DNA of 64,000 nucleotides, from assembly GCA_942492975.1 (NCBI GenBank), contig OW818655.1:2499281-2563280 (forward strand). The letters run 5' to 3'. Of the stretch, positions 1 through 64,000 are shown one piece after another. How positions within the stretch are numbered: the stretch's first letter is position 1; each line of letters starts with the position of its first letter. The DNA comes from an uncultured Anaerolineales bacterium (GTDB lineage Bacteria > Chloroflexota > Anaerolineae > Anaerolineales > Villigracilaceae). Under the pieces are notes generated by a model. That model was not told where the DNA came from. It worked only from the letters and a program-made list of their open reading frames with translations, and made no database searches. Made by a program: the position numbers and the translations under genes.

Positions 1-2370
1 CATCACACCACCGGGCAGATATCCCAAATTCAGGTAGCTGACCCTGTTCTCGTACCCGTGCCCGGCCAAAGGTCCAGCGATGAAGCGTTCAGTCAAAATG
101 CCGCCAGTCTCGCTGGTGGAAATAAATGTCAAACGCGGATGACGCAGAAGCAGCATTTGGTCAAAGACGGGCGCGGCCGCAACTTCCATTTCAGCCGCAC
201 GCGCAGGTTGATAGTCTGTTGCCACCAAGACAGGCGCGCCTTCTGGAATGGCCTGGATCACCTGTATAGCGCTGCCAAGTTCGGCAGGCATGCCCAACGG
301 CATGGAGAAGATCTGAGTACGAAGACTCAGCATCAGTAGAACCGTAGAAAAAACAACAACAGCAAGCAGCCAACGCAATCCACGGGAAGCCACCAACGGC
401 AAATAAGATGCGATCGGTACCGGCTCGGCTTCTGCAGCAAGGATCTGCTCAAGCAGTTCCGCGTGCATCTGCTGTTCTTCACTTACCTGCAATCGAATGG
501 AATAAACCTTAGGCTTGCTTGAAGGCGTATAGCCCGGCACTGCCGGGAGCACACCCTGCAAGCCAGATAATGCGCCGCGTGTTTCAAGAGTTTGCTCTCC
601 CGCCGCCATGGCCGCGGAAGAAATGGCTGCACTACCCTGGTCCACTGGGCGCATGGCCTGCACCCATGAAGGCAGTTCACCCGGTGAGATCGCATCGGCA
701 CTGGTGATGGCAGTTGGCGTTGATGAAGGAGGCAGATCAGATGCAGTTGAAAGCCAATCTGGCATTTCCTGGAATAAGGAATCGTCAGCCTTGTCCGAAA
801 AGGCATCTGCAGAAAAAGCAGGAGCGTCAACTGATTCACTGTCTGCCTGCATGTCGGTAGTAAACATAGCCTCAGGCTGCGAGGTTTCTGAAGACTTGAG
901 ACTGGAAAGCCAATCAGAAGATTCTGATGGAGCGGCGGCCTCGGCAGCAGGCTCTTCAAAAATGGAAGATTGCGGCGCTGCCGCTTTCAACCAATCAGGA
1001 ATATCGCCAAAAGAAGGTTCTGCTTCTCCCAATGGCTGGGTGTTTTCAGCAGGCTGCGAAGCGGAAAAACCTTCCTTGCCAGATAACCAGGTCGGCACAC
1101 TTACCGCCTCGGCGTCATCATTCTTCAACCACGCAGGAGTCTCACCCTGAAACGATGGCTCTTGCGGTGCTGGCTGCTGCAGATCTTTCATCCAATCATT
1201 ATCAGCATCAGCCGCGGCAGGTACAGTTCCAAATTCTTTTAACCAATCTGGCGCATTATCTTTTTCTGAGGATGCACCTTCGGTCGCTTCGCTCTTGTCC
1301 GCGCCTGTTTCCATCCATGAAGGAATTGCTTCACCCAGGCTTTGACCCTGTGACTCAAGCGGCGCTCCCTGGTTGGTAAACCAATCTGGCAGACTTGCAG
1401 ACTCATCTGATTGTGAAGATGCACCCGCCTGCTCTTTGCCCGCATTTGCATCGGCGTCCATCTGACGCAGCCAATCGGGAGTGTCCCCACTAAACGAGGA
1501 TTCTTTATTCGCATCGTCGCTTGAGACTTTGAACGGCTCATCAGTACCAGATGCATAATCCTGCGCACCCAGATTCTTCAACCAATCATCATCGTCAGCA
1601 GATTGTGCATTTTTCGGTTCGCCAGCATTCTCTGACGCATATGCGTCCTGTGCGCCAAGGCTTTTCAGCCAATCAGAGTCTTCCGAGGGTTGTGCATTTT
1701 TCGGTGTAGCTTCAGCCCCCGCCTGATAACTTTGTTCACCCAGGTTCTTCAACCAATCAGAATCTTCTGAAGATTGTGTATTTTTCGGTTCAGTTTCAGT
1801 GCGCAGCCAGGCTGCCAATTCATCTTTTTCAGATTCAACAGGAGCGGCTTGTAAGTTAGCCAGCCAGTCTGGTGTCTCTTCTTGAGAATTATCCTGTGCA
1901 AAATCATCTTTGCCGCCAAGCTCCACCCTGTGTGCGTCAGATGATTCTGGCGATGATTTTTTATTTTTGTGCGACACGCCAGTAATGCTGGCGAGCCAGT
2001 CTGGGGTTTCATCTTCGTCTTCGCTATCTGCTTGAGATTGAAGACCAGCTAACAGGTCGGGTGGTGAAGCGGGAGTCCGCGATTCGATCGGCCGCTGCGG
2101 CGGGCTGTATTCATTTACAGAGCTTGCAGAGTCGGCTGAGTCATCTGGCATAGATTGCCCGGTATTACCGCGCGCATCCCTCAACCATTGCGGCAAGATC
2201 GGTTCAAGCTCGGCAGTATTTTTCTTTGTTGGAATTTGCCCCGGAGTGATGGGAGTGTCAGCGTTGGATGAACCAGCCACAGGATGCAGGCGAGATTGGC
2301 AATACTGGCAAAACTCGAGGTTCGCCGCATTACTCTCACCACAAACAGGGCAATTAATCATATCGGCCAT
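1..2370 (-). CDS. Zinc-ribbon / acidic DWL-repeat / single-TM protein, C-terminus cut by window edge (>=789 aa)
   Basis: Own translation of the minus strand from ATG at 2368-2370 finds no in-frame stop down to nt 1. It is missing from the ORF track because it has no stop in the window. N-terminus MADMINCPVCGESNAANLEFCQYCQSRL (CxxC..CxxC), about 18 [PSD]xW[LMFV] motifs in an acidic low-complexity region, and a TM segment GLRWLLAVVVFSTVLLMLSL (about nt 320-385). The ATG overlaps the TAA of the upstream gene (TAATG). Confidence 0.75.
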   Translation of the reverse strand, partial: MADMINCPVCGESNAANLEFCQYCQSRLHPVAGSSNADTPITPGQIPTKKNTAELEPILPQWLRDARGNTGQSMPDDSADSASSVNEYSPPQRPIESRTPASPPDLLAGLQSQADSEDEDETPDWLASITGVSHKNKKSSPESSDAHRVELGGKDDFAQDNSQEETPDWLANLQAAPVESEKDELAAWLRTETEPKNTQSSEDSDWLKNLGEQSYQAGAEATPKNAQPSEDSDWLKSLGAQDAYASENAGEPKNAQSADDDDWLKNLGAQDYASGTDEPFKVSSDDANKESSFSGDTPDWLRQMDADANAGKEQAGASSQSDESASLPDWFTNQGAPLESQGQSLGEAIPSWMETGADKSEATEGASSEKDNAPDWLKEFGTVPAAADADNDWMKDLQQPAPQEPSFQGETPAWLKNDDAEAVSVPTWLSGKEGFSASQPAENTQPLGEAEPSFGDIPDWLKAAAPQSSIFEEPAAEAAAPSESSDWLSSLKSSETSQPEAMFTTDMQADSESVDAPAFSADAFSDKADDSLFQEMPDWLSTASDLPPSSTPTAITSADAISPGELPSWVQAMRPVDQGSAAISSAAMAAGEQTLETRGALSGLQGVLPAVPGYTPSSKPKVYSIRLQVSEEQQMHAELLEQILAAEAEPVPIASYLPLVASRGLRWLLAVVVFSTVLLMLSLRTQIFSMPLGMPAELGSAIQVIQAIPEGAPVLVATDYQPARAAEMEVAAAPVFDQMLLLRHPRLTFISTSETGGILTERFIAGPLAGHGYENRVSYLNLGYLPGGVM

Positions 2371-2981
2371 TACTGCCCCCCATATGGACGGTCAGCGCCA
2401 AAGAGTACACGCAAACCAGTGGTCAACGAACCCAGAGCAACGCCGATCAAAATTCCGCGCGCGCCGCCCAGGGCCAGCACCTGTGTGATCCATGGACGGA
2501 TCAATGTGCCGATGAAAGGTACGTCGCCAAAGGGCAGTGTGGCAGAACCAAAAATGATCAATGCCGCGGTTACCAGAAATACAATGCTCATCACGTCTGC
2601 GCGGCGGCGTAAAAGACGGATCGCCGCATACAACAAACTGACCGTAAGCACACCCATCAAGGCGGCTTCAACTGGAACGATAATACCGTCAAGAACCAGG
2701 CGCATGGCTGAATGTCCCGGCCCAAGGATCATGCCGAACAACAGGGTTGCCACTAAAAAGATAATGAGGAAGGCGCTATAGATACTGCCTTTTTCACGGC
2801 GGCTGATCTTATCCGCATGGACCATGATCAAATTGAAGACACCCACCAAGGCAGCCATGCCCACAAGGATCAAGGCCCAATTCAATAGAAGCGTTTGTAA
2901 ATCAACAAAGGCAGGAGAAAAATATCCTGCCAGAATAATAATTCCAACTGCAATGGCGATGATCGCAGTAATAACGCGCAT
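2370..2981 (-). CDS. Polytopic membrane protein, unknown function (203 aa)
   Basis: ORF track. Several hydrophobic helices. Start and stop overlap the neighbouring genes by 1 nt each (TAATG). Confidence 0.7.
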   Translation of the reverse strand: MRVITAIIAIAVGIIILAGYFSPAFVDLQTLLLNWALILVGMAALVGVFNLIMVHADKISRREKGSIYSAFLIIFLVATLLFGMILGPGHSAMRLVLDGIIVPVEAALMGVLTVSLLYAAIRLLRRRADVMSIVFLVTAALIIFGSATLPFGDVPFIGTLIRPWITQVLALGGARGILIGVALGSLTTGLRVLFGADRPYGGQ

Positions 2982-3712
2982 TAAATAACTCCCACAAATT
3001 TTGCTGCAGCGCCGCCCAATAAAGCAAGAATAACCAGCCAGCGCAAAATATCCTGTACGGTCAGGCTGGCCGCATGGGTGGTTCCAGCGCCAATATATGC
3101 ACTGGTTGCGAATAATTCTTCACCGATCAACACATCCTGTGTGCTGGCAAATAAAACCGCCTGACCGGCAAGATCATCACTTGCGCCGATCACAAGCACA
3201 TTTTCACGGTCTGATATATCTGTGATCAAAGCTGCTTCCGGGCCGAAATGACCGAGCATGAGGTTGGCAGATACATTTTCATTCTGAATGATCGGCATGG
3301 CCCCTGCTGCAAACCCAAATGGACCAAACCCGGTTACACGTCCACTGGTGGGGACGTACAACTCACCTACACCTGCAGCTTGATACCCGGCTTGCAAAGT
3401 ATCCTGCGCCAGCAACCCCAGGGACGGGTCCCCAGCGGAGGCAACTGGCGGCTGGTCACTTACAGAAGTTCGTTCGGCAATATGGCGCAAGGCTGCAAGG
3501 CCTGCCAACGCAGAACCAGCGCGCGCATTTAGCAATCCGCCATAGCCAAGCAAAATATGTAACCGTGTACCATCTTCCACACTCAAACCGATGGCACGAT
3601 ATAAATTCGTTAACGCAGGGATTTCACGTAATCTTGCAGGAGATTTTCGCTTCCAAAATGTAACAGCCAGGAGAAGGAAAGCACTACTTAAAAGGATTCC
3701 AAATTCGATCAT
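2981..3712 (-). CDS. Membrane-anchored protein, unknown function (243 aa; N- and C-terminal TM helices)
   Basis: ORF track. Hydrophobic N-terminus MIEFGILLSSAFLLLAVTFW and C-terminus WLVILALLGGAAAKFVGVI. ATGA overlap with the upstream ORF. Confidence 0.7.
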   Translation of the reverse strand: MIEFGILLSSAFLLLAVTFWKRKSPARLREIPALTNLYRAIGLSVEDGTRLHILLGYGGLLNARAGSALAGLAALRHIAERTSVSDQPPVASAGDPSLGLLAQDTLQAGYQAAGVGELYVPTSGRVTGFGPFGFAAGAMPIIQNENVSANLMLGHFGPEAALITDISDRENVLVIGASDDLAGQAVLFASTQDVLIGEELFATSAYIGAGTTHAASLTVQDILRWLVILALLGGAAAKFVGVI

Positions 3713-4074
3713 TGATCTGTCCCTCCCTGAGTCAAAAAGGAAGCAAATGCACGCGCTTCACCATCTTCTTCAAGAGTTTCTGCAAGCGCAGTCAACTGGT
3801 CACTCTGCACAAAGCCGCGGCCAAAATAAAGCGCCTGCGCCCCAAGCAAAGCAAGAGGACTTCCTGCTTCAAGGAACGAGGCGGCTAGTTCGTGAAGTTG
3901 ATATCGGCGCAAGGACTCAGCCCAGCGCGGCCAAAATTCGCGCGGTGACTTCATATGTATTTGTGAGTATAGCATAATTTCAATGGCGGCCTGCATCGAT
4001 ATGGCATGCTCAAAGCGAGAAACCGTTACAGGTGAGTTGCATTTCAGTCTGTGAGTATCTTCTTTAATAAACAA
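3709..4074 (-). CDS. Small soluble protein, unknown function (start uncertain)
   Basis: ORF track. The annotated start is a TTG lying inside the glgC terminator, so the true start is probably an internal ATG (e.g. 3996). 4-nt overlap with the next gene. Confidence 0.5.
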   Translation of the reverse strand: MFIKEDTHRLKCNSPVTVSRFEHAISMQAAIEIMLYSQIHMKSPREFWPRWAESLRRYQLHELAASFLEAGSPLALLGAQALYFGRGFVQSDQLTALAETLEEDGEARAFASFLTQGGTDQ

Positions 4075-4118
4075 ACTGTCTCACAGGCTTTCACATTTCG
4101 AAAAACCTATGAGACAGT
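4075..4118 (-). terminator. Hairpin terminator downstream of glgC
   Basis: 13-bp stem (1 mismatch) actgtctcacagg / cctatgagacagt, followed on the minus strand by TTGTTTATT. Confidence 0.55.
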
Positions 4119-4126
4119 TCAAGACT

Positions 4127-5374
4127 TTACGGTGCGATCGTCGTTCCAGACGGGATCTCAATGTCTTTTGGAATCACTACGATGCCATCACGAACGTACC
4201 ATTTTTCATTGTCGATGTCCGTATTACGCGGGAAGGGACGGATGGTCACATTGCTTCCAATGCGCGCATTTTTATCCAGGATCGCGCCTTCAATATGGCA
4301 ATTCGCACCGATACCGATCGGCTCTCCTTCTTCATCGCGCTCGTAATAATCCGAGCCCATCACAATACTGTCCTTGATCACGCATCCTGTTGCGATCTGG
4401 CTGCGAATCCCAATGATCGAGTGGGAAATTTCCGATTTCAGAATGCGGCTGCCTTCCGCGATCAGCACATCCCGCAGATTACTGTCTTCCACAATGGAGC
4501 CGGGCAGAAAACGTGTATCAGTATAGATGGGAAGTTTTGCATCGTAGAAATTAAACGGCGTTTCCGGGGTGGTAAGCGCCAGATTGGTTTCGTAAAAAGA
4601 GCGGATCGTTCCAATATCCTGCCAGTACCCGTCAAAATCAAACCCATAGACCGCATGAGATTTGATCGCTTCCGGGATAATGTCACTGCCGAAATCATCA
4701 TGTTTCGGAAAGTCAGTCAACATATCGATCAACACTTTTGTTTTGAACATATAGATGCCCATCGAGCCCAGGAAGGGACTCTTCGGGTCATCACGGCTGA
4801 TGAAGTTCTTTTGTATCTCAGGATCTTTGGGCTTTTCAACAAACGAGGAAATACGTCCATTGGCTTCACGCTTTAATATCCCAAAACGGTTTGCCTCTTC
4901 TTTAAGTACTGGCTGAACCGCCACTGTAATATCGGCCTTGTTGGCCCAATGGAATTCAGCCATGGCCTTGTAATCCATGCGATACAAATGGTCACCAGCA
5001 AGGATCAAAACATTCTTGGCCCCAGTGGACTGTATCTCAAGGATCTGCTTGCGTACCGCATCAGCAGTGCCCTGGTACCAATCGGCGCTTTCAAGTGTTT
5101 GCTCGGCGGCCCAGATCTGTACCCAGCCCTGATGAAAGGCATCGAAATTATAAGTACGGGTGATGTGACGGTGTAATGACACAGAATTGAATTGCGTCAG
5201 CACTGCAATACGAAAAATCTCTGAATTAATACAATTACTAATGGGAATATCAATGAGGCGGTACTTACCCGCTATCGGCACTGCGGGTTTGGAGCGCATC
5301 TGAGTGAGCGGATACAAACGCGCGCCCCGCCCTCCACCCAAGATCACGGCCAGGATATCATTCAACGAGGGCAT
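4127..5374 (-). CDS. glgC: Glucose-1-phosphate adenylyltransferase
   Basis: N-terminus AVILGGGRGARLYPLTQMRSKPAVPIAGKYRLIDIPISNCINS and a left-handed beta-helix C-terminus, typical of GlgC. SD AGGAGG upstream. Confidence 0.95.
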   Translation of the reverse strand: MPSLNDILAVILGGGRGARLYPLTQMRSKPAVPIAGKYRLIDIPISNCINSEIFRIAVLTQFNSVSLHRHITRTYNFDAFHQGWVQIWAAEQTLESADWYQGTADAVRKQILEIQSTGAKNVLILAGDHLYRMDYKAMAEFHWANKADITVAVQPVLKEEANRFGILKREANGRISSFVEKPKDPEIQKNFISRDDPKSPFLGSMGIYMFKTKVLIDMLTDFPKHDDFGSDIIPEAIKSHAVYGFDFDGYWQDIGTIRSFYETNLALTTPETPFNFYDAKLPIYTDTRFLPGSIVEDSNLRDVLIAEGSRILKSEISHSIIGIRSQIATGCVIKDSIVMGSDYYERDEEGEPIGIGANCHIEGAILDKNARIGSNVTIRPFPRNTDIDNEKWYVRDGIVVIPKDIEIPSGTTIAP

Positions 5375-5418
5375 AAAAGCCTCCTGAAATTTTCCGCTTA
5401 CGCGGGAATGACTTGCGA

Positions 5419-5523
5419 TTACTTTATATTCTTCAAATTGCGTATTCTGTGAAAAATGTACACAATTGGATATACCAGCAAGATCACTATGTCGATCACG
5501 GCAAAGAGCAGATAGATCTTCAT
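5419..5523 (-). CDS. Candidate 34-aa hydrophobic micro-protein (MKIYLLFAVIDIVILLVYPIVYIFHRIRNLKNIK)
   Basis: Own translation. Below the ORF-track length cutoff. Strong SD GGAGGA 6 nt before the ATG. One predicted TM helix. No homology evidence is available. Confidence 0.3.
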   Translation of the reverse strand: MKIYLLFAVIDIVILLVYPIVYIFHRIRNLKNIK

Positions 5524-5633
5524 TTTATTCCTCCGTTCGAATTTGTGAAAAAAAACTTCACAAATATCTACGTATTTGCAACGCCGTATGTTGCCTGTGG
5601 TGTGATTCTAAAGCGACAAGGGGACACTGTCAA

Positions 5634-5678
5634 CATAAAATAACCGAACGTTCTCCAATTCAAGAGAACGTTCGGTTA
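5634..5678 (-). terminator. Rho-independent terminator after tRNA-Leu
   Basis: Perfect 14-bp stem aaccgaacgttctc / gagaacgttcggtt, followed on the minus strand by UUAUUUUAU. Confidence 0.75.
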
Positions 5679-5689
5679 TAATTCTGCAG

Positions 5690-5771
5690 TGCCGAAGGAG
5701 GGAATCGAACCCTCATTCCCGTAGGAACACGATTTTGAGTCGTGCGCGTCTGCCAATTCCGCCACTCCGGC
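5690..5771 (-). tRNA. tRNA-Leu (anticodon CAA), type II with long variable arm, no encoded CCA
   Basis: Manual cloverleaf: acceptor GCCGGAG/CTTCGGC, anticodon stem CACGA/TCGTG with loop CTCAAAA, variable arm TTCCTACGGGAAT, T-arm GAGGG-TTCGATT-CCCTC. Confidence 0.9.
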
Positions 5772-5863
5772 TAATTGCGAACGCAAGTATACCACTCCCA
5801 ACAATAAGGTCAAGGAAATCCCAAAATGCGGATTTGTTATCCCACCTCAAGAACAAGGACAAA

Positions 5864-6922
5864 ATGAAGCTAGGAATTATCGGACTCCCCCAATCTGGAA
5901 AAACCACAATTTTCAACGCACTCACCCGCGGCAACACTCCCACCACAGCATCCGCAGGCCGCATCGAAGTTCACAATGCAGTTGTGGATGTACCCGACCC
6001 GCGCGTGGATACACTCTCTGACATGTTCAAACCGAAGAAAACGATCTATGCCAAGGTGACGTATGCGGATATTGCGGGGCTTGAAACTGGTTCGGCCAAA
6101 ACGGGCATTTCCGGGCAACTGTTGAATCAACTAAACCAAATGGACGGCATGATCCTGATCGTCCGCAGTTTCCTTAACGACAGCGTCATGCACCCCTCTG
6201 GAGCTGTGGATCCCTTGCGCGACATGGAAACCATGTTGAGCGAACTCCTGCTCAACGATCTGATCGCAGTGGAACGCAAATTGGAGCGCCTCGTTGAAGA
6301 ACGCAAAAAAGGCAGCACAGATAAAGTATTGAATGCGCGTCAGACCGAGTTGTTTGAGAAATTGCACAAAACGCTCTCTGAAGACAAACATTTAAGCACA
6401 ATGGAATTCACAAGCGAAGAACAAAAGGAACTTTCCAGTTTCGGCTTGCTCACACGCAAACCGATTCTCGTTGTATTCAACCTCAGCGAGGGACAGGAAG
6501 AGCCGCAGATCAAGATCGACCGTCCGTGGGTGGCATTGATGGGTAAACTCGAAATGGAAATTGCACAGCTCGCACCAGAAGATGCGGCAGTTTTCATGGA
6601 AGAATACGGCATCAAGGAACTCAGTTTGAAGAAAATGATCAACCTGTCCTATGACCTGCTTCAGGTACAAACTTTCTTTACCGTTGGTGAAGATGAAGTG
6701 CGTGCATGGGAAACCCGCCGCGGCGCAAACGCACAGGAATCGGCTGGAGAAATTCACACCGATCTGTTCCGTGGGTTTGTTCGGGCGGAGGTGGTGGCCT
6801 ACGAAGACTTGATCAGCCTTGGGTCGATGAATGAAGCGAAGGCCAAAGGCAAGTTCAGGCTTGAGGGCAAGGAATACCCAGTCAAGGACGGCGATATCAT
6901 GCACGTCCGATCCAGTTTGTAA
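5864..6922 (+). CDS. ychF: Redox-regulated ATPase YchF (Obg-like P-loop protein)
   Basis: MKLGIIGLPQSGKTTIFNALT Walker A and a C-terminal TGS-like EGKEYPVKDGDIMHV. Start trimmed from 5735 because the extension overlaps the tRNA. SD AAGGA precedes 5864. Confidence 0.9.
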   Translation: MKLGIIGLPQSGKTTIFNALTRGNTPTTASAGRIEVHNAVVDVPDPRVDTLSDMFKPKKTIYAKVTYADIAGLETGSAKTGISGQLLNQLNQMDGMILIVRSFLNDSVMHPSGAVDPLRDMETMLSELLLNDLIAVERKLERLVEERKKGSTDKVLNARQTELFEKLHKTLSEDKHLSTMEFTSEEQKELSSFGLLTRKPILVVFNLSEGQEEPQIKIDRPWVALMGKLEMEIAQLAPEDAAVFMEEYGIKELSLKKMINLSYDLLQVQTFFTVGEDEVRAWETRRGANAQESAGEIHTDLFRGFVRAEVVAYEDLISLGSMNEAKAKGKFRLEGKEYPVKDGDIMHVRSSL

Positions 6923-6931
6923 AATCATTTT

Positions 6932-6961
6932 ATAAGGGCGGACATCCGCCCTTATTTTTTA
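6932..6961 (+). terminator. Rho-independent terminator of ychF
   Basis: ataagggcgg-acat-ccgcccttat followed by a T-run. Confidence 0.85.
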
Positions 6962-6976
6962 TAAAAGGAGAAAAGC

Positions 6977-8824
6977 ATGGCTTATAAACTTTCCAAATGG
7001 AGTCTGGCTTCGTTGTACCCTGGGTACGAGAGTGCAGAATTACAAAGCGCTTTCGACATGATCGAAGAGCAGGTTACTTCGTTCGAGGGCGTGCGCAGCA
7101 AGCTCAACGCGGACATGCCCGCCGACCAGTTCGTGGAAGTGTTGCGCGCCAGCGAAGAAACTGCGCGTGTGGCAAATAAGTTATATTCGTTCGCAGGGCT
7201 TTCATTCACCGCCGACACACAGGATCAGGCCGCACAATCTTTGCAATCACGTGTGCTGCAATTCCTGGCGGAAGTGGAGAACCGCACCCTATTCTTCAGC
7301 CTGTGGTGGAAAGAACTGGACGAAACGAACGCGAAGCGTTTGATGGAACCCTCTGGCGACTATCGTTATTATCTTGAAGCGATGCGCTTGTACAAACCGC
7401 ACACCTTGAGCGAAGCCGAAGAGAAGATCGTCAACATTAAGAATGTAACGGGGTCGAACGCGCTGGTCAATTTATACGACTCGATCACGAATCGCTACAC
7501 ATTCAAGATGGTGGTGAACGGCAAAGAAAAAGAAATGACTGCGGCAGAGTTATTTTCCTACCGCTACAGCACAGACCCGAAAGTGCGCGCCGCGAGTTAT
7601 CAGGCGCAATTCAAAGTGTACGCAGAAGACGGCCCGATCCTTGGGCAGATGTACCAAACCCGCCTGCGTGACTGGCACAATGAGAACGTCAATTTAAGAA
7701 AATTCAAAAGCGCGATCGCTTCACGCAATTTAAATAATGATATTCCTGATGAAGCTGTGGATGCGTTATTAAGTGTGGCGCGCAAGAATGTGGGCATCTT
7801 CCGCCGCTATTTCACAATGAAAGCCAAACATGCGGGCTTAAAGAAACTACGCCGCTATGATATTTATGCGCCCGTTGCCGCCTCCAAGAAAACATATAGT
7901 TTTGATAAAGCCGCCAACATGGTACTCGAAGCCTTCGCGGCGTTTGACCCCAAAGTTTCAGCATTGGCAAAGCGCGTGTTTGATGAGAACCGTATTGACA
8001 GCGAGATCCGCAAAGGCAAACGCGGCGGCGCATTCTGCTGGTCTGTACTGCCAGAGATGACCCCGTGGGTGTTGGTGAATTATCAAGGCACGGGCCGTGA
8101 AGTAGCCACGCTCGCACACGAACTCGGTCACGCCATCCACTCCATGCTGGCTAGCCATCACAACACATTCACATTCCAATCCTCTTTGCCGCTGGCAGAG
8201 ACTGCATCCACATTTGCAGAGATGATGTTGATCGACAAACTGCTCGCCGAAGAGACGGACGAATCAGTGCGCCGCGACATTCTCTTCAAACAAATGGACG
8301 ATGCGTACGCGACCATCATCCGCCAGTCTTATTTCGCCATGTTTGAAAAACAGGCGCATGAAATGGTGCAGAAGAACGCATCGGTGGACGAACTCTCTGC
8401 GGCTTATCTCGAAAACCTGAAAGATCAATTCGGCGATTCACTTGAGTTGAGCGATGAATTCAAATGGGAATGGGTGGGCATTCCGCATATTTATCACACA
8501 CCGTTCTATGTGTATGCGTATGCGTTTGGTCAACTGCTTGTGCTGTCTTTATACAAGCAATTCAAAGCTGAAGGCGAATCTTTCAAGCCAAAATATCTCA
8601 AGATCCTTTCTGCGGGCGGCTCGGAAGCGCCAGAGAAAGTTTTGAGCGAAGCGGGCATCAACATCCGCGACCCGAAATTCTGGCAGGGCGGTTTCGATGT
8701 GCTTGAGAAACTGGTCAGCGAGTTGGAGAAATTGCCCATTGCGAAAAAGGCAAAACCCAAGCCAGCAGCGAAGGCGAAGAAGGTTGTAAAAGCCAAAAGC
8801 AAGGTTGTAAAGAAAAAGAAATAA
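6977..8824 (+). CDS. pepF: M3B oligoendopeptidase F with Lys-rich C-terminal tail
   Basis: HELGHAIH zinc motif, M3 family length and architecture. C-terminal tail KKAKPKPAAKAKKVVKAKSKVVKKKK. Confidence 0.9.
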   Translation: MAYKLSKWSLASLYPGYESAELQSAFDMIEEQVTSFEGVRSKLNADMPADQFVEVLRASEETARVANKLYSFAGLSFTADTQDQAAQSLQSRVLQFLAEVENRTLFFSLWWKELDETNAKRLMEPSGDYRYYLEAMRLYKPHTLSEAEEKIVNIKNVTGSNALVNLYDSITNRYTFKMVVNGKEKEMTAAELFSYRYSTDPKVRAASYQAQFKVYAEDGPILGQMYQTRLRDWHNENVNLRKFKSAIASRNLNNDIPDEAVDALLSVARKNVGIFRRYFTMKAKHAGLKKLRRYDIYAPVAASKKTYSFDKAANMVLEAFAAFDPKVSALAKRVFDENRIDSEIRKGKRGGAFCWSVLPEMTPWVLVNYQGTGREVATLAHELGHAIHSMLASHHNTFTFQSSLPLAETASTFAEMMLIDKLLAEETDESVRRDILFKQMDDAYATIIRQSYFAMFEKQAHEMVQKNASVDELSAAYLENLKDQFGDSLELSDEFKWEWVGIPHIYHTPFYVYAYAFGQLLVLSLYKQFKAEGESFKPKYLKILSAGGSEAPEKVLSEAGINIRDPKFWQGGFDVLEKLVSELEKLPIAKKAKPKPAAKAKKVVKAKSKVVKKKK

Positions 8825-8828
8825 AATA

Positions 8829-8864
8829 AAAACGTCCTTTCGAAAATTCGAAGGGACGTTTTCT
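8829..8864. terminator. Bidirectional hairpin between convergent pepF and GNAT genes
   Basis: aacgtcctttcgaa / ttcgaagggacgtt stem flanked by an A-run and a T-run. Confidence 0.75.
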
Positions 8865-9376
8865 TATATGTCTCTGACCATCAACAGTTCATCGTAATAG
8901 ACATTGTTATAAAAAATGACCCGCGGTTCAACACCATACACGCGAAAGCCTGAACGAACATAGCTACTGATCGCCGCGGGGTTGGTAGCGACCACACCCA
9001 GCTTAACAAACTTCATCGAACGATCTGCCGACCAACGCACGCATGCTTCAATCAACTGACCTGAAATATTTTTTCCACGCCACGCAGGCTGAACATACAC
9101 ACCCCAAATATAGCCGCCATGTTTCATCTTCGTATGTTTATTTCTGCCAATACCTGTCATGCCCACCAAAGCAGACCCAGCCACCGCGACAAAGATGGCA
9201 TTATCTGGCTGGCCTGTTAATTTCTTTTCCCAGTCTGCCACGCTATCTTTGGATTCTTTTTCATAGTCGCTGCCAAAAGCTTCGGGGCGATCTTGAAGCG
9301 CTTCGAGTCTTAACTCGCGCAGGGCTGCTGCATCTGCAACATTCGCCTCGCGGATGATGATCTTAAGATTTTCCAT
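8864..9376 (-). CDS. GNAT family N-acetyltransferase
   Basis: Motif A-like region. Start trimmed to MENLKIIIREANVADAAALRELRLEAL (M41 of the track ORF), so it no longer overlaps the upstream gene. Confidence 0.85.
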   Translation of the reverse strand: MENLKIIIREANVADAAALRELRLEALQDRPEAFGSDYEKESKDSVADWEKKLTGQPDNAIFVAVAGSALVGMTGIGRNKHTKMKHGGYIWGVYVQPAWRGKNISGQLIEACVRWSADRSMKFVKLGVVATNPAAISSYVRSGFRVYGVEPRVIFYNNVYYDELLMVRDI

Positions 9377-9395
9377 ATTATTTTCCCAACGTCTT

Positions 9396-10265
9396 CTATC
9401 GCCAAAGGGGAATGCGTTCTGGAATTCTCTCATCACCCATTTCGAGGCATACCTTTTTAAATCGCGGATACGCGCCCATCCACTTGAGGTCGCCAAGATT
9501 TTCTTTTAATGGAACATCCGTCCGCAGGGTGGATAGTTCACGGTACAACAATGCATCTTTATAATTTTGTTGAAGATTTCCAAGAAGGGTTGTTGCACGC
9601 CCGATTCCCAGACCCAGCTTGTTTGGGTCATTGGGAATGGATTCAATATGCTTAAATTTTGAGAGAACCGTCGCAGTGGACTTTTCTCCCCAACCTTGAA
9701 TCCCTGGATAACCATCTGCTGAATCTCCTACAAGAGCAAGAAAATCAGGGATGGATTCAGGGCCAACGCCAAACTTTTCGGTCACCCCTTTTTCATCAAG
9801 GATGATCTCGCGGCGGCGATCCCAGCAGACGACTCGTTGTCCGTCCACCATTTGCGTCAAATCCTTATCCACCGAACAGATGACGATCTGCTCCACGGAT
9901 TTGGCTTTCTTGAATCGTGCAACAGCGGCGGCAATCGCATCGTCCGCTTCAAACTTGACCATCGGCCAGACCACCATTCCCAAAGCGGCTATTGCCTTTT
10001 CAGCCAGCGGAAACTGATTCAAAATGATCGGGTCAACACCTGCGCTCGATTTGTAACCCTTATACATCTTATTGCGAAACGACTCGATCACATGGTCAAA
10101 CGCAACCGCAACATGTGTCACTTCAGGGTTGGACAAAAGTAAAAGCATGCTACGCAAAAATCCGAGCGTGGCGCCAACTTCCATTCCATAAGGAGACCTC
10201 TTCGGCGGCGCACCAAAGTGAGCGCGAAACAATTCGTAGGTACCATCCACAAGATGTATTTTCAT
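9396..10265 (-). CDS. 5'-3' exonuclease (FEN/PIN + H3TH domains)
   Basis: MKIHLVDGTYELFRAHF..., acidic PIN residues, H3TH-like GYPGIQGWGEKSTATVL. Confidence 0.85.
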   Translation of the reverse strand: MKIHLVDGTYELFRAHFGAPPKRSPYGMEVGATLGFLRSMLLLLSNPEVTHVAVAFDHVIESFRNKMYKGYKSSAGVDPIILNQFPLAEKAIAALGMVVWPMVKFEADDAIAAAVARFKKAKSVEQIVICSVDKDLTQMVDGQRVVCWDRRREIILDEKGVTEKFGVGPESIPDFLALVGDSADGYPGIQGWGEKSTATVLSKFKHIESIPNDPNKLGLGIGRATTLLGNLQQNYKDALLYRELSTLRTDVPLKENLGDLKWMGAYPRFKKVCLEMGDERIPERIPLWR

Positions 10266-10278
10266 CTGACCACTCCGT

Positions 10279-10881
10279 TTACACTTTCTGTAACTTGATC
10301 AAATCTTTCAAGGCTTTCTTCAAGGCCGCGCTTTTTAATTTTATATCCTTCATGTCAAAAAAGTAAGCCATACGCCTGTCTGCATATTGCCCTTCCAACA
10401 ATTCACTTTTTACTTTGGATATCATCGGGTTATGAAACACAAGATGGATGCGTTTTTCTTCCCGCAAGTTAAAGGTCACCAAATACTCACCTCTATAATT
10501 AAAGGATGGAGCATTCCATTTAATTTCTTCGTTGATGTCTTTATTCACGCCTTTGATGATGCTTCGCAACGCTTCCACCTCCGCCTTGAGCGGGTGACTG
10601 AGATTCTCAAGAAATTCATCCACCTTATCAGTGCGGCTGACTGGCGATCCCTTCTTCTTTTTCGGCGCGTCATTTGCCGAACCTGCCTTAAACGACAATC
10701 CTTTTTCTTTGAGTGTCTCGCGCAATATGCCAAGTGCTTTCGGCCCCATCCCATGCAGTTGACCCAACTCCGCTTCGGTAACTTTGGTCAACTGCTCAAG
10801 GCGGGAATATCCCGCCGCCTCCAACACTCGTGTGGCTGGCGCTCCAATTTTTGGAAATGCACTGGTATTTTTATCCTTCAT
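10279..10881 (-). CDS. DUF1801 (YdhG-like) domain protein with N-terminal helix-hairpin-helix region
   Basis: N-terminal HhH-like LGQLHGMGPKALGIL and a C-terminal DUF1801-like region. Start set at the ATG preceded by AGGAG. Confidence 0.65.
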   Translation of the reverse strand: MKDKNTSAFPKIGAPATRVLEAAGYSRLEQLTKVTEAELGQLHGMGPKALGILRETLKEKGLSFKAGSANDAPKKKKGSPVSRTDKVDEFLENLSHPLKAEVEALRSIIKGVNKDINEEIKWNAPSFNYRGEYLVTFNLREEKRIHLVFHNPMISKVKSELLEGQYADRRMAYFFDMKDIKLKSAALKKALKDLIKLQKV

Positions 10882-10893
10882 ATTCACTCCTGT

Positions 10894-12219
10894 TTAGGAT
10901 GGTTCCATTTCCAATGCGGGATTGACTCCATCATTTGTATAACGCTTTGAAAGTAGCTGATAGTATTTCGTTCTCATTGCGATCAGGGTTACGATCAAGC
11001 CAATGATACCCGTCACAGTGAAAACGAGAGCAATGCCGCGATCTGCGCCCGTGCCGAACCAACTGCCGATCAGGCCAACGCCCATGCCCGTGGTCATGAA
11101 CGGGATGAAGAAAAGCTCGGTTACAGGACCAACCATAAACGTAGTCAGAGGCGAGGCGGACATCTCCACGCTTTGGGCAAACCCGAAGACACGTCCCTGT
11201 CTTTCGAGCGGGACAACTTTTTGGATGATGGTATGTTCCGCTGCTTCAATGAACGGAACCACGCTGATGTAAATGAACATGCCGATGGAAAGCAGCACGA
11301 TGGACGGCTGGATGGTGAACACGCTGGAGATGATCCAGATGACGATGTTGGCAGCGAACATCGCGAACAATGGATTTTTACCGAGCCCCCATTTCGCAAT
11401 AAAAAGTCCGCCAACGATAAAACCGCAGCTGATAACTGCCCAGAGCACACCCCACACTTGAACCGAAACCAGAGATAATCCATAAGCATCCATCAAGCCC
11501 ATGAACACGCCGCCTAAAAAATTATTGAAGGTGGTGAAGAAGATCAACGCAATCATGCCAGGGATGGCGACCACAACCGCGAACGTGCCGCGCAGATCCA
11601 CTTTGCCAGGCATTCCATCCAGATGAACAATTTCTTTCTCTGGAATATTCATGGTAAAGAGGTGCGCGATCGAAAGGGCCATCACGACGATGGCAAGGAT
11701 CAGGACGAGATACATGCCCGAATGTGCAACAAGGAATCCACTGATGGCGGATGTGATGAGGAAAATGATTCCTGTGGTTGTGCCAACGAGGCCGTTTGCT
11801 TTGTCTCGCGAATCTTCAGGAATAAGAATGGTGACTAATGTTGGCAGAGCAATACTGCGGAGGTTGCCAGCGATCACTCCAAGGAGAAGAAGCGGTACGA
11901 AGGTCCACAGAGTGGGGCTGGTGGGATTCTTCCAAGTCTCGGCTGGGACAGAGGTGTAAACCACAAATCCGATCGCATAAATGATCAGCGAGATAAAACC
12001 CGAAATGAGCATGACATTCTTTTTCTTGTTGTGGTCCACCAGACTCCCGAACCAGATGCCAGATGTGGCAGTTGCCACCAAATAGATCCCCGAAACGACG
12101 GAGGTTGCCGTGACCGAATGCGTTTCAAGATAGATAAAAAATATCATCGCAAACCAGACGGTCATGTTAGTGACATTGGCGAGGAGTGTGTTACCGAGTA
12201 TTTGATAAAACGTTTTCAT
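10894..12219 (-). CDS. MFS transporter
   Basis: About 12 hydrophobic helices. Start at MKTFYQILG, preceded by AAGGA (the track start 12249 is an alternative). Confidence 0.85.
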   Translation of the reverse strand: MKTFYQILGNTLLANVTNMTVWFAMIFFIYLETHSVTATSVVSGIYLVATATSGIWFGSLVDHNKKKNVMLISGFISLIIYAIGFVVYTSVPAETWKNPTSPTLWTFVPLLLLGVIAGNLRSIALPTLVTILIPEDSRDKANGLVGTTTGIIFLITSAISGFLVAHSGMYLVLILAIVVMALSIAHLFTMNIPEKEIVHLDGMPGKVDLRGTFAVVVAIPGMIALIFFTTFNNFLGGVFMGLMDAYGLSLVSVQVWGVLWAVISCGFIVGGLFIAKWGLGKNPLFAMFAANIVIWIISSVFTIQPSIVLLSIGMFIYISVVPFIEAAEHTIIQKVVPLERQGRVFGFAQSVEMSASPLTTFMVGPVTELFFIPFMTTGMGVGLIGSWFGTGADRGIALVFTVTGIIGLIVTLIAMRTKYYQLLSKRYTNDGVNPALEMEPS

Positions 12220-12249
12220 GTCGTCATCCTTTTTACAACTTGTAAGCAA

Positions 12250-13644
12250 TTATTTCTGTGGCAAAATGTTTTGATTAAGGTGAAAAAAATTATCAGGGTC
12301 GTACTTCGCTTTGATGGCGGCGAGTCGCTCCCATGTCCCATTTGGATACGCGGCGCGGACTTGTGCTTCGTCCACATCCGCAAGGAAGTTGACGTATGCA
12401 CCATCATCACTTTGGCGCAGAGCCGCAGCGAATTCCGTCACCCAGGTTTCATGAATTTTCTTGTCTTCGGCTTTTTCATAAAGCGCGGCAAGGTTGACCA
12501 TGATCCGCGAATTGCGATGAGCAAACGCAGTGGCATCTACTGGAACGCGGGACATTGCGCCTCCCAATACCCGCAGCTGGGTCACAGCCATTGAGGCATT
12601 CGAACTCTGAAGGCGATTCAAGATCATCTCCGCTTCAGAACGGGTGACATGGTCAATAAACATGGTGCGTCCCGCTGCGAGGGGATGATAATCACCGCCT
12701 TCTTCGGGAGGGAACATTTCAGAGTAGGTCATCGGGCGGATCATATCCGCATAAGGTATGGCGATGGACCGGAATTTGGAAATGACCTGCTCTCCCACTT
12801 CTATATCGCCAGCATAAACCATCATCGCCATGATGATCACCTTGCCATGAACATCTGCTGGAAGGAACGGCATGGGCGGCGCGGTCATCACATTCACAAT
12901 GGCAGAAAGTTCATCGGGAGCAGATTCAGCTTCGGCGATGAAAGAGGCGATAGTGTCCGCAGTTGCAGGCAGGCAAAGCATCCCGCCGAGGATAGTGTTC
13001 ACATCCTGTAATTGGAATTTGAAGCGGGTTGCGACACCAAAGTTTCCGCCACCGCCGCGGATCGCCCAAAATAGATCGGGATGATTTTTGTCATCGACAT
13101 GCAGGAGTTGACCATCGGCGGTCACAACCTCGGCAGCCAGCAGGTTGTCAATTGTGAGACCATGCTTGCGGACGAGATAACCGACACCACCACCCAGCGT
13201 GATTCCACCAAGCCCAACCGTGCCTGTATCGCCAAAGCCTGTAGTGAGACCGTGTGCAGCTGTTGCGGAAACATATTCGCCAGCAGTCAATCCAGTTTCA
13301 GCCCAGGCAGTTTTATCTTGAACATTGATTTGCAGATCCTTCATCGCTGAAAGATCAAGAACGATGCCGCCTTCGGTGGTACCGTAACCTGCGTTGCTGT
13401 GACCTCCGCTGCGGACAGCAAGCTCGATCCCAGCCTCGCGCGCGACAGACACAAGACGGGAGACATCGCCTGCATCTGCAACGCGGACAATTGCTGCAGG
13501 GTGGCGGTCAATTCCGCCATAGAATACTGCACGCGCCTGTTCATATCGCGGGTCATCAGGAGCAATGACCCGTCCGTTGAAGAGCGCGCGCAGCTCTGAA
13601 ATTGAAGGGACAATTTGAGATATTGGGTTGGATTTAATTTTCAT
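12250..13644 (-). CDS. FAD-linked oxidase (FAD_binding_4 + berberine-bridge-enzyme-like C-terminus)
   Basis: VRSGGHSNAGYG FAD-binding region and a C-terminal AYVNF...YDPDNFFHLNQNI BBE-like motif. Confidence 0.85.
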   Translation of the reverse strand: MKIKSNPISQIVPSISELRALFNGRVIAPDDPRYEQARAVFYGGIDRHPAAIVRVADAGDVSRLVSVAREAGIELAVRSGGHSNAGYGTTEGGIVLDLSAMKDLQINVQDKTAWAETGLTAGEYVSATAAHGLTTGFGDTGTVGLGGITLGGGVGYLVRKHGLTIDNLLAAEVVTADGQLLHVDDKNHPDLFWAIRGGGGNFGVATRFKFQLQDVNTILGGMLCLPATADTIASFIAEAESAPDELSAIVNVMTAPPMPFLPADVHGKVIIMAMMVYAGDIEVGEQVISKFRSIAIPYADMIRPMTYSEMFPPEEGGDYHPLAAGRTMFIDHVTRSEAEMILNRLQSSNASMAVTQLRVLGGAMSRVPVDATAFAHRNSRIMVNLAALYEKAEDKKIHETWVTEFAAALRQSDDGAYVNFLADVDEAQVRAAYPNGTWERLAAIKAKYDPDNFFHLNQNILPQK

Positions 13645-13685
13645 TTTTCTCTCCTTACTTCTAAAGTTAGTCTGTAAAATTTTAT

Positions 13686-13768
13686 GTCACTCTGAGGGAG
13701 CGTCCTTTGCGACCGAAGAGTCTCTTACAACGACGTAGAGATCCTTCGCTATCGCTCAGGATGACATC
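13686..13768. repeat. Dispersed intergenic repeat (GTCATCCTGAGCGATAGCGAAGGATCTC... family), copy 1, with imperfect inverted arms
   Basis: The reverse complement of 13716-13768 matches 43224-43277 with about 4 mismatches in 53 nt. The left arm gtcactctgagggagcg resembles the inverted right arm. Confidence 0.7.
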
Positions 13769-13781
13769 ATTGTTGATGGTT

Positions 13782-16031
13782 CTAGTTTTTCAAATATGCA
13801 CTGGTCAGCGATTGCTTTGCAGACAAAAGTTGTTTGGGGGTGCCTTCGAACATAACCTTGCCGCCTTTACTGCCGCCTTCGGGACCCATGTCAATGATCC
13901 AATCGGCGTTCTTGATGACATGCAAATTGTGCTCGATGACAACGACTGTGTTGCCTGTATCGACCAGACGGTCAATGACTTGCATGAGGTGACCAATATC
14001 AGACATGTGCAAGCCAGTGGTGGGTTCGTCCATGATGTAGATGCTTCCCTTTTTGTGCAGTTCACTGGCGAGTTTGATGCGCTGACATTCACCGCCAGAT
14101 AATGTACTCAGAGGCTGCCCAAGACTCAAATAATCCAAACCCACATCGCTCATGGCTTGTAGTTTTTTGACAACTTCTTTGAGCTCAAAATATTCAAGCG
14201 CCTGTTCCACGTTCATCGCCAGCACATCGCTGATGGATTTGCCGTTGAGTTTGTACGCCAACACTTCGTCCTTGAAGCGTTTGCCGCCGCAGATCTCGCA
14301 GGGCGATTTCACACTGTCGAAAAATGACAACTCGGTGAAGACCACACCCAATCCCTGGCAATTTTCACACGCACCTTTCGAATTGAAACTGAACAGCGAA
14401 GCCTGCACCTTGTTTGCCGCAGCAAACGCCTTGCGAACATCATCCAAAATGCCCGTATACGTGGCGGGATTGGAACGGCTGTTGACTCCCACCGCAGATT
14501 GATCGATCACAATCGCATCGGGATGCTGGTGCTGGAAGACCTCATTGATGAGCGAACTTTTCCCAGACCCTGCCACGCCTGTGATCACGGTCAGCACACC
14601 CGTTGGAATGTTGACACTGACGTTTTGCAAATTATTGACTTTCGCATTCTTGATCGGCAGTTTACCTGTCGGCGTGCGGAACTCTTCCTTAATCGGCACA
14701 GATCGCTGCATGTGTTTGCCTGTGAGCGTATTCGCCTTGAGCAAATTTGTATAACTACCTTCGAAGACGATCTCGCCTCCATGCGGACCTGCAAGCGGAC
14801 CCACATCCACGACATGGTCTGCCACTTTGATGACATCGGGATCATGTTCCACAACGATGACCGTGTTGCCCTTGTCGCGTAGTTTCTGCAACAACTCGTT
14901 CATGCGGTGCACATCCCGCGGATGCAAGCCAATGCTCGGCTCATCGAAGATGTACGTCACATCGGTCAGACTGCTGCCAAGATGTTTGACGATCTTCACA
15001 CGCTGTGATTCGCCGCCTGATAACGTATCTGTCTCGCGGTTGAGGCTGAGGTACTCCAGCCCAATATCTACGAGTTCTCCCAAACGTTCGAGAAGTGTCC
15101 GCACCATTGGCTCGGCGGCGGGCACTTTGATCTTTTTCACAGCTTCGATCAATTCAGGGATTTCCATACTCGTCAGATCTGCAATGTTGTAGCCGTTGAT
15201 CTTGCATTTCAAGATGGTCTGGTTCAACCGCGCCCCGTTGCATTCAGAACAATGCCCCATTGTCATGAAAGGCTCCACCGACTTTTGAGTCCGCTCGGAC
15301 TTGGTTTTTAGATCCTGCTTGATGTACTTGTTGGTAAAGCGTTTGACAATGCCTTCGTAGGTCAGGTTGAAGTCTTTTGCCCCCATCTTGGTCTTGACCT
15401 TGATCGGTTCGCTATATAAAAGGTCATTCAATTCCTTCTGGTTGTATTTGGATATTTTCTTATCAGGGTCGAATAAACCCGTGTTGATCACATTACTCCA
15501 GCCCCAACTTTCCACAGCATATTCAGAAAACAGAATCGCGCCTTCATTCAAAGATTTGGATGTATCCAAAAACTTATCCATATCCACATCCAGCTTGCGG
15601 CCGAGTCCGTTGCAGTTTGGGCACATCCCTTGCGGATCGTTGAAGCCGAATACATTGGTGGGTCCTACGTGCGGCTGACCGAGACGCGAAAACATCATGC
15701 GCAGGATCGTGTTGATATCGGTGATCGTGCCAACGGTCGAGTGTGAACCGCCGCCCATGCGCTTCTGATCCACCACAATAGACATGCTCAAATTCTCAAT
15801 GGCATCCGCATCAGGTTGGGAATACTTCGGCAAAAAATTCCGCACGAACATGCTGAAGTTTTCATTCAGCAGGCGTTGAGATTCAGTCGCGATCGTGTCA
15901 AACACAATGGACGATTTACCTGAACCTGAAACGCCAGTGAAAATAGTGATCTTGCGTTTGGGGATGCGCAACGAGACATTCTTTAAATTATTCTCTCGTG
16001 CGCCGCGAATCTCGATATATTCTTGTGGCAT
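13782..16031 (-). CDS. UvrA-like ABC ATPase paralog lacking the UvrB-binding insertion (749 aa)
   Basis: Two ABC modules (GVSGSGKSS, GVAGSGKSS; LSGGE signatures) and Zn-finger CxxC pairs. About 190 aa shorter than canonical UvrA. Start trimmed to MPQEYIEIRGAREN with SD GGAGAG. Confidence 0.9.
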   Translation of the reverse strand: MPQEYIEIRGARENNLKNVSLRIPKRKITIFTGVSGSGKSSIVFDTIATESQRLLNENFSMFVRNFLPKYSQPDADAIENLSMSIVVDQKRMGGGSHSTVGTITDINTILRMMFSRLGQPHVGPTNVFGFNDPQGMCPNCNGLGRKLDVDMDKFLDTSKSLNEGAILFSEYAVESWGWSNVINTGLFDPDKKISKYNQKELNDLLYSEPIKVKTKMGAKDFNLTYEGIVKRFTNKYIKQDLKTKSERTQKSVEPFMTMGHCSECNGARLNQTILKCKINGYNIADLTSMEIPELIEAVKKIKVPAAEPMVRTLLERLGELVDIGLEYLSLNRETDTLSGGESQRVKIVKHLGSSLTDVTYIFDEPSIGLHPRDVHRMNELLQKLRDKGNTVIVVEHDPDVIKVADHVVDVGPLAGPHGGEIVFEGSYTNLLKANTLTGKHMQRSVPIKEEFRTPTGKLPIKNAKVNNLQNVSVNIPTGVLTVITGVAGSGKSSLINEVFQHQHPDAIVIDQSAVGVNSRSNPATYTGILDDVRKAFAAANKVQASLFSFNSKGACENCQGLGVVFTELSFFDSVKSPCEICGGKRFKDEVLAYKLNGKSISDVLAMNVEQALEYFELKEVVKKLQAMSDVGLDYLSLGQPLSTLSGGECQRIKLASELHKKGSIYIMDEPTTGLHMSDIGHLMQVIDRLVDTGNTVVVIEHNLHVIKNADWIIDMGPEGGSKGGKVMFEGTPKQLLSAKQSLTSAYLKN

Positions 16032-16156
16032 GGTCTCTCCTCTGTAGTCTCTGTCAACTATTAAATAAAATGGGTGGGTAAAAGCAATATTGCTTTTACC
16101 CACCCAGGACAAAGGTCGTAATATTTTAGAACGTTTATTCTAATTAGTCAAGACTC

Positions 16157-16624
16157 TTAACTCACCGCTTTTTTCACGAGTGCAACGATCTTTGCCTCTT
16201 CGGTGGCGGTCAACTTGATCAGCGCAAAACTGGTAGCCCACATATTTCCTTCGTCGAGTTTCGCATCGGGTTGGAAGCCGAACGTTGCATATCGCACGTT
16301 GAATTTACCCGCGGCTTGAAAGAAACAAATGACCTTGCCATCCTTGTCTGCATAGGCAGGCATTCCATACCAGGTTTTCGGCATGAGGTTCGGCGCGGCG
16401 GCTGTGACGATCTCATGGATGCGCTTTCCAATGGAGCGATCCGTCGGGTCTTTCATCGCGTTGATCGCCGCAAGAATGGCTTTTTCACCTTCTGTCCTGT
16501 CCTTGCCTGCACGTGCTTCTGCCTTCAACTCTTGAACGCGAGCCTTCATCGCGGCTTTTTCGTCGGCTGTAAATCCTTCACCAGATTTCGCGGCGGGCTT
16601 TTTCGTATCTGTCTTTGTACTCAT
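16157..16624 (-). CDS. DUF1801 (YdhG-like) domain protein
   Basis: Family-like sequence. Start at the ATG preceded by AAGGAG (M8 of the track ORF). Confidence 0.7.
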
Positions 16625-16663
16625 AAGAATCTCCTTTTTTGACATCTTGCATAAAAACGAATT

Positions 16664-16682
16664 TATCTTTATAATAAAGATA
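16664..16682. promoter_or_regulatory. Candidate MarR operator palindrome TATCTTTA-TAA-TAAAGATA
   Basis: 8-bp perfect inverted arms in the divergent intergenic region, 36 nt upstream of the marR start. It is AT-rich, so chance is possible. Confidence 0.3.
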
Positions 16683-16717
16683 CTTCAAAATAAAGGCAAT
16701 GTCAAGGGCATATTTCT

Positions 16718-17185
16718 ATGACGAAATCAACAAAGGCAGATCTAAAAAAACGGGCTCTGATGGCAGTCAGAGATTATGGCGTTAATTTAACGCAGTTCCG
16801 AAACGCCATGAGTGAATGGGCAGAACTCAACGTCACTGACATGGAATGTCTCAGGGTTCTATTCCAAAAAGGTGTTGCCACACCATCTGAACTTTCCAGG
16901 CATACGGGCCTCACTTCTGGCGCAACGACCGCCATGCTCGATCGGCTCGAAAAAGCTGGGTTAATTGAACGCCGACCCAATCCCAATGATCGCCGCGGCA
17001 CTTTGATCGCTCCTGAAAAATCGAGCGCCGAAAAAATGGCATCATGGTTTGAGTCGGCGAGAAAAGCACAAGATGAATTGGTTTCAGGTTACTCTGAAAG
17101 TGAACTGGAAATCATTGCCGATGTTTTTGAACGATTTGCCAAACTATGGGATGATGAACGCAGGAAGGTTCAAAAAAATCCATAG
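16718..17185 (+). CDS. MarR family transcriptional regulator
   Basis: Winged-HTH region PSELSRHTGLTSGATTAMLDRLEKAGLIERRPNPNDRR. Confidence 0.9.
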   Translation: MTKSTKADLKKRALMAVRDYGVNLTQFRNAMSEWAELNVTDMECLRVLFQKGVATPSELSRHTGLTSGATTAMLDRLEKAGLIERRPNPNDRRGTLIAPEKSSAEKMASWFESARKAQDELVSGYSESELEIIADVFERFAKLWDDERRKVQKNP

Positions 17186-17202
17186 CGGCAGACCGCACTG
17201 CA

Positions 17203-17661
17203 TCATGATCCGTCGTGCGCCTTTTGCAGATCGGCAACAATGATCTTTTGCATCTTGAGCATGGCCTGCATCACACGCCCCGACTTCTCAGGGTTTGGGT
17301 CACCCATCAACTCACCCAATTGCTTCGGTACGATCTGCCACGATAAGCCAAACTTATCCTTAAGCCAGCCGCACATACTTTCTTCACCGCCGTCGGCGAT
17401 GAGCTTGTTCCAAAAATAATCCACCTCTGCCTGGTCTTCACAATTGACGAACATTGAGATCGACTCGTTGAACTTAAACTGCGGACCAGCATTCAAACCG
17501 ATGAATTCCTGTCCATCCAACTCGAATGCTACAGTGAATGCCTTACCATCGGGTCCGCGTGAGATATTGTTCACTTTCGAATTCTTGAAGAGCGAAACAT
17601 AAAAGTTCATCGCCTCTTCTGCTTGTGTGTCGAACCATAAAAACGGGGTGATCTTTTTCAT
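17203..17661 (-). CDS. VOC/PhnB-like (3-demethylubiquinone-9 3-methyltransferase-domain) protein
   Basis: MKKITPFLWFDTQAEEAMNFYVSLF is a typical N-terminus of this family. SD AAGGAG. Confidence 0.8.
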   Translation of the reverse strand: MKKITPFLWFDTQAEEAMNFYVSLFKNSKVNNISRGPDGKAFTVAFELDGQEFIGLNAGPQFKFNESISMFVNCEDQAEVDYFWNKLIADGGEESMCGWLKDKFGLSWQIVPKQLGELMGDPNPEKSGRVMQAMLKMQKIIVADLQKAHDGS

Positions 17662-17674
17662 TTCTAAAGTCTCC

Positions 17675-18049
17675 TTATCCTTTGATCATTTTTAAATTTT
17701 GGGCAAGATGCAGCTTGATCACTTTGTTGACCAGTTTCATCGGCATCGGTTCATCCAGCGGGAATTTCATCGTGCCTTTGCCATCGGCATATTTGGACGC
17801 TTCTTCTTCGAACGCTTCATCCCCCGCTGGAATCGGGTACAGCGATATGTGCTTTTTCCACCCCGCAAAGTGGATCAGGTTCCTGCCGTTCAATTCGAAT
17901 GCCGCGATCTGGTAACTGATCTTTTCCTTCGCTTCAGGCGCGATCTTCTTTATCGCCGCGCGGATCTCCTGCAGGCGTTCATGCGTCTGTTCAGGGCAGG
18001 CGGCGATGTATTCATCCATGGATTGGAAGCCAGGCTTCTTCGTTTTCAT
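17675..18049 (-). CDS. DUF1801 (YdhG-like) domain protein
   Basis: Family-like sequence. 4-nt overlap with the upstream DUF1697 gene. Confidence 0.7.
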   Translation of the reverse strand: MKTKKPGFQSMDEYIAACPEQTHERLQEIRAAIKKIAPEAKEKISYQIAAFELNGRNLIHFAGWKKHISLYPIPAGDEAFEEEASKYADGKGTMKFPLDEPMPMKLVNKVIKLHLAQNLKMIKG

Positions 18050-18600
18050 TCTTTCTCCTTATTCATGATCGCCAGCAATCGGGTTGTCGTATTCCAGTTG
18101 CGGATGGTCATATTTTGATACATAGGAAGCGAGATGATCCTGCTCAGGCGGCTTTGCGATGCCCTGCTGATGAGACGTGAAAAGTAAAGCACATACTTCC
18201 CTTTATAGGCTTGGTCGACTCCATCCCTAGTGCTGACCTGTTCCATTGCTTCAGCAGGTGTGAGCGGGTCTTTCAGGAAGATGACATCGTATCGATAGAC
18301 ATCAGGCTCATCACCAAATCCCTTGGGGGCGCCAGCGACGATCTTTTTCATTTCAGGGTGAGCAACAAGGACGAGGCGGGATGTGTAGCTAAATCTCTTC
18401 GATAATTCTTTCTCGATTCTGTCTATCAACCTGGCGTTGTCTTTTTCAACAGACGCAAAGACCACATTGCCGCTTTGAATATAGGTTGTCACATCAGAAA
18501 AGCCCATTGATTCAAAGCTGGCTTTCAAGTCTGCCATTTTGATGATGTTCTTTCCGCCGACGTTGATTCCACGTAGCAGGGCAAGATATTGAACAGGCAT
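18046..18600 (-). CDS. DUF1697 domain protein
   Basis: N-terminus YLALLRGINVGGKNIIKMADLK is characteristic of DUF1697. Confidence 0.8.
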   Translation of the reverse strand: MPVQYLALLRGINVGGKNIIKMADLKASFESMGFSDVTTYIQSGNVVFASVEKDNARLIDRIEKELSKRFSYTSRLVLVAHPEMKKIVAGAPKGFGDEPDVYRYDVIFLKDPLTPAEAMEQVSTRDGVDQAYKGKYVLYFSRLISRASQSRLSRIISLPMYQNMTIRNWNTTTRLLAIMNKEKE

Positions 18601-18613
18601 CGCGGACTCCTTC

Positions 18614-19318
18614 CTACGTAGCTTTCTTTAAACTCAAATAATGATCGCGCAATTTTTTATCGAATTTTTCAATCGCATATCGCAAGGTGACACGCGGCAT
18701 GCTGGCGGCGTGTTGATCCAGAAATTGAGTTAATCGCATGCGGTCTTTATCACCTGCGAAACGCAGCGCCCAGCCATTGGCTTTGTGGACCAGATCCTCT
18801 GTGTCGTGGAGCATGATCTCTGCCAGTTTGAAGGCATCGTCCACATCGCCTTTGCGAATGAAGTAGAGCGTGCTGACGATGGCCGTGCGGCGCTCGGGCA
18901 TCTCTTTGGATTTCGTCAATTTATATAAAACCTTGCGCGGTTTCTCGAACTCGAACAAGTATCCGCCAACTACATAAATTGCACTGCGGTCAACCAGGTC
19001 CCAGGTGTTGATGCGGTCATGGCGGCGGAGGTAGAGATCGAAGAGTTCTTTGCGGCGTGCTTCCGTTATTTTTTTACTGCGCGCCTGAAAATCCATGATG
19101 CTGACTGCGCCGACCCGCATTTCGTGGAACGGACTTTCAAGCATTGTTTCGACTTCATCGAGCGGCATGTCCATGAACTCTTTCGCGAGCGCGAAGACCT
19201 GCCCCATGCGGACGCCGAGAATGGCATCCTCTTCATTCGATGCAAGATGATCGTGAGATTTGGCAACCGTGGGGGAACGCAGCGCCTTTAATCGTTTGAG
19301 GAATACGTCTGCATTCAT
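18614..19318 (-). CDS. DNA alkylation repair protein (AlkD-like HEAT-repeat family)
   Basis: Length and sequence resemble the 'DNA alkylation repair enzyme' family (..INTWDLVD.., ..NGWALR..). Confidence 0.75.
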   Translation of the reverse strand: MNADVFLKRLKALRSPTVAKSHDHLASNEEDAILGVRMGQVFALAKEFMDMPLDEVETMLESPFHEMRVGAVSIMDFQARSKKITEARRKELFDLYLRRHDRINTWDLVDRSAIYVVGGYLFEFEKPRKVLYKLTKSKEMPERRTAIVSTLYFIRKGDVDDAFKLAEIMLHDTEDLVHKANGWALRFAGDKDRMRLTQFLDQHAASMPRVTLRYAIEKFDKKLRDHYLSLKKAT

Positions 19319-19335
19319 GGCTGGTCAACTGTCAG

Positions 19336-19920
19336 CTAACGAACAGGCTCGTAGCGCTGATACACCACACCCGTAGGAAGAGGCGTGGCTTCGATCAACT
19401 TCAAGTTGACTCGCATCCCATCTGGAAATAATTTTTTACCGCTGCCCAACACGAGCGGATACACATGCAAGGCATACTCATCCACAAGATCATTTTCGAT
19501 CAGGGTGTGAGCCAGTACACTGCTGCCATCCAGAAGGATATTCAGGCCAGGTTGTTCTTTCAACTTGCGAATTTCTTCGACCACGTTCTTGCTGATGATG
19601 GTTGAATTTCGCCAAAGGGATGCGTCTTTCAAAGTGGTGGAGACAACGTATTTCTTTTTGCTTTTCATCACATCACCAAATGGGTCGCCTTCTGGCATGG
19701 GATCAAACGCGGCGCCGTGCCCCTGCCATGTGACCCGCCCCAGCAGCAACGCATCTGACTCGGTCATGGCTTGAAAGAAGTGATTGCCAATTTCATCGTG
19801 CCAGTAGGGATGCGTCCAGCCGCCGTGGACAAAACCAGCATCGGTATCTTCCTTTGAATCGCCAGGCGCTTGGATCACGCCATCCAGGGTAATGAACTCA
19901 GCAACAATAAGCTTTCTCAT
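19336..19920 (-). CDS. Dihydrofolate-reductase-like (RibD C-terminal domain) protein
   Basis: MRKLIVAEFITLDGVIQAPG N-terminus. Start trimmed to the ATG with SD AGGAG. Confidence 0.8.
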   Translation of the reverse strand: MRKLIVAEFITLDGVIQAPGDSKEDTDAGFVHGGWTHPYWHDEIGNHFFQAMTESDALLLGRVTWQGHGAAFDPMPEGDPFGDVMKSKKKYVVSTTLKDASLWRNSTIISKNVVEEIRKLKEQPGLNILLDGSSVLAHTLIENDLVDEYALHVYPLVLGSGKKLFPDGMRVNLKLIEATPLPTGVVYQRYEPVR

Positions 19921-20047
19921 GGTTTCTCCTTTTTCTGTACTACCAATAAAATTGATCCAGACGATCACATCTTTGCGTATGTGCAACCATTTGGTTTTTT
20001 GAATTTTTACATTTTAGATTATTTGTTCTATTGAGTCAATACGCAAT

Positions 20048-20082
20048 ATAAAACTCCCGCCATACATGTGACGGGAGTTTTA
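20048..20082 (-). terminator. Rho-independent terminator after DUF1905 gene
   Basis: aaaactcccg / cgggagtttt stem, with a T-run on the minus strand. Confidence 0.75.
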
Positions 20083-20104
20083 TATCTCTGTTGATTTTTT
20101 GGTC

Positions 20105-20389
20105 TCACTTCACTTCGAGCTGAATGACCACGCGATCACCCACTTTGAGATCTTCCGATTTTTGGACGCTCATGCGAATGGGCACAAGATAACGCCCCTC
20201 TTTAGGGAACAGGGACGTTTTCCATTCAGTTTCACCGATCTGCACGTGGACTGGGATGACTCCCCAGCCATAGGTAACGCTGGCGGAGATCGCTTTCAAA
20301 TTACGGCTTGGCTCTTCGGGGACAGCAACGAAGAGAAAGGGAGCGGGTCCGCGCCAATAAAAAATTTCACCTTCGAATTCGATGATCAT
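20105..20389 (-). CDS. DUF1905 domain protein
   Basis: MIIEFEGEIFYWRGPAPFLFVAVPEE is a typical DUF1905 sequence. Confidence 0.75.
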   Translation of the reverse strand: MIIEFEGEIFYWRGPAPFLFVAVPEEPSRNLKAISASVTYGWGVIPVHVQIGETEWKTSLFPKEGRYLVPIRMSVQKSEDLKVGDRVVIQLEVK

Positions 20390-20441
20390 TGGCTCAGTAT
20401 ACTAAATACTCAGCAATATACATTAACAGACGGGTTAGGCT

Positions 20442-21044
20442 TCATCGCAACATGTACACGTCTTCGTTAAAGATGATGTATGTGGCAGAGTATTTGGATT
20501 TCTCGAAAGTGAGTACCTTTTCAACTAGGCGCGCCTTTAGCGTAGGCTCGAGAACGTCACCCCATGAAACAGACTGTTCCTGAATCACCAAAACATCGGT
20601 GCCTTTGCGATAACGCCGCTCCTTCTCCACTATTGCGTCAAGGATTCTACGGAGCCTCTCTTCCATAATTTCGAGCATATCTCGTGCGGGAGTTGCATAG
20701 GAACCAGTGTCCCGCAGTTGGTGACGAACCAAGTATCCACCCTCTCGCTCTAACGAGATAGTCACTTGAACTCGGATGATGGATCCATCGCTAATCCGAA
20801 TCTCACCGTCGGGACCTTCGATTGCTAGAGGCGCGAGACGAAGCGCTTCAGCTTCAGGTAAATTTCGAGCCAGAAGAAGAAGCGGCCAAAACTCCTCAGG
20901 AATATCCTTGTTAATGCCGCGATCTCGCGAGTAAAAGCTGCGATCAGGATAGGTCTCGCGGTCATCGAAGAAGGATTGGACGATGATCTCCGCTGCATTG
21001 ACAGACATCCACTGTTCTAAATCACTGCGCTTAATCATCATCAT
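20442..21044 (-). CDS. Hypothetical protein (about 200 aa)
   Basis: Track ORF trimmed to the MMM start (AAGGA upstream). The 50-aa extension is encoded by a dispersed repeat element and overlaps the TPR gene. Confidence 0.55.
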   Translation of the reverse strand: MMMIKRSDLEQWMSVNAAEIIVQSFFDDRETYPDRSFYSRDRGINKDIPEEFWPLLLLARNLPEAEALRLAPLAIEGPDGEIRISDGSIIRVQVTISLEREGGYLVRHQLRDTGSYATPARDMLEIMEERLRRILDAIVEKERRYRKGTDVLVIQEQSVSWGDVLEPTLKARLVEKVLTFEKSKYSATYIIFNEDVYMLR

Positions 21045-21137
21045 TCCTTTGTAGCATAACGGTTTATGTTCTTGGACTGTGACACTGGCGCGGATTCCGC
21101 TTGGGAGCAGAAAAAACTCGAAGCCAGAAAAATACTC

Positions 21138-21181
21138 AAAAATGCCGCAGAATCCCCAGCGTCCAGTGCACGCTTTGTTAG
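21138..21181 (-). repeat. Conserved upstream element, copy A (AACAAAGCRTGCAC..GGGATTC..GCCATTTT family)
   Basis: About 36 of 45 positions are identical to 22306-22349. Both copies lie about 100-150 nt upstream of a minus-strand start codon. Confidence 0.6.
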
Positions 21182-21190
21182 CCTGCGTTT

Positions 21191-22189
21191 TCATGGAGTT
21201 GGAATTCCTTGACGTGCATTTTCTAACGCCATTTTACACCATTCATTTGCAGGGTCTTGTTTTATGCCTTGTTCGAGGGATGCAATGGCTAATTCAAAAT
21301 CTCCCGTTTTTGTATAGGTAATACCCTGAACGCAGAATGTGTATGATTTTTCAACCATTAAGTTATTGGATAAAGTAAGGGCTTTTTGATAATCAGCGAT
21401 TGCTTGATTAAATTCTTTCGTATCTGCAAATGCATTACCACGCCAAGTATAGAAGTCAGCATAATCTGGGTTGATTTCAATCGCTTTGTTCAAATCTAAA
21501 AAAGCAAGTTCATAATTCTTTTGAGTAGTATAAATCACGCCACGATAGCCGTAAGCCTTGCTGTAATTAGGGTCAATTTCAATCGTTTTAGTGTAATCGG
21601 CAATAGCCAAGTTGGTATTGCCATGTGCATCATAAACTAAACCACGAGTAAAGTATGCTACTTGTATATTGGGGTTTAGTTCAATTGCCTTATTAAGACT
21701 TTCGATTGCCATATCGGAGTTTTCAAAAGTTGAATACGCTAATCCTAGACAATAATAGGCACTCCAATATTTACTTGCTAATTCGAGTGCTTTGTTACAG
21801 TCAGAAATGGCTAAATCACTTTGTCCTTGTTGAATGTATGCAAAGCCCCGCGAAAAGTACGCCGAAACATAATTAGGTTCAATTTCAATTGTTTCGCTGC
21901 AATAAGAAATTGCTTGCTCAAATTGTTGCTGTGCATTTGCGGATTGACACTGATTGGCTATTGCTTTCAATTTGCTGTTTAATATTAGTGCTAGTCTGTA
22001 ACTAGCCATGCCCAATGCATTATTTTCTGCCGAATATTGAGCATTGCCAAATTCTATAAGGATACTTGAGAGGGGAGCACGCCACATATAAATCAAAAAC
22101 AATAAACCTGCGATTGTTGCAACAAAAATCGTTTTCCCCTTTGATAGAAGAAAGAAAGTCGATGATTTGGGATTGGATTCTTGATTCAT
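21191..22189 (-). CDS. TPR repeat protein with N-terminal TM anchor
   Basis: Seven or more 34-aa TPR units (..A..Y..AIE..P.Y..AY..RG..). AT-richer than the surroundings. Confidence 0.85.
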   Translation of the reverse strand: MNQESNPKSSTFFLLSKGKTIFVATIAGLLFLIYMWRAPLSSILIEFGNAQYSAENNALGMASYRLALILNSKLKAIANQCQSANAQQQFEQAISYCSETIEIEPNYVSAYFSRGFAYIQQGQSDLAISDCNKALELASKYWSAYYCLGLAYSTFENSDMAIESLNKAIELNPNIQVAYFTRGLVYDAHGNTNLAIADYTKTIEIDPNYSKAYGYRGVIYTTQKNYELAFLDLNKAIEINPDYADFYTWRGNAFADTKEFNQAIADYQKALTLSNNLMVEKSYTFCVQGITYTKTGDFELAIASLEQGIKQDPANEWCKMALENARQGIPTP

Positions 22190-22305
22190 ATTCTGTTTAT
22201 TTGACCCTAATATGCTAGCAGGCTAATGGTTTGCGTTACTTGCGGGTGGGCGGGCGGAGATAAAACTCCAAGAGCAGGATTCTGTTCGGGTGTAGATAAA
22301 GCCTG

Positions 22306-22349
22306 AAAATGGCGACGAATCCCACCCGTCAAGTGCATGCTTTGTTGGG
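22306..22349 (-). repeat. Conserved upstream element, copy B
   Basis: See copy A. Lies in the 182-nt spacer between the PD40 and TPR genes. Confidence 0.6.
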
Positions 22350-22371
22350 CGGTTTGGGCATTATTAGTAGG

Positions 22372-23289
22372 TCAAGGTGCCCAAACTGGTGACATATCAT
22401 TGTAGGTGTTATTTGTTAATCGAATTTGGTTTTGACCATTTATGTCAACAATAAATATTTCATTGTCGCCATCGTTGGTAGATACGTACACAAGCCAATT
22501 TCCATCTGGTGACCATGATTGAGAAAACTCATTTGTTGAATTTGCAGTAACAGGTTTTGGGTCACTTCCATCTGATTTCATGATGTAAATATCCCAATCT
22601 CCACCATCGCGGTCTGTCTCAAACGAGATTGTCTTTCCATCTGGTGACCACCGAGGTCTACCATCATATCCTTTATTGTCTGTGAGTTTTTGAAGATTAG
22701 AACCGTCTTTATTCATTACATAAATCTCGCTATCTCCATCACGATCAGACGCAAATGCTATTTTTTCTCCATCTGGTGACCAAGCAGGTACCCATTCGGA
22801 ATCAGGAGTTTTAGTGAGATTTACGAGGTTTTTTCCATCGTTTGACATTGTGTAAATATCGAAATTGCAATTTGATTGCGAAATCTTGCAATTTTCTGTA
22901 AATGAAGCCGTAATAAATTTTCCGTCTGGTGACCAGTCAGGATAATCAATTGCTGTATCTTTCTTATTCATTACTTCTTTTAGATTATCTCCGAACATAT
23001 CTATTGTATAGAGTCCCCATCCATTATTTTTGTCAGAAATAAAGCCAACTTGATTTATGGCTGAAACGTAAGTCGGTGAAACATCATTTGCCGAGTTGTT
23101 GGTTAGCCGAAATATATTTTTGCTACTAATTTCAATCATGAGAATTTCAAAATTTCCTAATTCATCAGATTGATAAATGATTTTTCCTGAAGGGTAGGAC
23201 TGCGATGATTTAGGTAATGATTGAGAACATGCAAGACTTAAAATAATCAGAAATAATGCCATTAATTTTGGGTAACTTCTTTTTTGCAT
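22372..23289 (-). CDS. PD40/WD40-like beta-propeller (TolB-like) lipoprotein
   Basis: Repeated ..P.WSPDG..I.F.SDRDG..EIY.. units and a lipobox LSLAC. Start trimmed to MQKRSYPKL with SD GGAG. Confidence 0.85.
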   Translation of the reverse strand: MQKRSYPKLMALFLIILSLACSQSLPKSSQSYPSGKIIYQSDELGNFEILMIEISSKNIFRLTNNSANDVSPTYVSAINQVGFISDKNNGWGLYTIDMFGDNLKEVMNKKDTAIDYPDWSPDGKFITASFTENCKISQSNCNFDIYTMSNDGKNLVNLTKTPDSEWVPAWSPDGEKIAFASDRDGDSEIYVMNKDGSNLQKLTDNKGYDGRPRWSPDGKTISFETDRDGGDWDIYIMKSDGSDPKPVTANSTNEFSQSWSPDGNWLVYVSTNDGDNEIFIVDINGQNQIRLTNNTYNDMSPVWAP

Positions 23290-23442
23290 ATTTTGCTCCA
23301 AATTATTGCGGGATATTAAACCGCCCAACTATTGTTTACACGGAGTTATTTCTTAAAATCCCCTGTGCGGAATGTTATACAGAATTATTCTGTATAACTG
23401 ACTATGTGTCCTAAATTATAAGCCACGTTTACGCCAATGCAA

Positions 23443-23480
23443 CAAAAAAGCCCTCCCGTCATTCACTGACGAGAGGGCTT
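23443..23480 (-). terminator. Rho-independent terminator of lipA
   Basis: aagccctctcgtc-agtgaat-gacgggagggctt followed by TTTTTT on the minus strand. Confidence 0.8.
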
Positions 23481-23514
23481 CACTATTCACTTTTCACTAT
23501 TCACTATTCACTTA
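23480..23514. repeat. Tandem heptamer TCACTAT x5 straddling the lipA stop codon
   Basis: Read directly: tcactat tcacttt tcactat tcactat tcactta. Confidence 0.8.
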
Positions 23515-24448
23515 CTTTTTCCCCATACAACTTGCGATGCACCACGCTCAACGCGCGCACTTGTTCTGCCGCGTGATACGAAGACCGGACCAGCGGATTC
23601 GACTCAACCCACTTGAAACCGATCTCCATGCCAAAGGCTTTCAGTTCGGCGAATTCTTCCATTGTGTAATAACGTTCCATGGCAAGGTGTTTCTTGCTGG
23701 GCTGCAAATACTGGCCGATGGTCAGAATGTCTACGCCCCAGGAGCGCTGATCGCGCATCACTTGTTTTACTTCGTCCATGGTTTCGCCAAGGCCGAGCAT
23801 GATGCCGCTCTTGGTCAGCACTTCGGGGTCGAGCTTCTTCGCATTGGACAAGGTCGCCGCAGCCCATTCGTAATTATCCTGCGGCTGCACGGTCTTGAAT
23901 AAACGCGGCACGGTTTCCACATTGTGATTCAAAATTTCAGGGCGTGCGTCCATGACGATCTTCAAGGCTTCGATACTGCCTTTGAAATCAGGGATCAATA
24001 CTTCAATGGAACAGCCATGCGTCAATTCGCGGATGCGGCGAATGACCATTGCGAAGATCGGCGCGCCGCCATCACGGCGTTCATCGCGGTTCACAGAAGT
24101 GATGACCGCGTGTTTCAAGTCCATTGATTTCACAGCCTGCGCCACGCGTTCGGCTTCGCCCCAATCCATCAGTGCGGGCTTGCCGTGTTTGATATCGCAG
24201 AACGCGCAGGTACGTGTGCACACGTCCCCGAGCATGAGGAAGGTGGCCGTGCCGCTGCCCCAGCACTCGCCGAGGTTCGGACACATGGCTTCTTCGCACA
24301 CAGTGTGCAATTCTTTTGAACGCATCAACACTTGCAGGCGTTCGAAGGTTTCACCCGAAGGCGCGCGCACTTTGATCCAATCTGGGCGGCGCAATGGGCG
24401 CGAATCTGTTTCGGGTTTAACTCTGTCTCTCGTAGGGGTAGCAGCCAT
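23504..24448 (-). CDS. lipA: Lipoyl synthase
   Basis: Radical-SAM CTRTCAFC and the auxiliary cluster [12 protein letters not shown]. Confidence 0.95.
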
Positions 24449-24467
24449 AAGGTCCTCTTTTGATGCG

Positions 24468-25772
24468 TTACTTTTTCTTAACGATTAAACGTAATCCTCG
24501 TACTTCGACAACTTCGATGAAATCACCCTTACGGATAGGTTCCGAGTCTGCGGCTTTTTCTGCGCTCCACAGCTCACTCTCCACCTGAACCTGGCCCGCT
24601 TCATGGCTGAACATTTTAGCTGTTCCTGTTTTCCCAACCAGTGACTCCGCCCCAACTTCTATCGGACGGTGCTGCGCGCGCAGGGCGATCATCAGAATTC
24701 CAAAGGAGATCGCGCCCAGGAAAATGCCCATGCCGATCACCAGCGGAACAGACACGCGCTGGAATTGCGGCGTGCCCGGTGAGTTGAACAACACCAGCGC
24801 GCCCACGATAAAGGATGCAACGCCCGCGGTGGTCAACGCGCCATGTGTGGGCGCTTTGATATCCAGAATAAATAATACGAACGCAATGATCAGGAAGAGC
24901 AGACCAAACCAGTTGATCGACAGAACGCCCATGCCATACACCGCCAGCGTCAAACAGACCGCGCCGATGAAACCCGCCACCCAGCCGCCCGGTGAAGAAA
25001 TTTCAATGAGAATGGCCTGCACACCAATGGCAAGTAAAAGGAACGCAATGTTCGGGTCGGTGAGCAACAACAGCAATTGTTCAATGAAACTGATTTCCAA
25101 ACTTTGTGTCTGAATATCCACAGTGTTGAGTGTGCGGTCGCCAGCATCCATCTTCACGGTAAACCCGTTCAGTGATTGCAGCAGGTCTTCAGTATCGTCT
25201 GAAATAAAATCGATCAGTTTTGCGTCGAGCGCCTCTTTGGCAGTGACCGCTTTCGCGTCATCGATCATCGCTTCCGCAAGCTGTGTGGCCTGCGTGCCGC
25301 GATCTTCCACCAAAGAACGTGCGCGCGCTTTGAGAATTTCCTTAACCTTCTTCTCCAACGTGGACTGAATGTCCGAACCGTTCGAGTCGATCGGGCTGGC
25401 CGCGCCAATCGCGGTCTTGGGAGCCATCGCAGAAGCATGCCCCGCCATCGTGATCAACGCGCCCGCGCTGCCCGCGATCGCATCATTGGGTGAAACATAC
25501 ACCACCACAGGCACTTCGCTGGCGCGCATCGCCTGGATGATCTCCAGCATGGTTTCCACACTTCCGCCGGGCGTGTTCAATTGAATAATGAGCACTTCGG
25601 CGTTGCGCTGTTCGGCGGTCTTTACGCCACGCTCAAAATATTCCAGCATGGGTGGCATGATCGGTCCATTGGCGGTCATCACAATGGCAAGTGGTTTTTC
25701 ACCTTGCGCGAAGACAGTTTGAAATGCCGCGAGCAGGATCAAAAGTAAGAAGGTAATGCGGGTAAGTTTCAT
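24468..25772 (-). CDS. NfeD family membrane-bound ClpP-class serine protease
   Basis: Signal peptide, ClpP-like N-domain (LNTPGGSV...SAGALI), TM block, C-terminal OB-like NfeD domain. Confidence 0.85.
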
Positions 25773-25819
25773 ATTTGTTTCCAGTGTTGCCGATTATTAT
25801 AATGGTTAAGGAGGAACTT

Positions 25820-26518
25820 ATGACCGACACTAAGCAAACCTTCACGTTACGTCTTATCGTTCAATTACTGCTGGTCATTTTTGCCGCGCCGTTCATCCCG
25901 ATGATCATTTCACATCAATGGGGTTGGTGGCAGGCCTGGGCGTATGCCATTGCCAGTATGCTGGCTTTCATCATCAGCCGCATCATCGTCAATCGCATCC
26001 ATCCAGATCTGATCAAGGAACGCGTCCGCTTCATGCAGGCCGAAGACACGAAACCCTGGGATAAAGTCCTCGCGCCCCTGCTTGGCATTGGCTCCATTCT
26101 GATTCTAGTCGTTGCAGGGTTGGATAAATATTACCTGTGGACTCGCGCTTCCAACTTAACCGTCAACCTGATTGCGCTGACAGGCATTGTCCTCGGCTAC
26201 GGCTTCTCCTCCTGGGCGCTGATCGAGAATCGATTCTTCTCAGGCACCGTCCGCATTCAAACCGAACGCGGACATCATGTGATCGTCACAGGTCCATACA
26301 AAATTATGCGTCACCCCGGCTACGCAGGCGGCCTGCTCGGGTACATTTGCATTCCCCTCTTACTGGATTCGCTCTGGGCGTTCATTCCCGCCATTTTATT
26401 AATGGTCGTTATGATCGTCCGCACAGCATTGGAAGATAAAACCCTGCAGGCAGAACTCCCCGGCTACAAAGAGTATGCACAAAAAACACGCTACCGTCTC
26501 TTCCCCGGGGTTTGGTAA
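25820..26518 (+). CDS. Isoprenylcysteine carboxyl methyltransferase (ICMT/PEMT-like) family membrane protein
   Basis: C-terminal VTGPYKIMRHPGYAGGLL...EDK.L...YKEY motif. Start at the ATG after AAGGAGGA. Confidence 0.75.
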   Translation: MTDTKQTFTLRLIVQLLLVIFAAPFIPMIISHQWGWWQAWAYAIASMLAFIISRIIVNRIHPDLIKERVRFMQAEDTKPWDKVLAPLLGIGSILILVVAGLDKYYLWTRASNLTVNLIALTGIVLGYGFSSWALIENRFFSGTVRIQTERGHHVIVTGPYKIMRHPGYAGGLLGYICIPLLLDSLWAFIPAILLMVVMIVRTALEDKTLQAELPGYKEYAQKTRYRLFPGVW

Positions 26519-26537
26519 TTCTTCGAGATAGGAAAAC

Positions 26538-26572
26538 AAAAAAGTCTGGCGTAGAGTACGCCAGACTTTTTA
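26538..26572. terminator. Bidirectional terminator between ICMT-like gene and pstB
   Basis: aaaagtctggcg-tagagta-cgccagactttt. Confidence 0.85.
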
Positions 26573-26578
26573 TTTATT

Positions 26579-27334
26579 TTAGAACAACCCTTCAAGATAT
26601 TGCCTTGTGCGTTCATGCTTGGGATTCGTAAATACTTCCTTGGCAGGTCCCGCTTCGATGACTTCACCGAGATACATGTAGATGACATAGTCCGCGAGGC
26701 GTTTGGCCTGACGCAAGGTATGCGTCACGATCACAGTTGTATATTGCTTCTTAAGATCGAGCAAACGGCTTTCAATGTTTTGCGATGAGATCGGGTCGAG
26801 TGCAGAGGTCGGTTCGTCGCCGAGGATAATTTCGGGTTCAACGGCCAGGCCGCGGGCAAGGCAGAGGCGCTGCTGTTGTCCAATGGAGAGACTGGTGGCG
26901 GGTTCATGCAATCGTTTTTGCACTTCCTCCCACAGACCTGCAACTTCAAGATAATAGCGTACTGCGGCTTTATATTCCTTGCGGTCTTTCTTCATCTTGT
27001 GAATGTGCATGCCGTAGGCAATGTTGTCGTAAATGGACATGGGCAATGGCGAGGGGCGTTGTGCCAGCAGGCCAACCGCCTTGCGCACTTCGGTCACGTC
27101 CACATCTGCATCGTAAATATTTTTTCCGTCCACGAGCACTTCGCCCGTGATCTGTGCGCCATCCAGTAATTCAAGAAAACGGTTAAAGGTTTTCAAGAGT
27201 GTGGTCTTGCCGCATCCCGAAGGCCCCATGATGACGGTGATCTGATTCTTGGGGATCTCGATGTTGATGTCTTTCAAGGCATGCTGTTTACCATAATAGA
27301 CATTGAGATTTTTTACTTGAATATGTGAGTCCAT
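26579..27334 (-). CDS. pstB: Phosphate ABC transporter ATP-binding protein
   Basis: GPSGCGKTT Walker A, LSIGQQQRL signature, PstB-type N-terminus. Confidence 0.95.
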   Translation of the reverse strand: MDSHIQVKNLNVYYGKQHALKDINIEIPKNQITVIMGPSGCGKTTLLKTFNRFLELLDGAQITGEVLVDGKNIYDADVDVTEVRKAVGLLAQRPSPLPMSIYDNIAYGMHIHKMKKDRKEYKAAVRYYLEVAGLWEEVQKRLHEPATSLSIGQQQRLCLARGLAVEPEIILGDEPTSALDPISSQNIESRLLDLKKQYTTVIVTHTLRQAKRLADYVIYMYLGEVIEAGPAKEVFTNPKHERTRQYLEGLF

Positions 27335-27388
27335 ATTTGCTCCTATGTCATTGCGAGGAAGGTGTTCTTGCGGCTCGCAATAACATGA

Positions 27389-28276
27389 CTACTTGACTGA
27401 ATATCTATTCAACCTTGAAGACAGCCAGCGTGAGCCGAGGCTGACCACAAGAACAATGATCGTTAATATCAACGCAGCTGCATACCCGCGTTGCTGTACT
27501 TCAGGGTAGGGAGAGCCAAGTTGAAAAAACACAGCCAGCGGCAATGACGCAGTTGGGCGCATCAACGAAGTGGGGATGCGGTCTGTGTACCCTGCGGTAA
27601 ATAGAACAGAAGCCGCGTCTCCAATGCCGCGCCCGAAAGCCAGCAAAATGGCAGTCACAATGCCAGGCAGCATTTGCCGCGTAACCACGTGCAGAGCAAC
27701 TTCAAATTTTGTGGAGCCCAATGCAAATGCCGCAAGTTCCAAATCCACGGGCATGCGGCGGATGACTTCGTCCATGGCGCGGGTCATGATTGGGAGTTCG
27801 ATCAAGGCGAGGACAATGATGCCTGCCAGCAAGGAAGCACGCATGCCAAAAATGATCATCAACGAAAAACCGAACGCGCCATACACCACGGAGGGGATGC
27901 CCCACAAAATATCCAAAGAAAGGCGCACGTAATCACCCCAGGCTGAATCGCCGAGATAGGCTTTGAGATACAGCGCGATCGGCAGGCTGATCACGATGGC
28001 GAGCAAGGTTCCGCCCGCCGCCAGATAGGCCGAGCCAATGATGGCGTTGAGAATGCCGCCGTCTTTGCCCATGTAATATCCGCCCTGGGGAACTTGTGAA
28101 ACCATCTCCCATGAAAGGGCGGGCAGGCCGCGCGAGATGATGGTCCACAGGATGAGGCCCAACGCGCCTGTCACGATCACCAACGCGATACGCATGATGG
28201 TCTTCATGAACAACTCAACCAGATGCCGTCTTTGGAAATATTTTTTCTTCATCTTCATGTTCATGTTTATGCCCAT
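27389..28276 (-). CDS. pstA: Phosphate ABC transporter permease PstA
   Basis: Permease with an EAA-like loop. Position in the pst operon. The start among several ATGs is uncertain. Confidence 0.88.
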   Translation of the reverse strand: MGINMNMKMKKKYFQRRHLVELFMKTIMRIALVIVTGALGLILWTIISRGLPALSWEMVSQVPQGGYYMGKDGGILNAIIGSAYLAAGGTLLAIVISLPIALYLKAYLGDSAWGDYVRLSLDILWGIPSVVYGAFGFSLMIIFGMRASLLAGIIVLALIELPIMTRAMDEVIRRMPVDLELAAFALGSTKFEVALHVVTRQMLPGIVTAILLAFGRGIGDAASVLFTAGYTDRIPTSLMRPTASLPLAVFFQLGSPYPEVQQRGYAAALILTIIVLVVSLGSRWLSSRLNRYSVK

Positions 28277-29253
28277 TTTCGCCTCAACATTCTTCGCAGA
28301 ACCATTGTGGAGAGGATATTAAAGATCAGGATGACCACCAATAAAACAAGCGCCGCACCGAGCAGAGCCGCATCATACAACGGGATGGACATCATCTCGC
28401 CGTAATTATTTGCGATCAACGCGGGCAGCGGATAAGCCGAGTCAAATACGGAAGTGGGAACATTCGGAACGTTGCCCACCACCATCAACACCGCGATGGT
28501 TTCGCCGAGCGCACGGGATGCGCCCAACACAACGGCGGCGAGAATGCCGGGAGCCACTTGCGGCAGAACAATATTGCGAATGGTCTGCCATTGAGTGGCG
28601 CCAACCGCGAGAGATGCGTGTCTCAGATCATGCGGAACTGTGGAGAAGATTTCATAGATCACGGAAATAATGAGTGGCGAGATCATCACCGCCAGCACAA
28701 TTCCCGCAGAGAGAATGCCGAACCCTGTCGGTTGGGTGACACTGAAGATCGAAACAGAACCAAACCAACGATCAGAAAGAGGCGCGAGTACGTCATCCAC
28801 GAACGGGACGATGGCTAACAATCCCCAGACGCCATACACAACGGGAGGGATCGCCGCCAGCAGATCCAAAATGGGTTTGGCAAGTGAACGTATGCGGGAG
28901 TGGGCGTATTCGGCAAGATAAATGGAAACGAGCAAACATGCGGGCACAGAAAGGATCACGCCAACAGCAGTGACCCAAACCGTACCGAGGATGAAAGGCC
29001 AGAAACCAAACTGGCCGTTATTGGGTCGCCAGACCTCGCCAAAAAGCAGGTCGGATAATCCATACGCACTCATGATCGGCCAGGAACGGACAAGTAACGC
29101 AACCGTAACGATGAAGATCAGAATGACGGGCAGTAATGTAATAATGAAGAATGTGCGCCTTGCCGCTTGATCCTTGCGGATGCGAAGCGCGGCTGAAGGC
29201 CGGGAGTCCCGGCCTTCAGCTTGATCGTTGATAGTGGAATTAAATCGGCTCAT
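28267..29253 (-). CDS. pstC: Phosphate ABC transporter permease PstC
   Basis: Permease. ATGA overlap with pstS. Confidence 0.9.
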   Translation of the reverse strand: MSRFNSTINDQAEGRDSRPSAALRIRKDQAARRTFFIITLLPVILIFIVTVALLVRSWPIMSAYGLSDLLFGEVWRPNNGQFGFWPFILGTVWVTAVGVILSVPACLLVSIYLAEYAHSRIRSLAKPILDLLAAIPPVVYGVWGLLAIVPFVDDVLAPLSDRWFGSVSIFSVTQPTGFGILSAGIVLAVMISPLIISVIYEIFSTVPHDLRHASLAVGATQWQTIRNIVLPQVAPGILAAVVLGASRALGETIAVLMVVGNVPNVPTSVFDSAYPLPALIANNYGEMMSIPLYDAALLGAALVLLVVILIFNILSTMVLRRMLRRKWA

Positions 29254-30242
29254 TTTAATTTTGAAAGCGACTCAGCTTGCTGCTCGGGGGTGAGCGGCAC
29301 ATACCCCGCAGACTCAAGATATTGCTGGCCGTCTGTCAGGATCCATTCAATGAAAGCCAACGTCAGCCCTTCGGGCTTGCCCAACGTTGCGAGGTTCTCG
29401 AAGCGGGCGGGCGGAGATGGATACGTGCCATTTGCAACTGCGCCGAAAGCATCCTCCTTGACGGTATAAATTTCAATTTCATCAGCCTTGCCATTCTTAT
29501 CAATATCAATTGGCGGGATGATGATCCCAGGAACCAGATTGCCGCCAGAAAGATCAAAGATGCTGTTCAAGTTACCATAGCCAATTCCCAGCGGGTCTTT
29601 GATGACCGTATCCAAAATGGAAGGCTCGCCGTTCACGCCAATACCTTTGAGATCTTCCTGCGCAGCGCCGCCAGCAAACTTGGCCCACTGTTCGGCAGCC
29701 CCGGCCGCATCAGAACGGGTGAAAACATGGATCTCATCGGTGATGGCTGGGTCGCCAACCACCTGGCCCCAGGTGGTAATTTCGCCGGTGATGTAGATCT
29801 TATTGAAAATTTCCTGCGAAATACCCTTCTCAAGAATTTGCGCGGCCACCGGGTTTTCAGTGCTGACGATCGGGAAGACCGCATCCTTGGTTACCGACAC
29901 CCAGAAAATTCCCTGAGCCGTTTCTTCATCCTTGATCGTGCGCGAGATCATGCCAATGTCCACAGCACCCGCGATCGTATCGGTCATGCCTTTGCCGGCA
30001 CCGCCGCCTTGCACATCAAAAAATACATCAGGATGGATATTGGAAAATTCCTCCGCCCAAACGGTCATCATGGGATACAGGGCAAATGCGCCCGAAACAG
30101 AAATGGTGCCGCTCAATTCAGACGAAGCACCCGCTTCATTCTGGGGGACAGTTGACTCATCAGGCGCGGCAGTTCCACACGCTGAAAGTGTCACAGCCAA
30201 AACCAAAAAAGCAGACAGCCAGGGTAGTGTTCGTTTTTGCAT
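29250..30242 (-). CDS. pstS: Phosphate-binding lipoprotein PstS
   Basis: Lipobox LSAC, PBP fold, operon context. Confidence 0.9.
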   Translation of the reverse strand: MQKRTLPWLSAFLVLAVTLSACGTAAPDESTVPQNEAGASSELSGTISVSGAFALYPMMTVWAEEFSNIHPDVFFDVQGGGAGKGMTDTIAGAVDIGMISRTIKDEETAQGIFWVSVTKDAVFPIVSTENPVAAQILEKGISQEIFNKIYITGEITTWGQVVGDPAITDEIHVFTRSDAAGAAEQWAKFAGGAAQEDLKGIGVNGEPSILDTVIKDPLGIGYGNLNSIFDLSGGNLVPGIIIPPIDIDKNGKADEIEIYTVKEDAFGAVANGTYPSPPARFENLATLGKPEGLTLAFIEWILTDGQQYLESAGYVPLTPEQQAESLSKLK

Positions 30243-30303
30243 ATTTTTTCTCCGATTTGTTTTATAGAATACAAAGTCTATGGAGCAAGTATACTTTCAA
30301 GGC

Positions 30304-30332
30304 AAATAAAAATGCGTCCCCCCACCGACGCT
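30304..30332 (-). terminator. Weak hairpin terminator after Rrf2 gene
   Basis: GCGTC-GGTGGGGG-GACGC followed by ATTTTTATTT on the minus strand. Confidence 0.5.
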
Positions 30333-30340
30333 ATTTTTAT

Positions 30341-30799
30341 TTACTTGATGCCCAGTTTTTTGCGGACCGAATTCTGGCGTTTGGTTACATCCGCAAGAGA
30401 CGTATTATCCAGAATATCTGCGATCGCGTTACGTACATCGCTCATGGCAAGGCGCAGACCGCAAGTCTCTTCATCAGGGCAGCCACAAGGCTCATACGCC
30501 ATCTGGCTGACACACTTGATCGGAGCTACAGGACCATCCAGCACGCGGAAGATTTGTCCGAGGGTGATCTCTTTGGCAGACCTGGCCAGGTAATACCCGC
30601 CGCCAACGCCCATCTTGCTATGCAGCATACCCGCATTCTTGAGCGTCAGAAGGATCTGCTCAAGGAACTTGGAAGAGATCTGCTCACGCAGAGAGATCTC
30701 CTTGATCTGCATCATTTGTGGGGCATCGCTTTTTTCGGCGGGCTCCGCCAATGCGATCATTGCCCGAAGGCCATATTCACCACGTTTGGAAAGTCTCAC
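30341..30799 (-). CDS. Rrf2 family transcriptional regulator with C-terminal Cys cluster (possible Fe-S ligand set)
   Basis: (V)RLSKRGEYGLRAM N-terminus typical of Rrf2, and CVSQMAYEPCGCPDEETC. A GTG start at 30799 with upstream AGGAG is preferred over the track start 30820. Confidence 0.88.
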   Translation of the reverse strand: MRLSKRGEYGLRAMIALAEPAEKSDAPQMMQIKEISLREQISSKFLEQILLTLKNAGMLHSKMGVGGGYYLARSAKEITLGQIFRVLDGPVAPIKCVSQMAYEPCGCPDEETCGLRLAMSDVRNAIADILDNTSLADVTKRQNSVRKKLGIK

Positions 30800-30845
30800 T
30801 TTATCTATATCTCCTAGCACACCAATAGACTTTATTGACTATAAT

Positions 30846-30868
30846 CATAATTCAGCCACTGAATTATG
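30846..30868. promoter_or_regulatory. Perfect palindrome CATAATTCAG-CCA-CTGAATTATG, candidate Rrf2 operator
   Basis: 10-bp perfect inverted arms in the Rrf2/cysK divergent region, about 47-69 nt upstream of the Rrf2 start. Confidence 0.45.
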
Positions 30869-30949
30869 TCAAGGAGGTATCGGGTAAGAATAGCCTTGTT
30901 CATAGTCTCCATATATAATATGAACATGATATTGAATTGCCTCTGTACA

Positions 30950-31122
30950 CGGCGGGGTCACTAAACCACCGCCTCTTATCCAAAAGATAAACGGCTGATT
31001 GCCGCAAACGGTGGGCCTGGACCCCGCACCTTTCGTACGTCGTTCTTCGACGAATACGAGTCCCTGCCCACCGTTTGCATGCTGAAGATTTCTTCGGCAG
31101 GCAGTCAGTCGTTTTTTTTATT
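30950..31122 (+). promoter_or_regulatory. Structured 5' leader of cysK-cysE (unclassified)
   Basis: Hairpins ggcgg..ccgcc (30950-30972), ttatc-caaaa-gataa, a 76-nt rod gcaaacggtgggc...gcccaccgtttgc (31003-31078), and tgctgaag-attt-cttcggca, then a T8 run. No known riboswitch was recognised. Confidence 0.3.
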
Positions 31123-31145
31123 AAAAATATTCAAAGGAGCTTAAT

Positions 31146-32096
31146 ATGAAAATTGCAGCAAGCGTCACAGATTTGATCGGGAATACTCCATTGGTGCGCC
31201 TGAACCGCGTCACCGAGGGGGCCAAAGCGGAAGTGGTAGCCAAATTGGAATTTTTCAACCCCGCTCACAGCGTAAAAGACCGCATTGGTTTCTCCATGAT
31301 CGATGCCGCTGAAAAAGCGGGCTTGATCAACAAAGATACAACCCTCGTGGAACCCACCAGCGGCAACACCGGCATTGCACTCGCCATGGTCGCCGCAGCC
31401 CGTGGATATAAACTCATCCTGACCATGCCCGAGACCATGAGCAAGGAACGCCGCATGTTGCTGCGTGCCTACGGCGCGGAATTGGTACTGACCCCCGGCC
31501 CGGATGGCATGAACGGCGCGATCCGCAAAGCAGAAGAGATCGTGGAATCAGACCCGAAGAAATATTTCCTACCGCAACAATTCAAGAATCCCGCCAACCC
31601 TGAGATCCACCGCAAGACAACCGCAGAAGAGATCTGGCGCGATACGGACGGGAAAATTGATTTTCTTGTTTCAGGCATCGGCACAGGCGGCACGATCACC
31701 GGCATAGGTGAAGTCATCAAATCACGCAAGCCATCCTTCAAAGTGATTGCCGTGGAACCAGATGCATCTCCTGTACTTTCTGGCGGAGCAAAGGGCCCGC
31801 ACCCCATTCAGGGAATTGGCGCAGGCTTCGTGCCTGATATTCTGAACACAAAGATCTACGATGAGATCATCCGCGTCAAAAGTGAGGATGCCTTCCAAAC
31901 CGCCCGCCGCATGGCGCGCGAAGAAGGCCTGTTGGTTGGTATCTCTTCCGGTGCAGCAACCTGGGCCGCGTTGCAGGTAGCCAACCGTCCCGAGAACGCG
32001 GGCAAATTGATCGTTGTGATCATCCCTTCGTTCGGCGAGCGTTACCTGTCCACACCATTATTCGCAGACCTGGCTGAAGCACAACCCACCTTGTAA
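31146..32096 (+). CDS. cysK: Cysteine synthase A (O-acetylserine sulfhydrylase)
   Basis: PLP-Lys motif NPAHSVKDR and [10 protein letters not shown]. Confidence 0.95.
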
Positions 32097-32108
32097 TCAA
32101 CAAAGAGG

Positions 32109-32144
32109 ATGAGCGCTTCGGCAAAACAAGATCGAAGCGCTCAT
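32109..32144 (+). other. Intercistronic stem-loop between cysK and cysE
   Basis: Perfect 12-bp arms atgagcgcttcg / cgaagcgctcat with a 12-nt loop and no T-run. Confidence 0.6.
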
Positions 32145-32165
32145 TTCAAACCCAAGAAGAAGAAA

Positions 32166-32861
32166 ATGTTAAATACAATTCGTAATGATGTTCAATCTGT
32201 TCTCGAACGTGACCCAGCCGCCCGTAACGCTTTTGAGGTTTTGTTATGCTACCCGGGGCTGCATGCCATTTGGGCTTATCGTTTCGCTCATAAACTTTGG
32301 AAAAGCGGATTCAAACTCCTCGCGCGCTGGGTTTCACAAACTGCCCGCAGTTTCACTGGCGTTGAAATTCACCCGGGGGCAATGATCGCAAAGAATCTTT
32401 TCATCGATCACGGCATGGGAGTTGTAATTGGTGAAACCGCCGAGATCGGTAATAATGTCACGTTGTATCACGGCGTCACATTAGGCGGCACCAGTTCTCA
32501 TAAAGTGAAACGACACCCAACTCTCGAAGATAACGTGGTGGTGGGCGCGGGCGCAAAAGTACTGGGCGCGATCACCATTGGGATGGGCAGCCGCATTGGC
32601 GCCAACGCAGTGGTTGTAAAATCCTCGCCGCCCAACGCGGTCATTGTGGGTGTACCCGGGCAGGTACTGCTTCGCAGCCATGAACACGCCCTGATCGATC
32701 TGGATCACAACCTGCTGCCCGATGCAATTGGCGACACCGTGGCATCATTGGTCATGCATGTCGAAGAACTTGAGAAAAAATTAAATGGGCATTTGCCCAG
32801 TTCACCAGCCTTGCACACGTCAGATCATGGAGTTTGGCATGGCGAAGATTTTGCAATATAA
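32166..32861 (+). CDS. cysE: Serine O-acetyltransferase
   Basis: [22 protein letters not shown] and hexapeptide repeats. Start trimmed to MLNTIRNDV by comparison with short CysE N-termini (from memory). Confidence 0.9.
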
Positions 32862-32883
32862 GGTCATCGCGAACACTGGGCAT

Positions 32884-32923
32884 AAAAAGAGGTCGTCACT
32901 ATAAAAGTGACGACCTCTTTTTA
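32884..32923 (+). terminator. Rho-independent terminator of cysE
   Basis: agaggtcgtcac-tataaaa-gtgacgacctct followed by TTTT. Confidence 0.85.
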
Positions 32924-33071
32924 TGCTTTCCAGCAACTAAATTACGGTAGCGTGGGCTCCCTCTCTTTATTTTCAAAACCATACAACAACCCTGTTATTA
33001 ATAAGATTATAATTGTCCAAACATTTTATAGATAGTCATACGTATCGTGAACCTTAATTCTGGAGACATCA

Positions 33072-35387
33072 ATGAAAAACAAGCATTTTTATGCCGTCTT
33101 AACTTTCACAGTTATTTTTGTATTCATTACATCTTTATTCACTGTTGTAAATGTTTCAGCAGATGAAGGCACGCCTCCAGTTCCAACCGAGGAGCCTGCT
33201 CTGCCTCCCACGGAAGAACCAGCCGCTGAAACAGGATCAACTCCAACGTCCACGCCTGAAGCGGATACTCCAGTTGAGATTCTTGAATCTGCACCTGAAG
33301 GTGTGGATGTGATCGTGCTGGACGAGAACGGCGATCCCATGTCATTGGTGGTTGAGGAAGCTGCACAAATCATCATGATCGGAGACCCAATGTGGTGTCC
33401 GGATGGCGATACCCCCGGCACTGATGCTCTGGATTCTATAATTGAATGTACGCCATCTTTTGCAAGCTTTACTGATCTGATTAATGAATTAACAACAAAT
33501 ACAGCCACCTATAATGGTTCCGGAACAATTTATGTGGCTTATGATTATGATGCGACAGTTGCCGGTGATGCTGGCAGCGATATTATTTTTGATTATGGCG
33601 ATCTTGCTTTGACCAATTTAGCGGTACAAGGCGGCTGGGATTTCACCAGCGATAGTGTGTTCGGAACATCCACAATAGATCTTGGCACAGGGAATTCAGT
33701 GGAATTTTGGGATTGGGGCGGCTATGCTACGCCGGGTTCTCTCACACTTAGAGACATCATCATCACCAACAGCGATGGCTTATATATTGGCGATGATAGT
33801 GACTTTACAACAGCAGATGTTACATTGGACAATGTGGGTGTAATTGACACCACTTGGGGAACCTACATTGGCACCGAAGGGGATGTGAATATCTCGAACA
33901 GTAATTTCAATGACACACAAGCCGATGACGGGTTGGTCGTGGAAAATAGTGGAACAATCACACTCACAGATGTAATTGCCACGGGCAACAGCGGCAGCGG
34001 CGCAATTCTGGATAATAGTTGCGGCTGTGTCACTACCAATATTTTCATTAGTTCAAGTTCTTTCGACCTCAATGGCACCAGCGAATACGACAGAGGTTTG
34101 ATCGCTCATTCGAACGGCGACATCGCACTCGCCAATGTCTCTGCCAGCGGGAATAGCGGCGGCGGCGCAGAGTTGATAAACTGTTTCTTTGACTTCTACG
34201 ATTTCACGGGTTGTTTTAATACGAATCCAGCAACCATCACCATCACCGGCACAAACATTTTCAACAACAATGGCTACATTCCCCCTCAATTTTTAGGTAG
34301 TGGACCCTATGGAAGTGTCGGCTTGTGGGCTGGGTCTAACAATGGTGTTTCCATATCTGGAGTTACTGCACAAAACAATGGTGCAGGTGACATTGGTGGA
34401 GGCGCTCTCCTTTTTACTCAAGCTGGAAATTTATTCGTCACCAACAGCAACTTCAATGAAAACTGTATGGATTGTTACCTTGGCTTCGGCTTCATCGCAT
34501 TAAACCTCGGAGGTGATGTTACGTTGGACGGAGTCACAGCCAATGGCACGGGAAATCAAGCCTCTTATACACCTACCCAGGGGCTGGGTGGAATGATCTT
34601 CAACCTCAGTGGCAATACGATCGTTAAGAACAGCGATTTCAGTGAGAATTGTTCGCTTGATGGCTGTTTTGGAGCTGGACTTGGAATTCTCTCCTTTGGA
34701 GATGTCTACTTAAATCACGTTACAGCGAACAACAACGGTACCGCTATTGGCGGCGGTATGGGTGCAACCATTAATACAGGCAATAATATCGATATATATT
34801 GCAGCACATTTAACAATAATTTTGGATCTGGTCTGCTGGCTAGTGCGCCCGGTGTAATCAACTTAAACGGTGTCACCAGCAGTGGGAATAGCATCGCAGA
34901 CAGCCTAAGTTACGGTTCCCTGAACATAAATCCTTTTGACTGCGATCCTGAAGGGAAATCTCCACGGAAAGCGGGACTGCCCATCAATATCATCCCAGTA
35001 ACGGGCGGCCTCGACTGCACCGCATACAGTGGCACGCTGCTCATTCTGCCCAATGGGGATAACGCCTTGTTCCCATGCCCAATTCAGGATGAAGGCAGGA
35101 TCGAAGTTGTGACCAGCGAAGACCTGCCCGCTGACCTGCCTGAAGGGAACGAATTCATCTCATCCTTTACCACCTTCCTTTTCAAGGATGGACAGACACA
35201 GGAAATCAGTGAAGGTTTGATCACTATTTCCTTCATGATCCCTGATGGCGCAGATAAAGAAGCGCTCTCCATCCTGCACTGGAATGGCACCGAGTGGATT
35301 GATCTTGGCGGCGCGGTCAGCGAAGACGGCCTGCATTTCGAGGTTCCCACAAAACTGATCGGCACCTTCGTGCTGGTCAGCAAATAG
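33072..35387 (+). CDS. Secreted/anchored right-handed beta-helix repeat protein (paralog of 47107-49230)
   Basis: N-terminal hydrophobic signal, P/E/T linker ADEGTPPVPTEEP, GDPMWCP motif, Gly/Asn/Thr-rich beta-helix-like coils, and a conserved C-terminal module ending FVLVSK. Confidence 0.8.
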   Translation: MKNKHFYAVLTFTVIFVFITSLFTVVNVSADEGTPPVPTEEPALPPTEEPAAETGSTPTSTPEADTPVEILESAPEGVDVIVLDENGDPMSLVVEEAAQIIMIGDPMWCPDGDTPGTDALDSIIECTPSFASFTDLINELTTNTATYNGSGTIYVAYDYDATVAGDAGSDIIFDYGDLALTNLAVQGGWDFTSDSVFGTSTIDLGTGNSVEFWDWGGYATPGSLTLRDIIITNSDGLYIGDDSDFTTADVTLDNVGVIDTTWGTYIGTEGDVNISNSNFNDTQADDGLVVENSGTITLTDVIATGNSGSGAILDNSCGCVTTNIFISSSSFDLNGTSEYDRGLIAHSNGDIALANVSASGNSGGGAELINCFFDFYDFTGCFNTNPATITITGTNIFNNNGYIPPQFLGSGPYGSVGLWAGSNNGVSISGVTAQNNGAGDIGGGALLFTQAGNLFVTNSNFNENCMDCYLGFGFIALNLGGDVTLDGVTANGTGNQASYTPTQGLGGMIFNLSGNTIVKNSDFSENCSLDGCFGAGLGILSFGDVYLNHVTANNNGTAIGGGMGATINTGNNIDIYCSTFNNNFGSGLLASAPGVINLNGVTSSGNSIADSLSYGSLNINPFDCDPEGKSPRKAGLPINIIPVTGGLDCTAYSGTLLILPNGDNALFPCPIQDEGRIEVVTSEDLPADLPEGNEFISSFTTFLFKDGQTQEISEGLITISFMIPDGADKEALSILHWNGTEWIDLGGAVSEDGLHFEVPTKLIGTFVLVSK

Positions 35388-35408
35388 TTCAAGCCTGTTA
35401 CAATCTCT

Positions 35409-35439
35409 GGGATGGATGAAAATCCATCCCTATTTTTTT
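35409..35439 (+). terminator. Rho-independent terminator
   Basis: gggatggat-gaaa-atccatccc followed by TATTTTTTT. Confidence 0.85.
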
Positions 35440-35456
35440 GAACAAAGCGAGAAAAA

Positions 35457-36224
35457 ATGAAATATAAAATTTTGATATTCATCCTGATGTTTTCTCTATT
35501 GATCACTGCCTGTGGCGCAGCAGATGCAACACCAGCCACTGTAGAAACAAGCACAGAAGTTATCGCCGCCACACCAGACCTATGCTCCGCTGAAAACCTG
35601 CCTGCCGAGGTGGCCAAAGTTAATAAATTGATGCGCGAGTTTGATGATTATTCATCGCTTGCATCCAACACCCCGCAGGCACAATTGGTTGAGCTAATTC
35701 CAGAAATGCAGCGCATCTTGCGTGACGCTGAGGATCTGCAAACACCACCCTGCCTGCAAACCTTAAAACAACTTCAAATGTCCCACATGAATCTGGTCAT
35801 CCAGATATTGATGGCTTTCATGAACAACTCAGATGTAGCGGCCATTAACGCAGGTATTGCGCAATCTCGTGAACTGCACTCCCAGTACGATATTGAAATG
35901 GCGCGCCTGCTTGGCATCACATTGGTTGTTCCTCCCACAGTTCCTCCAAACGCCGCAGCCACTACAGCACCGTCAACAGCCGCAGCAGCAGCCTATGTAA
36001 CCAACCCGGGCCCCACAGGAATTAATTTACGTTCCTCACCCGCGTTGAACGCCCCCGAAGCTGGACTGTTGGATGTAAAAATTTCCGCAGTTGCAATCGG
36101 AAGATCCGCAGACTCCCAATGGATCAAGGTGGAAATTCCCAACCAGCCCGGGCAAACGGCATGGGTGTTCGCCTCCCTGGCACAACTCTCCGTGCCGATA
36201 GACCAACTGCCAGTTACAGAATAG
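35457..36224 (+). CDS. Lipoprotein with C-terminal SH3b-like domain
   Basis: Lipobox LLITAC. C-terminal TGINLRSSPALNAPEAGLLD...WIKVEIP..GQTAWVFASL resembles bacterial SH3. Confidence 0.65.
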   Translation: MKYKILIFILMFSLLITACGAADATPATVETSTEVIAATPDLCSAENLPAEVAKVNKLMREFDDYSSLASNTPQAQLVELIPEMQRILRDAEDLQTPPCLQTLKQLQMSHMNLVIQILMAFMNNSDVAAINAGIAQSRELHSQYDIEMARLLGITLVVPPTVPPNAAATTAPSTAAAAAYVTNPGPTGINLRSSPALNAPEAGLLDVKISAVAIGRSADSQWIKVEIPNQPGQTAWVFASLAQLSVPIDQLPVTE

Positions 36225-36230
36225 AATTTT

Positions 36231-36264
36231 AAAATCACTCCGAATTTTCTCGGAGTGATTTTTT
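36231..36264 (+). terminator. Rho-independent terminator
   Basis: atcactccga-attttc-tcggagtgat followed by a T-run. Confidence 0.85.
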
Positions 36265-36312
36265 ATCCCCTGCCTTATAATCACTCCATTCAAACCATCA
36301 AAAGGATTTGCA

Positions 36313-36921
36313 ATGCCAGAATTAACACCTCATCTCACGTCCCTCGCAAACGAACTTCTCGAAGCAGGCTGTATTAAGTTTGGTGAATTCACTCTCAAAT
36401 CGGGACTCAAATCCCCGATCTACATCGACTTGAGACGCATCATCTCCTACCCCGGCCTGCTCGAAAAAATCGGACAGGCTTATCTGCCCATTTTGAAAGA
36501 TCTGCAATTCACCCGCCTTGCAGGCCTGCCATACGCAGCCATCCCGATTGCCACAGCGGTTTCCTTGCAGGGAAATTATCCAATGATCTACCCGCGCAAG
36601 GAAGTGAAAACCTACGGCACAAAAGCCGAGATCGAGGGTGAGTTCAATGCAGGCGAAACCGTTGTCGTCATTGACGATCTCGCCACCACCGGCGGAAGCA
36701 AATTCGAAGCCATCGAAAAGCTGACCGCAGTTGGCCTGCTCATCAAAGATGTCGTCGTCCTCGTGGACAGGCAATCTGGCGCAAAAGAGTCACTCGAACA
36801 GGCTGGCTACTCCATGCATGCCGTGTTGACCATCACCCAGCTTTTGGATCACTGGGAAAAGACAGGCAAAGTGGCAAAAGAAAAAATAACTGAAACAAGA
36901 AAATTTCTGGCGGGGAATTAA
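36313..36921 (+). CDS. pyrE: Orotate phosphoribosyltransferase
   Basis: PRPP-binding VVVIDDLATTGGS. Length and N-terminus are typical of PyrE. Confidence 0.9.
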   Translation: MPELTPHLTSLANELLEAGCIKFGEFTLKSGLKSPIYIDLRRIISYPGLLEKIGQAYLPILKDLQFTRLAGLPYAAIPIATAVSLQGNYPMIYPRKEVKTYGTKAEIEGEFNAGETVVVIDDLATTGGSKFEAIEKLTAVGLLIKDVVVLVDRQSGAKESLEQAGYSMHAVLTITQLLDHWEKTGKVAKEKITETRKFLAGN

Positions 36922-37019
36922 AACCCAGCATGGTACGCAAATGCCCCAACATCAGTTAAACCTGAAGAAGTGGTATAACTTTAGTCTGTACACTCTTTTT
37001 TTCCCTGAAAGCGAATCCC

Positions 37020-37478
37020 ATGAAAAAATCTGAATTCGAAACAATTATCACAAAAACCTTCCGCGGTCTGGAAGGTAAACACGGTTTCAAAAAAAACGAC
37101 ACCGTTTATTCTGCAAAAGGCTGCACAGTTCAATTCCTGAACAAAACAACCGATGTCACCCTGCATTATGAAATTGGCAATGAGCCCTGGCTTTCCATTG
37201 CAGATGCAAACAACCCTGACAACAAAACCACACTCGAATGGCTGCTGGTCGAACATGGAGTTGAAAAGCCCCCCACACCCGCACAAGCCTTTGAATCCAG
37301 GCCCAAACCCGTCCACGAACTGGCCACCGTGCTTGAAAAGAAAAATCAGCAATTACTTGAACATGGCCTCGATATGATCAAGGGTGATTTTTCACTCATG
37401 CCTGCCTTGCAAAAACGCGCCAAGAAATATGCCGCCGATTGCGACCGTTACATCGCCCAACACAAAACAAAAGTATAA
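37020..37478 (+). CDS. Hypothetical protein (152 aa) inserted between pyrE and pyrD
   Basis: ORF track. The stop TAA directly abuts the pyrD ATG (TAAATG). No recognisable domain. Confidence 0.55.
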   Translation: MKKSEFETIITKTFRGLEGKHGFKKNDTVYSAKGCTVQFLNKTTDVTLHYEIGNEPWLSIADANNPDNKTTLEWLLVEHGVEKPPTPAQAFESRPKPVHELATVLEKKNQQLLEHGLDMIKGDFSLMPALQKRAKKYAADCDRYIAQHKTKV

Positions 37479-38567
37479 ATGTATTCCAAAATCCGACCTT
37501 ATCTTTTCAAGCTCGAATCTGAACGCGCACATCTGTTGACCCTGAACGCGATCCGTCGGGTGGGGAACTTTACCCCCACCCGTTGGCTGCTCACACAGCT
37601 TTTCAAAGTCCGTGCAAAGCCCGTGGAGGCCTTTGGATTAACTTTCAAAAATCCAATTGGGATCGCTGCTGGCTATGACAAGGATGCCCGCGCCATTAAA
37701 GGTCTCGGCGCTTTGGGATTCGGCCACGTGGAAATAGGAACGATCACTCCCCGCCCTCAATCTGGCAACCCGTCCCCGCGCATTTTCCGTCTGATAGAAG
37801 ATGAAGCCGTGATCAACCGCATGGGATTCCCTTCACGCGGCTCTGAGTTTGTGCAAATGCAGCTCAATCCCTATCTTCGCCCCAGCGCAATGGAAAGATA
37901 TTTTGGGTTCGTCCCCCCAAACAAAAAAATGACGCCAAGAAAAATAGACAAGGGCAATCTCATCCTTGGCATTAACATTGGCAAAAATAAAGAAACACCC
38001 AACGAAGAAGCCGCACTGGATTACGTCGCTCTGGTGGACAACTTCTCACTCTACGCAGATTACTTCGCCATCAACATCAGTTCCCCGAACACCGCGGGAC
38101 TGCGCGCCTTGCAGGAACGAACTGCACTTGAAGATCTGCTGAAACACATCCACGAGCAGCGTGTGGTCAGTGAGAAATATCATGACAAGCGCCTGCCGCT
38201 TCTTGTCAAATTATCCCCAGATCTTTCTAATGCAGAGTTGGACGATGCGCTTGAAGTCATCCTCAATGCAAAGATGGACGGCGTCATCGTTACGAACACA
38301 ACTTTATCGCGCGAGGGATTGAGATCAAGCCTCAAGGGAGAAACAGGCGGCTTGAGCGGCAAACCACTGACAGTTAAGAGTGAAGCGGTTCTTTATCAAA
38401 CGATCAAGCGTATCAACGGAGCCATCCCTGTGGTGAGTGTGGGCGGAGTCATGAATCCTGATGATGCAAAACGCCGCCTCGATATGGGAGCGGCGCTGGT
38501 GCAGTTGTATACGGGGCTGGTTTATCACGGGCCCGGGCTAGTGAAAGAAATTTTGAAATCACTGTAA
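37479..38567 (+). CDS. pyrD: Dihydroorotate dehydrogenase (quinone), class 2
   Basis: GFGHVEIGTITP, NISSPNT and GGLSG motifs, with an N-terminal membrane-association extension. Confidence 0.92.
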   Translation: MYSKIRPYLFKLESERAHLLTLNAIRRVGNFTPTRWLLTQLFKVRAKPVEAFGLTFKNPIGIAAGYDKDARAIKGLGALGFGHVEIGTITPRPQSGNPSPRIFRLIEDEAVINRMGFPSRGSEFVQMQLNPYLRPSAMERYFGFVPPNKKMTPRKIDKGNLILGINIGKNKETPNEEAALDYVALVDNFSLYADYFAINISSPNTAGLRALQERTALEDLLKHIHEQRVVSEKYHDKRLPLLVKLSPDLSNAELDDALEVILNAKMDGVIVTNTTLSREGLRSSLKGETGGLSGKPLTVKSEAVLYQTIKRINGAIPVVSVGGVMNPDDAKRRLDMGAALVQLYTGLVYHGPGLVKEILKSL

Positions 38568-38581
38568 GAGAATTTTTGTGC

Positions 38582-39211
38582 CTACGAAGGCATGTATAAA
38601 CCGCCTGTCGCTTCCATCCAATCGGCGATCTTTTCGGTGGCAGATTGGATATTGTTATCTGAAACATCCAACTCAAGCAAAGGCAAAATTGATTCGCGGG
38701 CAAGCCTGCGGATCAATTTTTGTTCTTCGATGAAAAGGTTCAGATCATCGTATTGAGACGGGTTGCCCGAAACCTTGAGCCGTTCGTCGCGCGCGGCTTC
38801 GAAAGATTCGGGTGAGCGCGTTAGCAGCACAAGACGAAAATTCAGCGGGAGCAATCGTTCTTCCAGCCAGCGAAAATCATAATCTTTTTTATAGGTGTTC
38901 AATTGATACATGCGCGTGGACAGGTGAAAACGATCCACGATCCATGAATAATATTTTTGCAATTCAAAGAGCTTCACCCAGGTGGCGTAGGTTTCCATGG
39001 CAAGCGCTTCTTCCTGCGGCTCAAAGTTGATCAGCCCGCGCCCCCAGGGAAAGTTGGTGAATGCACACCATTCGCCAGAGATCAACGGCGAATGATATTT
39101 ATATTTGCGCGGCCCCACCACACGCGGGTGTTCATTGAGCGCGAATGCAATATCGGTTTTGAAGGTCAGGCGGGTGCCTTCGAGAATGATCTTGGGGGTA
39201 AGTTTGCTCAT
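38582..39211 (-). CDS. Hypothetical protein (209 aa)
   Basis: ORF track. ATGA overlap with the upstream TPR gene. No domain recognised. Confidence 0.6.
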   Translation of the reverse strand: MSKLTPKIILEGTRLTFKTDIAFALNEHPRVVGPRKYKYHSPLISGEWCAFTNFPWGRGLINFEPQEEALAMETYATWVKLFELQKYYSWIVDRFHLSTRMYQLNTYKKDYDFRWLEERLLPLNFRLVLLTRSPESFEAARDERLKVSGNPSQYDDLNLFIEEQKLIRRLARESILPLLELDVSDNNIQSATEKIADWMEATGGLYMPS

Positions 39212-40059
39212 GGTTGATCGATAAATTTCTCCAGTTCAGATTCCAGACTATAACCAAGGTTGCGTGCCTTGAGCAGGTATTGTTTTGCCTTCGCAAAATC
39301 CTGCACAGGGGATTCATCATAATAGGAAAAACCAAGATAATAATTTAACTCGGCATCACCCTGATAGGCTGGATAAGCCAGTTCAAAATAATTGACAGCA
39401 TTTTCCAGATCCTGCAAGGAAAAGTAATTATAGCCAATGAATATTTGTGCGTCTGCAATGTAGGAAGAATTCTGTGCCTTGTATAACCGCTCGGCTTCTT
39501 TAAGGCTATCAATGGAATTCTGGTATTGACCGATGTCGTAGTAGGCCATGCCAAGTCCAAAATAGCCTTCAGGATTTTCAGGAGCCATGAGACTCAATTG
39601 TTTGAAGGTGGAAATGGCTTCATCATATCTCCCCAACTGGCGGTAGGCATTGGCCAATCCCAAATAGGCTACATCATTCTCCGGGAAAACCTCAATCGAA
39701 CGCAAATACCAATGAATCGATTCTTCTGTTCTGCCAAGCCGTTTTAAATTCAAGCCAAGATTATCCATTGCATCACAGTATTCAGGATCAAGCTCGATGG
39801 CATTCTTATAAAGCTCAATTGCCCTTTCGTAATTTCCAGCCTGCTCCTCTGTAAGTCCTTGATTATAAGCATCCGTTGCACCTGGGATGTCTGAAGGACA
39901 GTACACATCCTCTTCGATCACACTGATTGTATATGTAGGTGTGAAAATCGGACCAGCCGCTGTGGTTGGAATAGCGGTGGGCGGTGTCAGGGATCTTGTA
40001 AGAAAAGAACAGGCTAAAGAACTAAGAACAAGCAAAATGGCGGACAAGTATTTTTTCAT
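39208..40059 (-). CDS. TPR repeat lipoprotein
   Basis: Lipobox LSSLAC and multiple TPR units. Start trimmed to MKKYLSAILL. Confidence 0.8.
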   Translation of the reverse strand: MKKYLSAILLVLSSLACSFLTRSLTPPTAIPTTAAGPIFTPTYTISVIEEDVYCPSDIPGATDAYNQGLTEEQAGNYERAIELYKNAIELDPEYCDAMDNLGLNLKRLGRTEESIHWYLRSIEVFPENDVAYLGLANAYRQLGRYDEAISTFKQLSLMAPENPEGYFGLGMAYYDIGQYQNSIDSLKEAERLYKAQNSSYIADAQIFIGYNYFSLQDLENAVNYFELAYPAYQGDAELNYYLGFSYYDESPVQDFAKAKQYLLKARNLGYSLESELEKFIDQP

Positions 40060-40211
40060 GGATTTCTCTCTTTTAGGCAATTCGAATAAATTCCATTTTC
40101 ACACCGATGCCCCTTGAGAAAATAGCCCATTCGTCCTGTTATGAAACTCTAACGAAACTCTGAAACGATTCCCTGCTACAGTTGTGGTATATTCGCGCAG
40201 TAGGTAACCTT

Positions 40212-40577
40212 ATGGAAGATAAAATCACAATCATTGAAGGTCCGCCCCCCGTTTTTGAACACGTCAACGACGGATGGGCAATGGGCTTGAACGAAAGCCC
40301 GAATTTGTCTGTTCCTGCGCTCACGCGCCTGCGAACATTCAACGGCCCCGCGTTGGTCGAAAGATGCTACAACGCCTGGCACAACAAGGCATCCATCCAG
40401 CTGCATTATCGCAACGACATGGGCCTTGAACAAACTGCACCCATCCTCGCCGCCCGTAATGTGGAAACTCCGGACGGACACGTTTTGCTGCTGTGGGTTT
40501 ACCTCGACAGCGAAAAAGTGGAATTTGAAATGGATGCAGGCGAAGACGATTTCTCAGACGACTTCCCCGACGAATAG
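40212..40577 (+). CDS. Hypothetical protein with acidic C-terminus (121 aa)
   Basis: Track ORF trimmed to MEDKITIIEG. Followed by a strong terminator. Confidence 0.55.
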   Translation: MEDKITIIEGPPPVFEHVNDGWAMGLNESPNLSVPALTRLRTFNGPALVERCYNAWHNKASIQLHYRNDMGLEQTAPILAARNVETPDGHVLLLWVYLDSEKVEFEMDAGEDDFSDDFPDE

Positions 40578-40586
40578 AGTTTACAA

Positions 40587-40625
40587 AAAAGTGACAGTCA
40601 CCTTTAAGGTGACTGTCACTTTTTC
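40587..40625 (+). terminator. Rho-independent terminator
   Basis: gtgacagtcacc-tttaa-ggtgactgtcac flanked by an A-run and a T-run. Confidence 0.85.
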
Positions 40626-40637
40626 TTAAGAGGATAC

Positions 40638-41408
40638 ATGACAACAACGTTTCTCTCCACGCTCGAATCTGGCACAGCAGTTCTGACGCTTAACCGCCCC
40701 GTGCGCGCCAACGCCTTTAACTTTGAAATGACCAATGAATTAAGAAACACCCTCGCCCAGGCAGAGAAAGACTCGAACGTGAGGTGCGTGGTCATCACTG
40801 GCGCGGGCAAAGTTTTCAGCGCAGGCCAGGACATCACCGAAATGAAACAGGGTGAAGCAATTTCGTACCGCGAGCATTTGGAGAAAACCTACAACCCGTT
40901 GATCCTGCAAATTCGCGGCATGGGCAAACCTGTCATCGCCGCAGTCAATGGAGCGTGCGCAGGCGCGGCCTTTGGAATTGCCCTCGCCTGTGACTTGCGC
41001 ATCGCGCACTCCAGCGCGTACTTCGTGGTGGGTTTCAGCGGCATTGCGCTCGCGCCTGATTCTGGCGTTTCCCTGTTGCTGCCAAAATATATCGGCCTCG
41101 GCCGTGCGCAGCAATATTTTTATTCCAACAAACCCATCCCCGCGCAATTGGGCTATGAATGGGGATTGGTCAATCAAGTAGGTGGATACAACTATCAGAA
41201 GCTAGTCATGCAAATTGCGGGCGAGCTGGCCGCAGGTCCGCGGGAGGCGTTTGCTTTGGGCAAGAAAGCTTTCAACGGGGCGATCCTGCCAAATTTGGAA
41301 GAGGCGCTCCACGATGAAGGCATCCTGCAAGATGAAGCGGGAAGATCAGCAGAGCATCGTGAAGGGGTGGCCGCATTTCTGGGAAAACGAAGGCCGAAGT
41401 ACGGATAA
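40638..41408 (+). CDS. Enoyl-CoA hydratase/isomerase (crotonase) family protein
   Basis: VVITGAGKVFSAGQDI and AAVNGACAGAAFGIALACD oxyanion-hole motifs. Confidence 0.9.
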   Translation: MTTTFLSTLESGTAVLTLNRPVRANAFNFEMTNELRNTLAQAEKDSNVRCVVITGAGKVFSAGQDITEMKQGEAISYREHLEKTYNPLILQIRGMGKPVIAAVNGACAGAAFGIALACDLRIAHSSAYFVVGFSGIALAPDSGVSLLLPKYIGLGRAQQYFYSNKPIPAQLGYEWGLVNQVGGYNYQKLVMQIAGELAAGPREAFALGKKAFNGAILPNLEEALHDEGILQDEAGRSAEHREGVAAFLGKRRPKYG

Positions 41409-41589
41409 ATCGCATCCTCCATTCCCCAAATGGGTTATAAAAAGCACGCAAAAAACGCCACTTTTGGTCAAAATATGTGGACTTTTGTCATATTGACGCA
41501 AGTTTGATTCTCGTGTAAATTTCATAGGCATTCGCGTTTTATTGGACAACAAAAATATGAATCAGCGTAATGACATACATCGTGATCAA

Positions 41590-41629
41590 AGCGGGCACCC
41601 TTCTTTCCCGGGGTGTCCGCTTATATTTT
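41590..41629 (+). promoter_or_regulatory. Terminator-like hairpin inside the gdh 5' region
   Basis: 10-bp stem gcgggcaccc / gggtgtccgc (one G-U) followed by TTATATTTT, 27 nt before the gdh ATG and about 180 nt after the previous stop. Confidence 0.4.
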
Positions 41630-41655
41630 CTCTACAACCTATTTAGGAGAACAAC

Positions 41656-42954
41656 ATGTCAGGACCCATTAATGCTTTTGAAATGGCGCAGAAACAGTTC
41701 GATGCTGTTGCCAAACAATTGAAACTCGATGCGGGCGTGTCTGAAGTTTTACGCTGGCCAATGCGCGAGTTTTCCTTCCGCATTCCCGTGCGTTTGGATG
41801 ACGGTTCACTCAAGGTTTTTCAGGGTTTCCGCGTACAGCATAACGATGCGCGCGGCCCCAACAAAGGCGGCATCCGCTTCCACCCTGCAGAGACGATGGA
41901 CACCGTCCGCGCGCTCGCCACGTGGATGACCTGGAAATGCGCCGTTGCAGACATCCCGCTTGGCGGCGGCAAGGGCGGCATCATTGTCGACCCGTCCACA
42001 TTGACCGTGAATGAAAAAGAAGAACTCTGCCGCGGTTGGGTACGCGCCATGTGGAAGAACATTGGTCCACGCAATGATGTACCCGCCCCGGATGTGGGCA
42101 CCACTCCTCAAATGATGGGCTGGATGATGGACGAATATTCCCGCCTCGTGGGTCAATACACCCCTGGCGTGTTCACCGGCAAGCCTCTTGGCGGCGGCGG
42201 TTCATTGGGCCGCACCGAAGCCACTGGCTACGGCGTGATCTACACCGTGCGCGAAGCGATGAAGCACATCGGCATGGATCCCAAAAAATCTGTCGCAGCT
42301 CTTCAGGGCTTTGGCAACGTTTCACAATATGCAGCCATTGGCTTCGTCGAAATGCTCGGCGGAACAGTTGCTTGTGTTTCCTGCTACGACCGTCACGATA
42401 AGAAAGCTTACACCTACAGCAAGAAGGGCGGCATCGACCCCCGCTTCCTGCTCTCCATCGTGGACGAGTACGGCACCATCGACAAGAAGAAAGCCATGGA
42501 CTCCGGTTACGAAGTTAGCGACGGCGACAAGTGGATCGAGATGGAAGCCGATGTATTGATCCCTGCCGCGCTCGAAGGCCAAGTCAATGCTGATACCGTC
42601 AAGAAAATGTCCAAGGGCATTCGCATTGTGGCTGAAGGCGCCAACGGCCCCACCACCCCCGAAGCAGATGAACATTTCAAGAAGAACAACATCTTCAACA
42701 TTCCAGATTTCCTCTGCAATGCTGGCGGCGTTACCACTTCCTACTTCGAACAGGTTCAGAACGACATGAACTTCTACTGGTCCAGAGAAGAAGTGCTCGA
42801 AAAACTTGACCAGAAGATGACCTCCGCTTTCCACGGCGTGCTCGACCGCAGTGAAAAAGAAAAGGTCTACATGCGCGACGCAGCCTACATGGTCGCCATC
42901 GACCGCGTAGTCAAAGCCATGGATCTTCGCGGCTGGTTGACTGGGAACGCGTAG
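41656..42954 (+). CDS. gdhA: Glutamate dehydrogenase (Glu/Leu/Phe/Val dehydrogenase family)
   Basis: Catalytic PLGGGKGG motif and the Rossmann motif GFGNVS. Confidence 0.93.
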   Translation: MSGPINAFEMAQKQFDAVAKQLKLDAGVSEVLRWPMREFSFRIPVRLDDGSLKVFQGFRVQHNDARGPNKGGIRFHPAETMDTVRALATWMTWKCAVADIPLGGGKGGIIVDPSTLTVNEKEELCRGWVRAMWKNIGPRNDVPAPDVGTTPQMMGWMMDEYSRLVGQYTPGVFTGKPLGGGGSLGRTEATGYGVIYTVREAMKHIGMDPKKSVAALQGFGNVSQYAAIGFVEMLGGTVACVSCYDRHDKKAYTYSKKGGIDPRFLLSIVDEYGTIDKKKAMDSGYEVSDGDKWIEMEADVLIPAALEGQVNADTVKKMSKGIRIVAEGANGPTTPEADEHFKKNNIFNIPDFLCNAGGVTTSYFEQVQNDMNFYWSREEVLEKLDQKMTSAFHGVLDRSEKEKVYMRDAAYMVAIDRVVKAMDLRGWLTGNA

Positions 42955-42973
42955 TAAAAAGATTTGAAACCAA

Positions 42974-43008
42974 AAAAGAGGATGTGCTTCGCGGCGCATC
43001 CTCTTTTT
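42974..43008 (+). terminator. Rho-independent terminator of gdh
   Basis: aagaggatgtgc-ttcgcg-gcgcatcctctt followed by TTT. Confidence 0.8.
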
Positions 43009-43087
43009 GATTCACGCTTCTTTCTTAATCTCGAACCTGTTTCTGTTTTTTCAAACAGTTTCTACGCTGAGGGTGTAAGAGCTATTT

Positions 43088-43151
43088 CATCCCTTCGGGA
43101 TTTGTGATCTCGCTGCCGTCATTTCTAGAATCCTGCCATCCCTTCGGGATT
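43088..43151 (+). repeat. Two exact copies of CATCCCTTCGGGATT (UUCG-tetraloop mini-hairpins)
   Basis: 43088-43102 and 43137-43151 are identical. Each folds as AUCC-C(UUCG)G-GGAU. Confidence 0.7.
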
Positions 43152-43223
43152 GAAATATGGAAGAATCTCATCTCATGGACATTTGATACAATCACTGGAA
43201 ATATTAGAAGTTATCTCAAAAGT

Positions 43224-43277
43224 GTCATCCTGAGCGATAGCGAAGGATCTCTACCTCGTTACAAGAGACCCTTCGGG
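43224..43277 (+). repeat. Dispersed intergenic repeat, copy 2 (inverted relative to copy 1)
   Basis: gtcatcctgagcgatagcgaaggatctctacctcgttacaagagacccttcgg matches the reverse complement of 13716-13768. Confidence 0.7.
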
Positions 43278-43311
43278 ATGGCGAAAACTATATTTTTGAG
43301 ACGGGTTCTAG

Positions 43312-43339
43312 CTGTTCTCTGTTCTCTGTTCTCTGTTCC
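43312..43339 (+). repeat. Tandem heptamer CTGTTCT x4 upstream of gcdH
   Basis: Read directly. Ends 33 nt before the gcdH ATG. Confidence 0.8.
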
Positions 43340-43372
43340 CCTATCTTCTCCACTCTCCAAACGAGGCAACTC

Positions 43373-44548
43373 ATGTCAAAACAATCTTTCAAATGGGACG
43401 ACCCCTTCCTGCTCAACGATCAACTCACAGACGAAGAACGCATGATCCGCGACACGGCGCGAAAATATTGTCAGGATAAGTTAATGCCGCGCATCCTTGA
43501 AGCGAATCGAAACGAAACTTTTGAGCGCAGTATCATGACCGAGATGGGAAATATCGGTTTGCTCGGCGCCACCATCCCTGAAGAATACGGCGGCGCAGGC
43601 TTGAACTATGTCTCCTACGGATTGATCGCCCGTGAAGTAGAGCGCGTGGACAGCGGCTATCGCAGCGCGATGAGTGTGCAAAGTTCGCTGGTGATGCATC
43701 CCATTTATGCATACGGTTCTGAAGAACAACGCAAAAAATATTTACCCAAACTCGCCAGCGGAGAATGGGTTGGCTGTTTCGGGTTGACCGAACCCAACCA
43801 TGGCAGTGACCCTAGCAGCATGGAAACCCGCGCCAAAAAAGTGGACGGCGGCTATATTTTGCACGGCAACAAAATGTGGATCACCAATTCGCCGATCGCG
43901 GATGTGTTTATTATTTGGGCAAAATTAGATGGCGAGATCCACGGTTTCATTCTTGAAAAAGGAATGAAAGGCTTGAGCGCGCCGAAGATCGAAGGCAAGT
44001 TCAGTCTGCGTGCCAGCATCACTGGCGAGATCGTGATGGAAGAAGTTTTTGTACCCGCTGAAAATTTACTCCCCAACGTCAGCGGACTAAAAGGTCCGTT
44101 TGGATGTTTGAACAAAGCCCGTTATGGAATTGCATGGGGCGCATTGGGTGCAGCAGAATTCTGCTGGCACGCGGCGCGGCAATACACATTGGACCGTCCG
44201 CAGTTTGGGCGGCCATTGGCGGCGAACCAGATCATTCAACTGAAACTGGCGAACATGATGACAGAAATAACATTGGGCTTGCAAGGCGCACTGCGCGTTG
44301 GCCGCCTGATGGACGAAGACAAATCCACGCCTGAGATGATCTCACTGATCAAGCGTAATTCGTGCGGCAAATCTTTGGATATTGCACGCATGTCTCGTGA
44401 TATGCACGGTGGCAACGGCATCTCGGATGAATTCCACGTGATACGGCATGTGATGAATCTGGAAGCGGTCAATACGTATGAAGGCACGCATGATATCCAC
44501 GCATTGATATTAGGCAGAGCACAGACAGGCATTCAGGCGTTTTCATAA
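43373..44548 (+). CDS. gcdH: Glutaryl-CoA dehydrogenase
   Basis: Long stretches match the GCDH sequence I recall ([51 protein letters not shown]). Confidence 0.93.
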
Positions 44549-44558
44549 ACCAGATGCC

Positions 44559-44593
44559 AAACCGCCGACGATATCTCGTCGGCGGTTTTTGTT
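44559..44593. terminator. Bidirectional terminator between gcdH and rhodanese gene
   Basis: aaaccgccgacg-atatct-cgtcggcggttt followed by a T-run. Confidence 0.85.
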
Positions 44594-44662
44594 TAAGGCG
44601 AATTTGTTAGAGCTTGATCCTGCTGGTGATGCAGAGTCAAACTGGGGCGGAGCATGAAGCGT

Positions 44663-45121
44663 TTATGGCTCCAGCAGAAAACCTGCATCCACCCAGGCGG
44701 CGAGTCCACCGAGGAGAGCATCTGCTTTGGTGTATCCGTTCTGTAAAAGGAGGAACGCCGCACGGGCGCTCGTGTGTTCACTCGGTCAGGTGCAGTAGGT
44801 AATGATCCACTGATCTTTTTCCAAAGTGAGGTTGCCAATATTATTTTCGAACTCATCCAAAGGAATGGAGATCGCTCCCTGCGCATGGCTGGCGGCGTAG
44901 GCTTCCGCGCTGCGCACATCCACGATGACGGCCTGGCCTGAGTCAAGCGCGGCTTTGGCATCCTCCACGGAGATGCGCGGAACGGCATCTTCTGTTTGCG
45001 GGATCACGACCGCTACAACAGGCTGCGCCGCGAATTCGTTCTGCGGCTGGGGCGCGGCACATGCGCTGATCGCAAGCAAAAACATGGCCGCTATTAATAG
45101 AATTTTTTTTGTTCCTCTCAT
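44663..45121 (-). CDS. Rhodanese-like sulfurtransferase lipoprotein with in-frame TGA at 44786-44788 (candidate selenocysteine; alternatively nonsense-disrupted)
   Basis: The track ORF stops at ...WIITYCT-TGA. The same frame continues PSEHTSARAAFLLLQNGYTKADALLGGLAAWVDAGFLLEP-TAA (44663), which completes a rhodanese domain. Lipobox LAISAC. The ATG at 45121 is preceded by AGAGG. Confidence 0.6.
44753..44771 (-). other. SECIS-like hairpin downstream of the in-frame UGA
   Basis: GAGCGCC-CGUGC-GGCGUUC (7 bp including one G-U) starts 14 nt after the UGA. It is extendable by GUGAA/UUUAC across a 5x5 internal loop. Confidence 0.4.
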
Positions 45122-45195
45122 GAACACCTCTATGATCTATATATAAAAATTCATCCCGCAATAGAACTGCGGGATGAATTAACGCACAGGAAAAA

Positions 45196-46998
45196 TTAGA
45201 TCTCGCAGAAACGGTCGATGCGCTTGCCGATGATCGCGAGGCTGTCATCCCAGAATTTGCGTGTGGTGATATCGATGCCAAAGCGTTTGGCAAGTTTGGC
45301 GGCGGTTTGCTCGCCCGTGGACGCCAGCAGGTTCTTGTAATCTTCCACAAAATCTTCGCCGCGTTGTTGATAGATGGCATACAAACCCGTAGCAAACAAC
45401 AACCCGAAGGCATACGGATAATTGTAGAAGGACAAGCCAGATGAATAGTAATGCGGCTTCCAGGTCCACATGAATTTTTGCAGATAGCGTTCGTCAATGC
45501 CATCGCCGTAGGCGGCTTTTTGCGCGCGCAGCATGATGTCGTTGAAATCGTCTGCAGAAAGTTCAGATTCTGCGCGGCGCTCAAAGACTTCCTTCTCGAA
45601 CAGATAGCGCGAATAAATATCCACAACCACCTGGCCCGCGCCTTGAATCTGCGCTTCGAGGACGGCCAGTTCTTCCTGTGGATCTTTGGTGGTGGCGAGC
45701 ACAGCTTCGGTGACGATGGTTTCACACATGGTTGAAGCAGTTTCGGCCAGGGTCATGGGCGTGAGTTGCTGCAAGACTGTTTTGTTCGCCTGATATGCAC
45801 ATTCATTGTGGAATGCATGTCCCAATTCATGCGCCAGCGTGCTGACCTGATCGAACGAGCCGTCAAAGTTGCACAGAATGCGGCTTTCCTTCACGCCCTG
45901 CACTTCGGTACAAAATGCGCCGCCGCGTTTTCCTTCGCGTTGTTCGGCATCGATCCAGTTGCTGTCAAATGCGCGTTTGGCAAAGGCGGCCAGATCTGGC
46001 GAGAATTTTCCGAAATTCTCAAGGATGAAATCGCGTGCCTCTTCGAAAGAGTACACTTTATCGGTGGCACCAAGAGGCGCAAAAATATCCCACCACGCAA
46101 GTTTATCCTTGCCGATCTTCTTCGCCTTCGCGTCGAAATATTTGCGGAACATCGGGAAGGAACCCTGCATGGCTTCGAGCATGGCGTTGAGAGTCTTGCG
46201 GTCCATGCGCGCTGCTTCAATGGAGGAATGGATGGCATCCTTGCGGCCGCGTTTTTTGTTTAACACATTCGCTTCGCCCTTGACCCCGTTCAGGCAGGCC
46301 GCCAATGTTTCTTTCACTCCCTCCCAGGCTGCGCTCTCCGCTTCATATCCGCGGCGGCGTGTGGCCTCATCGGGATGGGAACGCAGGTTGATCAGCGCGG
46401 GCATGGGCATCTTCTGCATTTTGCCGTCCAGCTCAAAGTCAACAGAAAGCTGCGAAGTGACTGTGCCTTGCAGTTTGCCAAAGGCATTGCCGCCGCTGAG
46501 TGACAATTCAGCCGCGAGCATTTCCTCGGCTTCGCTCATCAAATATTTGCTTTGTTCGGCGGCTTCCTTCAACATGAACGCATGCGCCTTCGCGGATGGA
46601 TTCAGTTCCACCACCTTGCCAAGTTTTGGAGCGATCGTTCCCAACCAGGCTTTGAACTGGGTATAGAGTGTATCCATTGGCAAACTGGCCTGCTCAAACT
46701 CTGAAAGAGTTTTCATGGCGAGCTTGTCTCGTGAGTTGGTGGTGACAAAGGAATAAATAAAAGGCGCGATCGTGGAGGAAAGCGTTTGAATTTTATTGAT
46801 GCGGTCGATCGCCTCGCCGACCAGCACCGCCAGATCCTTGTCTTTGGATTTGGCGGTTGCCTTGCTCAACTTGCCTTTGAAGAACCTGTCCAAAGCAGAA
46901 ACCTGTTTTTTGTAATCTGCGATGGCAGCCTTGAATTCGTCCGATTCAAGCGAGGGATAGATATTGCTTAGATCCCAATGTGGGGCAGAAAGAGTCAT
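45196..46998 (-). CDS. M3B oligoendopeptidase F family protein (second paralog)
   Basis: HELGHAFH zinc motif, 600 aa, SD AAGGAG. Confidence 0.9.
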   Translation of the reverse strand: MTLSAPHWDLSNIYPSLESDEFKAAIADYKKQVSALDRFFKGKLSKATAKSKDKDLAVLVGEAIDRINKIQTLSSTIAPFIYSFVTTNSRDKLAMKTLSEFEQASLPMDTLYTQFKAWLGTIAPKLGKVVELNPSAKAHAFMLKEAAEQSKYLMSEAEEMLAAELSLSGGNAFGKLQGTVTSQLSVDFELDGKMQKMPMPALINLRSHPDEATRRRGYEAESAAWEGVKETLAACLNGVKGEANVLNKKRGRKDAIHSSIEAARMDRKTLNAMLEAMQGSFPMFRKYFDAKAKKIGKDKLAWWDIFAPLGATDKVYSFEEARDFILENFGKFSPDLAAFAKRAFDSNWIDAEQREGKRGGAFCTEVQGVKESRILCNFDGSFDQVSTLAHELGHAFHNECAYQANKTVLQQLTPMTLAETASTMCETIVTEAVLATTKDPQEELAVLEAQIQGAGQVVVDIYSRYLFEKEVFERRAESELSADDFNDIMLRAQKAAYGDGIDERYLQKFMWTWKPHYYSSGLSFYNYPYAFGLLFATGLYAIYQQRGEDFVEDYKNLLASTGEQTAAKLAKRFGIDITTRKFWDDSLAIIGKRIDRFCEI

Positions 46999-47050
46999 TT
47001 GTTCTCCTTGTTAATTGAAAATATACAGTCAAGTATACCGTGATGGAAAT

Positions 47051-47088
47051 AAAAAAACACCTGCCTGAGAAGGGTCTCAGGCAGGTGT
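47051..47088 (-). terminator. Rho-independent terminator of beta-helix gene
   Basis: 14-bp perfect stem acacctgcctgaga / tctcaggcaggtgt, followed by T7 on the minus strand. Confidence 0.88.
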
Positions 47089-47106
47089 TCGGGACATTGA
47101 GCGATT

Positions 47107-49230
47107 CTATTTACTTACCAGCACAAACCTGCCGCCAAAGTTGGTGAGCGCTTCGAAGTACGCATCACCGTTCATGTAGCCGCCGTTGATCACGGAACGC
47201 CCGTCTTCAAACGTTGCATCCTTGAGGTCCACCCATTCGCTGCCAGTCCAATACAGGATGGCGAGGGAGGCGGAATTGAACTCCGCAGGGATGAGGAAAC
47301 TAACGACGACCAAACCGTCCAAAGCAGTGTCGCTTCCCACGGGACTTTGATCTGCCAGCATTCCAGAGACATATTCCACGCCTTCGGGCAGAGCGCCCGG
47401 CAGGGCATCGTTCGTGAGCGGATTAAGAGAAGCCGATCCGCTGGTTGGGCATTTGAAGATAACCTGATCTCCATTCGGCAGAATGAGCACAGTGCCTGAG
47501 AACAGAACACAATCCAGCTCCGCGCTGCCGCCGCTCACGCGGACGATCTGCAAGGGCAATCCAGCGATGGTCTTATTGCTTGAACCTGCAGGGGCACAGT
47601 CTGTTGAATTTTCAACCAGTGTGCCGCCGGTCTGGAGTAAGTCACCAGAAGTGTTATTTGCAAATGTGACCCCATTAAGCGTGAGTACGCCGTTCAATAT
47701 AGCATTCAAACCATAGCCGCCGTTGTCGTAGATGCTGTCACAGGTAATGGTGATGTTTTGGGGTGCGTCTAGGTACAGACCTTCAACCGCGTTCGATGCA
47801 GCGGTAACGTTGTTGATGGTGATGTCGCTGTCGGAGTAAGCCTCCAAGCCATACCTGTTATTCAGGTTGAATACAGTTGTGCCACTCAGGGTGATGCTGC
47901 CAATACCATAGCTGTTGTCTAAGTAGGCCCCGTCATAATTCTTATTCCCATTGGCCGTGATGTTGTTGACGGTGATGTTGCGCGAGGAGAAAGCCTCCAA
48001 GCCAGACCAGTAGTTCCCGTTGAATTCATTCGTGCCGGTCAGGGTGATGTTACCGAAGGCATCGAGGGAGACACCGTCCCAATTCAGATTCTCATTAGCG
48101 GTGATGTTGTTGATGGTGATATTGCCCGCGTTAGAGGAAGCCACCAAACCACTGTAGTAGTTCCCGTTGAATTTATTCGTACCGGTCAGCGTGATATCGC
48201 CGGTACCATATGCTACAAGAAAGGCCCCGTCAAAATTCTTATTCCCATTGGCGGTGATGTTGTTGATGGTGATATCGCCCGTGGAGGAGGCAGCCGTCAA
48301 GCCAGTCTCGTAGTTCAGATTGAAAGTGTTCGTACCGTTCAGGGTGATGTTGCCGCTACCAGCTACGTTATATAAGTAGGCTCCCCCCAAGCTTTTATTC
48401 TCGTTGGCGGTGATGTTGTTGAGGGTGATGTCGCCTTTGGAGGCAGCCTGCAAGCCCCACCTGTTATTCAGGTTGAATTCATTCGTACCGGTCAGGGTGA
48501 TATTGCCGGTGCCAAAGGTGTTGTCCAGATAGGCGCCGCTTCCGCTCGTATTATTGTTGGATTTGACGTCCATAAGGCTGATGTTTCCGGTTGTCATTAC
48601 CGTGATTCCGTCTCCGGTTGTCGCGCCGTCCACGGTGATATTGTTGATGGTGACGTTGGCTGTCCAGTTAGTGACAGTCACTGGCACCGAGAAGACTGAA
48701 TTACCAGAGAAGGTGATCGTACTGTTCAGTGTAGTCGTTCCATTCCATCCGCCTTGCAGGGTCAGGCTGTTATCTTTTAGTTGATCTATATTGGGGTTTG
48801 TTCCATCAAAAGTCACATCATTTGTATTGTATGTGACTGGTGTGTAAAAATAAATAATACCAGCTTCATCTTTGGAAGCAAGCAGGGGCAGAAGATCGGT
48901 CACAGTCAAGGCGTTGACACAATCCGCAGTGACGGTGGTGTTTGCCGCAGGGCACCACATCGGATCGCCTTCTGCAATAATGGTCACTGCTTCTTCAGCC
49001 GCCAGCGGTTCAAGGCTGCCTTCTTCATTAATTACAACGATCTGGGTGTCCTCAGGCAGCTGCTCAAAGACTTCTGCAACCGTGAGTTCCTCTTCCACCA
49101 CAACGGGTTCTTCTGTTGCGGGCGGCGGGGTTCCTTCATCCGCAAACACGGTGACGGGGGTCACCAAATTCGCAAGCAAGGTTAATAAAACGATCAATGT
49201 CGTAAAGAGCAAGCGGTTGGTTTGTTTCAT
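47107..49230 (-). CDS. Secreted/anchored beta-helix repeat protein (paralog of 33072-35387)
   Basis: Shares ADEGTPPP.TEEP, GDPMWCP, LILPNGD..F.CP, a W.G.EW.DL module and the C-terminal FVLVSK with the other copy. Confidence 0.8.
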   Translation of the reverse strand: MKQTNRLLFTTLIVLLTLLANLVTPVTVFADEGTPPPATEEPVVVEEELTVAEVFEQLPEDTQIVVINEEGSLEPLAAEEAVTIIAEGDPMWCPAANTTVTADCVNALTVTDLLPLLASKDEAGIIYFYTPVTYNTNDVTFDGTNPNIDQLKDNSLTLQGGWNGTTTLNSTITFSGNSVFSVPVTVTNWTANVTINNITVDGATTGDGITVMTTGNISLMDVKSNNNTSGSGAYLDNTFGTGNITLTGTNEFNLNNRWGLQAASKGDITLNNITANENKSLGGAYLYNVAGSGNITLNGTNTFNLNYETGLTAASSTGDITINNITANGNKNFDGAFLVAYGTGDITLTGTNKFNGNYYSGLVASSNAGNITINNITANENLNWDGVSLDAFGNITLTGTNEFNGNYWSGLEAFSSRNITVNNITANGNKNYDGAYLDNSYGIGSITLSGTTVFNLNNRYGLEAYSDSDITINNVTAASNAVEGLYLDAPQNITITCDSIYDNGGYGLNAILNGVLTLNGVTFANNTSGDLLQTGGTLVENSTDCAPAGSSNKTIAGLPLQIVRVSGGSAELDCVLFSGTVLILPNGDQVIFKCPTSGSASLNPLTNDALPGALPEGVEYVSGMLADQSPVGSDTALDGLVVVSFLIPAEFNSASLAILYWTGSEWVDLKDATFEDGRSVINGGYMNGDAYFEALTNFGGRFVLVSK
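47790..48590 (-). repeat. In-frame tandem repeats of about 46 aa (about 140 bp), 5-6 units (GNITLTGTN.FN.N...GL.A.S..GDITINNITANGNKN.DGA.L)
   Basis: Seen in the translated protein. Coordinates are approximate. Confidence 0.7.
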
Positions 49231-49424
49231 TTGAATTTATGTCCCTGTTCCAAAATATATATCCCGACCCATATCGTAACGTATTATAAGTCACGGTGAT
49301 TACTCGAGCAACGCCAAATCTCCCTTCTGTAAGTCAATTGCAGGTAAAACAACAAGTTTGGAACTTTTTTGTAGTTTTTCAGTCTTTTTTGGAGTACAGT
49401 TAATATAGAAACTGGAGGCATGTT

Positions 49425-49901
49425 ATGAAACAAGATAAATTTCTAACCGGGATCCTGATCGGCATTGGCGTGTTGATCGTGCTCGCAGTGGCGCTGTTCT
49501 TCACGCGCCAGGATAAACGCGATTACATCGCAGAGACCGGCCCCGATGCCGTGGTGCATAATTATGTTCTGGCAGTTTTGAACAAGGATTATCAAAAAGC
49601 CTACGGCTATCTCGCAGATCTGGAACACAAACCCACCTATGAAGAGTTCCGCCAATCCTTCTTCAATGGCATGGTCAATCCCGGAGATGTAGGCATGGAT
49701 ATTGGCGCGGTGGATATCCACAACGACGAAGCGGTTGTATCACTTTCTGTTTACTACTCCAATACCGACCCGTTCTCCAGCCGTTATGCCAGCGAAGATC
49801 GTGCCCTGCTGGTATTGCAAAATGACGAGTGGAAAATAAATTCCATGCCGTATAACTTCTGGGATTACAACTGGTATCAGGAAGCCTTCAAACCTTATTA
49901 A
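49425..49901 (+). CDS. Membrane-anchored hypothetical protein (158 aa)
   Basis: SD TGGAGG and an N-terminal TM segment LTGILIGIGVLIVLAVALFF. Confidence 0.6.
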   Translation: MKQDKFLTGILIGIGVLIVLAVALFFTRQDKRDYIAETGPDAVVHNYVLAVLNKDYQKAYGYLADLEHKPTYEEFRQSFFNGMVNPGDVGMDIGAVDIHNDEAVVSLSVYYSNTDPFSSRYASEDRALLVLQNDEWKINSMPYNFWDYNWYQEAFKPY

Positions 49902-49994
49902 TAGTTCGCCAAACTCCGTACCTGGGAGCAGCATCCACAGATATTGTCATTGCGATCCGCAACATGACCCATCGCAATGACGGAAGGTAAAACC

Positions 49995-51917
49995 ATGAAA
50001 ACAATTAGACGACTTTACTTTTACGCTGTTGCCTTCATCAGCATTGAAGTAGTGGTATGGGGCGGCATCAGCCTGCTCCGTTCCATTTTTAACGCAAACG
50101 CGATCATAGACAGCGCGTCCACATTGGCACAGGCATTGTCACTCATTCTTGTAGGCCTGCCAATCTTCCTTGTGCATTGGCTATGGGCGCAGCGCGTCTC
50201 CGCAAAAGATGATGATGAAAAAACCGCAAGCCTGCGCGCCATATTTCTTTATGGCATCCTGCTTGCCACGCTCATCCCCGTTGTGCAGAATTTCCTCGCG
50301 CTGATAGACCGCACCTTCCTCAACGCAGCAAACCTGTTCGCGTATCGCGCCGTAATTGGCGGTACACAAACATGGATAGACAACGTCATCGCCATCGTCA
50401 TCAACCTGCTACTCGCCGCCTATTTCTGGAACATCCTCAAAGAAGAATGGCGCACGCTTGCCGAAACTGAAACCTTCTCCGAGATTCGCCGCCTGTATCG
50501 CTTCATCTGGATGCTATACGGTTTGCTCATGACAATTTTCGGCGCGCAACAGGCACTCGATTACGCCTTCACATTATCCACTGGCGGTGTGCTCGGGTCC
50601 ATTGGACGTGAAACCGCTGTCAATGCGATTGCTCTGCTTGTGGTCGGCGCACCGATCTGGTTCTTTTCGTGGCGCATCCTGCAGGATGTTTTGCCTGATC
50701 CTGCTGAAAAAGAATCTTATCTACGCCTCGGCATTCTTTACCTGCTCACCCTTGGCAGTGTCATCCTCGTATTGACGGCTGGCGGCAACCTGATCTACAT
50801 GCTCCTGATGTACGCGATAGGAGATGGCAAGAGTTTCTCCGAATTCATGCAGGATATCGGCGGTCCCATTTCGATCGCGGTGCCGTTTGGGGTCGTTTGG
50901 GCATACTATGGAAAATGGCTCAACCAGCAATTCGCATTTGACACAGACGAACCGCGCCGCGCAGGCAAGCAGAGATTGTATTTCTACATTCTCTCCTTCC
51001 TTGGCCTTGCGGCAACATTCTTTGCAGTCACATCCCTGCTTTCGATCATCATCAACCTGCTCTCTGCAAAGACCTACTTAAGCATCAGCGGATACGCTTC
51101 TTCGCTTTCCAGCGCGTTGGCCGCTCTGGTTGTGGGGCTTCCACTTTGGTTAATGACCTGGCGCCCTGCGCAGGCAGATGCCCTGGAAGATGGTCCAGCT
51201 GGAGATCATGCACGGCGTTCCGTGATCCGCAAAGTATATTTATATCTGGTGCTGTTCGTCTCCGTTATCGGCGGAATGATCGCGGCGGGCACTTTGATCT
51301 TTACATTGATCAATGCCGCACTGGGCGGTGAGACCAGCGACTTTGCAAACTCCATTCTCAATAGTTTGCAGTTGTTGATCCTGTTCGTTGTGCTGCTGCT
51401 ATATCACCTGTCTGCATTGCGCAAGGATGGCACAGCCCGCGCCGATGCATTGGAAACCAAACAGGAAAATTTCAAACTGCTTGTATTGGATAACAGTGAC
51501 GGCAAATTTGGCGAAGCGGTGCGTGTTGTGTTTGCGAAGCGCGCACCCAAAGTGCCAGTGACCGTGGTCAATGTCAAAGACGGGATTCCTGCGGATGTAC
51601 AGGCAGATGCCGTGGTGATACCAGGTTCCCTGTCATTGAACATGCCACAAAATGTGGCAGCGTGGGTCAACTCCTTTAATGGAAGCAGGCTCATCGTCCC
51701 GGATGAAGCGGCGGGCGTGTACTGGCTGAATGATTTCGGGCAGGTGGCTGATTCAGCGAAGGCATTGGCCGAAGGGCAACACATCCGCCCGCAATCGGCA
51801 GCAAAGACAACTTCCGCATGGACGTATATTGCCTATGTTCTGGCTGGTTTGTTTGCGTGCCAGATCCTGTTTAGTTTGACGATGTTGGGTGTTTCGATGG
51901 TAACTGGCGGGTTCTAA
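49995..51917 (+). CDS. Large polytopic membrane protein with repeated two-helix modules (DUF5671-like impression)
   Basis: Recurrent R(R)LY.Y...F(I/L)S modules, a soluble segment and a final TM. The start at the second ATG is preceded by GGAAGG. Confidence 0.7.
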   Translation: MKTIRRLYFYAVAFISIEVVVWGGISLLRSIFNANAIIDSASTLAQALSLILVGLPIFLVHWLWAQRVSAKDDDEKTASLRAIFLYGILLATLIPVVQNFLALIDRTFLNAANLFAYRAVIGGTQTWIDNVIAIVINLLLAAYFWNILKEEWRTLAETETFSEIRRLYRFIWMLYGLLMTIFGAQQALDYAFTLSTGGVLGSIGRETAVNAIALLVVGAPIWFFSWRILQDVLPDPAEKESYLRLGILYLLTLGSVILVLTAGGNLIYMLLMYAIGDGKSFSEFMQDIGGPISIAVPFGVVWAYYGKWLNQQFAFDTDEPRRAGKQRLYFYILSFLGLAATFFAVTSLLSIIINLLSAKTYLSISGYASSLSSALAALVVGLPLWLMTWRPAQADALEDGPAGDHARRSVIRKVYLYLVLFVSVIGGMIAAGTLIFTLINAALGGETSDFANSILNSLQLLILFVVLLLYHLSALRKDGTARADALETKQENFKLLVLDNSDGKFGEAVRVVFAKRAPKVPVTVVNVKDGIPADVQADAVVIPGSLSLNMPQNVAAWVNSFNGSRLIVPDEAAGVYWLNDFGQVADSAKALAEGQHIRPQSAAKTTSAWTYIAYVLAGLFACQILFSLTMLGVSMVTGGF

Positions 51918-51923
51918 ATTGAA

Positions 51924-51950
51924 GCAGGTCACGCTTTAAGCGTGACCTGC
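51924..51950 (+). terminator. Hairpin after membrane protein gene (no clear T-run)
   Basis: gcaggtcacgc-tttaa-gcgtgacctgc. Confidence 0.45.
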
Positions 51951-52000
51951 TCATAGTTAATGATATACTTTCAAAAAAAATTCAGCTGAGGCGATAAACC

Positions 52001-53134
52001 ATGAAAGTTACCCTTCTTCAAGAGAACCTTGCACGCGGTTTGAGTATTGTATCCCGCGCTGTTTCGCCGCGCAGTACCCTCCCCGTTTTATCAAACATTT
52101 TAATTGCAACAGATGAAGGCCGCTTGCGGCTTTCTGCCACCAACCTTGAGTTGGGAATTACCTGCTGGATCGCCGCACGTGTGGACGAAGAAGGTTCAAC
52201 CACGGTTCCCTCACGCACATTCTCTGATCTGGTCAACGCCATGCCGAACGATCAGGTGCAGTTGACTCTGGATGTGAAGACGCAGAGTTTGCATGTTAAG
52301 GGCGGCACCTCCAACAACGATATCAAATGCATCGACGCGCAGGAATTCCCGCCAATGCCCACACCTGAAATGGAAGGTGCGGTGCAGTTGAACGTGGCCG
52401 ATTTCAAAGAGATGATCCATCAGGTGGCGTTTGCCGCTTCAACCGATGAAGCCCGCCCCGTGTTGATGGGCGTGTTGATGAATGTGGAAAAAGATAAAGT
52501 GACCATGGCCGCCGCAGACGGTTTCCGTCTTTCGGTGCGCAAGGCGCAGCTTTCACAGTCTGTTTCACAGCCGATCAATATCATCATCCCGGCACGCGCA
52601 TTAAATGAATTGGCTCGTGTGGCTTCAGATGCCGAAGAACCCATTTACATGGTGGTCCCCAAGCAGCGCGGACAGGTTCTCTTCCGTGTGAAAGATGTGG
52701 AAGTGGTTTCTCAATTAATTGATGGAACTTTCCCCGATTATCACCAGATCATTCCCCGCAATTACAAATCACGCACGCTGGTTTCAACTGCTTCATTATT
52801 GAAGGCTTGCAAGCAGGCAGAGATCTTTGCACGTGAAGGCTCGAACGTGGCCCGTCTCGACATCAAAGAATCCAAAGGCGAGATGCAGCCAAGTGAAGTT
52901 GAAATTTCAGCCATCTCGGAAGAGACTGGCAAGAACGAAACCATCGTGGAAGCCACCGTGGACGGCGGAAGTGTGTTGATCGCGTTCAATGTGAAATTCC
53001 TGCGTGAAGCATTGGAAGTGATCAAGACTCCCAATGTGGCGCTGGAAACATCCGCGGCGAATGCACCAGGCGTGGTGAGACCCGTTGGCGATGATGACTT
53101 TTTGCATGTGATCATGCCCATGCATTTGGGATAG
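52001..53134 (+). CDS. dnaN: DNA polymerase III beta sliding clamp
   Basis: MKVTLLQENLARGLSIVSRAV..., three-domain length, C-terminal MPMHLG. Confidence 0.95.
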   Translation: MKVTLLQENLARGLSIVSRAVSPRSTLPVLSNILIATDEGRLRLSATNLELGITCWIAARVDEEGSTTVPSRTFSDLVNAMPNDQVQLTLDVKTQSLHVKGGTSNNDIKCIDAQEFPPMPTPEMEGAVQLNVADFKEMIHQVAFAASTDEARPVLMGVLMNVEKDKVTMAAADGFRLSVRKAQLSQSVSQPINIIIPARALNELARVASDAEEPIYMVVPKQRGQVLFRVKDVEVVSQLIDGTFPDYHQIIPRNYKSRTLVSTASLLKACKQAEIFAREGSNVARLDIKESKGEMQPSEVEISAISEETGKNETIVEATVDGGSVLIAFNVKFLREALEVIKTPNVALETSAANAPGVVRPVGDDDFLHVIMPMHLG

Positions 53135-53162
53135 GCAAATACCGAAATACGAATTTAACAAG

Positions 53163-53195
53163 TCCGCCGGGAGAAAACTGCCTGGCGGATTTTTG
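53163..53195 (+). terminator. Rho-independent terminator of dnaN
   Basis: tccgccggg-agaaaactg-cctggcgga followed by TTTTTG. Confidence 0.8.
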
Positions 53196-53236
53196 TTATC
53201 ATTGACTACATCACAATTATAGAAACAGGCCGCACA

Positions 53237-55615
53237 ATGACATTCCCCAGCATTTCCATAGACAATGTATTAAAAATATTACTCGCATTGAGTCAATATC
53301 CTATTCTTAGCGGGCGCATCCGTTCACGAATGAGAAAGGTATTGTTTGCGCGCGGGATCACCACCAAGGATATTTTCGAAGAAGAAGCGCGCCGCAAGGC
53401 CATTGAATCACAGGAACGCGAAGGATTGCACAACCCCTACGGCGAGGAACAAGCAGACGTTTGGGAAACACGGCTGAAACGGATCCGCGACTCGTTGACC
53501 GATTTTTACTTTGCCTACAACCTGCCGTACGCGGAATTCGAACATATTGTCCGCCAGATGCTGGAGGAACAGGGCAGCAGCGAATCTGAATTCATCTGGT
53601 TCAACCCGGAGCTGGCTCCACAGGATATGTTATTCGAACAAGCCGAGATCATCGAGTCTATGCCTGACGAGGAACGTAAAAAATACGAAGCGCGCCTGCA
53701 GGAAATTGAGGTGGTGCTCATTCGCACCATGGTCAGTGATCAGTTGAAATACATCAAGATGGCGCGTCAGTGGTTTACCGTGGCAGACCTCAAGGAAATT
53801 CGCAGGCGTAAGATCGGCGGCGGAAAAGTAGGCGGTAAAGCGGCGGGCATGCTGTTAGCCATGCGTATCTTAAAAGAAACCGCCCCGCCAGAGATACGAG
53901 ATTCATTCAAAATTCCTGTTTCGTATTATCTCGGCTCAGATGTGTTCTACAACTTTCTATCCATCAATGGACTAATGCATTGGAACGACCAGAAATATAA
54001 AACAGAAGAAGAAATGCGCGCAGACTATCCCACACTGCGCGAGGAATTTTCAAAGGGAGAGTTCCCGCCAGAGATCATCGAACGGCTGGATGAAATTCTG
54101 GTGGAAGCAGGCCATACCCCGTTGATCGTACGCTCGTCCAGTTTGCTGGAGGATAACTTTGGCACTTCCTTCGCTGGAAAATATGAAAGCATCTTTCTGC
54201 CCAATCAGGGAACCTACGCAAACAAAATGGCGGCGCTGATCAATGCCATCTCAAAGATCTACGCCAGTGTGATGGACCCAGATGCCCTGCTCTATCGTCA
54301 CCATAAAGATCTTGCAGATTACGACGAACGCATCGCCATCCTCATTCAATTTGTGGAAGGCCAGCAAATGGGACAATACTACCTGCCGCAAGCCGCGGGT
54401 GTCGCGTTCAGCCGCAACCTGTATCGCTGGTCACCGCAGATCCGCGAAGAGGACGGTTTTGTCCGTCTTGTGCTTGGGCTGGGCACCCGTGCTGTAGATC
54501 TGGTGGCAGATGATTGTCCGCGGTTGGTGGCGTTGAGTCATCCACGCTTACAGCCCAGTTCAGATGTCCGCTCGGCTCGGCGGTACTCACAACAAAACGT
54601 GGACGTGATCGATCTCGAAACGAATCAAATGTCCACAGTGCCAATGCGCGAAGTGCTTGCCGCAAATTACCCGTCACTGCGTTACGCCGCACAAATTGAA
54701 CAGGATGGTTATCTTGCCAATCTGCTCAGCAGTACAAATGAATTCGAAAAAATGGTGATCACATTTGACGGACTTCTGGCGCGCACATCCTTTGCAAAAG
54801 ATATTCGTGAAGCACTGAAACTTCTTGAAACACATTACGAATCCCCCGTGGATACTGAATTCACTGTGGAGATCGTTGAAAATGATTCACAGCGACCAGA
54901 TATCAACATCACCCTGCTGCAATGCCGCCCGCAAAGTCATTTCATCAGCGCAGATGAAGTTCAATTTCCCGTCAACCTAAAAGATGAAGACATCGTCTTC
55001 TCAACGCAACGCATGGTGCCGCAGGGCACCGTACAAAATATTCGCTACATTTTATTCGTCACAGCCGAAGGATATTTCAGCTTAACTTCCCAGGCTGAAC
55101 GCACTCAACTGGAACGTGCCATCGGCCAGCTGAATGCCGCGCTCAAAGATGAAATTTATATCGCGGTTGGCCCGGGCCGTTGGGGCACATCCACACCAGA
55201 TCTCGGCGTGCATGTTGCATATAATGACATCTTCCACGCGCGCTCGTTGGTTGAATTGGCAGGCGAAGCGTTGGGTGCATCTCCAGAACCATCCTTTGGC
55301 ACACATTTTTTTCAAGACCTGATGGAAGCACAGATCTATCCGCTTGCTGTTTTTCTCGATGATGCCAGCACCATCTTCAATCGTGATTTTTTCTACGCTT
55401 CGCAAAATCGTGTGCTTGATTTTATAAACATAGATAACACGCGCATCCTCAACACATTGCGGTTGATCGCTGTAAACGACTCCCATCCCAATCATCACAT
55501 GGACCTGATCATGGATGGCCGCAAGAGTCGCGCCGTTGCATTTCTAGCACCCGATGGAATGGAAACAGTGGAAGAGAAGATACCGATCATCTCTGCACCG
55601 CCGCAATTGGAATAA
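53237..55615 (+). CDS. PEP/pyruvate-binding (PPDK N-terminal ATP-grasp-like) domain protein, 792 aa
   Basis: GGKVGGKAAGMLLA and VRSSSLLEDNFGTSFAGKYES motifs typical of the PPDK_N domain. No obvious phospho-His swivel or PEP-utilizer C-domain was recognised. Confidence 0.75.
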   Translation: MTFPSISIDNVLKILLALSQYPILSGRIRSRMRKVLFARGITTKDIFEEEARRKAIESQEREGLHNPYGEEQADVWETRLKRIRDSLTDFYFAYNLPYAEFEHIVRQMLEEQGSSESEFIWFNPELAPQDMLFEQAEIIESMPDEERKKYEARLQEIEVVLIRTMVSDQLKYIKMARQWFTVADLKEIRRRKIGGGKVGGKAAGMLLAMRILKETAPPEIRDSFKIPVSYYLGSDVFYNFLSINGLMHWNDQKYKTEEEMRADYPTLREEFSKGEFPPEIIERLDEILVEAGHTPLIVRSSSLLEDNFGTSFAGKYESIFLPNQGTYANKMAALINAISKIYASVMDPDALLYRHHKDLADYDERIAILIQFVEGQQMGQYYLPQAAGVAFSRNLYRWSPQIREEDGFVRLVLGLGTRAVDLVADDCPRLVALSHPRLQPSSDVRSARRYSQQNVDVIDLETNQMSTVPMREVLAANYPSLRYAAQIEQDGYLANLLSSTNEFEKMVITFDGLLARTSFAKDIREALKLLETHYESPVDTEFTVEIVENDSQRPDINITLLQCRPQSHFISADEVQFPVNLKDEDIVFSTQRMVPQGTVQNIRYILFVTAEGYFSLTSQAERTQLERAIGQLNAALKDEIYIAVGPGRWGTSTPDLGVHVAYNDIFHARSLVELAGEALGASPEPSFGTHFFQDLMEAQIYPLAVFLDDASTIFNRDFFYASQNRVLDFINIDNTRILNTLRLIAVNDSHPNHHMDLIMDGRKSRAVAFLAPDGMETVEEKIPIISAPPQLE

Positions 55616-55616
55616 C

Positions 55617-55647
55617 AAAAATGGGCGACTCATCATCGCCCATTTTT
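55617..55647. terminator. Bidirectional terminator
   Basis: aaaatgggcga-ctcatca-tcgcccatttt. Confidence 0.85.
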
Positions 55648-55673
55648 GTTACCTACCTGCCAGAACATTTGTT

Positions 55674-56591
55674 CTAATTTATTCCCGCTTCATTTTTCAC
55701 TGATACCTGCTCCATTTCTTCAACCTGATCCTTCACTGGGAGTCGCTTCGTCCACACCAGCCAGGCGATGAATAAAGCCATGCCGATCCATGCGGTTGGT
55801 GCGGCAAGTGTGCCGCCGAACGCCATGTTGAAACCAGGTTGAAAAAACAAGAGCGGCAACCCAGCAATGGAATTGAATGCTGCATGCCCAAACGCCGCAA
55901 CCCATGGACTTTTTGTATTCAAGTACAGCCATGACAGGATGGTTCCCAGCAGCACGCACAAGACGATCATCATGAACACGCCCAACACGGGATAGCCCGG
56001 ATAATTATGTCCCTGCAAAATTGCAGGCGCATGCCATACGCCCCAAATGACACCACTGATCAACATGGCTTTCCATTGACCAAGCGGCAGCAACTGCGGA
56101 AGTAAAAATCCGCGCCAGCCTAATTCTTCGCCCATTGTAAAAAGTATATTGATGAAAGGAGCCAGTATGATCGCAAACAATGTCTGCACCAACACAATGA
56201 TGCCAACAGGAACTTCACTACCGCCCGCAGCAGAAGCCATGGCATCGCGGAGCATCGTGAAATTCAGATCCAGCTTCGCTATGCCAAATAGCAAAGTGAA
56301 CAAGCCGCCGACGATGGTCAACACGATCGGCAGGAACCATGCCCAAAGATAAAAACGTTTTGGTCCCAATGTATTCAAGCGCAAACTACTGAATGGTTTC
56401 TTTGCGATGAATAAAGTTGTGATGAGGGCAGCGATACCTGGACCCCACATGGCGACTGCCCAAAGTCCCTGAGTTGTCAATTGCTTTGTGGTCGCGTCCA
56501 TGTCACTGAATGCAAGTGGAGCAACGAACAGCGGCCACGAAAACAGAAATGTAATTATCAAATACCAGGTTAGAGATTTTCTTTCGATCAT
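55674..56591 (-). CDS. CPBP family intramembrane glutamic endopeptidase (CAAX protease/bacteriocin-processing family)
   Basis: EELGWRGFLLP, WHAP.. and FGHAAFN motifs. Confidence 0.85.
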   Translation of the reverse strand: MIERKSLTWYLIITFLFSWPLFVAPLAFSDMDATTKQLTTQGLWAVAMWGPGIAALITTLFIAKKPFSSLRLNTLGPKRFYLWAWFLPIVLTIVGGLFTLLFGIAKLDLNFTMLRDAMASAAGGSEVPVGIIVLVQTLFAIILAPFINILFTMGEELGWRGFLLPQLLPLGQWKAMLISGVIWGVWHAPAILQGHNYPGYPVLGVFMMIVLCVLLGTILSWLYLNTKSPWVAAFGHAAFNSIAGLPLLFFQPGFNMAFGGTLAAPTAWIGMALFIAWLVWTKRLPVKDQVEEMEQVSVKNEAGIN

Positions 56592-56827
56592 TTTTGCTCC
56601 TTGAAATATGTTGGCATCGAACGGCGGCGGATCGTTTCGCGAGTCAGCGGCCGCTTGGCTATGACGTTGATCTTGTTCGCGTTCTCAAGAATATGCGTGG
56701 AGACAACATCCCAACCTTCTTCACCCCATTCATTCAACAGTTGTTCCAACTCATCGGCTTTCACTCCAGACCAGAATGCACCAACGGTTTGCACGCGATA
56801 TTCCCATTGTTTGGTCTCTTCAGTCAT
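56588..56827 (-). CDS. DUF4177 domain protein
   Basis: WEYRV......ELEQLLNEWGEEGWDVV pattern. ATGA overlap with the CPBP gene. Confidence 0.75.
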   Translation of the reverse strand: MTEETKQWEYRVQTVGAFWSGVKADELEQLLNEWGEEGWDVVSTHILENANKINVIAKRPLTRETIRRRSMPTYFKEQK

Positions 56828-56913
56828 TTCAAACTCCTTCTTTTGTTGCAGAAACTCGTGAGCTACTTTTAACAGAAGCCACTACAGAGGCAGTTTTTCG
56901 GGGGTTTTTTACT

Positions 56914-56927
56914 GTTTCACGTGAAAC
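56914..56927. promoter_or_regulatory. Perfect palindrome GTTTCACGTGAAAC (copy 2), candidate operator
   Basis: 2 nt after the SdpI-like stop and 87 nt upstream of the DUF4177 start. An identical core occurs at 57611-57624. Confidence 0.45.
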
Positions 56928-56929
56928 TC

Positions 56930-57580
56930 TTACGCCTTCATTTCATTGCGATACAGCACATACGAATAGATCATAAGAAATAAACTGGACCCGATCAGTG
57001 GCACGAACATCAACCAGATGGCGGTCATGCCGCCAAAGAAACTTCCAGCGATGGCAAATGCTCCAGAAATCATGAACAGGACAGAGCCGATTTGATGCGT
57101 TTTGTCCCAGACGAAATCACTGGAGAGAGTCCAGGGAGTGCGTATCCCAATGAAGAAGTTGCGCTTGGCTTGCTTCAGCATGTAACCGATGGCGATAAAA
57201 AGAACACCCATGAACGGCAGCATGGCGGCGCTCATCTTGAAATCCTGATAGCCAAGACTCCAGACCAACGTCAACCCGTGGACGTAAAGCATGAAGGCAA
57301 CGATCAACACGATGAACATATTGAAGGTTCCACGGAATTGAGCAATGTTCGCCTTGAGCGGATCAATGCCTGGAACAAAGAGAAAGAGCAGGAACATCCC
57401 CGTGGTGATTAGCGGCATGAGCAGCACCCCCCAGAACCTGGAGATATATCCATCCACTTGATCGTCGGCATTCCAGTGGGATGCCATTTGGTCGGGCAAC
57501 TGATTCCACAACAGCGCACCTGCAACCAGCGCAATCGCGATCAGGGTCAATACAATAATGGAAGTAGTTCTAGTTGTCAT
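56930..57580 (-). CDS. SdpI/YhfL-family membrane protein with DUF1648 N-terminal region
   Basis: LPDQMASHWNADDQVDGY (DUF1648-like) plus four C-terminal TM helices (SdpI-like). Confidence 0.8.
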   Translation of the reverse strand: MTTRTTSIIVLTLIAIALVAGALLWNQLPDQMASHWNADDQVDGYISRFWGVLLMPLITTGMFLLFLFVPGIDPLKANIAQFRGTFNMFIVLIVAFMLYVHGLTLVWSLGYQDFKMSAAMLPFMGVLFIAIGYMLKQAKRNFFIGIRTPWTLSSDFVWDKTHQIGSVLFMISGAFAIAGSFFGGMTAIWLMFVPLIGSSLFLMIYSYVLYRNEMKA

Positions 57581-57608
57581 TCAATTTTCCTTTCGAGTTA
57601 CGTTTTGT

Positions 57609-57626
57609 ACGTTTCACGTGAAACGT
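57609..57626. promoter_or_regulatory. Perfect 18-bp palindrome ACGTTTCACGTGAAACGT (copy 1), candidate operator
   Basis: 29 nt upstream of the SdpI-like ATG, just after the SPFH hairpin. Confidence 0.45.
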
Positions 57627-57631
57627 CATTT

Positions 57632-57660
57632 ATTGGGACACGGCAATGCCGTGCCCCAAT
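57632..57660 (-). terminator. Hairpin after SPFH gene (weak T-run)
   Basis: attggggcacggc-att-gccgtgtcccaat on the minus strand (one mismatch). Confidence 0.45.
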
Positions 57661-57662
57661 GT

Positions 57663-58589
57663 TTATTTTTCTTTCGGCGCGTTGTTCTGCGCGAGCGAAA
57701 CCATACCGCTCATACCACCGAGATTCATCGTGTCCACCGCAGAGGATGGGACAATCACCAGCGCGCCTTTTTCCTTCAGGCCTTCGAAGAGCATGTTCAT
57801 GGCGCGCAAGTGCAGCGCGGTAGGATTGTTGATGTAGGACTGCGAGGCATCCGCGAAGGAAGCGGCGATCTGCTTTTCAGATTCACCAAGGATCACGCGC
57901 GCCTGGCGTTCACGTTCGGCCTGCGCCTGACGAGACATGGCATCTTCCAGATCCTGCGGGATCACAATGTCACGGATCTCCACCGACTGCACGGTTACAC
58001 CCCAGGGCGTTGTGCGCTCGTCTATCACAGCCTGCAATTCTTTATCGATGGCGCTGCGGCCAACCAGAATATCAGCCAGCATCTTCTTGCCGATAATGTC
58101 ACGTAACGCAGTCTGTGCGGCCCAGTCCACGGCGGCGCGGTAATCTTCAACTTCCAGCGCGGCCTTCTCGGCATCCCACACCACCCAAAACAATACAGCA
58201 TCCACGTCCACAGGAACAGTATCTTTTGTCAGTGTTTTCTGTGCAGCAAATGGCGTGACCATCACACGATGGTCGATCCACACGGCGGCACTATCCACGA
58301 TCGGGATGATCCAGAACAACCCTGGTCCCTTCAAACCGATGAACTTACCGAGTCGCAATACGATCACTTTTTGCCATTGCGAAGCAACCTTCATCGCGTA
58401 CATCAAATACGAACCGATCGTTGTCCAGCCCAAAACCCACGCACCCAACACAGCATTGGGGTATTTCCCTTCGCCAAGGATCGCACCCAACACTGCAATC
58501 ACAAGGAAGATTCCAAACAGTGTCCCTGCAATTGGCGGGATGTGTTGGTCATCTTTTTTGATTATCGAATTAAATAATTTTGTTTTCAT
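57663..58589 (-). CDS. SPFH/band-7 (stomatin-like) membrane protein
   Basis: N-terminal TM, then an SPFH core (..VDVDAVLFWVVWDAEKA.. ..ALRDIIG..) and a coiled ERERQARV segment. Confidence 0.9.
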   Translation of the reverse strand: MKTKLFNSIIKKDDQHIPPIAGTLFGIFLVIAVLGAILGEGKYPNAVLGAWVLGWTTIGSYLMYAMKVASQWQKVIVLRLGKFIGLKGPGLFWIIPIVDSAAVWIDHRVMVTPFAAQKTLTKDTVPVDVDAVLFWVVWDAEKAALEVEDYRAAVDWAAQTALRDIIGKKMLADILVGRSAIDKELQAVIDERTTPWGVTVQSVEIRDIVIPQDLEDAMSRQAQAERERQARVILGESEKQIAASFADASQSYINNPTALHLRAMNMLFEGLKEKGALVIVPSSAVDTMNLGGMSGMVSLAQNNAPKEK

Positions 58590-58612
58590 TTTTATATTCT
58601 CCTGATTAATGG

Positions 58613-59032
58613 TTATTCACTATCTTCATCGTTCGCTTCTTTCCACGCCTTCAAACTGTCTCTCACCATCTGGCTGACTTCACGCTCTGAGAAACCCAAC
58701 CGAAATGCCTCGTTGAGGAATCGGTGTGTAAGCGCAGACAACGATTCATGTCTCAACTTTTCACTGACCTCTGGTGGAGGGATTTCAGTGATGTAGGTAC
58801 CGCGTCCTTGTTGTGTGGATATGATGCGTGCTTCATCTAACATACGATAGGCACGCGCCACGGTGTTGAAGTTGACACGTAGCTCCTGCGCCAATGCGCG
58901 CACCGTTGGCAACTGATCACCAGGTTTCAGGATTCCATTTACCAACTGGCTTTGGATCTGGTTGACGATCTGAGTGTAGATGGGCAGGCCCGAATGCGAA
59001 TCAAGCTGCAGGGTTAGCTTCTTCTCTGTCAT
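58613..59032 (-). CDS. GntR family (short, YtrA-like) transcriptional regulator
   Basis: PGDQLPTVRALAQELRVNFNTVARAYRMLDE winged HTH. 139 aa. Confidence 0.9.
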   Translation of the reverse strand: MTEKKLTLQLDSHSGLPIYTQIVNQIQSQLVNGILKPGDQLPTVRALAQELRVNFNTVARAYRMLDEARIISTQQGRGTYITEIPPPEVSEKLRHESLSALTHRFLNEAFRLGFSEREVSQMVRDSLKAWKEANDEDSE

Positions 59033-59044
59033 ACGCGCTCCTTA

Positions 59045-59076
59045 TATTGTACTAATTGTATCATTGTACTAATTGT
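59045..59076. promoter_or_regulatory. Direct repeat ATTGTACTAATTGTA x2 (17-bp period) directly upstream of the GntR gene
   Basis: Exact 15-bp units at 59045-59059 and 59062-59076. On the minus strand they give four TACAAT hexamers. Confidence 0.4.
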
Positions 59077-59313
59077 AACTATTAAACGGATTTTGTCAAG
59101 CAGGAACAACCAGCCCCCTGTTACAGCGTGGACAATGCTCCTGTTGCAGAATCAGATTTCAGTTAAGAATGAAGCGCGCGCCTGCATATAGTCCTCTTAT
59201 CCTTTAAATATGTCTGCATGGTAGAATTTATAAAGTACTGCGCGATTTATAAAATCAAAATAATAAAAATATGCGACGGGCAGTATCCGCATTAAATATA
59301 GGAGCATAAAATA

Positions 59314-60201
59314 ATGGAATCGAAAACTGGTACGTGGACTGAGAAAAAAGGTTTGGCCCAAATGTTAAAAGGCGGCGTCATCATGGATGTGGTGAATGCC
59401 GAGCAAGCCAGGATCGCAGAAGAAGCGGGCGCGTGTGCGGTGATGGCGTTGGAACGCGTCCCTGCGGATATTCGCGCAGACGGCGGCGTGGCACGCATGT
59501 CTGACCCTGACATGATCTTGAAGATCATGGATGCAGTCAGTATTCCTGTGATGGCGAAGTGCCGTATTGGTCATTTTGTGGAAGCACAGATTTTGCAATC
59601 ACTCGGTGTGGATTACATCGACGAATCTGAAGTACTTACCCCTGCTGATGAAGAACATCATATCTTGAAGCACAACTTCAAAGTTCCATTCGTTTGCGGA
59701 TGCCGTAATATCGGCGAGGCTTTGCGCCGCATTGGCGAAGGCGCAGCGATGATCCGCACCAAGGGTGAGGCTGGTACTGGTGACGTGGTTGAAGCTGTGC
59801 GCCATGCACGCAGTGTGATCGGTTCGATCCGCCAGTTGCAGACCATGGGCGATGAAGAGTTGATGACCTTTGCCAAGCTCAACGGCGCGCCGTATGATCT
59901 GGTGAAAGAAGTAAAAGAGACGGGTCGTATGCCCGTTGTGAATTTCGCGGCTGGCGGCGTAGCCACCCCCGCAGATGCGGCGTTGATGATGCAGCTCGGC
60001 GTGGACGGTGTGTTCGTTGGCTCTGGTATCTTCAAGAGCGGTGACCCTGCCAAACGTGCAGCCGCCATTGTGAAATCAGTGACCCATTACATGGATGCGT
60101 CCATTCTTGCGGAAGTTAGCCGAAACCTCGGTGAGGCCATGGTGGGACGTAACGTTTCACAGATGCCCGAAGGCGAGAAATTGGCGGGACGTGGTTGGTA
60201 A
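59314..60201 (+). CDS. pdxS: Pyridoxal 5'-phosphate synthase lyase subunit
   Basis: [21 protein letters not shown]..., and the GEAGTG motif. Confidence 0.95.
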
Positions 60202-60207
60202 ATAACA

Positions 60208-60257
60208 GACGACGGACGATGGACCATGATTAAATTTATGGTCCGCTATCCGTCGTC
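60208..60257 (+). other. Intercistronic stem-loop between pdxS and pdxT
   Basis: 9-bp gacgacgga/tccgtcgtc plus 7-bp ggaccat/atggtcc helices separated by a 4x4 internal loop. Confidence 0.6.
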
Positions 60258-60269
60258 ATTGGTTCAATT

Positions 60270-60848
60270 ATGAAAATCGGAGTCCTCGCCTTACAAGGCG
60301 ACTTTGCAGAACACATCTCCATGCTCAAGAAGATCGGCGTGGAAACCGTTGAAGTGCGTTTACCAAAACATCTCGATGGCGTGGATGGGCTGATCATCCC
60401 TGGAGGCGAATCCACGACCATTGGCAAGCTTGCAGTCATTTACGAGCTGATGGAACCATTGAAGGAATTTGGCAAAAGTCATGCCATTTGGGGAACGTGC
60501 GCAGGCGCGATCTTTCTTTCAAAAGATATTGGCCGCGACCAACCCCTGCTGGGATTAATGGATATCAAAGTGCAGCGCAACGCCTTTGGACGGCAGGTCG
60601 ATTCTTTCGAAACCGATCTCGAAATTGACGAGTTGTTCAAAGCCACAGGCACAGAGCATCCTTATCATGCGGTCTTCATCCGTGCACCGATCATTGAATC
60701 GGTTGGCGCAAAAGTGAAGGTACTGGCTGCGCTGGAAGATGGCCGCATCATCGCGGCGCAGGAAGGCAAATTGCTGGCCACATCTTTTCACCCAGAGTTG
60801 ACAGGCGATACACGTTTTCACGAGTATTTTATTTCGCTGGCTTCGTAG
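60270..60848 (+). CDS. pdxT: Pyridoxal 5'-phosphate synthase glutaminase subunit
   Basis: MKIGVLALQGDF.EH, GTCAG nucleophile, FHPEL. Confidence 0.95.
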   Translation: MKIGVLALQGDFAEHISMLKKIGVETVEVRLPKHLDGVDGLIIPGGESTTIGKLAVIYELMEPLKEFGKSHAIWGTCAGAIFLSKDIGRDQPLLGLMDIKVQRNAFGRQVDSFETDLEIDELFKATGTEHPYHAVFIRAPIIESVGAKVKVLAALEDGRIIAAQEGKLLATSFHPELTGDTRFHEYFISLAS

Positions 60849-60918
60849 GGGCAGGGCTTGTCCCTGCTCCTTTTCAAATGAAGAATAAAGGGCGGCCACA
60901 AGCGCCGCCCACAAACAA

Positions 60919-61836
60919 ATGACCATACGTCCGCTTGACCTGCTCGATCTGCCGATCATTGCACGCTATCGAAATGATGTACTAACCCTCGATAGCGCGC
61001 GTGCTCTCACGCGTGGGCATCCCCTGGGAGCAATGGGCTTGCTGGCGTACATCAACCCTTCGCGCCATTTATATGCGGCCATCGATAATGACCGCGAGTC
61101 CGCGCTGCTGGGCGGGGTGATCCACACATACGGGGATACATTTGCAAAACTTCTCTATCTTGCGCCTTCCTACAATTTAAGTGACCCGCAATTGCCCGCC
61201 CTGATCGAGCATCTCTCCATGCAGGCGGGTGCGTGGAAAGCATTTCACGTCATCGCAGAAGTGGACGAGACGAGTGACGTTTTCCCTGCACTGCGCATGG
61301 CAGGCTTCTCCGTCTACGCATGGCAAAGGCTGTGGGATGTGAGTCTGCTTGAGAAAACAGGAACAGATCACGGCGAAGGATGGAGGCGCGTGCAATCTGT
61401 CGATATGCCCGCGGTGCAGAGTCTGCATTATCAGATCGTGCCGCCGTTGCTGCATCCTGTTGAACCTGCGCCAGGCCGCGTGGTTGGGTTTGTGCACAGG
61501 GGCATCAAGTGCTACGCAAATATCACAGCGGGAATGTATGGCATTGTTCTAACGCCGCTTATTCATCCTGAAGAACATGATGTCAGCGCGAAGATCAGCA
61601 CCCTCTTGCAAAGCCTGCCAGACCGCCGCGGACGGCGCGTGTATTTAAATGTACGCTCGTACCAAACCTGGCTCGAACCCGTGCTTGCAGATCTTGGCGC
61701 GCAGGCTTCCAATCGGCAGGCTGTAATGGTGAAACATTTAACACGATTAATTAAAGATGGAAAAACAGCGCGGGTTGTTCCAACGAATGTTGGAGTGCAA
61801 CCTTCGCGTATCAGTAGAATGGATCTGGATGAGTAG
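60919..61836 (+). CDS. Hypothetical protein (305 aa; possible GNAT-like fold)
   Basis: ORF track. 8-nt overlap (ATGAGTAG) with the next ORF. Confidence 0.55.
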   Translation: MTIRPLDLLDLPIIARYRNDVLTLDSARALTRGHPLGAMGLLAYINPSRHLYAAIDNDRESALLGGVIHTYGDTFAKLLYLAPSYNLSDPQLPALIEHLSMQAGAWKAFHVIAEVDETSDVFPALRMAGFSVYAWQRLWDVSLLEKTGTDHGEGWRRVQSVDMPAVQSLHYQIVPPLLHPVEPAPGRVVGFVHRGIKCYANITAGMYGIVLTPLIHPEEHDVSAKISTLLQSLPDRRGRRVYLNVRSYQTWLEPVLADLGAQASNRQAVMVKHLTRLIKDGKTARVVPTNVGVQPSRISRMDLDE

Positions 61837-62149
61837 CTGGTTTAGATATAAAGAAGGACGAAACGTTGGCAAGGTTGGAGCCGAAGGCAATGTAACCCTG
61901 CTCGATGAAGAACATCCGCAGGGTGTGCGCATGACCTTGAAACGTGGCGACAATTACGTTTCGGTGTCCTGCAATATTTACGGCTGGATCGATCACACGC
62001 GTTTCTTCGTTAAGGTTCCTGAAGCCATCCGTGAATATCGCGTCATGAAAGTGGCGGCTGAAAATATAGTAGAACTTGCAAAATCCAGCGACTCCAACAA
62101 GATCAAGGTTTGGGAAGCAATTTCAGAATTCGTAAGGCGGTTTCCATAA
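61829..62149 (+). CDS. Hypothetical protein (106 aa)
   Basis: Track ORF trimmed to MSSWFRYKEG. TAATG overlap with the HAD gene. Confidence 0.5.
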   Translation: MSSWFRYKEGRNVGKVGAEGNVTLLDEEHPQGVRMTLKRGDNYVSVSCNIYGWIDHTRFFVKVPEAIREYRVMKVAAENIVELAKSSDSNKIKVWEAISEFVRRFP

Positions 62150-62817
62150 TGTTGAAAGCACTTATATTTGATTTCGACGGGTTGATCCTCGACACCGAGA
62201 CACCCGAAGTTTCGGTTTGGCAATCGATCTACAACGAACATGGATTTGAATTACCTGTGCATGAATGGGAAAAAACGATCGGCGGATACGGCATCTCAAG
62301 CTTTGACGCGGCGGAACATCTCGCGCTTCTTTCTTCGGGACGGCTGGACCCTGTTTCTTCGAGAGCTCACTACCGAAAAGCAGTGGACGCGATCATTCAC
62401 GCCAACCCCATCCTACCTGGCGTGGTGGATATTATCGAGCAGGCGCGCGAACAAGGCGTGCAGGTTGCGATCGGCTCCAGTTCACCGCATTCATGGGTGG
62501 ACGCACATGCCAAAAGACTTGGCATCTTCCATTATTTCAAGCATATAATTTGTCAGGATGATGTAGCCCCAGGCAGAACCAAGCCCAACCCCGATATCTA
62601 CCTGAAGGCGCTGGAGCGGCTGCGGGTTCAAAACACAGAAGCGGTGATCTTTGAAGATTCTCTCAATGGTGTCGAAGCTGCGCGCCGTGCGGGTATTTTC
62701 GTGGTGGCGGTTCCCAATCCATTAACTGCAAAAATGGGTGTTAAAGGCGATATCACCGTCTCGTCGATTGCTGCATTAACACTGCGCGATCTACAAAATC
62801 ACTTAATGACAACTTAA
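62149..62817 (+). CDS. HAD family hydrolase (beta-phosphoglucomutase-like subfamily IA)
   Basis: MLKALIFDFDGLILDTE (DxDG motif I), ..GSSS.., ..FEDS.NG...A..AG. Confidence 0.85.
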   Translation: MLKALIFDFDGLILDTETPEVSVWQSIYNEHGFELPVHEWEKTIGGYGISSFDAAEHLALLSSGRLDPVSSRAHYRKAVDAIIHANPILPGVVDIIEQAREQGVQVAIGSSSPHSWVDAHAKRLGIFHYFKHIICQDDVAPGRTKPNPDIYLKALERLRVQNTEAVIFEDSLNGVEAARRAGIFVVAVPNPLTAKMGVKGDITVSSIAALTLRDLQNHLMTT

Positions 62818-62859
62818 GTAAAGATAACGTGTTACTACTTTAAATATTCGGAGAAATAC

Positions 62860-64000
62860 ATGGCAGGAAGCAAGTTCAAACTTGCCGGGGTCGCAGTCTT
62901 GGTTATTCTGACAGCAGCCGCGGCATTAATGTTTTCAAGGAAAGACCCATCAGAAAATATTAACGCGCCTGTTCAAGGCACTCCTGCTGAGTCAATCAGC
63001 ACGCCCATCCCCGTCATCCCGGAAACCATTGAAATTCCCGATAGCCCGCTAAAACAGTCTGTGATCGCCGCGGGAGATTATCTTGTTCGACAGCAAATTT
63101 CAAACGGCGAGTTATCCTATCAAGTGGATTTCATGACAGGTGCACGTGAATATTCGCCATCCTACATCCGCCTGATCGCAGGGACGGGCTCTCTCTTCAC
63201 CGTCTGCAGAATTTCAGACGATACCCAATATTGTGAAGCTGGCGATCTGGCCCTCGATCAATATCTTGAACTGCTGGTTTCTGACCCGAAACGATTTACG
63301 GGAATATGCCTGTACACCAACGGAAACTGTCCGCTTGGCGGCAGCGCCCTGGCCGTGGATGCGATCTACAAACGCTGGCAGGCTACTGGCAATTTCACAC
63401 TCGGCAATCGAGACCTGTTGAACACCGCAAAAAACCTCGGCTACTTCATCCTGTCCATGCGAAAACCAGAGGGCGGCTTTTACCATTCCTACGATCCACA
63501 CTACGGCGGCACCGTGGACGCAGATTACTTCGTCACCTATTTCCCTGGCGAAAGCCTGCTCGCATTAATGGAGCTCTACGAAATGACGGGCAATGTATTC
63601 TGGCTGGCACAGGCACAGGATATCAACGCCTACATGCTCACCCAGCCAGTGACGGAAGATCACTGGCACAGCTACGCATTGAACATGTTCGCTCGGCTCG
63701 ATACGATCTCGCCAGCCGACAAAAACTACTCAAAGCAAATTGCGGATACAATTATTGCCGGGCAGGTGCGTTCTCTTAATCCCGTAAACACCAGCATTTC
63801 CACAGCCACAAAAGTTGAGTCTCTGGCGGCGCTGGCGCAAACATTCTATTATTCGAATGAAGAATATGAATGGCTGGATTCCGAGATACGCACCTTTATT
63901 ACATTCGTACGTGCCCGCCAACTGCCAGATAACGATTGCAACTGGGATATCGGCGCAGAAATGCAGGATATCTTCGGAGGCGGCATCTTTAGCAATTGTG
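62860..64000 (+). CDS. Membrane-anchored protein with terpenoid-cyclase/prenyltransferase-like (alpha/alpha toroid) repeats, 3' end cut by window
   Basis: Own translation shows 380 codons without a stop. Absent from the ORF track because it is edge-truncated. SD GGAGA, N-terminal TM LAGVAVLVILTAAAALMF, and QW-like segments (QQISNGELSY, RKPEGGFYHSYD). Confidence 0.6.
   Translation, partial: MAGSKFKLAGVAVLVILTAAAALMFSRKDPSENINAPVQGTPAESISTPIPVIPETIEIPDSPLKQSVIAAGDYLVRQQISNGELSYQVDFMTGAREYSPSYIRLIAGTGSLFTVCRISDDTQYCEAGDLALDQYLELLVSDPKRFTGICLYTNGNCPLGGSALAVDAIYKRWQATGNFTLGNRDLLNTAKNLGYFILSMRKPEGGFYHSYDPHYGGTVDADYFVTYFPGESLLALMELYEMTGNVFWLAQAQDINAYMLTQPVTEDHWHSYALNMFARLDTISPADKNYSKQIADTIIAGQVRSLNPVNTSISTATKVESLAALAQTFYYSNEEYEWLDSEIRTFITFVRARQLPDNDCNWDIGAEMQDIFGGGIFSNC

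What the first reader, a model, noticed from the sequence alone, without database searches (positions are those of the whole stretch)
44663..45127. Rhodanese-like lipoprotein read through an in-frame TGA: candidate selenoprotein with SECIS-like hairpin
The ORF track ends this gene at TGA (44786-44788), giving ...KDQWIITYCT*. The same frame then continues for 40 more codons (PSEHTSARAAFLLLQNGYTKADALLGGLAAWVDAGFLLEP) to a TAA at 44663-44665.

That extension is exactly what a rhodanese domain needs after its active-site loop, including the GG..AW..AG ending. So this is not a frameshift. A single codon interrupts an otherwise intact domain, inside a C-T-[TGA]-P-S-E motif. As I recall, related single-domain rhodaneses carry C-x-C-P-x-E there, so TGA sits at a Cys-equivalent position.

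Fourteen nt after the UGA the mRNA can form GAGCGCC-CGUGC-GGCGUUC (44753-44771). This has a 7-bp stem and a 5-nt loop with G at the second position. It can be extended by GUGAA/UUUAC across a symmetric 5x5 internal loop. The distance from the UGA to the loop is about 21 nt, which fits the general geometry of bacterial SECIS elements.

To my recollection, rhodanese-related sulfurtransferases appear in computational lists of bacterial selenoprotein families. I cannot verify that here. The alternatives are a recent nonsense mutation (TGY to TGA) or a sequencing error.
Basis: partly seen in the sequence, partly recalled or inferred. Interest (0 to 1): 0.8.

Follow-up and report, generated by a model that had tools for sequence, protein, structure and literature searches.

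The report
Selenocysteine rhodanese lipoprotein, mis-called as truncated
The "stop" inside this small sulfur-transferase-like gene almost certainly encodes selenocysteine: the same TGA and the same RNA hairpin occur in all 162 related genes examined, so automatic annotation truncates a real selenoprotein, one close to an already predicted family.

Summary

- **Gene:** the minus-strand gene 45121-44663 is one 152-codon rhodanese lipoprotein gene with an in-frame TGA at 44788-44786.
- **Conservation:** all 162 orthologous DNA sequences examined (Anaerolineales/Chloroflexota MAGs and metagenomes) have TGA at that column. It is never TGC, TGT, TAA or TAG. A conserved 39-43-codon extension follows, and the true terminators are mixed.
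- **Hairpin:** (G)AGCGCC-CGUGC-GGCGUU(C) starts 14 nt after the UGA. It is almost invariant even at synonymous sites. 135 of 138 distinct sequences meet all four published bacterial SECIS criteria.
- **Cys homologs:** close relatives carry YC-x-C-P-x-E, giving a Sec/Cys pair.
- **Position of Sec:** it is not the canonical rhodanese nucleophile, which is C110. It lies two residues later, forming a C-x-U centre.
- **Closest family:** NCBIfam NF041203 "rhodanese_LYCAU (seleno)protein", the CxU form predicted in 2005. The score is 83 bits against a cut-off of 115, so this is an unannotated sister clade.

Not testable here: selA, selB, selC and selD in this genome.

Verdict: a new member of a known kind, of moderate interest.

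The parts
44663..45121 (-). Full-length coding sequence of the rhodanese-like (seleno)lipoprotein: 152 codons including Sec112, ATG 45121-45119, true stop TAA 44665-44663
   Evidence: Read-through is conserved in 162 of 162 orthologs. The GAGG ribosome-binding site at 45130-45127 is read directly.
45059..45121 (-). Signal peptide and lipobox (MRGTKKILLIAAMFLLAISA-C21); Cys21 is the predicted lipidation site
   Evidence: A20 and C21 are invariant in alignment A1. A signal peptide plus [AGS]-C lipobox pattern is present in 148 of 153 complete N-termini.
44687..44971 (-). Rhodanese homology domain (residues 51-145), complete only if the TGA is read through
   Evidence: Pfam PF00581, 55.9 bits, profile positions 1-101 of 102. 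Profile hits to solved rhodaneses.
44792..44794 (-). Cys110 codon (TGC): equivalent of the canonical rhodanese catalytic Cys at the end of the WIITY strand
   Evidence: Invariant in A1 and A2. Aligns with the catalytic-loop Cys of 6mxv and 3tp9 in the profile alignment.
44786..44788 (-). In-frame UGA, predicted Sec112 (C-T-U motif)
   Evidence: TGA in 162 of 162 orthologs, never another stop or a Cys codon. Cys at this column in YCxCPxE homologs.
44753..44771 (-). Bacterial SECIS apical hairpin GAGCGCC-CGUGC-GGCGUUC: 6 conserved pairs plus a variable outer pair, and a 5-nt loop with GU at positions 2-3
   Evidence: RNAalifold consensus. Synonymous-site entropy of 0-0.17 bits in codons +6 to +11. 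The six core pairs are paired in at least 99.3% of sequences, the loop is CGUGC in 135 of 138, and 135 of 138 pass the bSECIS criteria.
45148..45180 (-). Terminator-like hairpin plus T-run after the upstream M3 peptidase gene; separates that gene from the rhodanese gene
   Evidence: 15-pair stem, TTTATATATA tail.
44559..44588 (.). Palindromic terminator-like hairpin between the convergent rhodanese and acyl-CoA dehydrogenase genes
   Evidence: 13-pair stem, 8 GC pairs. An A-run precedes it and a T-run follows, so it could act in both directions.

Best explanation
This is an intact gene for a 152-residue, membrane-anchored (lipoprotein) single-domain rhodanese in which UGA 44788-44786 is decoded as selenocysteine.

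Mechanism of decoding (inferred from the established bacterial pathway): while the ribosome sits on ACC-UGA-C, the mRNA 14-32 nt downstream folds into the hairpin (G)AGCGCC-CGUGC-GGCGUU(C). SelB carrying GTP and Sec-tRNA(Sec) binds its apical loop and delivers Sec in competition with release factor 2. Translation then continues for 40 codons to TAA and completes the rhodanese fold.

Mechanism of the protein (inferred): Cys110 occupies the canonical rhodanese nucleophile position at the end of the central strand. Sec112 lies two residues later, in an active-site loop that is two residues longer than in GlpE or PspE. Together they most likely form a redox-active C-x-U selenenylsulfide centre. 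After export and lipidation at Cys21, this centre would act on the outer face of the membrane, as a sulfur or selenium transferase or as a thiol-type reductase.

Shown here: the conserved UGA, the coding constraint after it, the constrained SECIS-type hairpin, the Sec/Cys pairing, the rhodanese fold assignment and the lipobox. Inferred: actual Sec insertion, SelB dependence, the selenenylsulfide chemistry and the substrate.
For: (1) 119 of the 120 best database homologs end at exactly ...[TP]YCT. The one full-length call has 'W' there, which is TGA in its DNA.
(2) 82 of 82 metagenome or window sequences and 80 of 80 genome sequences have TGA at the column. The collecting patterns (QWIITYC[T] and an N-terminal motif) did not require TGA.
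(3) The downstream 39-43 codons are conserved as protein while varying synonymously: Gly+17, Gly+27, Ala+34 and Gly+35 are 97-100% conserved with codon entropy 1.8-1.9 bits. True stops are mixed, 85 TAA, 40 TAG and 37 TGA.
(4) Codons +6 to +11 (AGC GCC CGU GCG GCG UUC) have codon entropy of 0-0.17 bits although they are 2- to 6-fold degenerate. This is exactly the hairpin.
(5) The stem variants seen keep pairing: C-G to U-A, and C-G to U.G. 135 of 138 distinct sequences meet all four bSECIS criteria of PMC13188914 Fig. 2: loop 5 nt, stem 6-7 bp, G at loop position 2, spacing 21 nt, MFE at or below -7.5.
(6) Cys homologs carry YC-x-C-P-x-E (P0249, P0253, P0225, P0273, P0208, P0259, P0193).
(7) The best NCBIfam family is NF041203 'rhodanese_LYCAU, rhodanese-related (seleno)protein', matched over profile positions 11-124 of 126. 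The CxU rhodanese form is listed as a predicted selenoprotein in PMC13188914 and PMC9312934.
(8) TGA is an ordinary stop in this genome: it ends 5 of 37 long window ORFs.
(9) The locus is stable and vertically inherited: the M3 peptidase gene lies directly upstream in 114 loci.
(10) Chloroflexi are on record as selenoprotein users (PMC1794560 Table 2; PMC5736913).
Against: No Sec machinery was seen. There is no tRNA-Sec and no SelA, SelB or SelD homolog in the 64-kb window or in 1.46 Mb of ortholog flanks. This is weak evidence, because these genes need not be linked and the rest of the genome was not readable.

No second selenoprotein gene was found in the window or the flanks.

The hairpin is almost invariant, so true covariation rests on one compensatory change and one wobble change.

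The protein scores below NCBI's cut-off for NF041203 (83.2 against 115).

The structure model was too poor after the Sec column to place C110 and U112 in space. No experimental data exist for this family.
Confidence: 0.9

Rival explanations
1. Recent nonsense mutation, pseudogene or sequencing error: a TGY Cys codon became TGA in this genome, and the gene is dead or mis-read.
For: In this window alone the picture is indistinguishable from a point mutation, and the hairpin's stability is unremarkable (z = -0.89).
Against: 162 of 162 independent orthologs from different species and samples carry the same TGA, followed by an intact, selectively constrained downstream frame. None has TGC or TGT.
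Confidence: 0.01
2. Read-through without selenocysteine: the UGA in the leaky ACC-UGA-C context is decoded by a near-cognate or suppressor tRNA (Trp, Cys, Gly or Arg), or TGA is reassigned in this lineage. The hairpin merely stimulates read-through.
For: A JGI gene call (P0003) and six other database relatives show W at the column. The base after the UGA is C in 158 of 162, and UGA-C is known from E. coli work as a weak termination context (my own knowledge). The Sec machinery was not observed.
Against: TGA serves as the real terminator of the same gene in 37 of 162 orthologs and of 5 of 37 long ORFs in the window, so it is not reassigned. The nearest relatives have Cys at this column, the classic Sec/Cys signature. 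The hairpin meets the SelB-type bSECIS geometry. The best-matching curated family is a selenoprotein family with the same CxU motif. The 'W' in P0003 comes from the gene caller and is not a TGG codon.
Confidence: 0.05
3. Termination is genuine. The 111-residue product is the functional protein, and the conserved hairpin is a transcription terminator or attenuator, or another RNA or DNA signal.
For: All gene callers stop here. The simple scan flags the hairpin plus CUCCUUUUAC as terminator-like.
Against: The truncated product lacks the last third of the rhodanese fold (Pfam positions 69-102). The 40 downstream codons show amino-acid conservation with free synonymous change and end in a real stop at a conserved length. 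The U-rich tail is not conserved, for example CUCAUGAUGAAC in several orthologs. Strong terminators already lie further downstream.
Confidence: 0.02

Closest known systems
NCBIfam NF041203 'rhodanese_LYCAU, rhodanese-related (seleno)protein'. [quoted passage not shown]
   Same: It is a single rhodanese domain with one Sec in a C-x-U motif at the same loop position. It is the best-scoring family for the window protein and for every relative tested, and the match covers nearly the whole profile. Its function is unknown and it is a prediction only.
   Different: The score is 83 bits (76 with X at the Sec position) against a curated cut-off of 115, and all clade members and Cys relatives score 63-94 bits. 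The motif is TYCTU-P-x-E-H-T-S-A-R rather than LYCAU. This clade has a lipoprotein signal and is confined to Anaerolineales in the samples seen. None of the 120 best public protein records reads through the TGA as Sec.
Other rhodanese-type selenoproteins: forms 1, 2 and 4 (UxxS, UxxG) and TsoB (form 5, UxxxxU), as listed in PMC13188914
   Same: They have the rhodanese fold, with Sec in the active-site loop encoded by UGA.
   Different: By their motifs, those forms have Sec without a Cys two residues upstream (the review's table gives motifs only). Here the canonical Cys110 is kept and Sec is an extra residue at +2. TsoB is a 572-position fusion profile and matches only weakly (19 bits).
Canonical single-domain rhodaneses GlpE (1gmx) and periplasmic PspE (2jtq) of E. 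coli
   Same: Same fold and size, with the catalytic Cys at the end of the central strand. PspE is also extracytoplasmic. The family profile hits them at E = 2e-14 and 2e-13.
   Different: Their six-residue C-x4-[ST] cradle loop has a single Cys. Here the loop is two residues longer and holds a second redox residue (Sec, or Cys in relatives), so simple persulfide transfer is not the only possible chemistry.
BH2092 protein of Bacillus halodurans (PDB 3nhv, 3o3w)
   Same: It is the closest solved single-domain structure by sequence, and it aligns without gaps through the loop: IITYCWGPACNGATKAA against IITYCTUPSEHTSARAA. It has the same extended loop length and the same YC and P positions.
   Different: Its second Cys is at +5 (CxxxxC), not +2. 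It contains no Sec, and it is a structural-genomics entry with no assigned function.
E. coli fdhF/fdnG SECIS elements and the consensus bSECIS model
   Same: The element lies immediately downstream of the UGA inside the coding region. It has a small apical loop with G then U among its first positions, spacing of 21 nt (allowed range 16-37) and a stable upper stem (criteria from PMC13188914).
   Different: There is no sequence resemblance to the E. coli elements (my own knowledge of fdhF) and no bulged U in the conserved stem. The loop ends C...C cannot form the N1-N2 pair that the consensus pattern mostly shows. SelB binding is untested.

Membership tests
Bacterial selenoprotein gene (Sec-UGA plus bSECIS) | In-frame UGA conserved among orthologs, with protein-coding conservation continuing after it | tested here: met
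   162 of 162 have TGA. The downstream 39-43 codons are conserved as protein with synonymous variation, and the true stops are mixed.
Bacterial selenoprotein gene (Sec-UGA plus bSECIS) | Stem-loop meeting the bSECIS model: loop 3-9 nt, upper stem 4-16 bp, G in the first two loop positions, 16-37 nt from the UGA, MFE at or below -7.5 kcal/mol (PMC13188914 Fig. 2) | tested here: met
   135 of 138 distinct sequences pass all four criteria. The three failures miss only the MFE cut-off when the bare 19-nt hairpin is folded. Synonymous sites under the stem-loop are frozen.
Bacterial selenoprotein gene (Sec-UGA plus bSECIS) | Homologs with Cys aligned to the UGA (Sec/Cys pair) | tested here: met
   YCxCPxE in P0249, P0253, P0225, P0273, P0208, P0259, P0270 and P0193. 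C112 is an invariant column in A2.
Bacterial selenoprotein gene (Sec-UGA plus bSECIS) | selA, selB, selD and tRNA-Sec (selC) present in the same genome | not testable with these tools
   Only the window and ortholog flanks (1.46 Mb) could be read. No tRNA-Sec and no SelA/B/D homolog (the one GTPase hit is LepA).
Bacterial selenoprotein gene (Sec-UGA plus bSECIS) | Selenium demonstrably incorporated (75Se labelling or mass spectrometry) | not testable with these tools
   This needs an experiment. The reviews list the CxU rhodanese form among predicted selenoproteins only (PMC9312934).
NCBIfam NF041203 rhodanese_LYCAU (seleno)protein | HMM score at or above the curated equivalog cut-off (115 bits) | tested here: not met
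   83.2 bits with C at the Sec column and 76.3 with X. P0003 scores 76.9, and other relatives score 63-94.
NCBIfam NF041203 rhodanese_LYCAU (seleno)protein | Best-matching family, full-length match, and the C-x-U motif | tested here: met
   Top hit for all 13 proteins scanned, matched over profile positions 11-124 of 126. The motif is Y-C-T-U here against L-Y-C-A-U in the family name. The CxU motif is listed in PMC13188914.
Pfam PF00581 Rhodanese domain | Score above the gathering threshold over the whole domain, with Cys at the catalytic-loop start | tested here: met
   55.9 bits against a 22.2 cut-off, positions 1-101 of 102. C110 aligns with the loop Cys of 6mxv and 3tp9.
Rhodanese selenoproteins with Sec at the canonical nucleophile (forms 1, 2 and 4: UxxS, UxxG) | Sec replaces the catalytic Cys itself | tested here: not met
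   The profile alignment puts the canonical Cys at C110, and the Sec column falls in a two-residue insertion. The single-sequence alignments were ambiguous, and the 3-D model was too poor to confirm.
Bacterial lipoprotein | N-terminal signal peptide ending in a lipobox with an invariant Cys | tested here: met
   MRGTKKILLIAAMFLLAISA|C. A20 and C21 are invariant. 148 of 153 orthologs fit a PROSITE-like lipobox pattern. Lgt/LspA processing was not tested.

The most novel reading that the evidence does not exclude
The Anaerolineales TYCTU clade is a functionally distinct, lipid-anchored extracytoplasmic selenoenzyme and not merely a divergent copy of the LYCAU family. In it Sec is the partner of the canonical rhodanese Cys in a C-x-U selenenylsulfide switch. 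It would work outside the cytoplasm, for example in handling sulfane sulfur, selenium or oxyanions at the cell surface. It is present in at least 179 species yet annotated in none. Its almost invariant 18-nt SECIS would define a lineage-specific SelB recognition element that could be used to find the remaining Anaerolineales selenoproteins.
Probability: 0.25. Interest if true: 0.5.

Novelty: new member of a known kind. Interest (0 to 1): 0.35.

Why it matters
**Annotation.** Every public gene call seen for this family (119 of the 120 best hits, and GCA_030824405.1) truncates the protein at Thr111. The one exception translates the TGA as Trp. A curated model or a lower cut-off would therefore repair at least several hundred records in an abundant group of wastewater, groundwater and soil bacteria (Ca. 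Villigracilis and relatives).

**Biology.** The finding implies that this whole Anaerolineales clade decodes Sec. It adds an exported, lipid-anchored member to the poorly understood CxU rhodanese selenoproteins, for which no function has been shown.

**Method.** The frozen synonymous sites give an unusually clean natural example of a SECIS overlapping a coding region. That makes it a good substrate for SelB-SECIS recognition studies outside Proteobacteria.

It does not overturn anything. CxU rhodanese selenoproteins were predicted in 2005 and have a curated NCBIfam model.

Tried and rejected
- **Sec machinery.** ARAGORN and Rfam on the window, ARAGORN on all 161 loci, and tblastn of E. coli SelA, SelB and SelD against the window plus 1.46 Mb of flanks. 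Nothing was found. The one GTPase hit in L159 is LepA. I ran no further search on SelA/B/D. E. coli or PDB queries would list only their own close relatives among the best 120, so the chance of reaching Anaerolineales was low.
- **A second selenoprotein as indirect proof of Sec decoding.** An all-against-all Sec/Cys-pair scan of the loci gave only antisense artefacts and two isolated in-frame stops (L032 TAG, L084 TGA). A bSECIS-style scan of the window found four other structural matches, all antisense to or out of frame within longer ORFs.
- **Structure.** The allowed alignment (P0003 plus truncated hits) gave pLDDT 46-64 after the Sec column, so no fold search was run, and the C110/U112 question rests on sequence profiles.
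- **Source genome.** P0001 is not on record as a called gene. A neighbouring protein led only to a 19-kb MAG contig. The window genome is not among the 80 best species representatives.
- **Taxonomy of the Cys and 'W' relatives.** The listing of cluster members gave no organism names.
Rejected.
- **Functional link from synteny.** Rejected. The conserved neighbours extend for many genes on both sides, which indicates clade-wide synteny and not an operon, and a terminator separates the peptidase gene from this one.

Full report
**1. The observation**

On the minus strand an ORF starts at GTG 45127. The more likely start is ATG 45121, which has GAGG five bases upstream. The ORF ends at TGA 44788-44786 after ...KDQWIITYCT. 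The same frame runs on for 40 codons (PSEHTSARAAFLLLQNGYTKADALLGGLAAWVDAGFLLEP) to TAA 44665-44663.

With the TGA read through, the product matches Pfam Rhodanese over positions 1-101 of 102 (55.9 bits). The truncated product reaches only position 68.

The hairpin GAGCGCC-CGUGC-GGCGUUC is at 44771-44753, 14 nt after the UGA. On its own it is not remarkable: the MFE z-score against shuffles is -0.89. So the description is accurate, but the single sequence cannot show whether it means anything.

**2. The same TGA is in every relative**

A search of 5.8 billion proteins gave 861 hits. Of the best 120, 119 end at exactly ...[TP]YCT, which is the same truncation. The one full-length record (P0003) has W at the column, and its DNA reads TGA.

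I then fetched DNA using patterns that did not require a TGA (QWIITYC[T] and an N-terminal motif). This gave 80 metagenome loci out of 434 relatives and 80 genome loci out of 179 species representatives. All of the latter are Anaerolineales or Chloroflexota MAGs, including several Candidatus Villigracilis.

With L001 and the window, 162 of 162 sequences have TGA at the column. It is never TGC, TGT, TAA or TAG. The frame then stays open for 39-43 codons and ends in a real stop: 85 TAA, 40 TAG and 37 TGA.

So TGA is both the conserved internal codon and an ordinary terminator in these same genes. It also ends 5 of 37 long ORFs in the window. That excludes a private mutation, a sequencing error, and a lineage-wide reassignment of TGA.

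**3. The extension is coding**

After the TGA, invariant residues such as Gly+17, Gly+27, Ala+34 and Gly+35 use all four codons freely, with codon entropy of 1.8-1.9 bits. That is the pattern of selection on the protein. The extension supplies the helix and the GG..AW..AG end that the rhodanese fold needs.

**4. An RNA constraint sits exactly on the hairpin**

Codons +6 to +11 (Ser-Ala-Arg-Ala-Ala-Phe) are AGC GCC CGU GCG GCG UUC in nearly every sequence. Their codon entropy is 0-0.17 bits although they are 2- to 6-fold degenerate.

Among 138 distinct 48-nt segments:
- The six core pairs are paired in at least 99.3%, and the loop is CGUGC in 135.
- The outermost G-C pair is variable (paired in 80%).
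- The stem changes seen keep pairing: C-G to U-A in one sequence and C-G to U.G in another. One sequence has an A.G mismatch at the top pair.

RNAalifold returns the same six-pair stem.

Tested against the four criteria of the published bacterial SECIS model (PMC13188914, Fig. 2 legend), 135 of 138 pass all four. The loop is 5 nt, the stem is 6-7 bp, G is at loop position 2 followed by U, the spacing is 21 nt, and the MFE is at or below -7.5. The other three fail only on the MFE of the bare hairpin.

Because the stem hardly varies, the case for the RNA element rests mainly on the frozen synonymous sites and the geometry, not on covariation.

**5. Sec/Cys pair, and where the Sec sits**

An exhaustive search of 1.84 billion representatives with P0003 found single-domain relatives with a true Cys at the column. 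These are YCTCPAEESS, YCSCPAEQTS, YCSCPNEHSA, YCTCLNEETS and others.

Single-sequence alignments to solved rhodaneses could not say which of the two positions matches the catalytic Cys. A family profile aligns the canonical loop Cys of 6mxv and 3tp9 with C110 and treats two loop residues, including the Sec column, as an insertion. BH2092 (3nhv, 3o3w) shares the longer loop without gaps.

So Sec112 is the second member of a C-x-[C/U] pair, two residues after the canonical nucleophile. An AlphaFold model could not confirm this. The only alignment the tool accepted has no depth after the TGA, and the model is poor there, with pLDDT 46-64.

**6. Other features**

- The N-terminus (MRGTKKILLIAAMFLLAISA-C) is a signal peptide with a lipobox. 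A20 and C21 are invariant, and 148 of 153 complete orthologs fit a lipobox pattern. The mature protein is therefore predicted to be lipid-anchored outside the cytoplasm.
- The gene is bracketed by terminator-like hairpins at 45180-45148 and 44559-44588.
- The M3 peptidase gene lies directly upstream on the same strand in 114 loci. The convergent acyl-CoA dehydrogenase and glutamate dehydrogenase genes are also widely conserved. This is clade-wide synteny and indicates vertical inheritance, not a functional operon.
- The UGA context is ACC-UGA-C. Codon -1 is ACC in 99%, and the next base is C in 158 of 162.

**7. What could not be shown**

The window has one tRNA gene (Leu) and no Rfam hit beyond it. 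None of the 161 loci has a tRNA-Sec. E. coli SelA, SelB and SelD find nothing in the window or in 1.46 Mb of flanks, and the single GTPase hit is LepA. The rest of the source genome could not be read. A neighbouring protein led only to a 19-kb contig of GCA_030824405.1, where the rhodanese is again called as 111 residues.

Two scans for a second selenoprotein gene found none. These negatives are weak, because sel genes need not be linked to their client genes.

The indirect support is twofold. First, the hairpin has been kept almost unchanged across a clade whose proteins are only 50-76% identical, which implies a working reader of that hairpin. Second, there are published counts of selenoproteins in Chloroflexi (PMC1794560, Table 2: 3 families) and predicted Sec-containing formate dehydrogenases in relatives of the Anaerolineae (PMC5736913).

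**8. Comparison with what is known**

Rhodanese-type selenoproteins are established predictions. PMC13188914 lists five forms. 'Form 3' has the motif CxU, corresponds to NCBIfam NF041203, and traces back to the 2005 bSECISearch paper. PMC9312934 calls it 'COG0607 form 2 (CxU)' and places it among predicted proteins of unknown function.

NF041203 ('rhodanese_LYCAU, rhodanese-related (seleno)protein') is the best family for the window protein, at 83.2 bits over profile positions 11-124 of 126. The curated cut-off is 115. Every relative tested, whether from the Sec clade, a 'W' record or a Cys homolog, also has it as best family, at 63-94 bits.

So the window gene works like that family and has the same motif at the same place, but it fails the family's own membership threshold. 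It belongs to a sister group that no pipeline annotates.

**9. Verdict**

This is a genuine, conserved UGA-Sec gene with a bacterial SECIS, mis-called as a truncated ORF. My confidence that the UGA is decoded as Sec is about 0.9. The proposed C110-U112 selenenylsulfide chemistry and the extracytoplasmic role are inferences.

It is a new, unannotated member of a known kind of selenoprotein. It is useful for annotation and as a clean SECIS example, but it is not a surprise to specialists. Interest is 0.35.

Noticed in passing
window 44785-44791 (minus strand), and the same position in L001-L161: The UGA context is ACC-UGA-C. The codon before the UGA is ACC in 99% of sequences although Thr has four codons. 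The base after the UGA is C in 158 of 162, whichever amino acid follows (Pro, Gln or Leu). This suggests selection on the context for Sec insertion over termination.
   Followed up: partly
window 45148-45180 (minus strand) and 44559-44588: Two strong terminator-like hairpins bracket the gene. One follows the upstream M3 peptidase gene. The other is a palindromic one shared with the convergent acyl-CoA dehydrogenase gene. No sigma-70-like promoter was found in between by the simple scan.
   Followed up: partly
window 44753-44771 (minus strand): The SECIS hairpin plus the following CUCCUUUUAC is itself flagged as terminator-like by the consensus scan. The U-rich tail is not conserved in orthologs, so this is probably incidental.
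   Followed up: partly
L001:441-443 (P0003); P0162, P0164, P0168, P0172, P0204, P0243: Some public gene calls show Trp at the Sec column. For P0003 the codon is TGA, so the caller used a code in which TGA means Trp. Six more relatives in the representative library also show W there and may be further Sec forms outside the TYCTU clade. Their DNA could not be fetched.
   Followed up: partly
L116 (JADZCC010000016.1), N-terminus of the ortholog: One ortholog lacks the lipobox Cys (…LLLVVAAWSVFASAQ…), so it would be a secreted or signal-anchored variant and not a lipoprotein.
   Followed up: no
L032 near 1726 (minus strand) and L084 near 4501 (minus strand): Isolated in-frame stops occur in otherwise conserved housekeeping genes of other contigs: a TAG at a Leu column of the acyl-CoA dehydrogenase gene, and a TGA at a variable non-Cys column of dnaN. 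These are probably assembly errors or pseudogenes, not recoding.
   Followed up: partly
window about 37479-55615, and the flanks of L082-L161: Gene order around the rhodanese is conserved across many Anaerolineales genomes. It includes DHODH, enoyl-CoA hydratase, glutamate dehydrogenase, acyl-CoA dehydrogenase, rhodanese, M3 peptidase, a DUF5671 gene, dnaN and a PPDK_N-domain gene. The beta-helix protein gene at 47107-49230 is the exception, found in only one other locus.
   Followed up: partly
window 5689-5771 (minus strand): The only tRNA gene in the 64-kb window is tRNA-Leu(CAA).
   Followed up: no
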